DNA of 64,000 nucleotides, from NCBI GenBank assembly GCA_934747255.1, contig CAKVGH010000006.1, forward strand, positions 8,414 to 72,413, read 5' to 3'. This DNA is from an uncultured Clostridia bacterium (GTDB lineage Bacteria > Bacillota > Clostridia > Christensenellales > UBA1242). Below are positions 1 through 64,000 of the stretch, piece after piece. The first letter of the stretch is position 1; every line of letters starts with the position of its first letter. The notes beneath the pieces were generated by a model that was not told where the DNA came from, ran no database searches, and was given only the letters and a program-made list of their open reading frames with translations. The translations under genes and the position numbers were made by a program.

Positions 1-8241: not shown

Positions 8242-10089
8242 TTAGTAGTTTTCTTTCACTTCGCCATCTTGTTCCATTTGATTAAACTTTTCTCGCCACG
8301 CCTTGTCGTCATAAAATTTTGCTTGCGCAAATGGATTTTTTAGTTCAATGCTATTTTCAAAGACATTGCTAGCATAAGAAATATTTTGGTTTACTATTTT
8401 TTCAACACATCTATATACTTTTGACCATTCTGTTTTGTCGTTTAAGGCTTTGCCAATACTATAAAGTGAGTCCATAATATCTTTTAAGTGAATATCACTA
8501 GAATTAGTTTTCATAATTCTATAGACATTATTTGGATAATCTTTTACATAAGACTTTAATTTGTTATAGTCAAATGTTGTAGCATTTATAACCATATCGT
8601 ATTTGCTAATTTTTTCTAGGTATGACTTGTTTATAAAGCAAACATCTTCGTTAAAGATTTCTTCAAAATTAGATAAAACTCTATAAAGGTCACCTTCACT
8701 AAAATGAGCAAAGTTATCTTGAACTAACAATAAATCAACAAAGTTATCAACACCATAAGCCGAAAGTTTTTCGGTAAATTCTTTATCATTATCTAGACGC
8801 CTGCGTAATGCTACAACAACATTCAAATCAACATTGCTTTCGCCGTTTTTAATTTTGGTTTTCATAAAATCTAAAACTTTGAGCATTACATAGTCTTTTT
8901 CTTTTTCCAAGTTGCTTCTTTCAAGTTCTTTTTGCAAAAAGTCGTTTGCTTCCGTTTTAGAGATAGTGCCTTCAACAGCTTTTTTTGCTAAAAAGTTCGA
9001 CTTTGGCAAAAATCTAATTCCAGCAAGTTTTAATAAATCAAAACAGTCGCTTATGGTTTCGTAGTTATTTACTATTCTATCAAAGTTGTCACCAAGTTTA
9101 GCATTTTGTGTCTTAAAATAAGCATTTTTTATGAGTTCTTTATATTTTTTTGATGCAAACAAACATCTTGTCATATCATCATAAAATAAATTTTTTGCGG
9201 TTTCACCAGAAAAACTAAAAGAATTATTATTTTTTGTTATTAAATTAACATCCTTAAAATAACTTAAATCATTCAAAGGAAGTAAAAAGTATCTTAAAGA
9301 GTTACTAGTGTATTTACTTGAATCCCAAGTAACATCTGCATAATAAAATCCTTCTATTTTATACTTATCGTCTTTAAGGTAAATAACATTGTTACGATGA
9401 TAACCAGTTTTGCCATCTCTATATTTAGTTTCTATGGAATTTTCAAAAGTTTTAAGGTTAGGATTATTTAACTCTGTAATTATTGCATAGATTAGTCTTG
9501 AATAACCCGCACAAACAATTTTGTTAAACTTACCACTCACGACACCAATTAGAGTTCGAGATGCTGACCAATGGTCAGTTTTTTCTTCCTCCTTATAAGA
9601 GTAATGTTTAATCTTTGTGTAAAGATAAAGCATTGATTCTAGTGGCGAAAGATTAAGTTTTTTTATTTCTGTTGCACTTTTTCTAACATAGTTAAATGCT
9701 TTTTTTGATTGTTCAGCCGAAAAATGACGACTCTCATAGACACCACTTTCAATGTCTTTATAACCCATTTTTTCAACATCGGCTTTTAACGAATCTATAT
9801 CTTGATTTTTGTAAATATTTCGTCTATCGTAGTAATATAAATCAACCTTAATGTCCTTTTCGTCAAAGCCTTTACTTTTTGCAAACTCAATTGCTTTTTT
9901 TAAGTTATCTTCTAGTCTATAATCGTAAAGTTCGTATTCTGTTAACAAAATACATAATACAGGCTTTAAGTTCTTATCTCTTTTTTCAATGAAGTCTAAA
10001 AGATTTTCTTCAAATCTGTCAGGAGATAATATTCCCCCAATTCCAACATAATCAATCTCTTTTTCGTTTACAACTTTATTTTCTTCCAT
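8242..10089 (-). CDS. Large cytoplasmic protein with a transglutaminase-like Cys-His-Asp core; function unknown
   Basis: 615 aa with no signal peptide or TM segment. KIVCAGYSRLIYAI ... GYHRNNVIYL ... GFYYADVTWD has the spacing of the transglutaminase-like cysteine protease triad. The C-terminal ~320 aa look helical and have no recognisable motif. Confidence 0.5.
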   Translation of the reverse strand: MEENKVVNEKEIDYVGIGGILSPDRFEENLLDFIEKRDKNLKPVLCILLTEYELYDYRLEDNLKKAIEFAKSKGFDEKDIKVDLYYYDRRNIYKNQDIDSLKADVEKMGYKDIESGVYESRHFSAEQSKKAFNYVRKSATEIKKLNLSPLESMLYLYTKIKHYSYKEEEKTDHWSASRTLIGVVSGKFNKIVCAGYSRLIYAIITELNNPNLKTFENSIETKYRDGKTGYHRNNVIYLKDDKYKIEGFYYADVTWDSSKYTSNSLRYFLLPLNDLSYFKDVNLITKNNNSFSFSGETAKNLFYDDMTRCLFASKKYKELIKNAYFKTQNAKLGDNFDRIVNNYETISDCFDLLKLAGIRFLPKSNFLAKKAVEGTISKTEANDFLQKELERSNLEKEKDYVMLKVLDFMKTKIKNGESNVDLNVVVALRRRLDNDKEFTEKLSAYGVDNFVDLLLVQDNFAHFSEGDLYRVLSNFEEIFNEDVCFINKSYLEKISKYDMVINATTFDYNKLKSYVKDYPNNVYRIMKTNSSDIHLKDIMDSLYSIGKALNDKTEWSKVYRCVEKIVNQNISYASNVFENSIELKNPFAQAKFYDDKAWREKFNQMEQDGEVKENY

Positions 10090-10194
10090 AGTTATATTAT
10101 AACATAATATAAAATTAAGTCAATACATAAATTTGACATATAAGTCAATAAAAAAACTCACCATTATTGTGGTGAATTTTTTTCCGCCTTCAAA

Positions 10195-10668
10195 TTATTT
10201 TACAGGAATAATCTTGATATAATCAATAGCAAGTCCCGTCTGCTCGGTTACGATAGACACAATTTGTGCCACTTGGCTTGATGTGAGTTCCCCTGCTTTA
10301 ACAACCACTTTAACTCCCGATGTAGCACTGGTTACAATTACATCTTCAAAACCTTTGCTTTTAATTAGCCCTTCGGTAACAAGTTCAGTTTCCATTGCTT
10401 CAATCAAACTTGCTCTTTTGGTTTCCGCTGCTGCTTTTGCTTCGGCACTTGTATCTGTACTTGCTATAATAGCATCGTAATACTTAATTTCTTCACTTCT
10501 AACAGACTCTCTATCGCTTCGATAAGTTGTAAAGAAGTTTGCAGTTGTAACAGTGTTTGTGTTTGTTTCAACAACGCCACGATTTAATGCAATGTTAAGG
10601 TAGCCAGTAACAGCAAGTAACACAGCCATAACAGATAAAATTATTATTTTTTTCTTTTTTGTCAACAT
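10195..10668 (-). CDS. spoIIIAH: Stage III sporulation protein AH
   Basis: 157 aa with an N-terminal TM segment and a C-terminal YscJ/FliF-like domain. It is the last gene of the spoIIIA string. Confidence 0.75.
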   Translation of the reverse strand: MLTKKKKIIILSVMAVLLAVTGYLNIALNRGVVETNTNTVTTANFFTTYRSDRESVRSEEIKYYDAIIASTDTSAEAKAAAETKRASLIEAMETELVTEGLIKSKGFEDVIVTSATSGVKVVVKAGELTSSQVAQIVSIVTEQTGLAIDYIKIIPVK

Positions 10669-10682
10669 AATAAATCTCCTTT

Positions 10683-11270
10683 TTATTTACCTACAAATAC
10701 TTCTATTTTGCTAGAATCTAGTTTAAGCAAAGTTTGTATTGCTGAAATTATATCTAGTTTAACTTTTGTGTCTTTTGCTCCCGAACTAACAACGACTATC
10801 CCACTAATTTCGGGCATTTTTTCACTAATAACTATTGGTTTTTTTTCGCCATCAATTTCAACAAGAATTATCTTGCTTTTTTTTTCCACAGTTTGTCCAC
10901 TTGTTGTTATGGTGTCATCGGTAGCAAATTCTAGTTCCACACTAGATGACACCGAAACCATAACTTCGACATTTCCCGTCCCCTGCATTTGCGACAAAAC
11001 TGATTTTATTCGCTTTTCTAGTGACTCAACATACTTTGAAGTGGAAATATATGTTTGAGATGTTGAATCAGTAGTACCCGTAGTTTGATTAGTTGATGAC
11101 GACTTCAAAAAACCAAAAATGTTATTACCGCAAAAACAAATCAGCAAAAGCACAATGGCAAAGATAGATACAATGATAACTTCAATGTGTTTTATGCTTT
11201 TAAGTTTCTTAACAAAAGATAACTCTGCAAGCGACTTAAACAGTCCCTTTTGTTTTTTTTCATCACTCAT
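10683..11270 (-). CDS. spoIIIAG: Stage III sporulation protein AG
   Basis: 195 aa with a single TM segment and a C-terminal beta-rich ring domain (...GNVEVMVSVSSS...IVVVSSGA...), in the expected operon position. Confidence 0.75.
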   Translation of the reverse strand: MSDEKKQKGLFKSLAELSFVKKLKSIKHIEVIIVSIFAIVLLLICFCGNNIFGFLKSSSTNQTTGTTDSTSQTYISTSKYVESLEKRIKSVLSQMQGTGNVEVMVSVSSSVELEFATDDTITTSGQTVEKKSKIILVEIDGEKKPIVISEKMPEISGIVVVSSGAKDTKVKLDIISAIQTLLKLDSSKIEVFVGK

Positions 11271-11745
11271 TGAATACTATCTGCTCCTTGGAAACATTTA
11301 CGACCTGCTGTACGGCTTGTACAATTTCGGTATACTTATTTATATGCGACATTTGTCCGCTAATTACCATATTTTTTAAGTTTAATGTAACTTTTTTGAT
11401 ATTTAGAACATTATCTTCCAAATTACTCTCAATTTCGCACGACACATTCAAAAAACCCGCTTTTTCGATAGATTTTTCCACATTCGTTTGCAAGACTTTT
11501 ACTATCTTTTTGTTTGTTGCTTGCAAAAAATCTTGGTCAATTTCGATAGACACTTTATCATAAAAAAAGTTGGAGAAATCATAGTTACTGTTTATGATTT
11601 TAGGAATAGGTAAAATAATCGCCATAACAGTAAAAATTCCAAACATTGATTTTATGTATTTGTTCATTTGCCCGTTTGGGACAACAATATCGACCAAAAC
11701 ACCTAACATTACAACACCAATTATCGATAGCAAATATGCGGTCAT
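11263..11745 (-). CDS. spoIIIAF: Stage III sporulation protein AF
   Basis: 160 aa with two N-terminal TM helices, in the expected operon position. Confidence 0.7.
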   Translation of the reverse strand: MTAYLLSIIGVVMLGVLVDIVVPNGQMNKYIKSMFGIFTVMAIILPIPKIINSNYDFSNFFYDKVSIEIDQDFLQATNKKIVKVLQTNVEKSIEKAGFLNVSCEIESNLEDNVLNIKKVTLNLKNMVISGQMSHINKYTEIVQAVQQVVNVSKEQIVFNE

Positions 11746-11891
11746 ATCTTCTCCTTTTTCATTTATTTTTTATAATTGTTTACCACTTTATGTCTACAAA
11801 AAATTCTCATCTATCTTGTAATTTTTTCCAATTGTCATTTAGATATTTTCTTGTTTTTATTATATTTTGAATTGTTCATAAAAGTACCACA

Positions 11892-13088
11892 TTAAAAGAC
11901 ATTGCTTGTACACATAATTAGTCCTATGGTAATTAAATAAGCAAAGCCAGCCACACAAATAGTAGCAATTAGCATTGACAGACATTTTGAAATACCGCTC
12001 AAAAAATCAACTATTCGTTTATCGCAAATTGGTTCTAAAATTCCTGCACTTAATGACAAAACAAGTTTCAAAAGTAATATTTTTAGTATAGGAGAAATTA
12101 TTGTTGAAAAAAGCAAAAAAAGTCCTGCCATACCAACTGCATTTTTAACCAAAACACTGCTTGTTAAAATTAAATTTAATCCATCCGCCAAATAGCCACC
12201 AACAAACGGAATGTAACTTTTCATTGCATATTTTGTTGTTCTAATAGATAGTCCATCATAACTACCCGCCGTTATGCCTTGAATAGTCAAAAACGCCGAA
12301 AACAGTGTGAAAACAAGTCCTATTGTCCATTTGAAAATTGATTGAAAAAGTCCAGAAAATTTGTTTAGTTTTACATTGCTCGATAAATTGCCAACGACCG
12401 TAAAAACAAGGCAAAACACAAAGAGTGGCATTATAAAATTTACAAAAATTGTCATCAGTGAACCAGACAAAATTGCAACTAATGGCTGATATACACTAAC
12501 CGATACTACTGACCCCACCGATGTCAACAAAGTCAACAAAATTGGGAAGCCAATTTCCATTTGCCCTTTAAGACTATTGAGAGTACTATATGTTACCTTA
12601 ACTAATCCTGTAACTGCGTTAAAAACAACCATTATGATTACGGCATAACATACAAAATGGACAATTTCCGCAACCGTTTTATCTTTACTAAAATTTGCTT
12701 GATTTGTAATACTAGACAAAACTCCTAGTGCAATTATCGTGCAAAGTAATGGAATTATAGCCAGTATTTCATTTGATAAAATACTAAAAAAAGCCGATGC
12801 AATACTGGAAAAATTTATGCTTGTTTTACCAGAAATTAAATCTTTAACCTTTTCAAGAAACGAACCATTACTAAAAATAGATTTGTCTTGATTAGTCATA
12901 TTTTTAATAATCTCGTCAAAGCCAGAAAAATCTATATCTTCCAGCGTTTTGTCTACTTCATTTATAATGTCAGTTTCAGCACTTTCAACTGCAAGAACTT
13001 TTGTACTATTTTTAGGAAAAATAGACACACAAAACGAAATTAAAATAATCAGTATCAACCCTATAATTATCTTGTAACTTTTTTTCAT
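11892..13088 (-). CDS. spoIIIAE: Stage III sporulation protein AE
   Basis: 398 aa polytopic membrane protein with a signal-like N-terminus. Size and position match SpoIIIAE. Confidence 0.85.
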   Translation of the reverse strand: MKKSYKIIIGLILIILISFCVSIFPKNSTKVLAVESAETDIINEVDKTLEDIDFSGFDEIIKNMTNQDKSIFSNGSFLEKVKDLISGKTSINFSSIASAFFSILSNEILAIIPLLCTIIALGVLSSITNQANFSKDKTVAEIVHFVCYAVIIMVVFNAVTGLVKVTYSTLNSLKGQMEIGFPILLTLLTSVGSVVSVSVYQPLVAILSGSLMTIFVNFIMPLFVFCLVFTVVGNLSSNVKLNKFSGLFQSIFKWTIGLVFTLFSAFLTIQGITAGSYDGLSIRTTKYAMKSYIPFVGGYLADGLNLILTSSVLVKNAVGMAGLFLLFSTIISPILKILLLKLVLSLSAGILEPICDKRIVDFLSGISKCLSMLIATICVAGFAYLITIGLIMCTSNVF

Positions 13089-13471
13089 TGCATAATACCA
13101 ATAATGACTTCGATAAGATTATTTATCACTGGCATACAAAGAATTAAAATAGTAATTTTTCCCGCAAACATAATCTTGTCCGCTATGGACACATTACCGC
13201 TATCTATACAAATATTTGAACCAAACTCTGTTATGTAACCTATGCCTATAACTTTCAAAACGCATTTGAAAAGCGAACTATTTACCCCAGTTTTATTCAT
13301 TAAAAGTTTTATGCTATCAAAAACATTTGTCAAACTATTAACCAACATAAAAACTATAACAAGACCACCAGCAATAGTAACAAAAATCGCAAGTTCTGGT
13401 TTAACTTGCTTTAATACTACTGTAACTATGACCGTTATAATTCCCACTGCGATAATTTTGAATATTTCCAT
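13085..13471 (-). CDS. spoIIIAD: Stage III sporulation protein AD
   Basis: 128 aa. ...KVIGIGYITEFGSNICIDSGNVSIADKIMFAGKI... closely parallels B. subtilis SpoIIIAD. Confidence 0.85.
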   Translation of the reverse strand: MEIFKIIAVGIITVIVTVVLKQVKPELAIFVTIAGGLVIVFMLVNSLTNVFDSIKLLMNKTGVNSSLFKCVLKVIGIGYITEFGSNICIDSGNVSIADKIMFAGKITILILCMPVINNLIEVIIGIMQ

Positions 13472-13477
13472 AAAACC

Positions 13478-13681
13478 CTACAAAATAAATAATGAAAAAA
13501 GACCCTTTACTGTGCTAAATAAATCACTTATTAAGTTTACTATCATAAGTAGTACAACAATCACTCCCGCAAGAGTTGTAAGCGTTGCAATTTCGTCTTT
13601 ACCCGCATACTTTAACACCTGATTTACAACAGCGGTTAATATTCCAATACCTGCAATCTTAAAAATTATTTCTACTCCCAT
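13478..13681 (-). CDS. spoIIIAC: Stage III sporulation protein AC
   Basis: 67 aa. MGVEIIFKIAGIGILTAVVNQVLKYAGKDE... parallels B. subtilis SpoIIIAC. Confidence 0.85.
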   Translation of the reverse strand: MGVEIIFKIAGIGILTAVVNQVLKYAGKDEIATLTTLAGVIVVLLMIVNLISDLFSTVKGLFSLFIL

Positions 13682-13752
13682 TTTTTACTCCTTTAACAGT
13701 TTGCATAGTACTATTAAACTTTGCATAGTACTCCCGATTTTTCGGGCGAAAA

Positions 13753-14253
13753 TCAAATAAATATAATAAAAATTGCCACAGCAAACAATATTCCTAATTT
13801 AACAGACATACTTCCATATTTTTGATTTTCCTGCTTGGAAAATCCTAAAATCGAAGAAAATTTGCTTTTGAAATCCCCTATTTGAGCAAGTTGGTCAAAC
13901 GAATTCGATGTGCCTAAAATTTCAAAAAAGTCACACAACTGCTCTTTCTCATCGTCTTTTAATATTGCCACCTTATCAAGTTCATTGCGAAAATTATTTC
14001 TAAAATTATCAATGTCTTTTAATGCCTTTTCGTAAGACATCAATACCTTATTAAAATTGCTACCATAACTATCATTTTTTTTATTTAGTAAAGTTTTTAT
14101 ATCTGTTTTCAAAAAACTAATTTCACTTTGCAAGTACCCGCAAAAGTCATATATGTTTTGAAAAAAATATTGCCTTGATTTGTAATAAACAAAAAACTTG
14201 TAAGACAAAAAAATAACAAGCAGACAAAGAAGCAACATCAAAATAATTTTCAT
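13753..14253 (-). CDS. spoIIIAB: Stage III sporulation protein AB
   Basis: 166 aa with N- and C-terminal TM segments flanking a helical cytoplasmic domain. It overlaps the spoIIIAA stop. Confidence 0.75.
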   Translation of the reverse strand: MKIILMLLLCLLVIFLSYKFFVYYKSRQYFFQNIYDFCGYLQSEISFLKTDIKTLLNKKNDSYGSNFNKVLMSYEKALKDIDNFRNNFRNELDKVAILKDDEKEQLCDFFEILGTSNSFDQLAQIGDFKSKFSSILGFSKQENQKYGSMSVKLGILFAVAIFIIFI

Positions 14254-15167
14254 TTCTTTAACTCCATCAACTCAAAATTCTCATCATAAATTCCTTCAAT
14301 TTGACCTTTTTTTGCGTTTCCATGCAAAACTATGTATCTATCAAAAGTTTTGTCTATCAAAAATTGCTCAAATTCTTTCTTTCGCTTTAATTCATTTAGA
14401 TTTTTACCGTGAATAGTACAAAGAAGTTTTACTCCACAAGTAGAAGCGTATTTTAGGGCTTCAAAGTCTTTTTTTGTTCCTATTTCGTCAGTAGCAATAA
14501 CTTGTGGGTTCATTGACCTAATTCCGTTGATAATAGACTCATATTTATTGCCATTTATAATGGTGTCACAAAACTCGCCAATGTTTAATTGATTAACACC
14601 TTTGGTTGTGGCACTGATTTCGTTTCGTTCGTCAACCAAAAGTACATTCAGCGCCTTTTCACTTGCAAGACTTCTAACCAAATCTCTTAAAAGTGTTGTT
14701 TTACCGCTTGATGGTGGCGAAATTATTAGAGTATTAAGAAACTCGTTTTTTTGGAATAGATATTCGATAATATTTTCACTGCAACCTATAATTTGATGCG
14801 GAAATCTAATTGTTAGACTGGAAAAGTTTTTTATAGTTTGCATTTTATTTTCTTCCATTACAACTTGTCCTGTGATGCCTATTCGAATGCCATTATTCAA
14901 TGTGATAAACCCGTTTTTTATGTCTTCGTTTACGGCGTAAATAGAAAAATTCGCACTCTTTGATACAATGTTTTGAATACTCTTTTGACCCAAACTAATA
15001 GCATTTTTACCGCTACTTATTAGTCCTGATTGTCCCAAGTAATAAAACTCACTATCGTAACACACAGTCACCGGTTTTTCGGCTCGAATACGAAGTTCTT
15101 GAAGCCATTTGTAGTCAATCTTTTTTAGTGCATCAACAATTATTTCAGGCAAAATTTCTTCTAACAT
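14250..15167 (-). CDS. spoIIIAA: Stage III sporulation protein AA (secretion-type ATPase)
   Basis: It has the Walker A PPSSGKTTLLRDL. I chose the start at the ATG at 15165-15167 (MLEEILPE) because an AAGGAG RBS lies 6 nt upstream; the track start at 15200 has none. Confidence 0.85.
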   Translation of the reverse strand: MLEEILPEIIVDALKKIDYKWLQELRIRAEKPVTVCYDSEFYYLGQSGLISSGKNAISLGQKSIQNIVSKSANFSIYAVNEDIKNGFITLNNGIRIGITGQVVMEENKMQTIKNFSSLTIRFPHQIIGCSENIIEYLFQKNEFLNTLIISPPSSGKTTLLRDLVRSLASEKALNVLLVDERNEISATTKGVNQLNIGEFCDTIINGNKYESIINGIRSMNPQVIATDEIGTKKDFEALKYASTCGVKLLCTIHGKNLNELKRKKEFEQFLIDKTFDRYIVLHGNAKKGQIEGIYDENFELMELKK

Positions 15168-15391
15168 TTTGACTCCTTTACTACTAATATGAATTATCAA
15201 AATTTAATAGAAGAAAAAAAATGGCTAATTTTGACAAAAAATTATCAAACCGCCATTTATTATTTTTTTAATTATATCACTACAAAAGATTTAAGAAATT
15301 TTTTATAGAAAAAATATTATATTGATGTTGTTAGATTATGAACGCAATCAAAAACTATCAATTTTATGTGTAAATTATTGATTAAAAGCAT

Positions 15392-15414
15392 AAAAAAAGT
15401 GCATTTCTGCACTT
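15392..15414 (-). terminator. Intrinsic terminator after efp
   Basis: Hairpin aagtgca-tttc-tgcactt (15397-15414), followed by a minus-strand T-run. Confidence 0.65.
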
Positions 15415-15429
15415 TAATTTTATAGAAAA

Positions 15430-15984
15430 CTATACTCTTTCCATATATTCGCCTGTTCTTGTATCAATTCTAACTCTGTCGTCTTGATTAACGAATAGTG
15501 GAACTTTGATTTCCAAACCTGTTTCCAATTTTGCTGGCTTCATTGCTGATTTACTTGTATCGCCTTGAACTGCTGGTTCACATTCAACAATTTGAAGTTC
15601 TACAAATAGTGGTGGTGTAACAGAAATAACTCTGCCGTTGCAAGAATTTACTGTAACATCCATCATTTCTACGATGTACTTTAATGCGTCTTGGCAATCC
15701 GCTTTATTAAGTGGAATTTGCTCAAAATTTTCCTTGTCCATAAAGTAGTAAAGTTCGCCATCGTTGTAAAGATATTGCATTTCTCTCTTTTCAATAACTG
15801 CTTCGTCAACTTTTTCGTTTGTTTTGAAGTTTCTTTCTAGTACTTGACCAGTTTCTACATTTTTAATTCTTCCACGAATAAATGCTGCAAGTCTTGGTTG
15901 GCAAACATGTTGCCATTCAACAACAACATAAATATTATTATCCATTATAAATGTACTGCCGATTTTCAAATCACCTGTTGTCAT
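15430..15984 (-). CDS. efp: Translation elongation factor P
   Basis: 184 aa. ...GSTFIMDNNIYVVVEWQHVCQPRLAAFIRGRIKNVETG... shows the typical EF-P domains. Confidence 0.9.
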   Translation of the reverse strand: MTTGDLKIGSTFIMDNNIYVVVEWQHVCQPRLAAFIRGRIKNVETGQVLERNFKTNEKVDEAVIEKREMQYLYNDGELYYFMDKENFEQIPLNKADCQDALKYIVEMMDVTVNSCNGRVISVTPPLFVELQIVECEPAVQGDTSKSAMKPAKLETGLEIKVPLFVNQDDRVRIDTRTGEYMERV

Positions 15985-16070
15985 ATTCTTCTCCTTTTCA
16001 ATAAAAAACTTTTAGACCTAATCTAAACCTTTAATAGTATAAAAAAAGTATTAGATTTTGTCAAGGTAAA

Positions 16071-16928
16071 TTAACCATTATTTTTTACGCTTTCGTAAAT
16101 CTCTTTGAGTTTTAAGGCATCTTCCATCATTTTTTCACGACTTTCACTAATAATTGTTGGCTCTAACTTGTATTCGTCAATCAATTTAGCAAGTGGCTCA
16201 AATTCTGGTCCATAAACCGTATCATCAAGCGTTAAATGTTTGACTTCGCCTTTATTAGTATACTCAATTTTTGAAAAATGAATATGCATATTTTTTGTTT
16301 TGAACTCGCCCAACTTATCAAAGCATTTGTCAATAATTTTTCTATAATCATCAATGCCTTTTAGCGAGCCATTTGTAACAGCATTTATATGTCCAAAATC
16401 AAAAGTTGGTATTAGGCATTTATCTTTTGAACAAATATCTAAAATCTCGTCAACTGAACCAATTTGTTGAGATTTACCCATAGTTTCTGGGCAAATATAA
16501 ACATCATCATAGCCACCCAAATAATATTTTGACAAGATAATGTCTAGTTGTTTGTACAAATTATCAAGTGCAACTTCTCTTGTTTGATTGGTTTGACTTC
16601 CACTATGAACTACGCACTTTTTTCCTTTGAAAAGTTTAAGATAGTCTAGCGACTTTAATATATAACTAGCATTTTTTTCAACAGTTTCTGGATTTGGGTT
16701 TGCCAAATTGATGTAATATGGTGCGTGAACACTAACTAAAATACCATTTTTTTCGGCTTCTTCGCCCAATTTTTGAGCAGTTTCTGACTTTATTGTAAAG
16801 CCTCTACCAAACGAGTATTCGTAACAAGTTAGCCCTATTTTTTTCAAAAAACTAGGTGCTTCGATGGACGATTTATGTCCCGCATCATAAAAGATTTTAC
16901 TATTTCCTGATGGTCCAAATTTTACCAT
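16071..16928 (-). CDS. Endonuclease IV-like TIM-barrel protein (xylose isomerase-like fold)
   Basis: I prefer the start MVKFGPSG, which has an AAGGAG RBS. HAPYYINLANPNPE, VVHSG, PETMG and FDFGH align with the Nfo metal-ligand motifs. The HIHFS segment diverges from the canonical HINDS. Confidence 0.6.
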   Translation of the reverse strand: MVKFGPSGNSKIFYDAGHKSSIEAPSFLKKIGLTCYEYSFGRGFTIKSETAQKLGEEAEKNGILVSVHAPYYINLANPNPETVEKNASYILKSLDYLKLFKGKKCVVHSGSQTNQTREVALDNLYKQLDIILSKYYLGGYDDVYICPETMGKSQQIGSVDEILDICSKDKCLIPTFDFGHINAVTNGSLKGIDDYRKIIDKCFDKLGEFKTKNMHIHFSKIEYTNKGEVKHLTLDDTVYGPEFEPLAKLIDEYKLEPTIISESREKMMEDALKLKEIYESVKNNG

Positions 16929-16938
16929 ATTTTCTCCT

Positions 16939-17787
16939 TTAATTATCAAATAGATTGACATCAACTTTGGCTTTGTTATTTTTAATATGTGCTATTCCAA
17001 ACAACTTGTTGTCGCAATAAAGCAAGCATTGATTTATATCATCACTTTTGAAAGTAATTTCGTTGCCGTTTTTTAGTTTTTCAAACATTGAAGTTGGAGC
17101 GTTAACTCGTTTTATATCTTCCAAGACTTTTTCAAGCGGAATAATATCGCTAGTTGTCAAGTTGTCAAGATTTACAGAATTTTCAATATAAAATTCCCCA
17201 CTACGAATTCGATTGAGTCCACTCATATATGCACAACTGTTACATAAATAGCCCAAATCTCTGGCTAGCGACCTAATATATGTTCCACTAGAACAGTCTA
17301 TCAAAAACTCAAAAGTTTTGCTGTCTTTTTGGCTTAAAAGTTCAAATTTATAGACAGAAATTTGCTTTGACTTTAATTCAAAGTCTATGCCTTTTCTAGA
17401 CAATTCATAGGCTCTAATACCACCAACACTTTTTGCTGAATATTTTGGTGGAATTTGTTCTAAATCTCCTATAAGTTTGTGTAAATTATTCAAAATTTCT
17501 TGTTTTGTAGGAATATAATCTGTTGATTTAATAACTTGTCCTTCGCTGTCTAGCGTGTCAGTTTCCTGACCAAAAGTAAACTCTGCCACATAAGTTTTTG
17601 TCTTTTTTAAGTAAAAATCAAAAAGTTTTGTGGCTTTACCTATGCAAATTGGCAAAACCCCGCTTGCTAATGGGTCAAGTGTGCCTAAATGTCCCACTTT
17701 TGACTGATTGAGTGCTTTTTTTACTTTTGTAACAACTTGTTGAGAAGTTAAGCCTACTGGTTTATTGATTACAACAATTCCATTCAT
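16939..17787 (-). CDS. truB: tRNA pseudouridine(55) synthase
   Basis: 282 aa. MNGIVVINKPVGLTSQQVV...GHLGTLDPLASGVLPI is the TruB catalytic motif. Confidence 0.9.
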   Translation of the reverse strand: MNGIVVINKPVGLTSQQVVTKVKKALNQSKVGHLGTLDPLASGVLPICIGKATKLFDFYLKKTKTYVAEFTFGQETDTLDSEGQVIKSTDYIPTKQEILNNLHKLIGDLEQIPPKYSAKSVGGIRAYELSRKGIDFELKSKQISVYKFELLSQKDSKTFEFLIDCSSGTYIRSLARDLGYLCNSCAYMSGLNRIRSGEFYIENSVNLDNLTTSDIIPLEKVLEDIKRVNAPTSMFEKLKNGNEITFKSDDINQCLLYCDNKLFGIAHIKNNKAKVDVNLFDN

Positions 17788-18746
17788 TTACTTTTCTCCC
17801 CAAGTTCATTCCTGCAAGCAGTAAGTAGTGACTTAAAAGCACTATCGCCGTAGTCACACAATTTGCAACCTGCAGCTCTTAAATGTCCACCGCCGCCAAA
17901 AGTTTTTGCCACCTTTTCAGCTGAAAAGCCTTCTTTGGTTCTAACCGAAACCAAATATTCTTTTTCGCCCACTTGTGACATAAGTCCAGCAATTTTTACT
18001 GGTGCTAAATTTGTTAATTGGTCAGTAATACGATATGTATCCATAGCATTTGTGTTGGTTTTTTTGAAAATATCATCATCTAATCTACACAAACAAATTT
18101 GGTCATTGTTAAAAAAGCAAAATTTTGACAAGCCATATCTAAATAATTCAAACTCATTTTTTGACTCTTTTTGAAAAACATTATAGTTTAGGCTATTGTA
18201 ATCAAATCCATACGAAAATAATTCTGTAAGTGCCGAAAATAATTCCACATTCAAATTGCCATATAAAAATCTTCCAGTATCTGTTGCCATGCCTATATAC
18301 AAGCATTTGGCAATAACTTTGTCTAACTTTATTGATTTATACTTGAACATTCTAAACAGAATTAGGCAAACACTAGAACAATCTTCATCAAGATAATTTG
18401 TATCAGCAAAAAACTCAAAATCAGGATGATGGTCTATTGCAATAGAGTTTTTTATAGACTCAAATTTTTTTTGAAAAATGCCAAAGCGTTTTGTTGTTGG
18501 AGAGTCCAAACCTATTGCCAAATCAAACTTTAATTTTTTGGATACAATATGTTTTTCAATGCCCAAACTTCTATAATTTTTTGTGTATGGTTTTTGACAA
18601 AATATAGCCACATTTTTTCCCATTTTTTCTAGCACAAGTTTTAATGCAATACAACTACCAATAGCATCTAAATCGGCATTTATATGCGGAAAAAGAGCAA
18701 TGTTTGTTGCCTTATCTATCTTATCAAAAATATCGTCAAAAATCAT
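17784..18746 (-). CDS. nrnA: DHH/DHHA1 phosphoesterase (NrnA-like oligoribonuclease/pAp phosphatase)
   Basis: 320 aa with DHH motifs (HINADLDAIGS, DHH in AIDHHPD) and the DHHA1 motif GGGGHLRAAG. Confidence 0.75.
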   Translation of the reverse strand: MIFDDIFDKIDKATNIALFPHINADLDAIGSCIALKLVLEKMGKNVAIFCQKPYTKNYRSLGIEKHIVSKKLKFDLAIGLDSPTTKRFGIFQKKFESIKNSIAIDHHPDFEFFADTNYLDEDCSSVCLILFRMFKYKSIKLDKVIAKCLYIGMATDTGRFLYGNLNVELFSALTELFSYGFDYNSLNYNVFQKESKNEFELFRYGLSKFCFFNNDQICLCRLDDDIFKKTNTNAMDTYRITDQLTNLAPVKIAGLMSQVGEKEYLVSVRTKEGFSAEKVAKTFGGGGHLRAAGCKLCDYGDSAFKSLLTACRNELGEKSK

Positions 18747-18756
18747 TTGTTACCCC

Positions 18757-19104
18757 TTAGTTTTTATGAATTTTGTTGATTAAATTATCAATTTTTTGAG
18801 AATATTCCAAACTATCATCAAGATAAAAGTGTAGTTCGGGAGTTATTCTTAATTTTACATTATGAGCGACTTCTCGTCTTAAATAAGTAACGGAAGTTTT
18901 TAAGGCATTCAAAACTTTTTCCTTGTTATTATCTGGAAAAATACTAACATAAATCTTGGCGTACTTTAAGTCAGGTGTGGTATCAACTTTTGTAATTGTT
19001 ACCAAATAGCCTTTAATTTCTTCATTTTGCATATCATAAGTTAAAGTATGCGAAAGAGATTTTTGAATCTCCGCGTTAATAAGGTCCATTCTGTTTTTTG
19101 CCAT
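18757..19104 (-). CDS. rbfA: Ribosome-binding factor A
   Basis: 115 aa lying after infB. ...ITKVDTTPDLKYAKIYVS... is typical of RbfA. Confidence 0.9.
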   Translation of the reverse strand: MAKNRMDLINAEIQKSLSHTLTYDMQNEEIKGYLVTITKVDTTPDLKYAKIYVSIFPDNNKEKVLNALKTSVTYLRREVAHNVKLRITPELHFYLDDSLEYSQKIDNLINKIHKN

Positions 19105-19158
19105 ATTTATTCTCCTATATCAAACATTCTCGCCCTGAATTTAGCGAGAATGTAAGTG

Positions 19159-21624
19159 TTAATTTATTCTTTCTTTTATATAAGACTCAATAGTATCGAG
19201 TTCCTTGAAATCACTAAAACCATCAACTTTAATTCCGCATTCAAAAGTTTTGTTAACTTCCTTAACTTCGTCTTTTTGAATTTTTAAGCCTACGATTTGA
19301 CCTTCGTAAATCACTTTGTTATCACGAATAACTCTTGCATAATTATTTCGTGCAATTCTTCCATCTTGAACATAACAGCCCGCAATCACACCAGAAGATG
19401 ATAAGTTGAACACTTTTCTAACTTCTGCTCTACCAGTATTAACTTCTCTATATTTTGGAGCCATCATACCATTTATAGTTGCTTCAAGTTCTTCTATGCA
19501 CTCGTAAATAATATTGTAAGTTTTGATTTCTATTTTATCGTGCTCGGCAAGTTGTTTTGCCTTTGGCTCTGGACGGGTGTTAAATCCAATTATTAAAGCC
19601 TTTGATGCCTTTGCAAGCACAACATCGCTTTCACTGATAGCACCAACACCAGAGTGAATACATGTAATTTTAACTTCTTCGTTCTTGATTTTAGAAATTG
19701 ATTGTTTTAATGCTTCGGCAGAACCTTGAACATCGGCTTTAATGATAACATTTAGATTTTTAAGTGTTCCTTCTTTTGCCTTATTCATAAATTCTTCCAA
19801 ACTAACAGCAGAAGAAGCATTTACTTTTTCTTCCTTAATCTTGTTTTTACGCTCTTGAATTAAGAGTTTTGAAGTCTTTTCATCAACAACGGTTACTCTA
19901 TCGCCAGCACTTGGAACTTCATCAAGACCTAAAATAGAAACAGGAGTTGAAGGCTCTGCCTTTTTAACTTGACAGCCATTTTCGTCAAGCATCGCTCTAA
20001 TTCTACCAAACGCAGTACCAGAAACTACTGTATCGCCTACTTTTAATGTTCCATTTTGAACTAAAATAGATGCAACTGGTCCTTTACCTTTATCAAGTCT
20101 TGCTTCGATAACTGTACCAACAGCACTACGATTTGGATTTGCTTTTAAGTCAAGTACTTCGGCAACAAGGGTTATCATTTCAAGCAACTTGTCAATGCCT
20201 TGACCTTTTTTGGCAGCGATTGGCACGCAAATAGTATCTCCGCCCCATTCTTCTGCTAAAACATCGTGGTCGGCAAGTTCTTTCATAACTTTATCTGGAT
20301 TTGCTTCTGGCTTATCCATCTTGTTGATTGCAACAATCATTGGAACTTTTGCTGCTTTAATGTGGTTAATTGCTTCCACTGTCTGTGGCATAACACCATC
20401 ATCGGCTGCAACAACTAATACCGCTATATCTGTAATTTGAGCACCACGAGCACGCATTGCTGTAAATGCTGCGTGTCCTGGGGTATCAACAAAAGTGATT
20501 TTTTCGTTATTATATTTTACCGTATAAGCACCAATACTTTGAGTAATACCACCTGCTTCACCACTAACAACATTGGTTTTTCTAATAGCATCAAGAAGTG
20601 ATGTTTTACCGTGGTCAACGTGACCCATTACAGTAACAACTGGTGGGCGTTTTACCAAGAATTTTTCGTCTTCTTGTTCGTTTGCCTTTAATGCTTCTTC
20701 AAGCATTTGTTCTTGCGACTGTTGAATATTATTTTCAAGAGTAATGCCAAAGTCACTTGCAACAAGTTCAGCTGTGTCAAAATCAAGTTTACTATTGATT
20801 GTTGCCATAATACCTAAAATAAAGAGTTTTTTAACGATTTCTGCAACTGGTTTACCGATTTTTTCACTAAAATCTTTAACAGTCATTTTGTCACTTGTGA
20901 TTACAGCGTGGTCAATCTGCTTAATAATTTGTTCAACCTTTACTTCTTCTTTTCTCTTTGCCTTATATCTTCTTGCTAGTTTATCTTCGTCATCATCATC
21001 TTGTTCAGCAACATTAAATCTCATTTGAGCTTTTTTGTTCATTGACTTATGTTCTTGTGTGTTTTCGTGAGTCTTTTTCTTGTTGCCAAAATTTCGGTTT
21101 TGTTGGTCTTTCAAAATCGAATTCAAATCAATTTGTGGTTCTGTTACCTTTCTAAAATTAGGTTTGTTATTAAAAGGTTTTTGACCAAATTGTCCTGCTG
21201 GTTTTTGATTAAATGGTCTGTTTTGACCAAAATTTCTGCCATTTTGATTAAATCCACCATTTTGTCTATTGGCAAAATTAGGCTTGCCGTCTGGTCTGCC
21301 ATTATGACTATAATTTGTTGGTCGTTGAGATGAAAAACTATTTTGCTTGTTATCTCTACTTGCAACACTTGTTGATGGTTTTGCTTGGACAGGTGCAACA
21401 GGAACTACCTTTTCGGCTGGCTTAGGTTCTGCAACTTTTTTGTTTGCATTGATTTCCACTAACTTTGAATTAACTTTTTCAACAATACCGTCTAAAACTT
21501 GTTTTGCCTTTCTAATTTCATTAACAAGCGTAGAAAAATTGTTTGCGTTGCAAACTCCTGCCAATTTTTTCAAATTATCAATTTGTCCGTGTTGTTGTTT
21601 GTTTTCTGGTCTATTTTCTGCCAC
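19159..21624 (-). CDS. infB: Translation initiation factor IF-2
   Basis: 821 aa with a low-complexity N/Q/G/P-rich N-terminal region and the GTPase core [16 protein letters not shown]...DTPGH...NKMD. Confidence 0.95.
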
Positions 21625-21649
21625 AAATTTCTCCTTTTATTAGCGTATG

Positions 21650-21898
21650 CTAACTTTTCAAATTCTTTACTATATTATCTAAATTTTCTTTACTAATATT
21701 TTTTTTGAATAATTTATTTAATGCCTTTGATTTTTCAAGAGCATCAGCACATTCATTCTTTTTGCAAATATATGCTCCACGACCATTAAGTTTTTTATCT
21801 TTTTGAACTATAACAAGTCCTTGATTGTCAACTACAAGTCGTATCATTTTTTTTTGCTCGTTTTTTTGTCTACAAACTATACAAGTTCTCTCTACCAT
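21650..21898 (-). CDS. ylxR: YlxR/RnpM family RNA-binding protein (DUF448)
   Basis: 82 aa. RTCIVCRQK...GRGAYIC is the YlxR signature. It lies between nusA and infB. Confidence 0.85.
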   Translation of the reverse strand: MVERTCIVCRQKNEQKKMIRLVVDNQGLVIVQKDKKLNGRGAYICKKNECADALEKSKALNKLFKKNISKENLDNIVKNLKS

Positions 21899-21900
21899 TA

Positions 21901-23028
21901 CTATTCTTCGTCCTTAAACATATCTTCAAGGTCAAGAGTTTCGTCAAACTTGAATTCGTCTGTATGTGAGACAGTTGGTTTTTGTGCTTCAATCTTTTTG
22001 TTAGCACTTTCAGACTTAACATCAATTTTGCAGTGAGCAAGTCTAGCAGCAAGTTTAACATTTTGTCCTTGTTTGCCGATTGCAAGTGATAGTACATCGT
22101 CAGGAACGATTGCTTTTGCTTGACCTTCGCCAATCATTTCAACACTAATAACTTTTGCTGGACTTAATGCCCTTTCAACAAATACTGCTGGGTCATCACT
22201 GTATTCAACAATATCAATTTTTTCACCGTTTAGTTCGTTAACGATATTGTTAATTCTCATTCCCTTATTACCAACGCAAGCCCCAATCACATCAAGATTT
22301 GGATTGTTTGATGAAACTGCAATTTTTGTTCTTGAACCTGCTTCTCTTGATATAGAGTTGATAACTACTTCGCCATTTTCAATTTCTGGAACTTCAAGTT
22401 CAAACAATTTTTTAACAAAATTGACATTTGCTCTTGAAACTTGAACGAGAGAACCTTGGAAATCTTCTGGGATTTTTTTAACATAAACTTTAATTCTATC
22501 GCCAATATGGTATTTTTCGCCGGGAATTTGGTCTTTTTCGCCCAAAACTGCTTCGGTTGAGCCAATCTCTACAAACACATTTTTGCCATCTATTCTCTTA
22601 ATAACAGTTGTAATTAACTGGTCTTCTTTTTCGGCAACTTCGCTTAATGTGATAAGTTTTTCGGCTTCTCTAATTTTTTGCATAACAACTTGTTTTGCTG
22701 TTTGTGCTGCTATTCTACCAAAATCTTTTGGTGATTCCAATTGAGAAACAGTATCTCCAACTTTATATGAAGATTTAATTTGCTTTGCTTCTTCAAGTGA
22801 AATTTCTTTATCTGGGTCTGTTACTTCTTCCACAACAGTTTTATAACTATAAATTTTGATTGTGTGTTTTTCTGGGTCTAGTTTTACTTCCGCACTCTTT
22901 GCTTCACCATAATTCTTTTTGTATGCTGATGTTAATGCTGTTTCTAGTGCCTCGATAAACACTTCCTTTTTAATCTTTCTTTCTTGCTCAAATAATTCCA
23001 AAGCTTCAAAGAAATCTTTACTAATCAT
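21901..23028 (-). CDS. nusA: Transcription termination/antitermination factor NusA
   Basis: 375 aa with the N-terminal domain, S1, and two KH domains (ACVGNKGMRINNIV, AIGKQGQNVKLAARL). Confidence 0.95.
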   Translation of the reverse strand: MISKDFFEALELFEQERKIKKEVFIEALETALTSAYKKNYGEAKSAEVKLDPEKHTIKIYSYKTVVEEVTDPDKEISLEEAKQIKSSYKVGDTVSQLESPKDFGRIAAQTAKQVVMQKIREAEKLITLSEVAEKEDQLITTVIKRIDGKNVFVEIGSTEAVLGEKDQIPGEKYHIGDRIKVYVKKIPEDFQGSLVQVSRANVNFVKKLFELEVPEIENGEVVINSISREAGSRTKIAVSSNNPNLDVIGACVGNKGMRINNIVNELNGEKIDIVEYSDDPAVFVERALSPAKVISVEMIGEGQAKAIVPDDVLSLAIGKQGQNVKLAARLAHCKIDVKSESANKKIEAQKPTVSHTDEFKFDETLDLEDMFKDEE

Positions 23029-23067
23029 TTTTATTCTCCTTAACTAAATTATCCCTAATCAAACTTT

Positions 23068-23091
23068 AAGCACGGGTGTTTGCCCGTGCTT
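23068..23091 (-). promoter_or_regulatory. GC-rich hairpin in the nusA 5' leader
   Basis: A 9-bp stem aagcacggg/cccgtgctt with a 6-nt loop lies about 40 nt upstream of the nusA start, in otherwise AT-rich DNA. No clean U-run follows it on either strand. Confidence 0.3.
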
Positions 23092-23368
23092 ATCATAACT
23101 AGTCTATAACAATATAACACATACTTACTTTAATTGCAACTATTTTTTACATTTTTATAATAAATTATAAAGCAAACAAAATTTGCGTTCGTTATTAAAC
23201 TAATTTGCCTTTATTTTTTATGTAACATAACAAAAATGTTTTTTTATAAAAAATTAAGTCAACTATAATTGTTGGATTTACAAATTATTTTTATAATACT
23301 TATTTTTCATTACAATTTGCATTTTAATTTGTAATAACAAAAACTAAAATTTCAAAACTAGTCTATAA

Positions 23369-23401
23369 TAAAAATCCACCAGTGTACCTGGTGGATTTTT
23401 A
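23369..23401. terminator. Bidirectional terminator-like hairpin with no gene feeding into it
   Basis: atccaccag-tgtac-ctggtggat (23374-23396) is flanked by A5 and T5 runs. Confidence 0.55.
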
Positions 23402-23558
23402 TTATAAATTTTAGAAAAGTTTTTAAAAAATTTTTATGTTCTTTCTTTTACTCCCATCAAACAGCAATATTTTGTTTTGTGTTGACGAAACATATTTAAT
23501 TGAAATACAATATAGACAATAAAAAAATATTTGTTTAATTGAGGAGGGCGATTTAATT

Positions 23559-24404
23559 ATGAAAAATGTTGCAATAAATGTGAACATAAACAATTACAAT
23601 GCTTCACCATTTGATACAATAAACTCTATAAAAAAAGCTGGATTTACCAATATTTTTATTAACTGGAAAAATTATGTTGGAAAAGACGGAACTATAATAA
23701 CTGGTGAAGAACAATTTATGTATGCAAAAAACAAGGGGCTAAATGTAATTTTTGTACATTTACTTTGTCCTAGAATGTTTGAAGTATGGGATGAGAATAC
23801 AACATTAGAATTTGATAAAAAATTTGAAGTTTTCAAAAAGGATATAGACGATTGTCAAAGATGTGGAATACATCTTGCTGTCATGCATATTAACGGTGGT
23901 TGGGAAACAGAATCACATATTACCGATGTGGGATTAAATAGATTACAAGATATGATATATTATGCGAACAATAAAGGCATTACAATTGCAATGGAAAACG
24001 CCAACTCATTACCTGGTGGATATTTAGAAAGTGCAATAACTAATTTGACATGCAAAAACTTTGGAATTTGTTATGACTCTGGCCATGCCAATTGTAATCC
24101 TTATGGCACAAAAATGAATTTTTCATTGTTTAAAGACAAAATCCTTGCGGTACATTTACATGATAATCATGGCAAATTTGAAAATGGTCCAAATGGCGAA
24201 GATAGAGATGAACATTTGTTTCCGTTTGATGGAAATGTAGATTGGAATAATATATTAAAAAATTTGAAAAATTGCAACTATCAAGGTCCAGTAACTCTTG
24301 AGTTGCATTATGATAAGCCATATTTAAATATGACAATAGATGAATTTTATGCAAAGGCTTATGAACTGGCAAAAAAACTTGAAGATATGTCTGATAAAAC
24401 ATAA
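23559..24404 (+). CDS. Sugar phosphate isomerase/epimerase-type TIM-barrel protein (xylose isomerase-like/AP endonuclease 2 fold)
   Basis: 281 aa with a GAGGAGGG RBS. ...ITIAMENAN..., YDSGHANC, AVHLHDN and VTLELH are the metal-ligand motifs of this fold. It is one of only a few plus-strand genes. Confidence 0.65.
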   Translation: MKNVAINVNINNYNASPFDTINSIKKAGFTNIFINWKNYVGKDGTIITGEEQFMYAKNKGLNVIFVHLLCPRMFEVWDENTTLEFDKKFEVFKKDIDDCQRCGIHLAVMHINGGWETESHITDVGLNRLQDMIYYANNKGITIAMENANSLPGGYLESAITNLTCKNFGICYDSGHANCNPYGTKMNFSLFKDKILAVHLHDNHGKFENGPNGEDRDEHLFPFDGNVDWNNILKNLKNCNYQGPVTLELHYDKPYLNMTIDEFYAKAYELAKKLEDMSDKT

Positions 24405-24441
24405 TCAAATAGATAAGGAGTAACTATGAAATTATTAAAAT

Positions 24442-24477
24442 AAAAAAAGTTTTTCATTGCTGAAAAACTCATTTTTT
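24442..24477. terminator. Bidirectional intrinsic terminator between convergent genes
   Basis: The 9-bp stem agtttttca/tgaaaaact (24448-24469) is flanked by an A-run and a T-run. Confidence 0.7.
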
Positions 24478-24483
24478 ATCTTG

Positions 24484-26016
24484 TTACTTCTTATCTTGAT
24501 AATTTTCGATAAGTTTTACAAACACCTTTGCTGTTGCAATTGTATCGTTAACTGCCCTATGTGCGCCAATCAAACTCACACCCAAAAAATCGCAAACAGT
24601 TGACAACTTAAAATGCTTTAATTGTCCCAAATACTTTTGAGCAAGAATCATTGTATCTTGCGTTAGATTATCAATTATATAGCCAAGTGGCTTTGCGTGA
24701 TAAGATATGAATGGCAAGTCAAAACTAATGTTATGAGCAACTAGTGTCGAGCCCTCAATAAACTTGAAAAAATCAGGAAAAACTTGTTTGAAAACTGGTG
24801 CGTCTTTCACCATTTCATCAGTAATATTATTTGTAGCGGTTGCATCTTCTGGAATGTGCATTTCTGGGTTCACAAAAGTTGAAAACAACTCGGTAATTCT
24901 ACCATTTACAACCTTTACCGCACCGATTTCAATAATTTTACAAGTTTGATAATTTAATCCAGTTGTTTCTAGGTCGAACACCACAAAAGTGTTGTTTTTT
25001 AAGTACTCACTTTTTATTTCACTAGATGTGTCCAAAAAGTTAATTTGTTCCATTTGAATATATGGTTCTGGCTTGACGATTTTGTAATGTGAACTTGCTT
25101 TTTTAAGTTGTTTTTTTGGATAGTCAAACTTACAAAGAGCAAGCGCACGAACTCTTAAACTCAAATTACCCCTAAACTCATCAATATCAGCAATAACTAA
25201 AACTTTTTGACCATTTTCGAGATTTTTTAAGTCTTCGCCATTTTTCAAAAAACAAACTGCTTCAAGTTGCATTTCTTGGCTATGTAATGAAAATTTGTAG
25301 TACTTTGATTGTTTTTGTTCGCCGTCAACTTCCTTATTTCTAGCAAACTCGCTGTAATCAAAAAATTCGCCAGCAACTGCAATATTTTTAGTACCACCAA
25401 CCACTTGTTCTGGCAAAATTACGGTGGAATATTCAGGCATTTTGCCAAGGTATGGCTTTACAAATGAAACTTTCATATTTGTATTTTGTTCAAAATCATC
25501 TTCCATAAAATCTTGTCGTCTAAAATCTAAAATGTTGCTATTTTGATTTTGAATTTGCTCATAAGAATAATTGATTGAATTAAAACTGCAACAAGCCAAA
25601 GTGTTTTCCATTTGCAAGGCAAAATCTTCCATTTCCAACTTGCTTGGCAAACTAGAATAGTAATATAGTTTTACATTCAAAGATTTATCAACTACTTCTA
25701 TAATGGTTTTATCAACATCAAAAACTGTGTTATAAAGTTTGTTAGACATTAAAAACTTTTTTACAAGTGTTAAAATATAATCTGTTGTAATGATTTTTTG
25801 CTTAACCTTTACGCAAGTTTTACATTTTTTTTCAATATATTCATTAACTATATTATTTAATAATTCCAGTTTTTCGCCCACATAACTATCGCTAATAGGA
25901 GAACTAAAAGTCACTTGCAAAAGGTTGTCATTTGAAAGAAATTTTGCACCAAAAAACTGCAAATCACTAAATTCGCCTGAGTTTTTTGTATAGATATAAT
26001 CTAAAATTTTTTCCAA
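24484..26016 (-). CDS. PolC-like N-terminal domain + OB fold + DEDDh 3'-5' exonuclease, with no PHP or polymerase domains
   Basis: 510 aa. Exo motifs: FVVFDLETTGLN (ExoI), LVAHNISFDLPFI (ExoII), HRAVNDTIATAKVF (ExoIII, DEDDh). These are strongly PolC-exo-like. They are preceded by an OB-fold-like block (NIAVAGEFFDY...LVIADIDEFRGNLSLRV). It lies right after rseP, where polC lies in Bacillus. Confidence 0.7.
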   Translation of the reverse strand: MEKILDYIYTKNSGEFSDLQFFGAKFLSNDNLLQVTFSSPISDSYVGEKLELLNNIVNEYIEKKCKTCVKVKQKIITTDYILTLVKKFLMSNKLYNTVFDVDKTIIEVVDKSLNVKLYYYSSLPSKLEMEDFALQMENTLACCSFNSINYSYEQIQNQNSNILDFRRQDFMEDDFEQNTNMKVSFVKPYLGKMPEYSTVILPEQVVGGTKNIAVAGEFFDYSEFARNKEVDGEQKQSKYYKFSLHSQEMQLEAVCFLKNGEDLKNLENGQKVLVIADIDEFRGNLSLRVRALALCKFDYPKKQLKKASSHYKIVKPEPYIQMEQINFLDTSSEIKSEYLKNNTFVVFDLETTGLNYQTCKIIEIGAVKVVNGRITELFSTFVNPEMHIPEDATATNNITDEMVKDAPVFKQVFPDFFKFIEGSTLVAHNISFDLPFISYHAKPLGYIIDNLTQDTMILAQKYLGQLKHFKLSTVCDFLGVSLIGAHRAVNDTIATAKVFVKLIENYQDKK

Positions 26017-26040
26017 ATTTTCTCCTTTGTTTAACTAAAA

Positions 26041-27360
26041 TCAAAAGCCAAATATCTTTGCTATTATTTGATAAATATCGGCGGCAAACACAAGCCCAAG
26101 TAAGACAAAAAAGCCTATGTTGTGAATCAAATTTTCCGTTTTTTGACTAAATAATGGCTTGCCTTTGATCCACTCAATAGTGGTCAAAAGCATTTTACTG
26201 CCGTCAAGTGCTGGAATTGGCAACCAGTTGAACACGGCAAGGTTAGCAGCAATTAAAGGTAAAAGCACCAAGAAATAAGATAAACTTTGACTTGATAAAC
26301 TTGCAATTGTGCCTATTGTATAAATTGGTCCGCCAACTTGTGTTAGTCCTTTACCCACAATTAGTTGACCTAATGCTTGCAAAACTTTCCACGAAAAACC
26401 AAATGTATATGGAACACATCTAACAAGTGATTCGCCAAAACTAAATCTATATGCCGTACTGCTAACACCTATTGCTTTTGCATAGTTGCCGTCAGCGTCC
26501 TTAAAGCCTGTATCGTAATAATTAAGAACCAAATCTTTAATCTCACCGTTTCGCTTTACTGTTAAAGTTACAGTAGATTCACTTGAACCATCTGTGATTA
26601 AAGAATTAAAAGTATTGTCTTTAATAAAATCTATGGCTACACCATTGATTTTGTAAATTACATCATTTTTTTGTAGTTTATCATCGGTCGTACCAGCATT
26701 TGAATGTTTTGTAACTTTAACCATAGGATAAAATGTTTCTTCATTATCATTATCTGTCTTTCGTTTAACTGTTAAAGTATATTCATCATTTATACTTTCT
26801 TTTTGAGATAAAACAGATGCCAAATAATCTTTTGTAACACCTATTGAATTGTTTGAATTTTTAATATCATCGCCGTTAACCTGCATAATGATATCTTTAT
26901 CTGTAAATTCAAATGGAACGGTTGTATAACCACCTACTGAATTAACTACATACACACTATCAATTCTAACAACATCATTAACAGAATATACTTGTGGAAC
27001 ATCATAACCAACACTCACAAGCATAATAAAACTAAAAATAATTGCTGATATAAAATTGAAAAAAGCACCATTAAAAAGAACAATTAGTCTTTTCCAAGGC
27101 TTTTGTTTAGTAAAAGCACCACTATTATCGCTATTATCTTCTTCGCCTTCAAAGGCACAGTAGCCACCCAGTGGAACTAATCTAATAGAAAAAATTTCTC
27201 CACTTTTGCACTTTTTAGAAAATAGGCTTGGACCAAAACCAATCGAAAACTCGTTGATTTTGAAGCCAAGCATTTTTCCAGCAACATAGTGACCAAATTC
27301 GTGAATTGTCACCATCATCAATAAAACTAAAAGTGCAAGTAAAATATAAAGTACTATCAA
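26041..27360 (-). CDS. rseP: RIP metalloprotease RseP/RasP (M50 site-2 protease)
   Basis: 439 aa with the HEFGHY zinc motif in TM1, PDZ-like middle region(s), and a C-terminal NxxPxPxLDG-type motif (NWLPIPALDG). Confidence 0.9.
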   Translation of the reverse strand: MIVLYILLALLVLLMMVTIHEFGHYVAGKMLGFKINEFSIGFGPSLFSKKCKSGEIFSIRLVPLGGYCAFEGEEDNSDNSGAFTKQKPWKRLIVLFNGAFFNFISAIIFSFIMLVSVGYDVPQVYSVNDVVRIDSVYVVNSVGGYTTVPFEFTDKDIIMQVNGDDIKNSNNSIGVTKDYLASVLSQKESINDEYTLTVKRKTDNDNEETFYPMVKVTKHSNAGTTDDKLQKNDVIYKINGVAIDFIKDNTFNSLITDGSSESTVTLTVKRNGEIKDLVLNYYDTGFKDADGNYAKAIGVSSTAYRFSFGESLVRCVPYTFGFSWKVLQALGQLIVGKGLTQVGGPIYTIGTIASLSSQSLSYFLVLLPLIAANLAVFNWLPIPALDGSKMLLTTIEWIKGKPLFSQKTENLIHNIGFFVLLGLVFAADIYQIIAKIFGF

Positions 27361-27406
27361 AATAAACTCCTTGATAAAATTATATTCAACTTTTCAAAAA
27401 ATATAA

Positions 27407-28333
27407 TTAAAATATTAAAGCAAAAACAATTAAACTAAATAGTGCGTTAAAAGCTAGTCCATCGCACCTATCCATAAATCCACCGTGACCTGGGAAAATT
27501 GTACTAAAATCTTTTGTTCTTGCTGTTCGTTTTAGCCACGAAGCGAATATATCGCCTGCTTGTGAAACTACTGACGCAATTAAACTATAACCTACCATTA
27601 GCCAAATTGATAATTTTGCATCTGCAAAAATAGTTGCAAAACTGCCAACATTTAAGAATACAAAGTACAACACAATACAGCCAATTACTGAGCCAATTAA
27701 CCCACCTATTGCACCAGAAATAGTCTTGTTTGGACTAATATATGGGCAAAGTTTTTTACCCTTAATAGTTGAGCCAACAAAGTATGCACAAACATCTGTT
27801 AACATTGTTGAAATAAACACAACTAATAGTACAAAAAAGCCAATCATACTATCACTTGATGCTGTTAAGCCAAAATCTGTCAAGTGGTTAATGTAAAATA
27901 GTGAACTTAAAATCAAACTTGGGTATGCAAAAACCATCATAGATAGTAATGTTTTTTTAATAACATAATCACTTGGTTTTTCGTCCGCTAGCAACTCCTG
28001 TTTCTTTGCTTTTTTATCAAGCAATGTCCACAAAAATGCACCCATTGAAAATAACACAAAAAGTGCTAATTCTATAAGTAAAACATAAACAAATGATAGT
28101 TTGAAATATACTCCCAAAAGTATTGTTAAAAATACTGTTACTGGAAAAATTGTTCCAAGTGTCATATTGTTGTATCTACCACTACGATTGAACACTTTTG
28201 ATACTTCTCCTGCACCGCAAACCATAATAATTGCAATCATTATATCAAAGATATAAGGACTAACAAATCTTAATCCAAAAAAACCAGCACAGATAAGTCC
28301 AATAATACTACCCGTAATTACTCTCGTTTTCAT
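27407..28333 (-). CDS. cdsA: Phosphatidate cytidylyltransferase
   Basis: I prefer the start MKTRVITGS, which has an AAGGAG RBS. It is polytopic, with the C-terminal signature ...SWLKRTARTKDFSTIFPGHGGFMDRCD. Confidence 0.9.
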   Translation of the reverse strand: MKTRVITGSIIGLICAGFFGLRFVSPYIFDIMIAIIMVCGAGEVSKVFNRSGRYNNMTLGTIFPVTVFLTILLGVYFKLSFVYVLLIELALFVLFSMGAFLWTLLDKKAKKQELLADEKPSDYVIKKTLLSMMVFAYPSLILSSLFYINHLTDFGLTASSDSMIGFFVLLVVFISTMLTDVCAYFVGSTIKGKKLCPYISPNKTISGAIGGLIGSVIGCIVLYFVFLNVGSFATIFADAKLSIWLMVGYSLIASVVSQAGDIFASWLKRTARTKDFSTIFPGHGGFMDRCDGLAFNALFSLIVFALIF

Positions 28334-28343
28334 TTTTTCTCCT

Positions 28344-29072
28344 TTACTCTTTGATTGCTCCAAAGCGTCTGTTTCTTGACGCAAAATCAATCAAAACTTT
28401 ATGTAATTCATTTTTATCAAAACTAGGCCAATATGTTTTTACAAAGCATAGTTCTGCATAAGCCATTTGATAAAGCATAAAATTGCTTATACGCTGTTCG
28501 CCACTTGTTCTAACAACCAAATCAATTTCTTTCAAATCTTTTGAATACAATTCTTGTTCAAAATCTTTGTAAGTAACTTCTGTTTTTCCTTGTTTTAACA
28601 AGTTATTTACAGCTCGCAAAATATCAAGTCTTCCGCCATAATTTATGCACATATTTACAATCATATTATTGCAAGACTGTGTTTCATTAACTGCGTTTTC
28701 TATCGCATTTTGCAGGTCTTGTGGCAATTTTGTTATATCACCACTAACTATAAATTTTATACCTTTTTGTTTGTATGGAAGCAGGTCTTCATTTATATAA
28801 TCTCGTAGTAATTGAAACAAAGTATCAATTTCGTCTTTTGGTCTATTCCAATTTTCCGTTGAAAAGCAAAAGAATGATACTTGCTTTATACCCAAATCAT
28901 AACAATTTTGAATAGTATCTTTTACCGCAACAACACCTTGCTTATGTCCCATACTTCGTGGAAGTCCACGCTGTTTTGCCCACCTGCCGTTACCATCTAT
29001 GATAAATGCAATGTGATATGGCAATTTGTTTTTATCAATTTCGTAATTCTTCTTTTTTCTAAATAAGCACAT
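28344..29072 (-). CDS. uppS: Undecaprenyl diphosphate synthase
   Basis: 242 aa. HIAFIIDGNGRWA ... RTSGEQRISNFMLYQ are the cis-prenyltransferase motifs. Confidence 0.95.
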   Translation of the reverse strand: MCLFRKKKNYEIDKNKLPYHIAFIIDGNGRWAKQRGLPRSMGHKQGVVAVKDTIQNCYDLGIKQVSFFCFSTENWNRPKDEIDTLFQLLRDYINEDLLPYKQKGIKFIVSGDITKLPQDLQNAIENAVNETQSCNNMIVNMCINYGGRLDILRAVNNLLKQGKTEVTYKDFEQELYSKDLKEIDLVVRTSGEQRISNFMLYQMAYAELCFVKTYWPSFDKNELHKVLIDFASRNRRFGAIKE

Positions 29073-29147
29073 AAAACTCCTAACAATTTTTACTTACTAA
29101 ATACTTATGTTTGTAAGGCTATCTTTTGTTATAAGTTTTAGTAAAAA

Positions 29148-29717
29148 TTAAACTTCCATTATTTCTTTTTCTTTATCAGCAAGTAATTTATCTATTTTTT
29201 CGTTGTAACTATCAAGAATTTTTTGAACTTCCTTTTCTGCACCAGCAAGTTCATCTTCTGTGATAATATTATTCTTTTTTTGGTCTTTTAATTCGTCCAT
29301 AATTTCTCTTCTTTCATTACGAAGTGAAATTCTGTTATCTTCGGCAGTCTTTTTTATACCTTTAACAAGGTCTTTTCGTCTGTCTTCGGTAAGTTGTGGA
29401 AAAGCAAGTCTTACATTTTTTCCGTCATCGCTAACATTAACACCCAAATTGGCTTCGTTTAACGACTTAATAACTTCCTTTAACATACTTTGGTCCCAAA
29501 CATTAACAAACAACATTCTTGGTTCTGGAACTGTAATATTTGCCATTTGGTTCAATGGTGTCATACTACCATAGTAATCTACCATAACTCTGTCTAATAT
29601 TTTTGGATTTGCTCTGCCTGCTCTAACTACTGATAATTCGCCAGCAAAGTGGTCTATAACCTTTTCAAGTCCAATTTTGAAAGCATCAAATGCTTCTTGT
29701 TTTGATTGATATTTCAT
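29148..29717 (-). CDS. frr: Ribosome recycling factor
   Basis: 189 aa. ...ELSVVRAGRANPKILDRVMVDYYGS... is typical of RRF. Confidence 0.95.
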   Translation of the reverse strand: MKYQSKQEAFDAFKIGLEKVIDHFAGELSVVRAGRANPKILDRVMVDYYGSMTPLNQMANITVPEPRMLFVNVWDQSMLKEVIKSLNEANLGVNVSDDGKNVRLAFPQLTEDRRKDLVKGIKKTAEDNRISLRNERREIMDELKDQKKNNIITEDELAGAEKEVQKILDSYNEKIDKLLADKEKEIMEV

Positions 29718-29966
29718 AAAATTTCTCCCTTTTAATATAAGTAATTATATTTTATAAAAATTTGCAAAAAAAAGCAAACAAATAATATACTATTGCCTTC
29801 TAAAAATGTAGAAAAGCATAAGATTTTATGATACTAAATATTAAAAATATTTGTTAATGATTTGTTGTCTGCAAATTTAAGTGCTTGTTAAATGAAATTT
29901 TTTTATTTATCATTTATATAAAATACTGTTGTAACTTATCTTACAGAAAAATAAATATAAAAACAC

Positions 29967-29994
29967 AAAAAACTCACTAAAATTAGTGAGTTTT
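29967..29994 (-). terminator. Intrinsic terminator after tsf
   Basis: Long hairpin aaaactcacta/tagtgagtttt, followed by a minus-strand T-run. Confidence 0.7.
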
Positions 29995-30010
29995 AATAAA
30001 GTTAAATCAA

Positions 30011-30658
30011 TTATTTTTTCATTTGGCTCATAACTTCTTCTGCAAAGTTATCGTGTCTTTTTTCAAGACCTTCGCCCATTTCGTAACGAACAAATCTTCT
30101 AACAGTGATTTTTTCGCCGATTGACAAAACTGCTTCGTTAATAATTTCTGTAATTGTCTTTGATGGGTCTTTAACAAATGGTTGTTCCATCAAGCAAATT
30201 TCGCTGTAATACTTGTTGATTTTGCCTTCAACAATTCTATCAACAACTGCTGCTGGTTTGCCTTCGTTAAGAACTTCTGCACGCATAATTTCTCTTTCTT
30301 TTTCAACATCGCGCATATCTGCTTCTTCTCTTCTAACACACTTTGGATTTTGTGCTGCGATTTGCATAGCAATGTCTTTTACAAGTGCTTTGAAAGCGTC
30401 AGAACGAGCAACAAAGTCTGTTTCACAGTTAACTTCAACTAGAACGCCGATTTTTCCGCCCATATGAATGTAACTATCAACTACGCCTTCTGCTGCAATT
30501 CTATCTGCTTTTTTAGCTGCTTTTGCAATACCTTTTTCTCTTAAATAATCAATGGCTTTATCCATATTGCCATCGCATTCTTTAAGTGCGTTTTTGCAGT
30601 CCATCATTCCTGCACCTGTTTTTTCTCTTAATTTAACAATATCTTGTGCTGTAAACAT
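30011..30658 (-). CDS. tsf: Translation elongation factor Ts (short form)
   Basis: 215 aa. ...VKLREKTGAGMMDCKNALKECDGNMDKAIDYLREKG is the UBA-like N-terminal domain. Confidence 0.95.
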   Translation of the reverse strand: MFTAQDIVKLREKTGAGMMDCKNALKECDGNMDKAIDYLREKGIAKAAKKADRIAAEGVVDSYIHMGGKIGVLVEVNCETDFVARSDAFKALVKDIAMQIAAQNPKCVRREEADMRDVEKEREIMRAEVLNEGKPAAVVDRIVEGKINKYYSEICLMEQPFVKDPSKTITEIINEAVLSIGEKITVRRFVRYEMGEGLEKRHDNFAEEVMSQMKK

Positions 30659-30678
30659 AAGTTATTCTCCTTTAATAA

Positions 30679-31599
30679 TTATTCAGCTTTTTTTGTCTTT
30701 CTTGTAACTTTTTTTGCAGGTTTTTCTTCTGCTACTTCTTCTGTTTTAACAACCTTTTTAGTAGCTTTTTTTGCTGGTTTTTCAGCAACTTCTGTTTTAA
30801 CTTCTGCAACTGGTTCTGCCTTAACTTCTACTGCTTCTTCTGCTTTGATTCCTTCCATAACAGTGTTCATATCAACATTTTCTTCGTCTTCTGGTTTTGA
30901 AGCCTTAACTGCTTCTTCGCCTTCTCTTGCTTCGATAATAGCATCTGCAAGAGCACCGATGATAAGTTTTACTGAACGAATAGCATCGTCATTACCTGGA
31001 ATAACAACATTTACATCGTCTGGGTCACAGTTTGTATCAATAAGACCAACAACTGGAATACCAAGAGCCTTTGCTTCCTTAACACAGATATGTTCCTTTT
31101 TAGAGTCAACAACAACGATAACTCCTGGAAGTTTTGTCATATCCTTGATTCCGCCCAAGAACTTTTCAAGTTTTTCTTTTTCCTTTTTAAGTTCTGCAAC
31201 TTCTTTCTTTGGAAGAAGGTCGAATTCGCCTGTCTTTTCCATTTGACCAAGTTTGTTAAGTCTTTCTATTCTAGAACGAATAGTTTTGAAGTTTGTCAAT
31301 GTACCGCCAAGCCAACGAGAGTTGATGTAGTACATTCCGCATCTTTCTGCTTCTTCCTTAACTGCGTCTTGTGCTTGTTTTTTTGTTCCTACGAACAAAA
31401 ATGTTTTGCCTTGTAATGCTTGTTCCTTAACATAAGCATAGGCACTGTCGATAAGTTCAACAGTTTGTTCAAGATTGATAACATGAATATCATTTCTTGC
31501 TGTGAAAATGTATTTTCCCATTTTAGGATTCCATTTTCTTGTTTGGTGTCCAAAATGAACACCTGCTTCTAATAATTGTTTCATCGAAATAACTGACAT
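30679..31599 (-). CDS. rpsB: 30S ribosomal protein S2 with a charged C-terminal extension
   Basis: I prefer the start [27 protein letters not shown], which has an AAGGAGG RBS. The last ~80 aa are an E/A/K/V-rich low-complexity tail. Confidence 0.95.
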
Positions 31600-31719
31600 A
31601 AAAAATTTTATCCTCCTTGTTTTTAAGCCTCCCAAGTGTTTTACAACTCTGATGCAACGACCATTAAAAAATGGCAACCGCCACCAAATCTACACAAGGT
31701 GTGTATTTTGAAACAATTC

Positions 31720-31748
31720 ATTTTAACATATACAAAAAAAAATTGCAA
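31720..31748 (-). promoter_or_regulatory. rpsB promoter
   Basis: Minus strand: TTGCAA (31748-31743), a 17-nt spacer ending in TGt, then TAAAAT (31725-31720). A leader of about 115 nt follows, with a hairpin that includes a G-U pair only when read on the minus strand. Confidence 0.5.
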
Positions 31749-31806
31749 TAATTTTTTTACAATTATTGCACTAAATATTAAATAATATTTCTATATTTAT
31801 TGACAA

Positions 31807-32124
31807 TTACTTATCTTTGCCTTCATTGTCTGCTTCAATCATTTTTTTGTATTCATCAAAAACTTGATTTACAACTTCTTCTTCCATAACGATATTTAAT
31901 GTATCGCCGTTTTCTTCGTCATCAACAAGTTCAAAAACAACTGCTTCGTCATCTTCTACACCTTCCATTTTTGTGGCTGGTTTTAAGATTGTGTAAACAG
32001 AATTGTTTAGTGGAATAAGGGCAATTTGTTCAAATTCGATTTCCTTATCATTTTCATCGTACAACTTAATGTTTTCTGCATTTTGAGGGTCAAGCAATGC
32101 CTCGATTGGATTTTTTTCTTCCAT
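31807..32124 (-). CDS. DUF1292-family acidic protein (YrzB-like)
   Basis: 105 aa. ...DENDKEIEFEQIALIPLNNSVYTILKP...DEAVVFELV is the DUF1292 pattern. It follows ruvX, as in Bacillus. Confidence 0.75.
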   Translation of the reverse strand: MEEKNPIEALLDPQNAENIKLYDENDKEIEFEQIALIPLNNSVYTILKPATKMEGVEDDEAVVFELVDDEENGDTLNIVMEEEVVNQVFDEYKKMIEADNEGKDK

Positions 32125-32133
32125 AAATACCTC

Positions 32134-32541
32134 CTATTTTGTATCAAGAAAAGTTTGTAATATTATACACGCTGCCACTTGGTCCAAAACCGCTTTGCGT
32201 TTTTTTCCACGAGTGTTTGTTTGGTTTAGATATTCTTCCGCTTCAACAGAAGTCAATCTTTCGTCCTGCAATATGATATTTGCCTGTACTTTTGGCTTTA
32301 AGTTGTCAGCAAAAGTTCTAGCGTAAGTACTCATATCGCTATCAGTCCCGTCCATATTTAGCGGTAACCCTATTACAACCGTGTCCACTTGATAGTCTTT
32401 GCAAAGTTTAGCAACATATTCGACATCTCGGTCCAATCCTTTTGACTGCAAAGTTTCATAAGGACTTGCGAGTATGCCCAAAATATCGCTCATTGCAATT
32501 CCTACTCTTGCTCTGCCAAGGTCAAGACCCATTTTCTTCAT
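32134..32541 (-). CDS. ruvX: YqgF/RuvX putative pre-16S rRNA nuclease
   Basis: I prefer the start MKKMGLDLGRARVGIAMSD, which has a GGAG RBS. It shows the typical YqgF N-terminus and the DERLTS motif. Confidence 0.85.
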   Translation of the reverse strand: MKKMGLDLGRARVGIAMSDILGILASPYETLQSKGLDRDVEYVAKLCKDYQVDTVVIGLPLNMDGTDSDMSTYARTFADNLKPKVQANIILQDERLTSVEAEEYLNQTNTRGKKRKAVLDQVAACIILQTFLDTK

Positions 32542-32648
32542 ACATTTGCTCCACTTTGATTTTAGCATAATTTACCATTTTTACAAACGATTTTGGGGTT
32601 AGATTTTGCAATAAAAGAAAAAAAGCAAGAATTAAAACTTGCTTTTTT

Positions 32649-32786
32649 CTAAATATTTTCTATTTTTTCCTTAATAACTTCTTTGCCTTGTTCTATTGCT
32701 TGTTGCATTTTTTTGCTACTATGAACAGTAATTGCACCAACAATAAAGCCAAGAGCCATACCTATAAGCAATTTATCGTCTAACAT
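32649..32786 (-). CDS. Small membrane-anchored protein (45 aa, YtxH-like)
   Basis: It is not in the ORF track because it is shorter than 60 aa. Sequence: MLDDKLLIGMALGFIVGAITVHSSKKMQQAIEQGKEVIKEKIENI. A strong GGGAGGG RBS lies 5 nt upstream, and a terminator hairpin follows immediately (aaagcaag...cttgcttt, about 32622-32646). Confidence 0.55.
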   Translation of the reverse strand: MLDDKLLIGMALGFIVGAITVHSSKKMQQAIEQGKEVIKEKIENI

Positions 32787-32867
32787 AATTCCCTCCCTAC
32801 TAATAATAGTTTGTACGAGATTTGATTGAATATTATCAAAAAAATTGGCATTATTTGGAAGTTAAAT

Positions 32868-33302
32868 TTAATCTTTCTTTTTTAACTCATCAGGAATTGG
32901 AAACCCAGCAAGTTTTAATTCTTTAATTTTTGCCTTACGCTCTTTTTCTTCGTAATCTTCAACGGCAGCAATAATAGCCTTTACAACCACTTCTGCACCA
33001 AAAGTCTTAATATCTGGGTATTCGGTAACCTTTTCTAAAATTTGAGATGGAGTGATAGTTTTTGCCATTGCAAGTGTTTTGTTATTACATAGTTTTGCAC
33101 CAAAACTAGAAAGTATGATTGTTGAAATTGAGCCAAATGCCTTAAATTTTGCTTCCAAAATAGTGTCATCTTCCACTTTTAAGTAGATTTTAACAACATC
33201 GCCTGTTTTTTCATCTTCTACTGTACCGCTTGCATTAGAAGCACGAAGTAAACCATAGTTATCAATACTATTGAACAAATACATTGTTTTATAAGAATAC
33301 AT
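32868..33302 (-). CDS. IscU/NifU-like scaffold homolog lacking all three cluster-ligand cysteines
   Basis: 144 aa. It is collinear with clostridial NifU/IscU (MYS.K.M..F....N.G......G.V......GD..KIY.KVE...I..AKFK.FG). However, NPxCGD is DEKTGD, FGCGxAIA is FGSISTII, and HCS is TFG. The only Cys sits in an unrelated position (AKLCNNK). Confidence 0.7.
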   Translation of the reverse strand: MYSYKTMYLFNSIDNYGLLRASNASGTVEDEKTGDVVKIYLKVEDDTILEAKFKAFGSISTIILSSFGAKLCNNKTLAMAKTITPSQILEKVTEYPDIKTFGAEVVVKAIIAAVEDYEEKERKAKIKELKLAGFPIPDELKKKD

Positions 33303-34486
33303 TACTTATCCTCCTTTGCAACAACACTAATATGTAGTGGCGAAATTTCTCTCATTTTTTTTACAGCAACTACTAATTTTTCAACAACATAATCAAGGTC
33401 GTCTTTTGTTAAATTTTTCAAGATAGAAAAGTTTACCACTGTTTTAAGAAGTTCCTTTTGAAGTCCCATTGCGGTTAAGATATGAGAATGTTCTAGTTCT
33501 TCACTTAAAGCAATGTTTAGTGGGTGAACAGCAATTCCTTCCATATCAAGTAGTGATGCAAGTGCTTCACTATCGACAAATTCAAAACTCAATGCAACAA
33601 CATTTGAAAGTCTTTGAAAAGAATGTCCTACAAGATGAACATCTTCTATGTTTTCCATAACCTTTTTAGTAAAATATTCTCTTAAATGACGAAGTTTTTG
33701 TGCATTTAATGTAACATCGTGGCAAGCCATATCAACTGCTTTTCCAAATCCTACAATATCAGCAACACTTTGACTACCGCCACGCTTTGAATAATCCTGA
33801 TTTGATGGGTAAATCAAACTATCAATGTTGATACCATTTTTTAGGTATAACGCACCTACGCCACTTGGACCATAAATTTTGTTTGAAGACATACTCATGG
33901 CATCAATGTTTAGGTCTTTAACATTTATGTTAATGTTACCAATAGCGTGACAAGCATCACAGTGGAAAATTATATCTCTTTCCTTAACTGTTCTTGCAAT
34001 AGCATTTAAGTTTTGAATAGTTCCAACTTCCTTGTTAGCAACAGAAATACTAACCAAGATTGTATCTTTTTTGATTTCGTGCATAAGGTGGCTTAACTTA
34101 ATAAAACCAAAACTATCAACTGGAATATAAGAAACTCTAAAACCTTCTTTTTCAAGTTGTGCACAAGCACGAAGCAATGACTCACTTTCAATCTTTGATA
34201 CAATGATATGATTACCTTTTTCCTTGTTGGCCCTAGCAAGTCCTAGTATTGCCCAACAATTTGCTTCTGTACCACTTGATGTAAAATATATTTCACTTGA
34301 TTTTGAACCTATACCCTTTGCAACTTGTCTTTTTGCTCTATCAATTAAATCTTTTGACTGTTTAGCGAATGAATGAAAACCAGTACTATTTGCATAAGTT
34401 TCTGCTAAAACAGGTGTCATTTCTTGCAAAACTTCGTTATTTATATATGTGGAAGATATTGCATCCATATAAATTTTTCTTTCCAT
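33302..34486 (-). CDS. Class V aminotransferase / cysteine desulfurase (NifS/IscS) homolog lacking the catalytic cysteine
   Basis: 394 aa. It shows the NifS-like blocks SSGTEAN, HCDACHAIG, SSNKIYGPSGVGALYL (PLP lysine kept, His to Asn), and SHILTAMG. The active-site loop SSGSAC is replaced by HPLNIA. There is no Cys anywhere in the last ~130 residues. Confidence 0.75.
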   Translation of the reverse strand: MERKIYMDAISSTYINNEVLQEMTPVLAETYANSTGFHSFAKQSKDLIDRAKRQVAKGIGSKSSEIYFTSSGTEANCWAILGLARANKEKGNHIIVSKIESESLLRACAQLEKEGFRVSYIPVDSFGFIKLSHLMHEIKKDTILVSISVANKEVGTIQNLNAIARTVKERDIIFHCDACHAIGNININVKDLNIDAMSMSSNKIYGPSGVGALYLKNGINIDSLIYPSNQDYSKRGGSQSVADIVGFGKAVDMACHDVTLNAQKLRHLREYFTKKVMENIEDVHLVGHSFQRLSNVVALSFEFVDSEALASLLDMEGIAVHPLNIALSEELEHSHILTAMGLQKELLKTVVNFSILKNLTKDDLDYVVEKLVVAVKKMREISPLHISVVAKEDK

Positions 34487-34517
34487 TAAAAAACTCCTTG
34501 TTTTTTTACTTGTCTAA

Positions 34518-34546
34518 ATAATAACACTTTGGCAAATGATTGTCAA
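34518..34546 (-). promoter_or_regulatory. Promoter of the nifS-like/nifU-like operon
   Basis: Minus strand: TTGACA (34546-34541), a 17-nt spacer, then TATTAT (34523-34518). Confidence 0.55.
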
Positions 34547-34589
34547 TATTAAACTAAAAAAAGAGTGTGCTTTTGCTCGTATTTTTTAT

Positions 34590-34622
34590 TAAAAAAAGGG
34601 AGAAGGACAATTTCCTTCTCCA
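34590..34622 (-). terminator. Intrinsic terminator after trxA
   Basis: A 9-bp stem ggagaagga/tccttctcc (34599-34621), followed by a minus-strand T7 run. Confidence 0.75.
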
Positions 34623-34738
34623 AAATTTGTATTTGAATGACAAATTCACGACAATATTAAAACTTTTTCGTATTGTAAACATTTCCATTTGTAAAGCAAC
34701 AAAAAGTTAAATGTAAGCAATCACTTTGCTCATTCAAT

Positions 34739-35047
34739 CTACTTTATCATATTCAAAATATCTTGTTTTGATTTTAAGCCAATAATTCTTTTTGACTCTT
34801 CGCCATCTACAAAAAGTAGCAAAGTTGGCACGCTCATAATACCATAACTTCTTGCCAAATCAAAGTTTTCATCAACATCGACTTTGCCAATTATAATATC
34901 ATCGCCAATTTCGTTTCTAATTTCTTCAAGAATTGGCGAAAGCATTTTGCAAGGGCCACACCAAGTAGCAAAAAAGTCAACCAAAACTTTCTTTTTTGAC
35001 TGCAAACTCTCTTTTAGAGAATCTTCATTAAAATGTAAAATTTCCAT
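34739..35047 (-). CDS. trxA: Thioredoxin
   Basis: 102 aa with the WCGPC active site. Confidence 0.9.
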   Translation of the reverse strand: MEILHFNEDSLKESLQSKKKVLVDFFATWCGPCKMLSPILEEIRNEIGDDIIIGKVDVDENFDLARSYGIMSVPTLLLFVDGEESKRIIGLKSKQDILNMIK

Positions 35048-35744
35048 AACTATAACTCCTTTTTTTTATCAAATTATTGACAACATACGCCGATATTACA
35101 CACGCACTTGACGCAGGATAATAAACCACACTGCCAATAGTCGTAGTATCTTTATTTGCCTTTGCGGGCTGTTCATCTGTGCATACAACCATAGTTTTTG
35201 TGACGCCTAATTTTTTAAGGTCGTGTCTTAAAACTCTTGCAAGCCTATCATATTTTGTATCAAACAAATCACAAACCTTAAACGAAGGAATACCACATTT
35301 ATTGCCCGTTCCCATACTAGAAATAATATTTATATTATTTTTATTGCAATAAGCGATAAGTGAAACTTTGCTTTTAACCATATCAATACAATCAACAACA
35401 AAGTCATAACTATCAAGTTCAAAATCTTCCAAATTTTCAGGCAAAAGTTTTTGATTAAATGCTTTAACTACGCAATGCGGGTTAATGTTTTTTATTCTTT
35501 CCTGCATCACTTGAACCTTTTGTTTTCCAATGGTATCAACTGTGGCGATAATCTGCCTATTAAGATTACTTTCGCTAACAGTGTCAAAATCAACTATTGT
35601 TACACTTCCAACGCCTGTTCTAACAAGCATTTCACAAACATAGCCACCGACACCACCAATACCAAAGATAATAACTTTTGAGTTTTTTAATGATTGAATA
35701 GCACTTGACCCTAAAACAATTTCTGTTCGTTCAGTCATTCCCAT
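35028..35744 (-). CDS. tcdA: tRNA threonylcarbamoyladenosine dehydratase (ThiF/E1-like, TcdA)
   Basis: 238 aa. KVIIFGIGGVGGYVCEMLVRTGVGSVTIVDFDTVSESNLNRQ is the E1-like Rossmann motif. The size is typical of TcdA/YrvM. Confidence 0.8.
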   Translation of the reverse strand: MGMTERTEIVLGSSAIQSLKNSKVIIFGIGGVGGYVCEMLVRTGVGSVTIVDFDTVSESNLNRQIIATVDTIGKQKVQVMQERIKNINPHCVVKAFNQKLLPENLEDFELDSYDFVVDCIDMVKSKVSLIAYCNKNNINIISSMGTGNKCGIPSFKVCDLFDTKYDRLARVLRHDLKKLGVTKTMVVCTDEQPAKANKDTTTIGSVVYYPASSACVISAYVVNNLIKKRSYSYGNFTF

Positions 35745-35747
35745 AAC

Positions 35748-37007
35748 TTAGCCCTTTATCTCACAAACCAAGTCGTCAAGTTTTACAAGTTTTTGTTCGC
35801 CTGTAAGCATATTTTTGAGATTAACCGAATTTTTTTTCAATTCTTCTTCGCCTACAACACAGACAAACTTGGCTTGAATTTTATTTGCATACTTAAAGTT
35901 TGCTCTAAAACTTCTGTCCATATAATCAACATCAGCACTTATTCCGTTATTTCTCAAAATTGACAACACTTTTTGTTCAAAATTGGAGTACTCTTTGTCA
36001 TTATTCATTGTAATAATTAGTGCTTCCAATGGCTTATCAAAAACTTTGCCCGCCATTTGTGCTTCCAAAAGCATAAGCAATCTTTCAATACCAAAAGCAA
36101 AACCAACTGCTGGTACGCTAGGACCACCAAGTTCTTCCACCAAGTTGTTATATTGTCCGCCTCCGCCTACAACAGCACTAGAACCCTGTATGTCAGTAGT
36201 TTCAAATTCAAAAACAACACCTGTGTAGTAATCAAGCCCACGAATAATACTTTCGTCAACTTCATAGTCAATATTTTTACATTTCAAAACTTCTTGCAAA
36301 GAAGCAAAATATTGTTTGCAATCATCACACAAAACTTCACTAACTTTTGGTGCATTTTTTGCAATTTCTTTGCAAATATCAACCTTACAGTCTAGTATTC
36401 TTAATGGGTTTTGATTTAATCTTCTGTGACAATCTTCGCACATAGAGTCTATATTATTTTCAAAGTATTTTTTTAGTGCTAAAGTGTATTTTTCTCTACA
36501 TTCTTTGCAACCCAAAGTATTGATTTTTGCTTTGACATTTTTAATGCCAATGCTGTTCAAATAATCTTTACCTACTTCGAGTGCTTCGGCAACCATTTTT
36601 ACCGAATTAGAGCCAAATAATTCTACGCCAAATTGTCTAAATTCTCTTAATCTTCCAGCCTGTGGTTTTTCGTATCTATAAGCCGAAATCAAATAGAATA
36701 GTTTTAATGGCAAACTTTCATTAAAAAGCCCGTGTTCTACACACGCTCTAACAATGCCGGCTGTTCCTTCTGGACGCAAAGTAATACTTCTACCGCCTTT
36801 ATCGTCAAAAGTATACATTTCCTTATTTACTACATCGCTACTTTCTCCACTAGAACGAACAAAAAGTTCTGTTCCTTCAAAAACAGGAGTTCTAATCTCT
36901 TTAATGTTGTGCAAGGAACAAATTTTTCTTGCGTTTTCTTCCAAAAATTGCCACTTTGCTGATTCTGTTGGCAAAACATCTATTGTTCCCCTTTGTGCTT
37001 TTACCAT
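35748..37007 (-). CDS. hisS: Histidyl-tRNA synthetase
   Basis: 419 aa with the class II motifs (...RYEKPQAGRLREFRQFGVELFG..., GGGGQYNNLV, GFAFGIERL). Confidence 0.95.
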   Translation of the reverse strand: MVKAQRGTIDVLPTESAKWQFLEENARKICSLHNIKEIRTPVFEGTELFVRSSGESSDVVNKEMYTFDDKGGRSITLRPEGTAGIVRACVEHGLFNESLPLKLFYLISAYRYEKPQAGRLREFRQFGVELFGSNSVKMVAEALEVGKDYLNSIGIKNVKAKINTLGCKECREKYTLALKKYFENNIDSMCEDCHRRLNQNPLRILDCKVDICKEIAKNAPKVSEVLCDDCKQYFASLQEVLKCKNIDYEVDESIIRGLDYYTGVVFEFETTDIQGSSAVVGGGGQYNNLVEELGGPSVPAVGFAFGIERLLMLLEAQMAGKVFDKPLEALIITMNNDKEYSNFEQKVLSILRNNGISADVDYMDRSFRANFKYANKIQAKFVCVVGEEELKKNSVNLKNMLTGEQKLVKLDDLVCEIKG

Positions 37008-37021
37008 AATTATTCTTTCCT

Positions 37022-38329
37022 TTATAAAATGTATTTACTCAAATCGTATTTTTTTGTTTCCACATTCAAAATTTTATCAACATACGCTTTGTCGATAAGT
37101 ACTTTTGTTTCTGGATAATCTCCACTTGCATCAAATGATAGTTGTTGCAAAATTCTTTCCATAATTGTATGGAGTCTTCTTGCGCCTATATTTTCGCTTG
37201 TTTCGTTCTCTTGTTCTGCAATCATAGCCACTTCTTCAAGCGCATCATCGCTAAATTCAAGGTTAATGTTATCAACTTTCAATAAGTTTGTGTATTGCTT
37301 GATGAGTGCGTTTTTAGGCTCTTTTAAGATTCTAAAAAAGTCATCTTTTGTTAAGTTATCAAGTTCTACAACGATAGGAAATCTTCCTTGAAGTTCTGGA
37401 ATTAAATCTTCCATTTTTGCCACATGGAATGCTCCCGCAGCGATAAACAAAATATAGTCAGTTTTAATCATACCATACTTTGTTTGAATTGTTGTACCTT
37501 CAACAAAAGGCAAAATATCTCTTTGTACACCTTCTCTTGAAACATCTTGACCGCTAGATTTACCTTTTGCAGCAATTTTATCTATTTCATCAATGAAAAT
37601 AATGCCTTCATTTTCGGCACGCTTGATTGCTTCGGCGTTTACTCCATCGTTATCAATAAGTTTGTCGCTTTCTTCGTTAACAATAAGTTGCTTTGCTTCA
37701 TAGACAGAAATTTTACGGCGTTTTTTCTTTTGTGGAAAAATTCCGTCAAAAATACTGCCTAAATTTATATCAGTGCCGATACCTGCAACCATTTCAACAT
37801 TTTTTGGTGCTTCCAAAACATCAATTTCGATAATATCTTTGTCGTAATCGCCATTTTTAAGGTTTGTCATTATCTTTGCTTTTTCGGCTTCTACATCTTC
37901 ACAATTTTCTTGTTTTTTTGTCAAGTAAATTTCCTTAAAAATGCGGTTATAAGCCACTTCTTCGGCTTTTTTCAAGACTTCGTGACGTTTTTCTTCCTTA
38001 ACAAGTTGAACCGAAACTTCTACCAAATCTCTAATCATACTTTCGCAATCTCTACCAACATAGCCTACTTCTGTAAACTTTGTGGCTTCAACTTTAACAA
38101 AAGGCGCTTTTACAAGTTTGGCAAGTCTTCTTGCTATTTCGGTTTTACCAACACCTGTTGGGCCTTTCATTATAATATTTTTTGGAGTAATTTCTTCCAT
38201 AAGTTCTACGGGCAATTTGCTTCTTCTGTATCTATTACGAAGTGCAACTGCGACCGCTTTTTTTGCTTCTTCTTGTCCTATAATATACTTATCTAATTCT
38301 TCAACTATTTGTCTAGGTGTCAAGTCCAT
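37022..38329 (-). CDS. hslU: ATP-dependent protease ATPase subunit HslU
   Basis: 435 aa. [34 protein letters not shown] and the Walker [16 protein letters not shown]. Confidence 0.95.
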
Positions 38330-38330
38330 A

Positions 38331-38867
38331 TTAAACCTCCTCGATAGTTATATGATGATTTGTAAATATACAAATATCGCCAGCAATTTCGATTGATTTT
38401 TTTGCAATTTCCTTTGCACTTAAATTTGTATTTTCTTTTAATGCTTTTGCAGCAGCCAAAGCATAGTTTCCGCCACTACCAATAGCCACAACGCCATTGT
38501 CTGGCGAAATAACTTCGCCATTACCACTGATAACAAACAAGTTATCGTGGTCAGCAACTATCATAAGTGCTTCTAGTTTACGCATAATTTCGTCTGTTCT
38601 AAATTGCATAGCAAGTTCTACTGCACTACGAAGCAAATTTCCAGAAAATTTGTTTAGCATTTCTTCAAATCTGCTAGATAGCGAAAAAGCATCTGCTACG
38701 CCACCAGCAAAGCCAATAACTACTTTGTCATTATAAATTCGTCTTACCTTTACGGCATTATTTTTCATTACAACACTTTGTCCCATAGTAACTTGACCAT
38801 CGCCAGCAATTGCTGTGTTATCGCCAACTTTTACGGCAACTATTGTTGTTCCTTTGAATTGTTCCAT
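38331..38867 (-). CDS. hslV: ATP-dependent protease subunit HslV
   Basis: 178 aa with the TTIVAVK N-terminal nucleophile context. Confidence 0.95.
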
Positions 38868-39000
38868 ATTTTCTCCTTTTTAGTCTAAAAAATTACCTAA
38901 TTATTATAACATAATTTTTATAAAAGTATATTAAAAATAATAGCATTTTTTGTTTTAATCGTTTTGTATAAACTCGTTTTAACATTTTTAATCAAATTTT

Positions 39001-40308
39001 TTACAAATTTTTTTCGTACTGTTCAACTTCTTGCAAAGCATTTTTTATGGCTAATTCTCTCTCATTTTTTGAGCCACAAGACATTATTCCCCAATTTGCA
39101 TTCATAGGTTGAAAATTATCTTCATTCGCACTTGAAATGTATGAAATAAGCGAGCCGATTGCTGTTTTATTTGACAAAATGACAGGCTCTTTACCTTGCA
39201 ATATTTGATATATATTTAGTGCTACATTTAAGCCACTCGCTGTGCTTTCGACATACCCTTCAACGCCCGATAATTGACCAGCAATAAACAAATTTTTGTG
39301 ATTTTTTAATTGATACAAGTTGTTTAGCACTCGTGGAGCATTTAAGTATGTATTTTTGTGCATAACTCCATATTTGACAAATTCAGCATTTTTTAGTGCT
39401 GGAATAAGCGAAAATACTCTTTTTTGCTCACCAAAAAGCAAGTTGGTTTGAAATCCCACCATATTATATAAATCATTAAAGTTACTCTCTTTTCGCAGTT
39501 GCAAAACAGCATAAGGCTTAAGGTTGTGTTCTTTATCAAAAAGTCCAACAGGTTTTAACATTCCGTAAAGCAAAGTTTTGTAGCCACGCTTTGCCATAAC
39601 TTCCACTGGCATACAACCTTCAAAAACTTTTTTGTTTTCAAAGTCGTGAAGTTCCACAGTTTTTGCACTAATTAAAGCATTGTAAAACTCGACATACTGT
39701 TCTTTTGTCATAGTGCAGTTGACATAATCTCCACTAGAACCATCGTCCATAGATTTGTCGTATCTATTACCTACAAAATAATAATTTTTATCAAGCGAGG
39801 AAAGTGAAACAATAGGAGCGGCAGCATCAAAAAAGTAAAGGCTTTCTTCCCCCACCAATTTTGCCAAATTTTGAGCAAGTTTTTCACTCGTCAAAGGTCC
39901 TGTAGCAACAACTGTTATTTCGTTTTCGTCAAGTTTTTCCACACACTCATTTATTACTTGAATATTTGGATTACTTTTGATAATTTCGGTAATTTTTTTA
40001 GAGAAAATCTCCCTATCAACCGATAAAGATGCACCTGCTGGCACTCTACTTTCATCTGCCACTCTAATAATTAAACTATCAAGCAAACGCATTTCTTGTT
40101 TAAGCAGTCCACAAGCATTTGTTAGTTCGTTACTCTTAAACGAGTTTGAGCAAACAATTTCGGCAAAATCTTGACTCGAATGTGCTGGCGAAAAATTTTT
40201 TGGCTTTTGTTCAAAAAGTCTAACTTTTACTCCACGCTTGGCTAGTTGATATGCACACTCACAGCCTGCCAATCCTGCCCCAATAATATTTACAATTTTA
40301 TTTTCCAT
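39001..40308 (-). CDS. trmFO: Methylenetetrahydrofolate-tRNA-(uracil54-C5)-methyltransferase TrmFO
   Basis: 435 aa. VNIIGAGLAGCECAYQLAKRG is the FAD motif. The position between topA and hslV matches Bacillus gid. Confidence 0.9.
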   Translation of the reverse strand: MENKIVNIIGAGLAGCECAYQLAKRGVKVRLFEQKPKNFSPAHSSQDFAEIVCSNSFKSNELTNACGLLKQEMRLLDSLIIRVADESRVPAGASLSVDREIFSKKITEIIKSNPNIQVINECVEKLDENEITVVATGPLTSEKLAQNLAKLVGEESLYFFDAAAPIVSLSSLDKNYYFVGNRYDKSMDDGSSGDYVNCTMTKEQYVEFYNALISAKTVELHDFENKKVFEGCMPVEVMAKRGYKTLLYGMLKPVGLFDKEHNLKPYAVLQLRKESNFNDLYNMVGFQTNLLFGEQKRVFSLIPALKNAEFVKYGVMHKNTYLNAPRVLNNLYQLKNHKNLFIAGQLSGVEGYVESTASGLNVALNIYQILQGKEPVILSNKTAIGSLISYISSANEDNFQPMNANWGIMSCGSKNERELAIKNALQEVEQYEKNL

Positions 40309-40334
40309 ATTTTTAGTTTATCAAATTTTATCAA

Positions 40335-40372
40335 AAACAAAAAATGTTATAGCCAAAACTATAACATTTTTT
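40335..40372 (-). terminator. Intrinsic terminator abutting the rnpB 3' end
   Basis: A 12-bp stem aaaatgttatag/ctataacatttt (40341-40370), followed by a minus-strand T-run. Confidence 0.7.
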
Positions 40373-40713
40373 ATGAGTTAGTCTATAAGCCGAGTTCTGT
40401 ATTAGACGGTCATCTATCTAGACAATATGTTTCCATAATGTTCAAGCGGTGTATATGGCTTGGCGAACAACCGATTAACGCCATTTATACCTTGCATCAG
40501 GTGGGGTTTGCAATGCCCTGCTTGTCACCAAGCAAGCGGTGGTCTCTTACACACGCCTTTTCAACCTTGCCATTGATTAAATCAATTCGGCGGTATGCTT
40601 TCTGTTGTACTTTCCTTAAAGTCACCTTCACTAGCAGTTAACTAGCACCCTGTTCTGTGATGCTCGGACTTTCCTCGTGAGATAAATCTCCCGCGACCAT
40701 CTGGCTAACTCAT
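40373..40713 (-). ncRNA. rnpB: RNase P RNA (bacterial type B-like)
   Basis: The minus strand reads ATGAGTTAGCCAG...GAGGAAAGTCCGAGCATCACAGAACAGGGTGC...GTAAGAGACCACC...ACAGAACTCGGCTTATAGACTAACTCAT. It has both universally conserved P4 strands (GAGGAAAGTCC and ACAGAAnnCGGCTTA). The 5' end ATGAGTTAG pairs with the 3' end CTAACTCAT to form P1. Confidence 0.9.
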
Positions 40714-40784
40714 ACAATATTTTACACTTTTTTTTTCAAAAGTCAATACTTTTTTATAACCAATTTTTGTTATAAAAGCTCTTT

Positions 40785-41204
40785 TTAATGAATAAATGCG
40801 CCCCAAATATTACGGTAAAGTTCTGGATATATTGCAATCATAATTCCCATAATAATACCAACAAAAACTGATATACAAACACAAATCAATGCTCCAAGAC
40901 CTGCCATTTTTGATGATTTTGGTTTATCTTCTCTCCAAACGCAAAATAGTATTAGTCCCACAATAGGAACAAAAAATCCCAAAAATGCCCAACCAACCGA
41001 GCCACTATCAACCATAGGTTGTGGTTGAATATAACCATTGTAACCTTGTTGCATTGATTGATTTGCCATTTGATTTGGTGACATTTGATTAAAATTTTGT
41101 TGCAATTTACCATTTTGAATATTTCCAGTATTTAATTGACTACCGCAACTAGCACAAAAACTTGCGTTTTCGTCTACTTGTTTTCCACAATGACTACAAA
41201 ACAT
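40785..41204 (-). CDS. Zinc-ribbon membrane protein with a Q/N-rich linker
   Basis: 139 aa. It begins with the zinc ribbon MFCSHCGKQVDENASFCASCGSQL. A Q/N-rich spacer follows, then two TM helices. Confidence 0.6.
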   Translation of the reverse strand: MFCSHCGKQVDENASFCASCGSQLNTGNIQNGKLQQNFNQMSPNQMANQSMQQGYNGYIQPQPMVDSGSVGWAFLGFFVPIVGLILFCVWREDKPKSSKMAGLGALICVCISVFVGIIMGIMIAIYPELYRNIWGAFIH

Positions 41205-41331
41205 ATTTATCTCCTTTTATTGTTTTGATTATATAATCAAAATTATTAACCTGTCAAGTTATAGGATACTTTTTAGTAAAATTGTTTTTGATTAAAAATA
41301 GCAAAAATATTAAGTTTAATTACTAATTCAC

Positions 41332-42033
41332 CTATTCAAATATGTTTTTGTTTTTTAGAATATTTCTTATAGTTTTTATTGCTTTATTTTCCAATCTTGA
41401 AATATATGACCTACTTATTCCTAGCATTTTTGCAACTTCTCTTTGGGTGTAAGCAGGGGTATTACCTAGTCCAAATCTCAAATATATAATTTGATATTCT
41501 CGTTCGGGCAAATTATCTTTTATTATTTTTAGCATATCACGAGAAAGTAAGGAGTTTTCCACATCACGAGATAAGTTATCTTCTTCGTTTGCAATAATGT
41601 CTTGCAAAGTTATTTCGTTACCATCTTTATCAACCCCCAAAGTTTCTTCAAGGGAGTATACTTGATTGTGTTTTTTGGTCATTCTAAGTAGCATTAAAAT
41701 TTCGTTTTCAATGCACCTTGCAGCATAAGTTGATAATTGAGTATTTTTGCCGAGTTCATAAGTGTTAATGGCTTTGATTAAGCCAATCGTTCCAACACTA
41801 ATCAAATCATCGGCTTCGCCAGCCGTTGAGTACTTTTTAACGATATGAGCAACCAGCCTTAAATTGTGTTGAATGAGTCTATCTTTTGCCTTCATATCAC
41901 CATTTTTGAATTTTTTTATACACTCAATTTCTTCTTCTTGTGTGAGTGGTTTTGGAAACCCCGTTGCATTGTTTACAAAACCAGTAAAGCACATAATTCG
42001 GCTTAAAAAATTAACAAAACTTTCTAAAATCAT
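41332..42033 (-). CDS. sigK: Sporulation sigma factor SigK (pro-sigma-K), uninterrupted
   Basis: 233 aa. A hydrophobic pro-sequence is followed by NNATGFPKPLTQEEE. HNLRLVAHIVKKY and TYAARCIENEILM match SigK rather than SigE. Region 4.2 reads GISRSYISRLENKA. No skin-like insertion is present. Confidence 0.8.
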   Translation of the reverse strand: MILESFVNFLSRIMCFTGFVNNATGFPKPLTQEEEIECIKKFKNGDMKAKDRLIQHNLRLVAHIVKKYSTAGEADDLISVGTIGLIKAINTYELGKNTQLSTYAARCIENEILMLLRMTKKHNQVYSLEETLGVDKDGNEITLQDIIANEEDNLSRDVENSLLSRDMLKIIKDNLPEREYQIIYLRFGLGNTPAYTQREVAKMLGISRSYISRLENKAIKTIRNILKNKNIFE

Positions 42034-42155
42034 ATATTTCTCCCAATCTGTCGTTAAAAAAATATATGACTGAAAATGTCGAATATTGCTTGTACAAAAA
42101 TAAAAATAACTTTTTAAGTATTGAAATTAGCAAGCAATTTTTTTTGTTTTGGGTA

Positions 42156-42184
42156 TTGACACTTGCAAGTATCAATGATAAAAT
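42156..42184 (+). promoter_or_regulatory. Consensus-like sigma-A promoter of the GNAT-like gene pair
   Basis: TTGACA (42156-42161), a 17-nt spacer, then TAAAAT (42179-42184). It lies inside the 5' part of the track ORF 42066..42893, which argues for the downstream start. Confidence 0.6.
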
Positions 42185-42212
42185 ATTTTTAACTAAAAAA
42201 TTTAAGGTAAGA

Positions 42213-42893
42213 ATGATGACAGATAAACAAATTTTGAAAAGAAATTATTACTACTTGAATGAATATGCAAAAAAACAAAAAAGCGCGGACATTTTTTTGA
42301 AAGACATATTCTTTTTAGTTGATAAAAATAATAATATTTGTTGCATAAAACAAGATAATGTAAGCAATAATAACGGCATTGAAGATATTTTGTTTGAATT
42401 ATTAAAAGTTGAAATAAAAAACAACAAGTTTACTTTAAGCACAATGGCTATTTGCGACACCACAATTTTAAGATACAAAAAAAATCCAACCGCAAAATTA
42501 AATTTGATTTGCGTATCAGATATAACAAATGTTTCGGCATATAGAAAAGGCTATTGCTCTATTTTGCTTCACACATTTGAAAACTACCTTAAACAAGAAA
42601 AAATAGAATCTTATACTGGGCTTTTCCATCCAATTTCTTCAAGCAAAAACCCATGTGCAACAGAAAGCGCATTCTACTTTTATCGAAAAAACAACTGCAA
42701 ACTAATTAACGAAAAAACAAAAAAAGACATAAAAAAAATATCTTCTCTAACTGTAGTTGATCCAATTTGGGTTTTTAAGGCAAACAAAGATTTTAGAAAA
42801 CTTAAAACAGAACAAATTGGAGATATTTTAGTTCTTTCGGGTTACGAAAAAACAAACGGATTAAAATTCTTAAACAATTTTTGGGTGAAATAA
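42213..42893 (+). CDS. GNAT-fold-like protein, divergent (paralog 1, degenerate motif A)
   Basis: I prefer the start MMTDKQ (226 aa), which lies downstream of the promoter. AYRKGYCSILLHTFENYLKQEKIESYTGLF ... ESAFYFYRKNNCKL resembles GNAT motifs A and B. It shares a C-terminal K-DFR-L-T motif with the next gene. Confidence 0.45.
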   Translation: MMTDKQILKRNYYYLNEYAKKQKSADIFLKDIFFLVDKNNNICCIKQDNVSNNNGIEDILFELLKVEIKNNKFTLSTMAICDTTILRYKKNPTAKLNLICVSDITNVSAYRKGYCSILLHTFENYLKQEKIESYTGLFHPISSSKNPCATESAFYFYRKNNCKLINEKTKKDIKKISSLTVVDPIWVFKANKDFRKLKTEQIGDILVLSGYEKTNGLKFLNNFWVK

Positions 42894-42894
42894 A

Positions 42895-43560
42895 ATGACA
42901 TTAAAAGAACTATTAAAACATAAAAATAAAAAAATATTATTTGATTACATTAAAAAGAGTACAAGTGAAAATAATGGCAAAGAATGTCAAATAAAAATTG
43001 GCTTTAATAAAAATAATGAAATCGTACTTGCAAACTCAGTTAAACTTTACACTAAGGAAACAAATTTTTTTGAACATATAATCACTCTTTGCAAATTGGA
43101 AATTGTGAAAGGTCAAATATATTTAGAAGATGTTGGTTATTGCAGTTTTTTTGAAGTAAACTCTGGCGATAGCAGTCACTTGTACCTAAACTTAATTAAG
43201 GTCAACAGTGAAAAATATTTGGGGCTTGGCTATGGCAGTTTGATGATGCGAAATATCGAAGAATATGCTCGCAATTCGGGTGTTAAACAGATTTATGGAA
43301 CTTTTTTGCCTTTACCACCTGGAAACAGAATGAAATCTCGCAGATTTTACATAAATAATGGTTATGAATTTAGACAAATATGTGATGAACCTAATTATAC
43401 AATGGCATTAAGCGGTTTTAATGAGAATTATTCTTATACAGAAATTTACAAGTACAAGGAAGATTTTAGACATTTAAGAACTATCGAATATGATGGATTT
43501 GATTTTATTGAAAACATTTTTAACAAAAAAACTTTTATTGAACAGATAAATGAAGATTAA
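42895..43560 (+). CDS. GNAT-fold-like protein, divergent (paralog 2)
   Basis: 221 aa, starting 1 nt after the upstream stop. YLGLGYGSLMMRNIEEYARNSGVKQIYGTF ... SRRFYINNGYEF fits GNAT motifs A and B. The overall layout is the same as paralog 1. Confidence 0.5.
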   Translation: MTLKELLKHKNKKILFDYIKKSTSENNGKECQIKIGFNKNNEIVLANSVKLYTKETNFFEHIITLCKLEIVKGQIYLEDVGYCSFFEVNSGDSSHLYLNLIKVNSEKYLGLGYGSLMMRNIEEYARNSGVKQIYGTFLPLPPGNRMKSRRFYINNGYEFRQICDEPNYTMALSGFNENYSYTEIYKYKEDFRHLRTIEYDGFDFIENIFNKKTFIEQINED

Positions 43561-43561
43561 C

Positions 43562-43592
43562 AAAAAAGAGTTGAAAATTCAACTCTTTTTTC
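43562..43592 (+). terminator. Intrinsic terminator after the GNAT-like pair
   Basis: Hairpin gagttgaa..ttcaactc (43568-43585), followed by T6. Confidence 0.7.
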
Positions 43593-43732
43593 TTTTTACA
43601 TTGCATTTTAATAAGACAAAGTATCATAGTAATTGCTCATATATAGTAAACTTTTTTATAAAAAACCTAATAACTCAAATTTACAGATAAAAATAAAATA
43701 TCTTATTAAAACTATTTGAACATTTTGAAAAA

Positions 43733-45853
43733 CTATTCATCAAAATCGTCTTGCTTTGGTGGATTTGACACAACCTTTTCAAAATAGTCACAATCTGGAT
43801 TTGAACATCGCTTAAAGTTGTCATTCTTGCCTTTTTTTAGAACGACATAGCAATCACATTTTGGACATTTTTCTGCAAGCGGTAAATCCCAAGACATAAA
43901 TTTACATTCTTTATAATCTTCGCAAGAATAATATTTAGTACCTTTTTTGCTTGTTTTTTCAAGCAAGTTTTTTCCACATTTTGGACAAACACCAACAATA
44001 GCAGAAGGAGATGTTAAACTTTGAATATTTTTACACTTTGGGTAATTTGGACAAGCCAAAAATTTACCAAATCTGCCTTCTTTATAAACCATCATTGCCC
44101 CACATTTTGAGCATTTTACATCACTTACTTCATACACTTTTTGTTCTAGTGGTAATCTATCAAGATTGGCATTTTTGAGTTCTGGAAGGAGTTGCAAGTA
44201 AAAGTCATGGATAACTTGTTGCCACTCTTTTTCGCCTTCCGCAATCTTATCAAGAGTACTTTCCATATTAGATGTAAAGTTTACATTCATAATATCGGCA
44301 AAGTATTTTTGCAATATATCGTTTACCTTAAAGCCAAGTTCTGTTGGTTTTAGGGCTTTGCCTTCCTTTTCAACATACTTTCGAGTGCTCAAAATGGTAA
44401 TCGTTGGAGTGTAAGTTGCTGGTCTACCAATACCATTTTCTTCCATAGCCTTTACTAGACTTGCTTCGGTGTATCGTGGCGCTGGCTTTGTAAATTTTTG
44501 TTCTGGCAATAAGTTTAATAAATTAAGCGTATCGCCTTCGTTTAATGGTGGCAGTTTTATATCTTTATCATCATCTCCTGATGGCTCTTTGTAACTTTGA
44601 TATAAGGCTGTAAAACCACTAAATTTTACAGATTTTCCTGTAACCTTGAATAAGTAATCACCGCTAGTAATATCACAAACTACTTGATTGTATTCGGCGT
44701 CACTCATTTGGCTTGCTAAAAATCTGTTGTAAATAAGTTTGTATAATCTATAAAGTTCGCCACTAACATAAGGCTTAATACTTTCTGGTGTACGACTTAA
44801 ATGAGTTGGTCTAATTGCTTCATGGGCATCTTGTGCATTGTCTTTTGTTTTGTAAATATTTGGTTTTGTTGGCACAAATTCTGCACCAAATTTTTTTGTA
44901 ATATATTGTCTAGCTGTAACTTGTGCTTCTGGCGAAACTCTAACCGAGTCGGTACGAATATAGGTAACTAACGCAATTTTTCCTTCATCGCCAAGTGTAA
45001 CACCTTCGTATAGTTCTTGCGCACATTTTGTGGTAGTTTTCAAACTCATATTTAATTTATTAAGAGCATCTTGTTGCATAGTACTTGTTGTGAATGGTGC
45101 TGGTGCGTGCGATTTTGCTACCTGTTTTTTTACTGTTTTTACAACAAATGGATTAAGTTTAAGGGCTTCAACAACCTTGTTCTTTTCTTCTTCGTTTTTA
45201 ACCTTAATCTTTTTGGATTTATATGAATGAAGTAGTGCCTTAAACACTGGTTTTTCGCCTTGTTTTTCGAGTTCAGCATTGATTGTCCAGTATTCTTCTG
45301 GCTTAAAGTTTAAGATTTCTCTTTCCCTATCTACAACTAATTTTAGAGCAACACTTTGCACCCTACCTGCACTCAAATTTTGCGATAATTTTTTGCATAG
45401 TATTGGAGATATTTTGTAACCTACAAGTCTATCCAAAACTCGTCTTGCCTGTTGAGCATTTACAAGGTCTAAATTTATAGTTCTTGGCTTTTTTAGTCCC
45501 TGCAAAATAACATCTTTTGTGATTGAGTTAAATTCTACTCTGCATACTGCATCATTTGGATAGCCTAAAATGTATGCTAGATGCCAAGAAATTGCTTCGC
45601 CTTCTCTATCAGGGTCGGTTGCAAGCAGAACTTTATCTGCTTTTTTTGCTTTTTCTTTTAGTCTTTTAACAATCGCTTCCTTGTCTGGCATAATCATATA
45701 TTCAGGAGCAAAATTATTTTTTTGGTCAAGCCCCATAGATTTTTCTGGCAAATCTCTAACATGACCTTTTGTTGCAAAAACTTCCCAGTCACTGCCGAGA
45801 ATTTTTTTAATTGTTGCTTCCTTACCACTACTTTCTATTACTAATAAATTCAT
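43733..45853 (-). CDS. topA: DNA topoisomerase I
   Basis: 706 aa with a Toprim N-terminus (MNLLVIESSGKEATIKKILG...ATDPDREGEAISWH), the catalytic Tyr region, and C-terminal Cys4 zinc ribbons. Confidence 0.95.
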   Translation of the reverse strand: MNLLVIESSGKEATIKKILGSDWEVFATKGHVRDLPEKSMGLDQKNNFAPEYMIMPDKEAIVKRLKEKAKKADKVLLATDPDREGEAISWHLAYILGYPNDAVCRVEFNSITKDVILQGLKKPRTINLDLVNAQQARRVLDRLVGYKISPILCKKLSQNLSAGRVQSVALKLVVDREREILNFKPEEYWTINAELEKQGEKPVFKALLHSYKSKKIKVKNEEEKNKVVEALKLNPFVVKTVKKQVAKSHAPAPFTTSTMQQDALNKLNMSLKTTTKCAQELYEGVTLGDEGKIALVTYIRTDSVRVSPEAQVTARQYITKKFGAEFVPTKPNIYKTKDNAQDAHEAIRPTHLSRTPESIKPYVSGELYRLYKLIYNRFLASQMSDAEYNQVVCDITSGDYLFKVTGKSVKFSGFTALYQSYKEPSGDDDKDIKLPPLNEGDTLNLLNLLPEQKFTKPAPRYTEASLVKAMEENGIGRPATYTPTITILSTRKYVEKEGKALKPTELGFKVNDILQKYFADIMNVNFTSNMESTLDKIAEGEKEWQQVIHDFYLQLLPELKNANLDRLPLEQKVYEVSDVKCSKCGAMMVYKEGRFGKFLACPNYPKCKNIQSLTSPSAIVGVCPKCGKNLLEKTSKKGTKYYSCEDYKECKFMSWDLPLAEKCPKCDCYVVLKKGKNDNFKRCSNPDCDYFEKVVSNPPKQDDFDE

Positions 45854-45940
45854 ATAAATTCCTTAAACTCTTCTACTATTTTTCTCTTTTAATTTTATCA
45901 ATATAACATATTTTGCAATTATTTTTATACAAGTTCAAAA

Positions 45941-47041
45941 CTAATCGTTGAGTATTCTTGAATAAAAATTACCTGCTGATTTTTTTATTATTCCACTTAA
46001 CTCCAAAGTTGTCAACAATCTAACCAAAGTTTTTGTGTCGAATTTTGTAAGTGCTTCTATTTCGTCAAACGACAATTCATCATTGCCGATTGCATCAATG
46101 AGCACTTGTTCATCAATAGATAATTGTACAGCTTTTTGCACTTTTTGAGAATTATTATCAATTCTTAAAACCTTGTAAATATCTTCCGCACAAGTGATTA
46201 GTCCTGCTTGGCAATTTTTTAACACTTGGTTGCAACCTTGACTGCCAAAACTATCAATATTACCTGGAACAGCAAAAATTTCTTTGCCATATTCTAGTCC
46301 ATAATTAACTGTGTATAACGCACCGCTTTTTATTCCCGCTTCGGTTAAAACTACGGCTTTTGATAACAATGCAATTATTCTATTTCGCACTGGAAAATTG
46401 TGTGCAAGCGGTGGCATTGATGGTTTGTATTCGGTTATCACAAGTCCTTTTTCGCAAATTTTTTGGTAGAGTTCGTAATTTGATTTTGGAAAAATGTTAT
46501 TAAATCCACTGCCTAAAACCGCAATAGTTTTTCCACCTTTACTCAACGCCATTTTGTGTGCTATCGTGTCCACTCCTGTTGCCATACCACTAATTATGGT
46601 AATTCCATTATCAACAAGCGAAGAACAAATTTTTTCGGTCGCAAACACGCCATATTTTGTAATTTTTCTAGTGCCGACTATCGCCATTGAATAGCTGTCC
46701 ATTAAAGAAATATCGCCTTTACAGTAAAGTGCAATAGGATAATGAGAGTAATTGCAAAACTCGGTTGGATAATGCTTGGACAAGTATGTCAAAACAATTA
46801 TTCCATCTTTATCTAAATTTAATATTTCGCTGTCAATAATTTTTTCGTCAAGCAAACTTGCCATTTGGTTAAACTGTTCTTTTGTTAAAATTCTCGAAAA
46901 CATTTCGTAGTCGCTTAAAAAACTGCCAAACATATCTTTTGGCTCATCATAACAACTCAATATTGCGTGTTTTTTGTCAATCGTCAAAAAATCAAATAGA
47001 TTGAGCCAAATCACGACTTTTTCATTCAAATTATATTGCAT
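45941..47041 (-). CDS. dprA: DNA processing protein DprA/Smf
   Basis: Rossmann-like DprA core (AIVGTRKITKYG...GMATGVDTIAHK...GSGFNNIFP) plus a C-terminal winged helix. I chose the start at MQYNLNEK because it has an AGGA RBS. The track start at 47059 would overlap comM. Confidence 0.85.
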   Translation of the reverse strand: MQYNLNEKVVIWLNLFDFLTIDKKHAILSCYDEPKDMFGSFLSDYEMFSRILTKEQFNQMASLLDEKIIDSEILNLDKDGIIVLTYLSKHYPTEFCNYSHYPIALYCKGDISLMDSYSMAIVGTRKITKYGVFATEKICSSLVDNGITIISGMATGVDTIAHKMALSKGGKTIAVLGSGFNNIFPKSNYELYQKICEKGLVITEYKPSMPPLAHNFPVRNRIIALLSKAVVLTEAGIKSGALYTVNYGLEYGKEIFAVPGNIDSFGSQGCNQVLKNCQAGLITCAEDIYKVLRIDNNSQKVQKAVQLSIDEQVLIDAIGNDELSFDEIEALTKFDTKTLVRLLTTLELSGIIKKSAGNFYSRILND

Positions 47042-47049
47042 ATTTTTTC

Positions 47050-48582
47050 CTACATCCAAAATTTACTATCTAGACTTCTGTAATTAACTGCTTCAATAAT
47101 GTGTTCTGGTTTAATTTCTTCACTGCCATCAAGGTCGGCAATAGTTCTAGCAACCTTTAATATACGATTATGTGCTCTGGCTGTCAAGTGAAATTTATCA
47201 AAGGCATTTTTTAATATCCTGTCGCTTTGCTCGTCTATCTTACAATATTTTTTGCATTGGCTAGGCGACATTTCAGCATTGTTGTGAATATTTGTGCCCT
47301 TAAAACGGTCGGTTTGAATTTGCCTAGCCTTGTTGACTCTCTTTTTAATTTCAGCCGAACTTTCTTCAAGCGTTGTGCTGTTTAAGTCGCTATACTCTAT
47401 TCCGTCAACTTCTACATGCAAATCAATTCTGTCCATCATTGGACCTGATACTTTGTTTAAGTACGAGTGAATTTGATTTGCCGAACATTTACATTCGTGA
47501 AGTTTTGAACCGTAATAACCGCAAGGACAAGGGTTCATACTGGCAATAAGCGTGAAAGACGCAGGATACTCAATGCTTTGTGAAAGTCTTGCAACAGTGA
47601 TTTTTCCGTCTTCTAGTGGCTGACGCAAAACTTCAATAACTTGTCTTGGGTATTCTGGCAACTCGTCCAAAAATAATACTCCATTGTGTGCCAAACTAAT
47701 TTCGCCCGGTTTTGCTTTTGTTCCACCACCCGTTAATGTAATTGTTGTTGTGGTATGGTGTGGCGACCTAAATGGGCGATTAACCATAATTCCTGTTTTG
47801 TGGTCTAGTTTTCCCGCTATGCTGTGAATTTTTGTAACTTCCAATGCTTCATCAAAAGTCATTTCTGGCAAAATACTAGGGAACGCTTTTGCTAGCATAC
47901 TTTTGCCACTGCCGGGCGGACCCATCATCAAAACATTGTGTCCACCTGCTGCTGCAATTTCGAGTGCTCGTTTTGCTTGCTTTTGACCTTTTACATAGCA
48001 AAAATCGTTGTGATTTTCCACACTTTGCTTGATTACTTCGTAACTATTTGTCTTAACTTTTTCAAGCAACTCTTCGCCTTTCAAAAATGATATAACTTGC
48101 CTTAAATTTTCGCAGGCATAAACATCAATACCATCAATAAAACTTGCTTCCATTTCGTTATCTTTTGGAATAATGTACTTTTTATAACCTTCACTACGAG
48201 CCGAAATAAGCATAGGTAGTAAACCATCAATTTTTCTCAACCCACCATCAAGCGATAATTCGCCAATAACAATGTAGTCGTCCACGCTATGAACAGGCAT
48301 TTGATCGGTTGCGGTTAAAAGTCCTAGCGCTATTGCAAGGTCATAAATCGAGCCTTCCTTTTTGGTATTTGCTGGTGCTAAATTTGCAATAATTTTGTAA
48401 ATTGGGTACTCGTAGCCACTATTTTTAATTGCACTACGAACTCTTTCCTTACTTTCCTTTACGGAAGCATCAGGCAGTCCAACTATATCAAAACTAGGTA
48501 AGCCGTTGTTTATATCAATCTCAATTTCCACTTTATAGCCTTCTAGCCCAACAAGGCCATAACTTTTTATCTTTGAAAGCAT
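47050..48582 (-). CDS. comM: YifB/ComM Mg-chelatase-like AAA+ ATPase
   Basis: 510 aa with a Lon-like N-domain and the AAA+ Walker A MMGPPGSGKSMLA, plus the ...GVLFLDELPEY motif. Confidence 0.9.
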   Translation of the reverse strand: MLSKIKSYGLVGLEGYKVEIEIDINNGLPSFDIVGLPDASVKESKERVRSAIKNSGYEYPIYKIIANLAPANTKKEGSIYDLAIALGLLTATDQMPVHSVDDYIVIGELSLDGGLRKIDGLLPMLISARSEGYKKYIIPKDNEMEASFIDGIDVYACENLRQVISFLKGEELLEKVKTNSYEVIKQSVENHNDFCYVKGQKQAKRALEIAAAGGHNVLMMGPPGSGKSMLAKAFPSILPEMTFDEALEVTKIHSIAGKLDHKTGIMVNRPFRSPHHTTTTITLTGGGTKAKPGEISLAHNGVLFLDELPEYPRQVIEVLRQPLEDGKITVARLSQSIEYPASFTLIASMNPCPCGYYGSKLHECKCSANQIHSYLNKVSGPMMDRIDLHVEVDGIEYSDLNSTTLEESSAEIKKRVNKARQIQTDRFKGTNIHNNAEMSPSQCKKYCKIDEQSDRILKNAFDKFHLTARAHNRILKVARTIADLDGSEEIKPEHIIEAVNYRSLDSKFWM

Positions 48583-48804
48583 TAAAAATCTCCTTAACTA
48601 AATAATTTTATCATACTTTGTTAATTAAAAAAAATAATTTCCTATAAATTAGCCTAGATTAAAATTTTATTATTTTCATTTTATTATAAAAAAAATTTTA
48701 TTAAGATTTAGAAGTATTTTATTAAAATATTTAATAAATAATACTAATATAACAATTTATAATTAAACTTATTTAATATTGTTTTAATTGATAAAAGAAG
48801 TACA

Positions 48805-48831
48805 ACAAAAAAGCAGTCATAACAACTGCCT
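48805..48831 (-). terminator. Probable terminator after rplS
   Basis: A short 5-bp stem gcagt/actgc with a minus-strand T-run. It is weaker than the other terminators in the window. Confidence 0.4.
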
Positions 48832-48836
48832 TTTTA

Positions 48837-49178
48837 CTATCTATCTTCTTTTACACGAGCTGACTTACCAGTTCTTTCTCTTAAATAGTAGAGTTTTGCT
48901 CTATTGACTTTACCTTTTCTAACAACTTCAATTCTGTCAATTCTTGGACTATGAAGTGGGAATGTTCTTTCTACACCAATTCCATAAGAAATTCTACGAA
49001 CTGTGAAAGTTTCTCTAATACTTCCATTTCTCTTTGCAATAACTACGCCTTCGTATGCTTGAAGTCTTTCTTTATCGCCTTCAACAACCTTTACGAAAAC
49101 TTTAACGGTATCGCCAACATTAAATTGTGGAACTTCTTTTTTAAGGTTTTCTTTTTCGATTACATCAATAATATTCAT
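48837..49178 (-). CDS. rplS: 50S ribosomal protein L19
   Basis: I prefer the start [27 protein letters not shown], which has an AAGGAGG RBS. The 31-codon upstream extension in the track is probably 5' leader. Confidence 0.95.
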
Positions 49179-49444
49179 TACTTTTTCCTCCTTAAAAGAT
49201 TTGCCAGTAAATGTTCTTGCACCGCTTGCAGAGGACCACTCATACTGCACGATATGTATTTTATCATACAAATTATTATTTTACAAGTATTTTTTTAATA
49301 TTTCTAAAACTTTTTTATGCTATTTTTAACTATCAATTTTTTACCAAATTTTAGAGCAAATTAAGTGCTTACTAATAAGCAAAACAAACTAGATTTACAA
49401 TAGTAAACGATACAAAGTGATTGAATTATTAAGACAAAATGACA

Positions 49445-49512
49445 GCGAAAAATACGCTGTTTTTTTATCATAGATAAAAAAATGAAATATTAAAAAAATT
49501 TGTATTTTTTCA
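49445..49512. repeat. 68-nt intergenic repeat, copy A
   Basis: 66/68 identical to 58623-58690, and the last 57 nt are 100% identical. In this copy it starts with a 6-bp hairpin, acagcg/cgctgt, followed by T7. Confidence 0.85.
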
Positions 49513-49582
49513 TAATACCAACTTGTTGTTGACAAAAAGAAAAAAATTGTTTTGCGAAGATTAAGGGTTATTGAAAGAAGTG

Positions 49583-49672
49583 GGGCTATGTGATATAAAA
49601 CCGCAGGTTTTAGAAAAATCTTTGATTTTTCTCACAATTTTAGTAAAACTAAAATTGAATATCACATAGCCC
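49583..49672. other. Perfect four-way-junction (cloverleaf-like) palindromic element
   Basis: A 14-bp closing stem (49583-49596 / 49659-49672) encloses three hairpins: 6 bp (49597-49611), 9 bp (49612-49632) and 9 bp (49636-49656). Each hairpin has a 3-nt loop. All 38 pairs are Watson-Crick, and only 5 junction nucleotides are unpaired. Confidence 0.8.
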
Positions 49673-49796
49673 GCCAAGCCAACGGCAATTAGATTGCTTT
49701 ACGCTATTTATTTCTCATTATATTCCCCTATTTTTTTCATCTTTTATCAAGCAATATTGTTATTTCTAAAATGATAAAATGCTTGCCAAATATCTA

Positions 49797-50135
49797 TCAA
49801 AAGCAGTTTTGAATATGTGTGAGTTTATCACCCAAAATTTCAATACAATCAAATCGTACTTTGGAATTGAGATTTTTTGTGAATTTTAAGTAGCCCAGTG
49901 CGATTTTTCTTATTTTGTTTTGTTTATATAAGGTTACGGCTTCTCGTGGCAAGCCAAAGCGTGCGGTTTCACGAGTTTTAACTTCAACAAACACGATTAT
50001 GTCATTTTGCTGGGCAATAATGTCTATTTCGCCCAATGGCGAAGTAAAATTTGTTTCCAAAATCTTATATTTTTGACTAATTAAATACTGCTTTGCTTGT
50101 TGCTCGCCTTTGTTTCCTAAAATATGTGTATTCAT
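49797..50135 (-). CDS. yraN: YraN-family (UPF0102) endonuclease-like protein
   Basis: 112 aa. ...GEQQAKQYLISQKYKILETNFTSPLGEIDIIA...VFVEVKTR is the YraN pattern. Confidence 0.8.
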   Translation of the reverse strand: MNTHILGNKGEQQAKQYLISQKYKILETNFTSPLGEIDIIAQQNDIIVFVEVKTRETARFGLPREAVTLYKQNKIRKIALGYLKFTKNLNSKVRFDCIEILGDKLTHIQNCF

Positions 50136-50146
50136 TTTTGTTAAAC

Positions 50147-51052
50147 CTAATCTAAAATAATTTTACCCAGTCTACCCTTTTTGAAGTCGTCCAAAATCGC
50201 TCTTGCGCAACGCTCATAATCATATTCGTGATTTTTTAACATAAAGCCACGCTTTTGACAAATTTGCTCATAAATATCTAAACACCACATTTTCAAATCT
50301 TCGTTGTCGTAAATTTTGGCTTTATTGTTATCTTCGATATTTAATAAATCAGCAACTGCACTATCATCTATCTTTATGCCATAGCGTTTTTCTATAATAG
50401 TTTTGTCCTTTATTGCCAAATCAATTAAAAAATCAAGTGCCAACGAACTAACATCTAAAACTTCTTCTTTGATTGAGCCGATGTACGCCAAATTATGTGC
50501 AACAGCAGTATTATCTAGGTTTGGCCAAAGTGTTCCTGGGGTGTCCAAAACTTCCAAATTTGGTGCTACTATTACCCATTGTTTACCACGAGTAACACCA
50601 GCCCTATCGCCAGTAATGGTTTTACCTTTACCGCAAAGATTGTTAATAAGTGTGCTTTTGCCACAGTTTGGTACACCCAAAATCATCATACGAAGCGGAA
50701 TAGTAATGCCACGCTTTTCGTTTCGTTCTAATTTTTTAACCTTCAAATTTTTTACTGCATCAAGCAATTTTTTTGACGAATTACTTTCGGTAGAGTTTAG
50801 CGTAATACAATATTTATTCTCGCCAGTAAAATATTTCTGCCATTTTTTTAAGGAGTTTTCGTCAACCAAATCGGCTTTGTTTAGTACAAAAATAATTGGC
50901 TTTTTTTTGAGTAAATCTTCAAAACAAGGGTTCACGCATGAAAAAGGTGCTCTGGAATCAAGCACATATACGGCAATATCTATCAAATCTAGTTCGTCCT
51001 GCATCATTCTTAATGCTTTATCCATGTGTCCCGGATACCAATTTATTATCAT
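50147..51052 (-). CDS. rbgA: Ribosome biogenesis GTPase A (YlqF/RbgA)
   Basis: 301 aa. It opens with INWYPGHM, then shows circularly permuted G motifs (NKADL ... GVPNCGKSTLIN ... DTPG). Confidence 0.9.
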   Translation of the reverse strand: MIINWYPGHMDKALRMMQDELDLIDIAVYVLDSRAPFSCVNPCFEDLLKKKPIIFVLNKADLVDENSLKKWQKYFTGENKYCITLNSTESNSSKKLLDAVKNLKVKKLERNEKRGITIPLRMMILGVPNCGKSTLINNLCGKGKTITGDRAGVTRGKQWVIVAPNLEVLDTPGTLWPNLDNTAVAHNLAYIGSIKEEVLDVSSLALDFLIDLAIKDKTIIEKRYGIKIDDSAVADLLNIEDNNKAKIYDNEDLKMWCLDIYEQICQKRGFMLKNHEYDYERCARAILDDFKKGRLGKIILD

Positions 51053-51141
51053 ACTTTTCCCCTTAAATTTTGCAATTCAATAGTTTGCAGATGAGTTTTT
51101 GCCAAATCTTCGATTTTTTAATATCAACTTGTTTGTAATCA

Positions 51142-51828
51142 CTAATCGTTTTTTGAGTGGTTCAATTTTTCTATCAAATCTGGTCTACGCTGTTTTGTTA
51201 TTTCGAGTGATTTTTGTTTTCGCCAAAGGTCAATTTGCTTATGATTTCCGCTAACTAAAACATCTGGCACTTTATAACCTAAAAAATCTTGTGGTTTTGT
51301 GTATTGTGGATATTCGAGCAAGCCAGAAGAAAAACTTTCTTCTCTTGTGCTGTCTTTTGCCAAAACTCCGTCAATATATCTACTAACGGCATCAACAAAC
51401 ACCATTGCTGGTAATTCTCCACCAGTTAATACATAATCGCCAATAGATATCTCGTCAGCATTAAAGATATCTAAAATTCGCTGGTCTACGCCTTCATAAT
51501 GTCCACAAATAAGTATTAAGTGTTCGATTTTACTATATTCTACAACAAGTTGTTGAGACAATGTCTTACCTTTTGGCGACATATAACAAATTACGGAATT
51601 AGGTTGTTTTACACTCATAATTGCATCGTATAAAGGCTGGCAAGTCATAACCATTCCTGCTCCGCCACCAAATGGTGTATCATCTGTTTTATGGTGCTTG
51701 TCTTGACTAAAATCTCTAATGTTAATGATATTTATTCTCAATAAATCTTTTTCAACTGCTCTGCCTATAATACTACATTTTAGTGGTTCAAACATTTCTG
51801 GAAAGGTTGTTAAAATATCAATTTTCAT
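51142..51828 (-). CDS. trmD: tRNA (guanine37-N1)-methyltransferase
   Basis: 228 aa. MKIDILTTFPEMF... and the GHYEGVDQR and LTGGELPAM motifs. Confidence 0.95.
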   Translation of the reverse strand: MKIDILTTFPEMFEPLKCSIIGRAVEKDLLRINIINIRDFSQDKHHKTDDTPFGGGAGMVMTCQPLYDAIMSVKQPNSVICYMSPKGKTLSQQLVVEYSKIEHLILICGHYEGVDQRILDIFNADEISIGDYVLTGGELPAMVFVDAVSRYIDGVLAKDSTREESFSSGLLEYPQYTKPQDFLGYKVPDVLVSGNHKQIDLWRKQKSLEITKQRRPDLIEKLNHSKND

Positions 51829-52328
51829 ACTAACACCTCAAAAAATCTGTCCGTGACATAAACTTTCATATTTTCAATATCTATTTTACCAAAAACATCT
51901 TTCAAAAATGGCACAGAATATTCCCTTCCATTTTTTTCAAAAACGATAATATCACTTGCGCCGTAATTTTCGACATCAACAATTCTTCCTTGATTTTTGC
52001 CGTTGGCACCTATTATTTCACAGCCCACCAAATCTACAATAAAAAAGTGGTCTTGGTCTAGTTTTACGCTATTTTCTCTATCAACAAAAATGCACTTTTC
52101 CCTTAAAAAATCAACCTGCTCTGGATTATCAATTCCAACAATTTTTAGCGTAACAAAATCGCCACGAAGCGTGACTTTTTCTACAACCTGTTTTTGCTCA
52201 TCATTTTCAAAGTAAAAATGCTTTAATTCCTTAAAGCGATTTATGTTATCTGTATAAGGTATAACCTTAAATTCTCCTTTTATTCCTACTGGTTTTACAA
52301 TCTTTCCAATACACAAAAATTTTTCCAT
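51825..52328 (-). CDS. rimM: 16S rRNA processing protein RimM
   Basis: 167 aa. ...IGKIVKPVGIKGEFKV... followed by a PRC barrel. It overlaps the trmD start. Confidence 0.9.
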   Translation of the reverse strand: MEKFLCIGKIVKPVGIKGEFKVIPYTDNINRFKELKHFYFENDEQKQVVEKVTLRGDFVTLKIVGIDNPEQVDFLREKCIFVDRENSVKLDQDHFFIVDLVGCEIIGANGKNQGRIVDVENYGASDIIVFEKNGREYSVPFLKDVFGKIDIENMKVYVTDRFFEVLV

Positions 52329-52550
52329 ATTGTTATTTTATCAAAAATCATAACTTTTAGCAACTGTAATAGAATATTTTAGTTTTTAAGAGTACAAAGT
52401 CAAAAAATTCTTAATAAAATTAGATGAAAAACAAAACTCACTAATTTTGTCAAAGCACGAGTTTACTTCCGCAAACACCTACTATAATATCAATAGAAAC
52501 AATGTTTTTAACTCATTTTTGCCAGCAAAAACTCGCTACCCACTCATTCA

Positions 52551-52676
52551 TAGGAAGGCAAAAAAGGTTGAAGATTTTGTTTTTCTTTTATATTTTTGAC
52601 AACGGGAGTTTACTTCTGTAAATGACCTAGGAAAAAATTAAAAAAAAGCGAAAGATTCGCTTTTTTTGCCTTCCTA
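52551..52676. repeat. 15-bp perfect inverted repeat bracketing the rpsR terminator
   Basis: taggaaggcaaaaaa (52551-52565) is the reverse complement of ttttttgccttccta (52662-52676). The right arm overlaps the rpsR stop codon. The enclosed 96 nt hold the rpsR terminator hairpin (agcgaa-aga-ttcgct, 52647-52661) and one copy of a ~30-nt duplicated motif. Confidence 0.75.
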
Positions 52677-52949
52677 TTCGCCTTTGAATGGTAAGATAGC
52701 CATACATCTAGCACGCTTAATTGCTACTGTAAGTTCTCTTTGGTGACTTGCACAAACACCTGTTTGGCGTCTTGGCAAGATTTTACCTTTTTCTGTAACA
52801 AATCTTTTTAGTTTAGCACCGTCTTTGTAGTCGATTTTTTCAACTTTATCTGTACAGAAAGGACAAACTTTTTTTCTTGCTACTTTGTATGGTTTTTTAA
52901 TTTTATCATCGCCATCATTGTAAGTAGCATTTTTTCTATTATCTGCCAT
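52674..52949 (-). CDS. rpsR: 30S ribosomal protein S18
   Basis: 91 aa. ...[15 protein letters not shown]...[24 protein letters not shown]... Confidence 0.95.
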
Positions 52950-52966
52950 AATTATTCTCCTTTTTA

Positions 52967-53380
52967 TTAAAATGGAAGTTGGTCATCATCTATTGGTTGA
53001 AGTTTTGTTGTTTCTGTTTTTGGTTCTTGTTTTTCTTCCAAAACTTCGCCGTCAGCAGATTGTGGTCTTGAACCAACAAATTCAACTTCTTCTGCAACAA
53101 CTTCTGTTAAATATCTTTTTGTTCCGTCTTGAGCATCATAATTTCTTGTTTGAAGACTACCAATAACGGCTGCCTTACTGCCTTTTCTTAAATATTTGTG
53201 GCAAGTATCAGCGAGTCCTCTCCAAGCAACAATGTTAAAGAAGTCTGTTTCTCTTTCGCCTTCGCTGTTTGAGAATCTTCTTGTAACTGCAAGAGAAAAT
53301 CTTACAACGCTAACACCACTTGTTGTAGTTGTAAGTTCTGGGTCTTTTGTTAAATTTCCAATTAAAATAACTTTATTCAT
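52967..53380 (-). CDS. ssb: Single-stranded DNA-binding protein
   Basis: 137 aa with an OB fold ([16 protein letters not shown]...) and the acidic tail DDDQLPF. Confidence 0.95.
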
Positions 53381-53389
53381 ACAATACTC

Positions 53390-53671
53390 CTATTTCTTAA
53401 TAAACATTGCTCTAACAACATTATCAGTAATGTTTAAGAGTTTTTGAACATCTTTAAGAACTTTTCCTTCTGCTTCTATGTTAAATAAAACATAAACGCC
53501 TTCATCTTTGTAGTTAATCTTGTAAGCGTATTTTTTTACACCCCATTTATCAACACTTTCGATAGCAATACCCTTTGATTCAACGATTGACTTAACTTTT
53601 TCAATCAATGCTTCGTTTTGAGCATCTTCTGCTTGTGCCGATAAAACTACGAGCAATTCATACTTGTTCAT
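53390..53671 (-). CDS. rpsF: 30S ribosomal protein S6
   Basis: 93 aa. MNKYELLVVLS...KWGVKKYAYKI... Confidence 0.95.
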   Translation of the reverse strand: MNKYELLVVLSAQAEDAQNEALIEKVKSIVESKGIAIESVDKWGVKKYAYKINYKDEGVYVLFNIEAEGKVLKDVQKLLNITDNVVRAMFIKK

Positions 53672-53719
53672 ACTTTTACCTCCTTTTGGACTAATTGACT
53701 TATTTTATAATAAGTAAGG

Positions 53720-53737
53720 TTCGGGACAACTCCCGAA
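53720..53737 (-). promoter_or_regulatory. Hairpin in the rpsF 5' leader (possible S6:S18-binding autoregulatory element)
   Basis: A 7-bp stem ttcggga/tcccgaa with a 4-nt loop lies about 50 nt upstream of the rpsF start. An rpsF-leader structure is known in Firmicutes, but I cannot verify its internal-loop signature by eye. Confidence 0.3.
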
Positions 53738-53848
53738 GCATAAATATAATATCATATAAATTTATAAATTACAAGTAATTTTTTTATTTTAATATAAATA
53801 ATAATATGTGGAAAATTATATTAGAGAAATTTACTCTTCTTTTATCTT

Positions 53849-54016
53849 TTAGAGTAAAACTTTTTTTCTAGAATTTACTTCCCTTGGCTCTAAATCAATT
53901 TGAATACAACTATCACAAATGCCCATAGAATTTAATTCAATCTTGTCCAAAGTGCAAATGTTATTTTTTTGATAAATGCAGAATTCGTTTTCGCATAATA
54001 CTACGATGTTTTTCAT
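53849..54016 (-). CDS. Small Cys-rich protein (55 aa)
   Basis: It is not in the track because it is shorter than 60 aa. Sequence: MKNIVVLCENEFCIYQKNNICTLDKIELNSMGICDSCIQIDLEPREVNSRKKVLL. It has five Cys, including CDSC. A GAGG RBS lies about 11 nt upstream. It is divergent from the XRE pair. Confidence 0.45.
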   Translation of the reverse strand: MKNIVVLCENEFCIYQKNNICTLDKIELNSMGICDSCIQIDLEPREVNSRKKVLL

Positions 54017-54107
54017 AAACTAATTGCCTCACAGTCTATTATAGGGACTTTAAGCCCCAATGGTCAAGCAATTTGTTGAGATATAATTTTTTTAGGTAAT
54101 AAAGGTT

Positions 54108-54320
54108 ATGAATAAAAAAGAATTTGGATTAAATCTAGCAAAATTAAGAGAAAAAACGGGGCTATCTGCATACGAACTTTCAATGCGTTTGGGCAAAGAC
54201 AGTACATATATCAATAAAATTGAAAATGGATTGAGATTTCCAAGTGTTGCTATGGTTTTTGAAATTGCAAATGCACTCAATATTGAACCTAGCCAATTAT
54301 TTCAAAATAGTAAAAATTAG
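54108..54320 (+). CDS. XRE-family helix-turn-helix regulator (paralog 1)
   Basis: 70 aa. FGLNLAKLREKTGLSAYELSMRLGKDSTYINKIENG is a Cro/C1-type HTH. Confidence 0.8.
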   Translation: MNKKEFGLNLAKLREKTGLSAYELSMRLGKDSTYINKIENGLRFPSVAMVFEIANALNIEPSQLFQNSKN

Positions 54321-54330
54321 AGAGTAAAAT

Positions 54331-54540
54331 ATGAACATAAATACATTTGGGTTGAATTTAGCAAAAAAACGAATTAAACTCAACATTTCTGCTTACGAAC
54401 TATCTTTAAGACTTGGAAAAGATGCAACTTATGTAAACAAAGTGGAAAACGGCAAGATTTACCCTAGTCTACCTATGGTATTTGAAATTGCAAATGCACT
54501 TGATATTGAGCCAAGTGAATTGTTTGTTGATGAAAAATAA
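54331..54540 (+). CDS. XRE-family helix-turn-helix regulator (paralog 2)
   Basis: 69 aa, starting 10 nt after paralog 1. It shares the runs FGLNLAK, SAYELS, RLGKD, MVFEIANAL and IEPS with paralog 1. Confidence 0.8.
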   Translation: MNINTFGLNLAKKRIKLNISAYELSLRLGKDATYVNKVENGKIYPSLPMVFEIANALDIEPSELFVDEK

Positions 54541-54568
54541 AAAAATCTCCCGATTGGGAGATTTTTTA
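54538..54568. terminator. Bidirectional terminator between XRE paralog 2 and the convergent Cys-rich gene
   Basis: An 8-bp stem aatctccc/gggagatt (54544-54563) is flanked by an A-run and a T-run. Confidence 0.75.
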
Positions 54569-54579
54569 GTGTCCAGTTT

Positions 54580-55218
54580 TTATGCGCTTGTTGGATATAA
54601 TGGCAAATCAAACACGCCAGCACAAACTTCTTGTGAATAGTCCTGACATTGTGGGATTTTGCAGTATCCATAACTTGGAACAAGAATATCTGCATTGGCA
54701 ACAACTCGCAAGATTACTGTTACGCAACCGCTAACGATTGCTGTTGCAGTATCACCTGTAAAGTCACCGTCCGAGCAAACCATTGCTCCGTAGCCTAAAA
54801 CTTCAAATGGAATAACTGAATTACAAGGAACGCACATAACAACATCTTTGTTGATAGTTAATGTGGCTGTTCCTGTGCCAGCTGTACCATTGGCATCAGT
54901 AAAGTTTACCAAAATTGGAATGTTGATGTCGGCTGTTACTCTTGCAAAGTTTGGTCTATCGTCAAATCTATCAATAACAAGGTCCGTTAATGTTGCTGGT
55001 CCATTTGAAGCACAACTTACGAAAGTTAATGGATAAACAACGGTAGATGGAGTTATGTTAGTAAGTGATAGAGAAACATTTTCGATATGTATTTGGTTCA
55101 TACAAGAATCGAAAACTTTTGTTGCATTGATACAAACTTTTTCGCACAAGCCGTTTACTGGATTGCCTGTTATAGGTCCGGGACACCTATCCGTTCTATT
55201 ATTTGTGAAAAATGACAT
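54580..55218 (-). CDS. Cys-rich, beta-strand-rich protein of unknown function (possible spore coat/exosporium-type structural protein)
   Basis: 212 aa with an AGGAGG RBS and no signal peptide or TM segment. There are about 13 Cys, including an N-terminal C-x12-C-x3-C-x9-C pattern (RCPGP...GLCEKVCINATKVFDSC) and a C-terminal CKIPQCQDYSQEVC. T/V/N/G-rich stretches separate them. The resemblance to the CotY/CotZ/ExsY style is impressionistic only. Confidence 0.35.
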   Translation of the reverse strand: MSFFTNNRTDRCPGPITGNPVNGLCEKVCINATKVFDSCMNQIHIENVSLSLTNITPSTVVYPLTFVSCASNGPATLTDLVIDRFDDRPNFARVTADINIPILVNFTDANGTAGTGTATLTINKDVVMCVPCNSVIPFEVLGYGAMVCSDGDFTGDTATAIVSGCVTVILRVVANADILVPSYGYCKIPQCQDYSQEVCAGVFDLPLYPTSA

Positions 55219-55385
55219 AATATTATACCTCCTAAAAATAGCCCGTATACTAAATGATATGCTCTCGCAAAAAAAATTGACACATTTGTGCCAATTATTA
55301 TGTTTTTTGAAAGATTCCTAAAGACATTAACTATAAATTAAGTCATTTTTCTTATTATATTAGCATACTTATTCGCCAAGGTCTT

Positions 55386-64000: not shown

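Follow-up and report, generated by a model that had tools for sequence, protein, structure and literature searches.

A NifS-IscU pair that has lost its chemistry-defining residues is retained under purifying selection in uncultured Clostridia

Two adjacent genes in the window—the whole 64,000-nucleotide stretch of DNA analyzed here, from an uncultured Clostridia bacterium—encode homologs of the cysteine desulfurase NifS and of the iron-sulfur (Fe-S) scaffold IscU in which the residues that define the chemistry of both families have been replaced. Catalytic residues have been lost and the gene is under purifying selection, the combination that marks a pseudoenzyme, and our results support the view that this pair, here named nifS' and iscU', is not in simple decay and is instead a retained, repurposed pseudoenzyme pair. 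The best reading, which we favor with moderate confidence, is that the two proteins form a non-catalytic NifS'-IscU' complex, a pseudoenzyme pair derived from a clostridial NifS-IscU Fe-S assembly operon.

Results

Loss of active-site and ligand residues

NifS' (394 aa; 33302 to 34486, minus strand) has the NifS/IscS fold and IscU' (144 aa; 32868 to 33302, minus strand) has the IscU fold with a long, Lys/Glu-rich C-terminal helix, assignments that draw on Pfam, NCBIfam, alignments, AlphaFold models, and dN/dS. Pfam and the HMMER and MAFFT alignments agree with an earlier note on this DNA in the homology of both proteins and in the exact extent of their open reading frames. NifS' matches Aminotran_5 (PF00266, 5e-61) and IscU' matches NifU_N (PF01592, 2.7e-20), and both score under the curated NCBIfam cut-offs: for NifS', 391.4 vs 530.75 with TIGR03402 (NifS) and 317.7 vs 643.2 with TIGR02006 (IscS); for IscU', 75.5 vs 187.9 with TIGR03419 (NifU_clost) and 53.8 vs 192.4 with TIGR01999.

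Key columns of NifS' were located with HMMER alignments to solved structures and with a MAFFT alignment that included E. coli IscS, whose numbering is used throughout. These profile alignments, which the earlier note had proposed as a check, place non-catalytic residues at the key positions. The PLP-stacking His104 is Ser (IEHH to IESE), other positions of the PLP pocket have changed as well (Asn155 to Lys, Gln183 to His, His205 to Asn), the persulfide position Cys328 is Ala (SGSAC to LNIA), and Arg354, which holds the substrate carboxylate, is Asn (VVNFS vs IRFS). Lys206, Asp180, Ser203, and Thr76 are retained, Thr243 is replaced by Ser, and the segments SSNKIYGP and HCDACH align to SGHKIYGP and HVDATQ. 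What had been read from the letters alone—the PLP Lys kept within SSNKIYGP, IESE in place of IEHH, Asn in place of the His before the Lys, and a loop that has lost its Cys—matches the alignments in each respect. The final Cys of the protein lies at about residue 254, leaving the last ~140 residues without one. Two others, at positions 179 and 182, are flanked by two His and make up the HCDACH motif around Asp180, a motif seen in the window species and its sister only; elsewhere in the clade the sequence is HCDATY. Selenocysteine recoding at the nifS'/iscU' locus was considered and ruled out, since the reading frame holds no in-frame stop. Since the loop Cys and the substrate Arg are missing and the PLP pocket is dismantled, the best explanation is that NifS' would no longer be able to form a persulfide; with the four residues that it retains, it may have residual PLP binding.

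Both AlphaFold models are confident. That of NifS' (pLDDT 87.8) superimposes on NFS1, IscS, and A. fulgidus IscS with a TM score of 0.94, and its low-confidence residues are those of the former active-site loops (228–233 and 326–331) and of the extreme C-terminus (386–394). The model of IscU' (pLDDT 92.1) reaches TM scores of 0.72–0.74 to IscU structures.

At the ligand positions of IscU', Cys37 is Thr, Cys63 is Ser, His105 is Phe, and Cys106 is Gly, with Asp39 retained, in line with the claim that all three cluster cysteines had been substituted (by Thr, Ser, and Gly). The sole remaining Cys of the protein, C72, is polymorphic (C72S in P0147). With the Cys/His ligands gone, the best explanation is that IscU' would no longer be able to hold a cluster. 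In the E. coli crystal structure, the contacts of IscU to IscS are made by Tyr3 and Tyr11 of the N-terminal helix, the Lys59-Gly64 strand, and Lys103 (PMC2854127); judged by conservation, these IscS-contacting elements are invariant or conservatively kept in IscU' as Y2, F10, the K52-F53-K54 stretch with G57, and K99, of which all are invariant across the degenerate IscU' set save K99, which is present in the window.

Organization of the transcription unit

The genes are adjacent, co-oriented, and coupled, and, being orthologous to an active pair, have the 'MIS-type' two-gene operon arrangement. The C-terminal end of NifS' reads ...AAGGAGGATAAGTAATG, and its TAA stop has one base in common with the ATG of IscU' at 33302. 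This TAATG overlap, correctly recognized in the earlier note, couples iscU' translationally to nifS', and the Shine-Dalgarno sequence of iscU' sits within the final nifS' codons. For nifS' itself, a Shine-Dalgarno sequence, AAGGAG, can be read 8 nt 5' of the ATG (34494 to 34499, minus strand), and a sigma-70-type promoter with a TG extension is predicted further upstream (34518 to 34546, minus strand). The latter, TTGACA-17-TATTAT, had been proposed before and stands as a prediction, with 11 of 12 positions matching the consensus; it is the best predicted promoter match of the region, where promoter-like sites overall are not in excess (11 vs 10.5 in shuffled controls).

Downstream of iscU' lies a 45-aa open reading frame with its own ribosome-binding site (32649 to 32786, minus strand), encoding one hydrophobic helix and then an amphipathic tail. 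It is conserved in relatives, with 75–84% identity in L005, L006, L008, and L092 and a dN/dS of 0.034. Homologs also occur downstream of canonical three-Cys IscU genes at three loci (L041, L064, and L082) that came from a contig profile search with the degenerate IscU' alignment and the pattern [IV][VLT][DE]AKFK[AIT][FC], a pattern that fits canonical IscU too and that yielded, among the matches listed, canonical IscU loci only. This conserved membrane ORF is probably the third gene of the nifS'-iscU' transcription unit, which an intrinsic terminator would end (32618 to 32649, minus strand; a 12-pair stem, then a T run). On the other side, an intrinsic terminator downstream of trx (34599 to 34621, minus strand; a 9-pair stem with 5 GC pairs, then a T run) closes a unit of thiF (tcdA-like) and trx and sets it apart from that of nifS'.

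Selection and integrity of the alleles

Against the sister species L094, dN/dS by NG86 is 0.062 for NifS' and 0.071 for IscU' (dS ~1.2–1.3), low values drawn from a single species pair and, in the case of NifS', from the C-terminal 232 codons. The purifying selection for which the earlier note had suggested looking is therefore found, at a level equal to that of the flanking genes ruvX (0.065) and DUF1292 (0.061). At deeper divergences dS nears saturation, which leaves dN and amino-acid identity as the measures that can be compared; by these, IscU' evolves faster than any other gene of the neighborhood (35–46% identity and dN 0.48–0.63, vs dN 0.09–0.13 for HslU), suggesting that constraint on IscU' is weaker or has shifted over time.

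The same 394-aa NifS' was found, identical, on at least eight independent contigs from different samples, and its within-species variants differ by one to five residues with zero stops. Sequencing or assembly error, named in the earlier note as a finding that would undo its interpretation, is ruled out by these observations.

Relatives and the path of degeneration

In L092, a canonical NifS, 64% identical to NifS', and a three-Cys IscU occupy the same place in the same gene order as in the window: hslVU-hisS-thiF-trx, then nifS-iscU-sORF, then ruvX-DUF1292-rpsB-tsf. The genes nifS' and iscU' are thus in-place orthologs of this active pair. Comparison with L092 also changes the standing of two features to which attention had been drawn. 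The Lys/Glu-rich tail of IscU', taken at first for a gain, is found on the canonical IscU as well and is ancestral; and iscR and mnmA are indeed absent here, but the canonical ortholog lacks them too.

Full-length NifS' ORFs of 384–395 aa occur in about 20 clusters only ~60% identical; a neighbor-joining (NJ) tree recovers them as one monophyletic, degenerate clade with the intact P0002 as its sister. His104, Asn155, Gln183, and His205 are replaced in every member, loss of Lys206 and Cys328 is seen in some sublineages only, and sister members carry Gln, Asn, or Val in place of Lys206. The active site was dismantled in steps: the PLP pocket went in all members, and patchy loss of Lys206 and Cys328 followed. 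In 96 active relatives, 124 columns reach a conservation of 95% or more; 70 of these are kept, and the 54 lost belong largely to the PLP/substrate pocket and the Cys loop. Mean identity at active-site columns is 0.31 in the degenerate clade vs 0.85 in active relatives; at non-active-site columns it is 0.67 vs 0.65. The C-terminal helix LRExSP is conserved; in the segments through which IscS contacts IscU, conservation is somewhat lower for the degenerate clade (0.53 vs 0.67).

The same synteny surrounds another degenerate pair, L096, in which Lys206 is Val, the Cys loop is deleted, and IscU' has no Cys. The NJ tree suggested an independent origin for the group to which it belongs (P0066/P0120/L096), which we do not claim, given the identical synteny and the long branches.

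Loss of cysteines from IscU-like proteins extends further. Among the best 150 representatives (50% identity) in an IscU' profile search, 51 lack all three Cys and 36 have one. Cys-poor proteins of this kind resemble IscU' in combining the IscU fold with ligand loss and, in the two cases inspected, L093 and L095, differ from the window, where both partners are degenerate, in being paired with a NifS that is intact at the positions seen; for L095, the contig carries the C-terminal part of NifS only, with the Cys loop and Arg354 kept. The window pair, with both partners dead, represents the end state. The clade offers a natural series in which to look for the role of the complex: fully active pairs, pairs in which only IscU is degenerate, pairs in which both are degenerate with Lys/Cys remnants, and fully dead pairs.

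Discussion

A model for the pair

We propose that an ancestral two-gene NifS-IscU iron-sulfur operon (the 'MIS-type' minimal system) turned into a pseudoenzyme pair in one lineage of uncultured, low-GC, spore-forming, gut-type Clostridia. Strong purifying selection has kept both proteins, translationally coupled, in their folded state, and nifS' and iscU' would be transcribed with the small conserved membrane ORF from a promoter of their own. Because chemistry has been lost in both partners while folded proteins are kept under selection, action by binding, not chemistry, is most likely. NifS' and IscU' would still bind one another in a retained NifS'2-IscU'2-type complex, serving a role, be it structural, regulatory, or that of an adaptor, which the complex may already have held in its active ancestral form, and cluster synthesis in these organisms would presumably be carried out by another system.

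Comparison with known systems

The nearest known counterpart is the clostridial NifS-NifU or 'MIS' type, the MisS/MisU minimal Fe-S system of Garcia et al., as summarized in PMC13066941. Its models TIGR03402 and TIGR03419 are the best-scoring for NifS' and IscU', and the folds, the coupled two-gene layout, and the chromosomal position seen in L092 are all as here; the difference lies in the replacement of all chemistry-defining residues in both partners and in scores far below the cut-offs. IscS-IscU of A. fulgidus (4EB5, 4HVK) resembles the window pair in that a natural class-I desulfurase homolog has lost its activity, has been kept, and pairs with IscU. There, however, the PLP Lys is lost and the loop Cys kept, IscU keeps its three Cys, and the complex holds a [2Fe-2S] cluster (PMC13066941). 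The window pair is the opposite case, keeping the Lys and lacking the Cys loop, the PLP pocket, and the IscU ligands. SufS-SufU of Mycoplasma is likewise a desulfurase/U-type pair kept in reduced low-GC genomes where the scaffold role is dispensable, the species that have it lacking most Fe-S proteins (PMC13066941), but there SufS and SufU retain the catalytic Cys together with the Zn ligands and continue to transfer sulfur, which the window pair, judging by its residues, could not do. Finally, E. coli CsdA-CsdE-TcdA offers a desulfurase and acceptor that support a non-sulfur reaction of a ThiF-family enzyme (PMC4405576), and a TcdA-like gene is a near neighbor of the window pair. In E. coli, a class II CsdA and a SufE-like CsdE have active chemistry and are encoded in one gene cluster with TcdA, whereas in the window the link is adjacency only. 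Literature searches for Cys-less or pseudoenzyme desulfurases, or for IscU without cysteines, returned nothing specific, and the MisS/MisU literature searched makes no mention of doubly degenerate pairs.

Alternative explanations

If the pair were a relic en route to loss, its ORFs still unbroken after another Fe-S system had taken over, active-site residues would be expected to vary among sublineages once the constraint of chemistry was lifted, as they do, and IscU' is the most divergent gene of its neighborhood. This account of neutral decay is nonetheless largely refuted, and we give it hardly any credence: dN/dS of 0.06–0.07 at dS ~1.2 equals that of housekeeping neighbors, ORFs of 384–395 aa are intact across ~20 clusters at ~60% identity, non-active-site columns are conserved as in active enzymes, the identical protein recurs on at least eight contigs with stop-free variants, and coupling, ribosome-binding site, promoter, and terminator are all intact. 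The same strong purifying selection could be explained if NifS' were a PLP enzyme that performs new chemistry on a non-cysteine substrate and IscU' its specificity or activator subunit, since the window and sister species keep Lys206, Asp180, Ser203, and Thr76 (with Thr243 as Ser) and have in common the novel H-C-D-A-C-H motif around Asp180. We regard this as unlikely. His104, which stacks on PLP, Gln183 and His205, the ligands of its O3' and of its phosphate, and Asn155 have all changed, Arg354, the holder of the amino-acid carboxylate, is Asn, and the pocket residues form no new shared set. Lys206 is itself Gln, Asn, or Val in sisters, so a trait selected across the clade cannot require the Schiff base. 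Of the earlier note's proposal of a repurposed pair, a retained pseudoenzyme pair therefore stands, and its variant with novel PLP chemistry is disfavored, since members of the clade differ at Lys206.

A metal or cluster might instead be held through non-canonical ligands (such as the HCDACH motif of NifS' or Asp/Ser/Thr of IscU'), or sulfide might be passed in place of persulfide, as has been proposed for the archaeal Lys-less IscS (PMC13066941). That IscS takes part in a cluster-holding complex with IscU despite its missing PLP Lys (PMC13066941), the A. fulgidus structures 4EB5 and 4HVK are among the best matches to the window proteins, and Cys179 and Cys182 of NifS' sit between two His. The A. 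fulgidus cluster, however, is bound by three IscU Cys and the IscS loop Cys (PMC13066941), all four of which are missing here; HCDACH gives way to HCDATY outside the window species and its sister, and the lone Cys of IscU' is itself polymorphic (C72S in P0147), making this option very improbable. The neighboring genes raise another option, that the dead pair is an accessory of the TcdA-like ThiF enzyme (tRNA ct6A synthesis) and thioredoxin: thiF (tcdA-like) and trx lie directly upstream in the window, L005, L006, L092, and L096, the top NCBIfam match of the ThiF protein is TcdA, and E. coli TcdA needs CsdA-CsdE in vivo, a dependence that has been termed enigmatic (PMC4405576). Yet a terminator and then a promoter separate thiF-trx from the nifS' unit, the adjacency is absent in L008 and L093, and thiF-trx likewise adjoins the fully active ortholog of L092, so that it may be plain synteny. 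The TcdA score is also below the family cut-off (144 vs 304), and the E. coli link is thought to involve real sulfur transfer; we consider such a role quite unlikely.

Significance

Annotation pipelines will label nifS' as a 'cysteine desulfurase' and iscU' as an 'Fe-S scaffold', and these gut and rumen Clostridia would then be credited in metabolic reconstructions with an Fe-S or sulfur-mobilizing system that is missing. Public data contain many IscU-like proteins that are poor in Cys, and literature searches found no description of such proteins.

That both partners are dead yet under housekeeping-level selection argues for a role of the complex beyond sulfur and cluster chemistry. Returning to the non-catalytic complex that we favor, we suggest, tentatively, that in Clostridia the NifS-IscU complex serves a second function, independent of its chemistry and kept under strong selection after that chemistry was lost, in which the 45-aa membrane protein or the TcdA-like and thioredoxin neighbors are possibly partners. 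If this is true, the dead pair would isolate a moonlighting function in pure form, and the many metagenomic IscU-like proteins that are poor in Cys would be other examples of it.

Catalytic and ligand residues are replaced in both partners

Two adjacent minus-strand genes encode a homologue of NifS/IscS (NifS', 33302-34486, 394 aa; Pfam Aminotran_5, 5e-61) and one of IscU (IscU', 32868-33302, 144 aa; Pfam NifU_N, 2.7e-20), both scoring far short of the curated cut-offs of their top NCBIfam models (NifS, 391 vs 531; clostridial NifU, 75.5 vs 188). Aligned with solved structures as well as with E. coli IscS and IscU, whose numbering we use, NifS' shows replacement of His104 by Ser, Asn155 by Lys, Gln183 by His, His205 by Asn, Cys328 by Ala, and Arg354 by Asn, and keeps Lys206; IscU' carries Thr, Ser, Phe, and Gly in place of Cys37, Cys63, His105, and Cys106, with Asp39 kept. 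These alignments bear out what the earlier note had read by eye—the loss of the NifS Cys and PLP-stacking His with the Lys kept, and the loss of all three IscU ligand Cys—and profile alignments agree, with the Pfam families as expected and non-catalytic residues at key columns. As aligned, persulfide chemistry would be impossible in NifS', and the cluster ligands are gone from IscU'. A sequencing artefact can be ruled out, because the identical NifS' protein recurs on at least eight contigs from different samples, alongside close variants 1–5 residues apart and without stops.

Orthology to an active pair and graded loss

The closest intact NifS (cluster P0002, 64% identical to NifS') lies in a relative, L092, with the same synteny as the window (hslVU-hisS-thiF-trx-nifS-iscU-...-sORF-ruvX-DUF1292-rpsB-tsf), and on sequence comparison we identify the degenerate pair as orthologous to this active one. 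IscU of L092 has all three Cys, His105, and an equal Lys/Glu-rich C-terminal tail; the tail, previously taken for a gain in IscU', is thus ancestral. IscR and MnmA are indeed absent as neighbours, as had been remarked, though this is a property of the lineage and not peculiar to the dead pair.

Among the 120 best NifS matches, 19 clusters are clearly degenerate, 17 of them in the window's clade and two (P0066 and P0120) in a second group; a further five (P0014, P0016, P0020, P0024, and P0026) deviate at Gln183 only. In a neighbor-joining tree, the window protein and 16 degenerate clusters form one clade, sister to P0002, in which His104, Asn155, Gln183, and His205 are replaced in every member, Lys206 has given way to Gln or Asn in certain sublineages but not in others, and Cys328 persists in three clusters (P0003, P0019, and P0022), the remaining ones having Ala, Ser, Asn, or Thr at this position. 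A similar gradient runs through the partner IscU' proteins, from one keeping Cys63 and His105 (L008) to those without ligand Cys at canonical positions (L005 and L006). At L093, a NifS of the neighbouring P0014 group, intact except for Gln183, sits beside an IscU short of two Cys, and L096 holds another degenerate pair in the same synteny, with Lys206 replaced by Val, a Cys loop shortened by four residues, and an IscU' devoid of Cys. Such a pattern would be expected if an initial hit on the PLP pocket was followed by drift of the other catalytic residues.

Selection, fold, and interface

Between the window and a sister species (L094), NG86 dN/dS was 0.062 for NifS' (C-terminal 232 codons; identity 88%, dS 1.21) and 0.071 for IscU' (86%, 1.29), beside 0.065 for RuvX (89%, 1.04), 0.061 for DUF1292 (94%, 0.72), and 0.034 for a 45-aa ORF after iscU' (98%, 0.55). 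These values indicate that both proteins are under strong purifying selection, in line with the earlier view that this is not simple decay. At deeper divergence, NifS' is 60–64% identical, near ThiF, CdsA, and RseP, and IscU' is the fastest gene of the neighbourhood (35–46%). Conservation by column in NifS' gives the same picture: of the 124 columns with at least 95% conservation across 96 active relatives, the dead clade still conserves 70, and among the 54 it has released are Asn35, Gly75, His104, Asn155, Glu156, Gln183, His205, Lys206, a large part of the 232-243 loop, and the Cys loop. For the active-site set, mean pairwise column identity is only 0.31 in the dead clade, against 0.85 in active relatives; elsewhere in the protein the two figures are 0.67 and 0.65.

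Structure predictions indicate that both folds are retained. The AlphaFold model of NifS' (pLDDT 87.8) has low confidence at 228-233 and 326-331, the former active-site loops, and at the extreme C-terminus, and matches NFS1, IscS, and A. fulgidus IscS in superposition at TM 0.90–0.95; that of IscU' (pLDDT 92.1) comprises the IscU core and a single long C-terminal helix (102-132), with a TM of about 0.73 against IscU structures. According to the E. coli crystal structure, IscU touches IscS via Tyr3, Tyr11, Gly38/Val40/Lys42, Lys59-Gly64, and Lys103, the IscS side comprises helix 309-316, Glu347, and the C-terminal helix 379-391, and IscU without its first 12 residues no longer binds IscS (PMC2854127). 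Dead IscU' proteins share invariant Y2, K5, F10, N15, G17, the A51-K52-F53-K54 stretch, and G57, and the window protein has K99 at the Lys103 position. NifS' conserves Leu380, Arg381, Ser384, and Pro385, with a now conserved Glu at 382, and 10 of 13 representatives retain Glu311; conservation of its contact segments overall is 0.53 versus 0.67 in active relatives, with changes in subclade-specific blocks. All of this would fit a NifS'-IscU' interface that has been retained and is co-evolving, but does not prove one.

Operon structure and neighbours

The minus-strand order is trmFO, hslV, hslU, hisS, thiF-like, trx, nifS', iscU', the 45-aa ORF, ruvX, DUF1292, rpsB, tsf, frr, uppS, cdsA, and rseP. 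The thioredoxin gene (34739-35047), which is bona fide, overlaps the ThiF-family gene (35028-35744; top NCBIfam match TcdA at 144 bits, short of the 304-bit cut-off) by 20 nt, a pairing kept in L005, L006, L092, and L096, and a predicted terminator (34621-34599) closes this unit. The promoter noted earlier ahead of nifS' is predicted at 34546-34518 (TTGACA-17-(TG)TATTAT, with a TG extension), followed by a Shine-Dalgarno AAGGAG and the ATG at 34486. Translational coupling of iscU' to nifS', also proposed, is evident from the TAATG overlap at ~33302 and a Shine-Dalgarno sequence within the last nifS' codons. Downstream of iscU', after an 82-nt spacer, comes the 45-aa ORF (32786-32649, own RBS), directly followed by a strong predicted terminator (32649-32618). 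This conserved single-helix membrane ORF (MLDDKLLIGMALGFIVGAITVHSS...) has no family assignment; it stands immediately behind iscU in the dead pairs, and homologues do so behind canonical 3-Cys IscU of other Clostridia, at L041 (~10413-10535), L064 (~10563-10676), and L082 (~6590-6718). Clostridial nifS-iscU operons may thus have a third gene that has gone unrecognised.

The host belongs to an uncultured spore-forming Clostridia lineage (window GC ~32%; nearest named HslU relatives 'Clostridiales bacterium', 85%, and 'Clostridia bacterium', 79%). Class A, not class B, RNase P RNA (40370-40712, minus) and the spoIIIAA-AH operon (about 10195-15200, minus) place it in Clostridia, not Bacilli or Mollicutes, despite Bacillus-like gene order. 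A 615-aa ORF directly after spoIIIAH (8242-10089, minus) has no Pfam match. Full-length OLE (ornate large extremophilic) RNA (3680-4289, minus; 373.6 bits, E 3e-106), in the context nusB-xseA-xseB-proS-OLE-...-argR, adjoins a 263-aa ORF (2895-3686, minus) without a Pfam match that could be an OLE-associated protein. In Firmicutes, dxr and ispG are expected near cdsA/rseP; both are absent around uppS-cdsA-rseP (26041-29072, minus), nor are dxs and ispA beside OLE, which may hint at an absent Fe-S-dependent MEP pathway. After rseP, in the normal polC position, a 510-aa protein (24484-26016, minus; identical length in L006, L008, and L092) has a C-terminal DEDD exonuclease closest to that of PolC, without the polymerase part. 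EF-Ts (30011-30658, minus) is unusually short at 215 aa, a length common to all relatives.

Possible roles and the wider family

New PLP chemistry in NifS', one form of repurposing suggested earlier, is unlikely for the clade, since Lys206 is dispensable in sister members, and no new shared residue constellation occurs across the dead clade; with low probability it may still apply to the window's own sublineage, where Lys206, Asp180, Ser203, and Thr76 are all kept and an HCDACH motif is common to the window and the sister species. A connection with the TcdA-like gene upstream, after E. coli CsdA-CsdE-TcdA (PMC4405576), is an attractive analogy founded solely on adjacency, and this adjacency recurs at the active ortholog in L092 and is missing in L008 and L093. 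The earlier interpretation is partly supported: selection and the conserved columns uphold its reading of the genes as a pseudoenzyme pair and not as decay. NifS' and IscU' would be transcribed from their own promoter along with the small membrane ORF, would still associate, and would act by binding, as adaptor, regulator, or structural partner, with Fe-S assembly carried out by another system.

An exhaustive search of 1.84 billion representatives with a profile built from four degenerate IscU' proteins gave 2863 matches at E<=1e-3; among the best 150, ligand Cys numbered zero in 51, one in 36, two in 22 (some clearly frameshifted fragments), and three in 41. A single-Cys family (P0169-P0178, P0181, P0187, P0196, etc.; 226-360 aa) keeps the first ligand Cys alone and has a long low-complexity extension and a conserved C-terminus, ...KAMFDAMFE(E/D). 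Its member at L095 (560-1270), ending KAMFDAMFED, is coupled to a NifS that retains the Cys loop and Arg354 in its visible C-terminal portion. IscU-like proteins poor in ligands are therefore common, and the window takes this to the extreme, with a desulfurase partner that is dead as well. Our literature search returned no description of such IscU-like proteins or of a doubly dead NifS-IscU pair. The nearest documented precedent, A. fulgidus IscS, lacks the PLP Lys and retains the Cys, in a complex with IscU that still holds a cluster (PMC13066941), whereas NifS' keeps the Lys and has lost the Cys. The practical value of the finding lies in annotation; conceptually, the pair offers a way into what the desulfurase-scaffold complex may do beyond catalysis.
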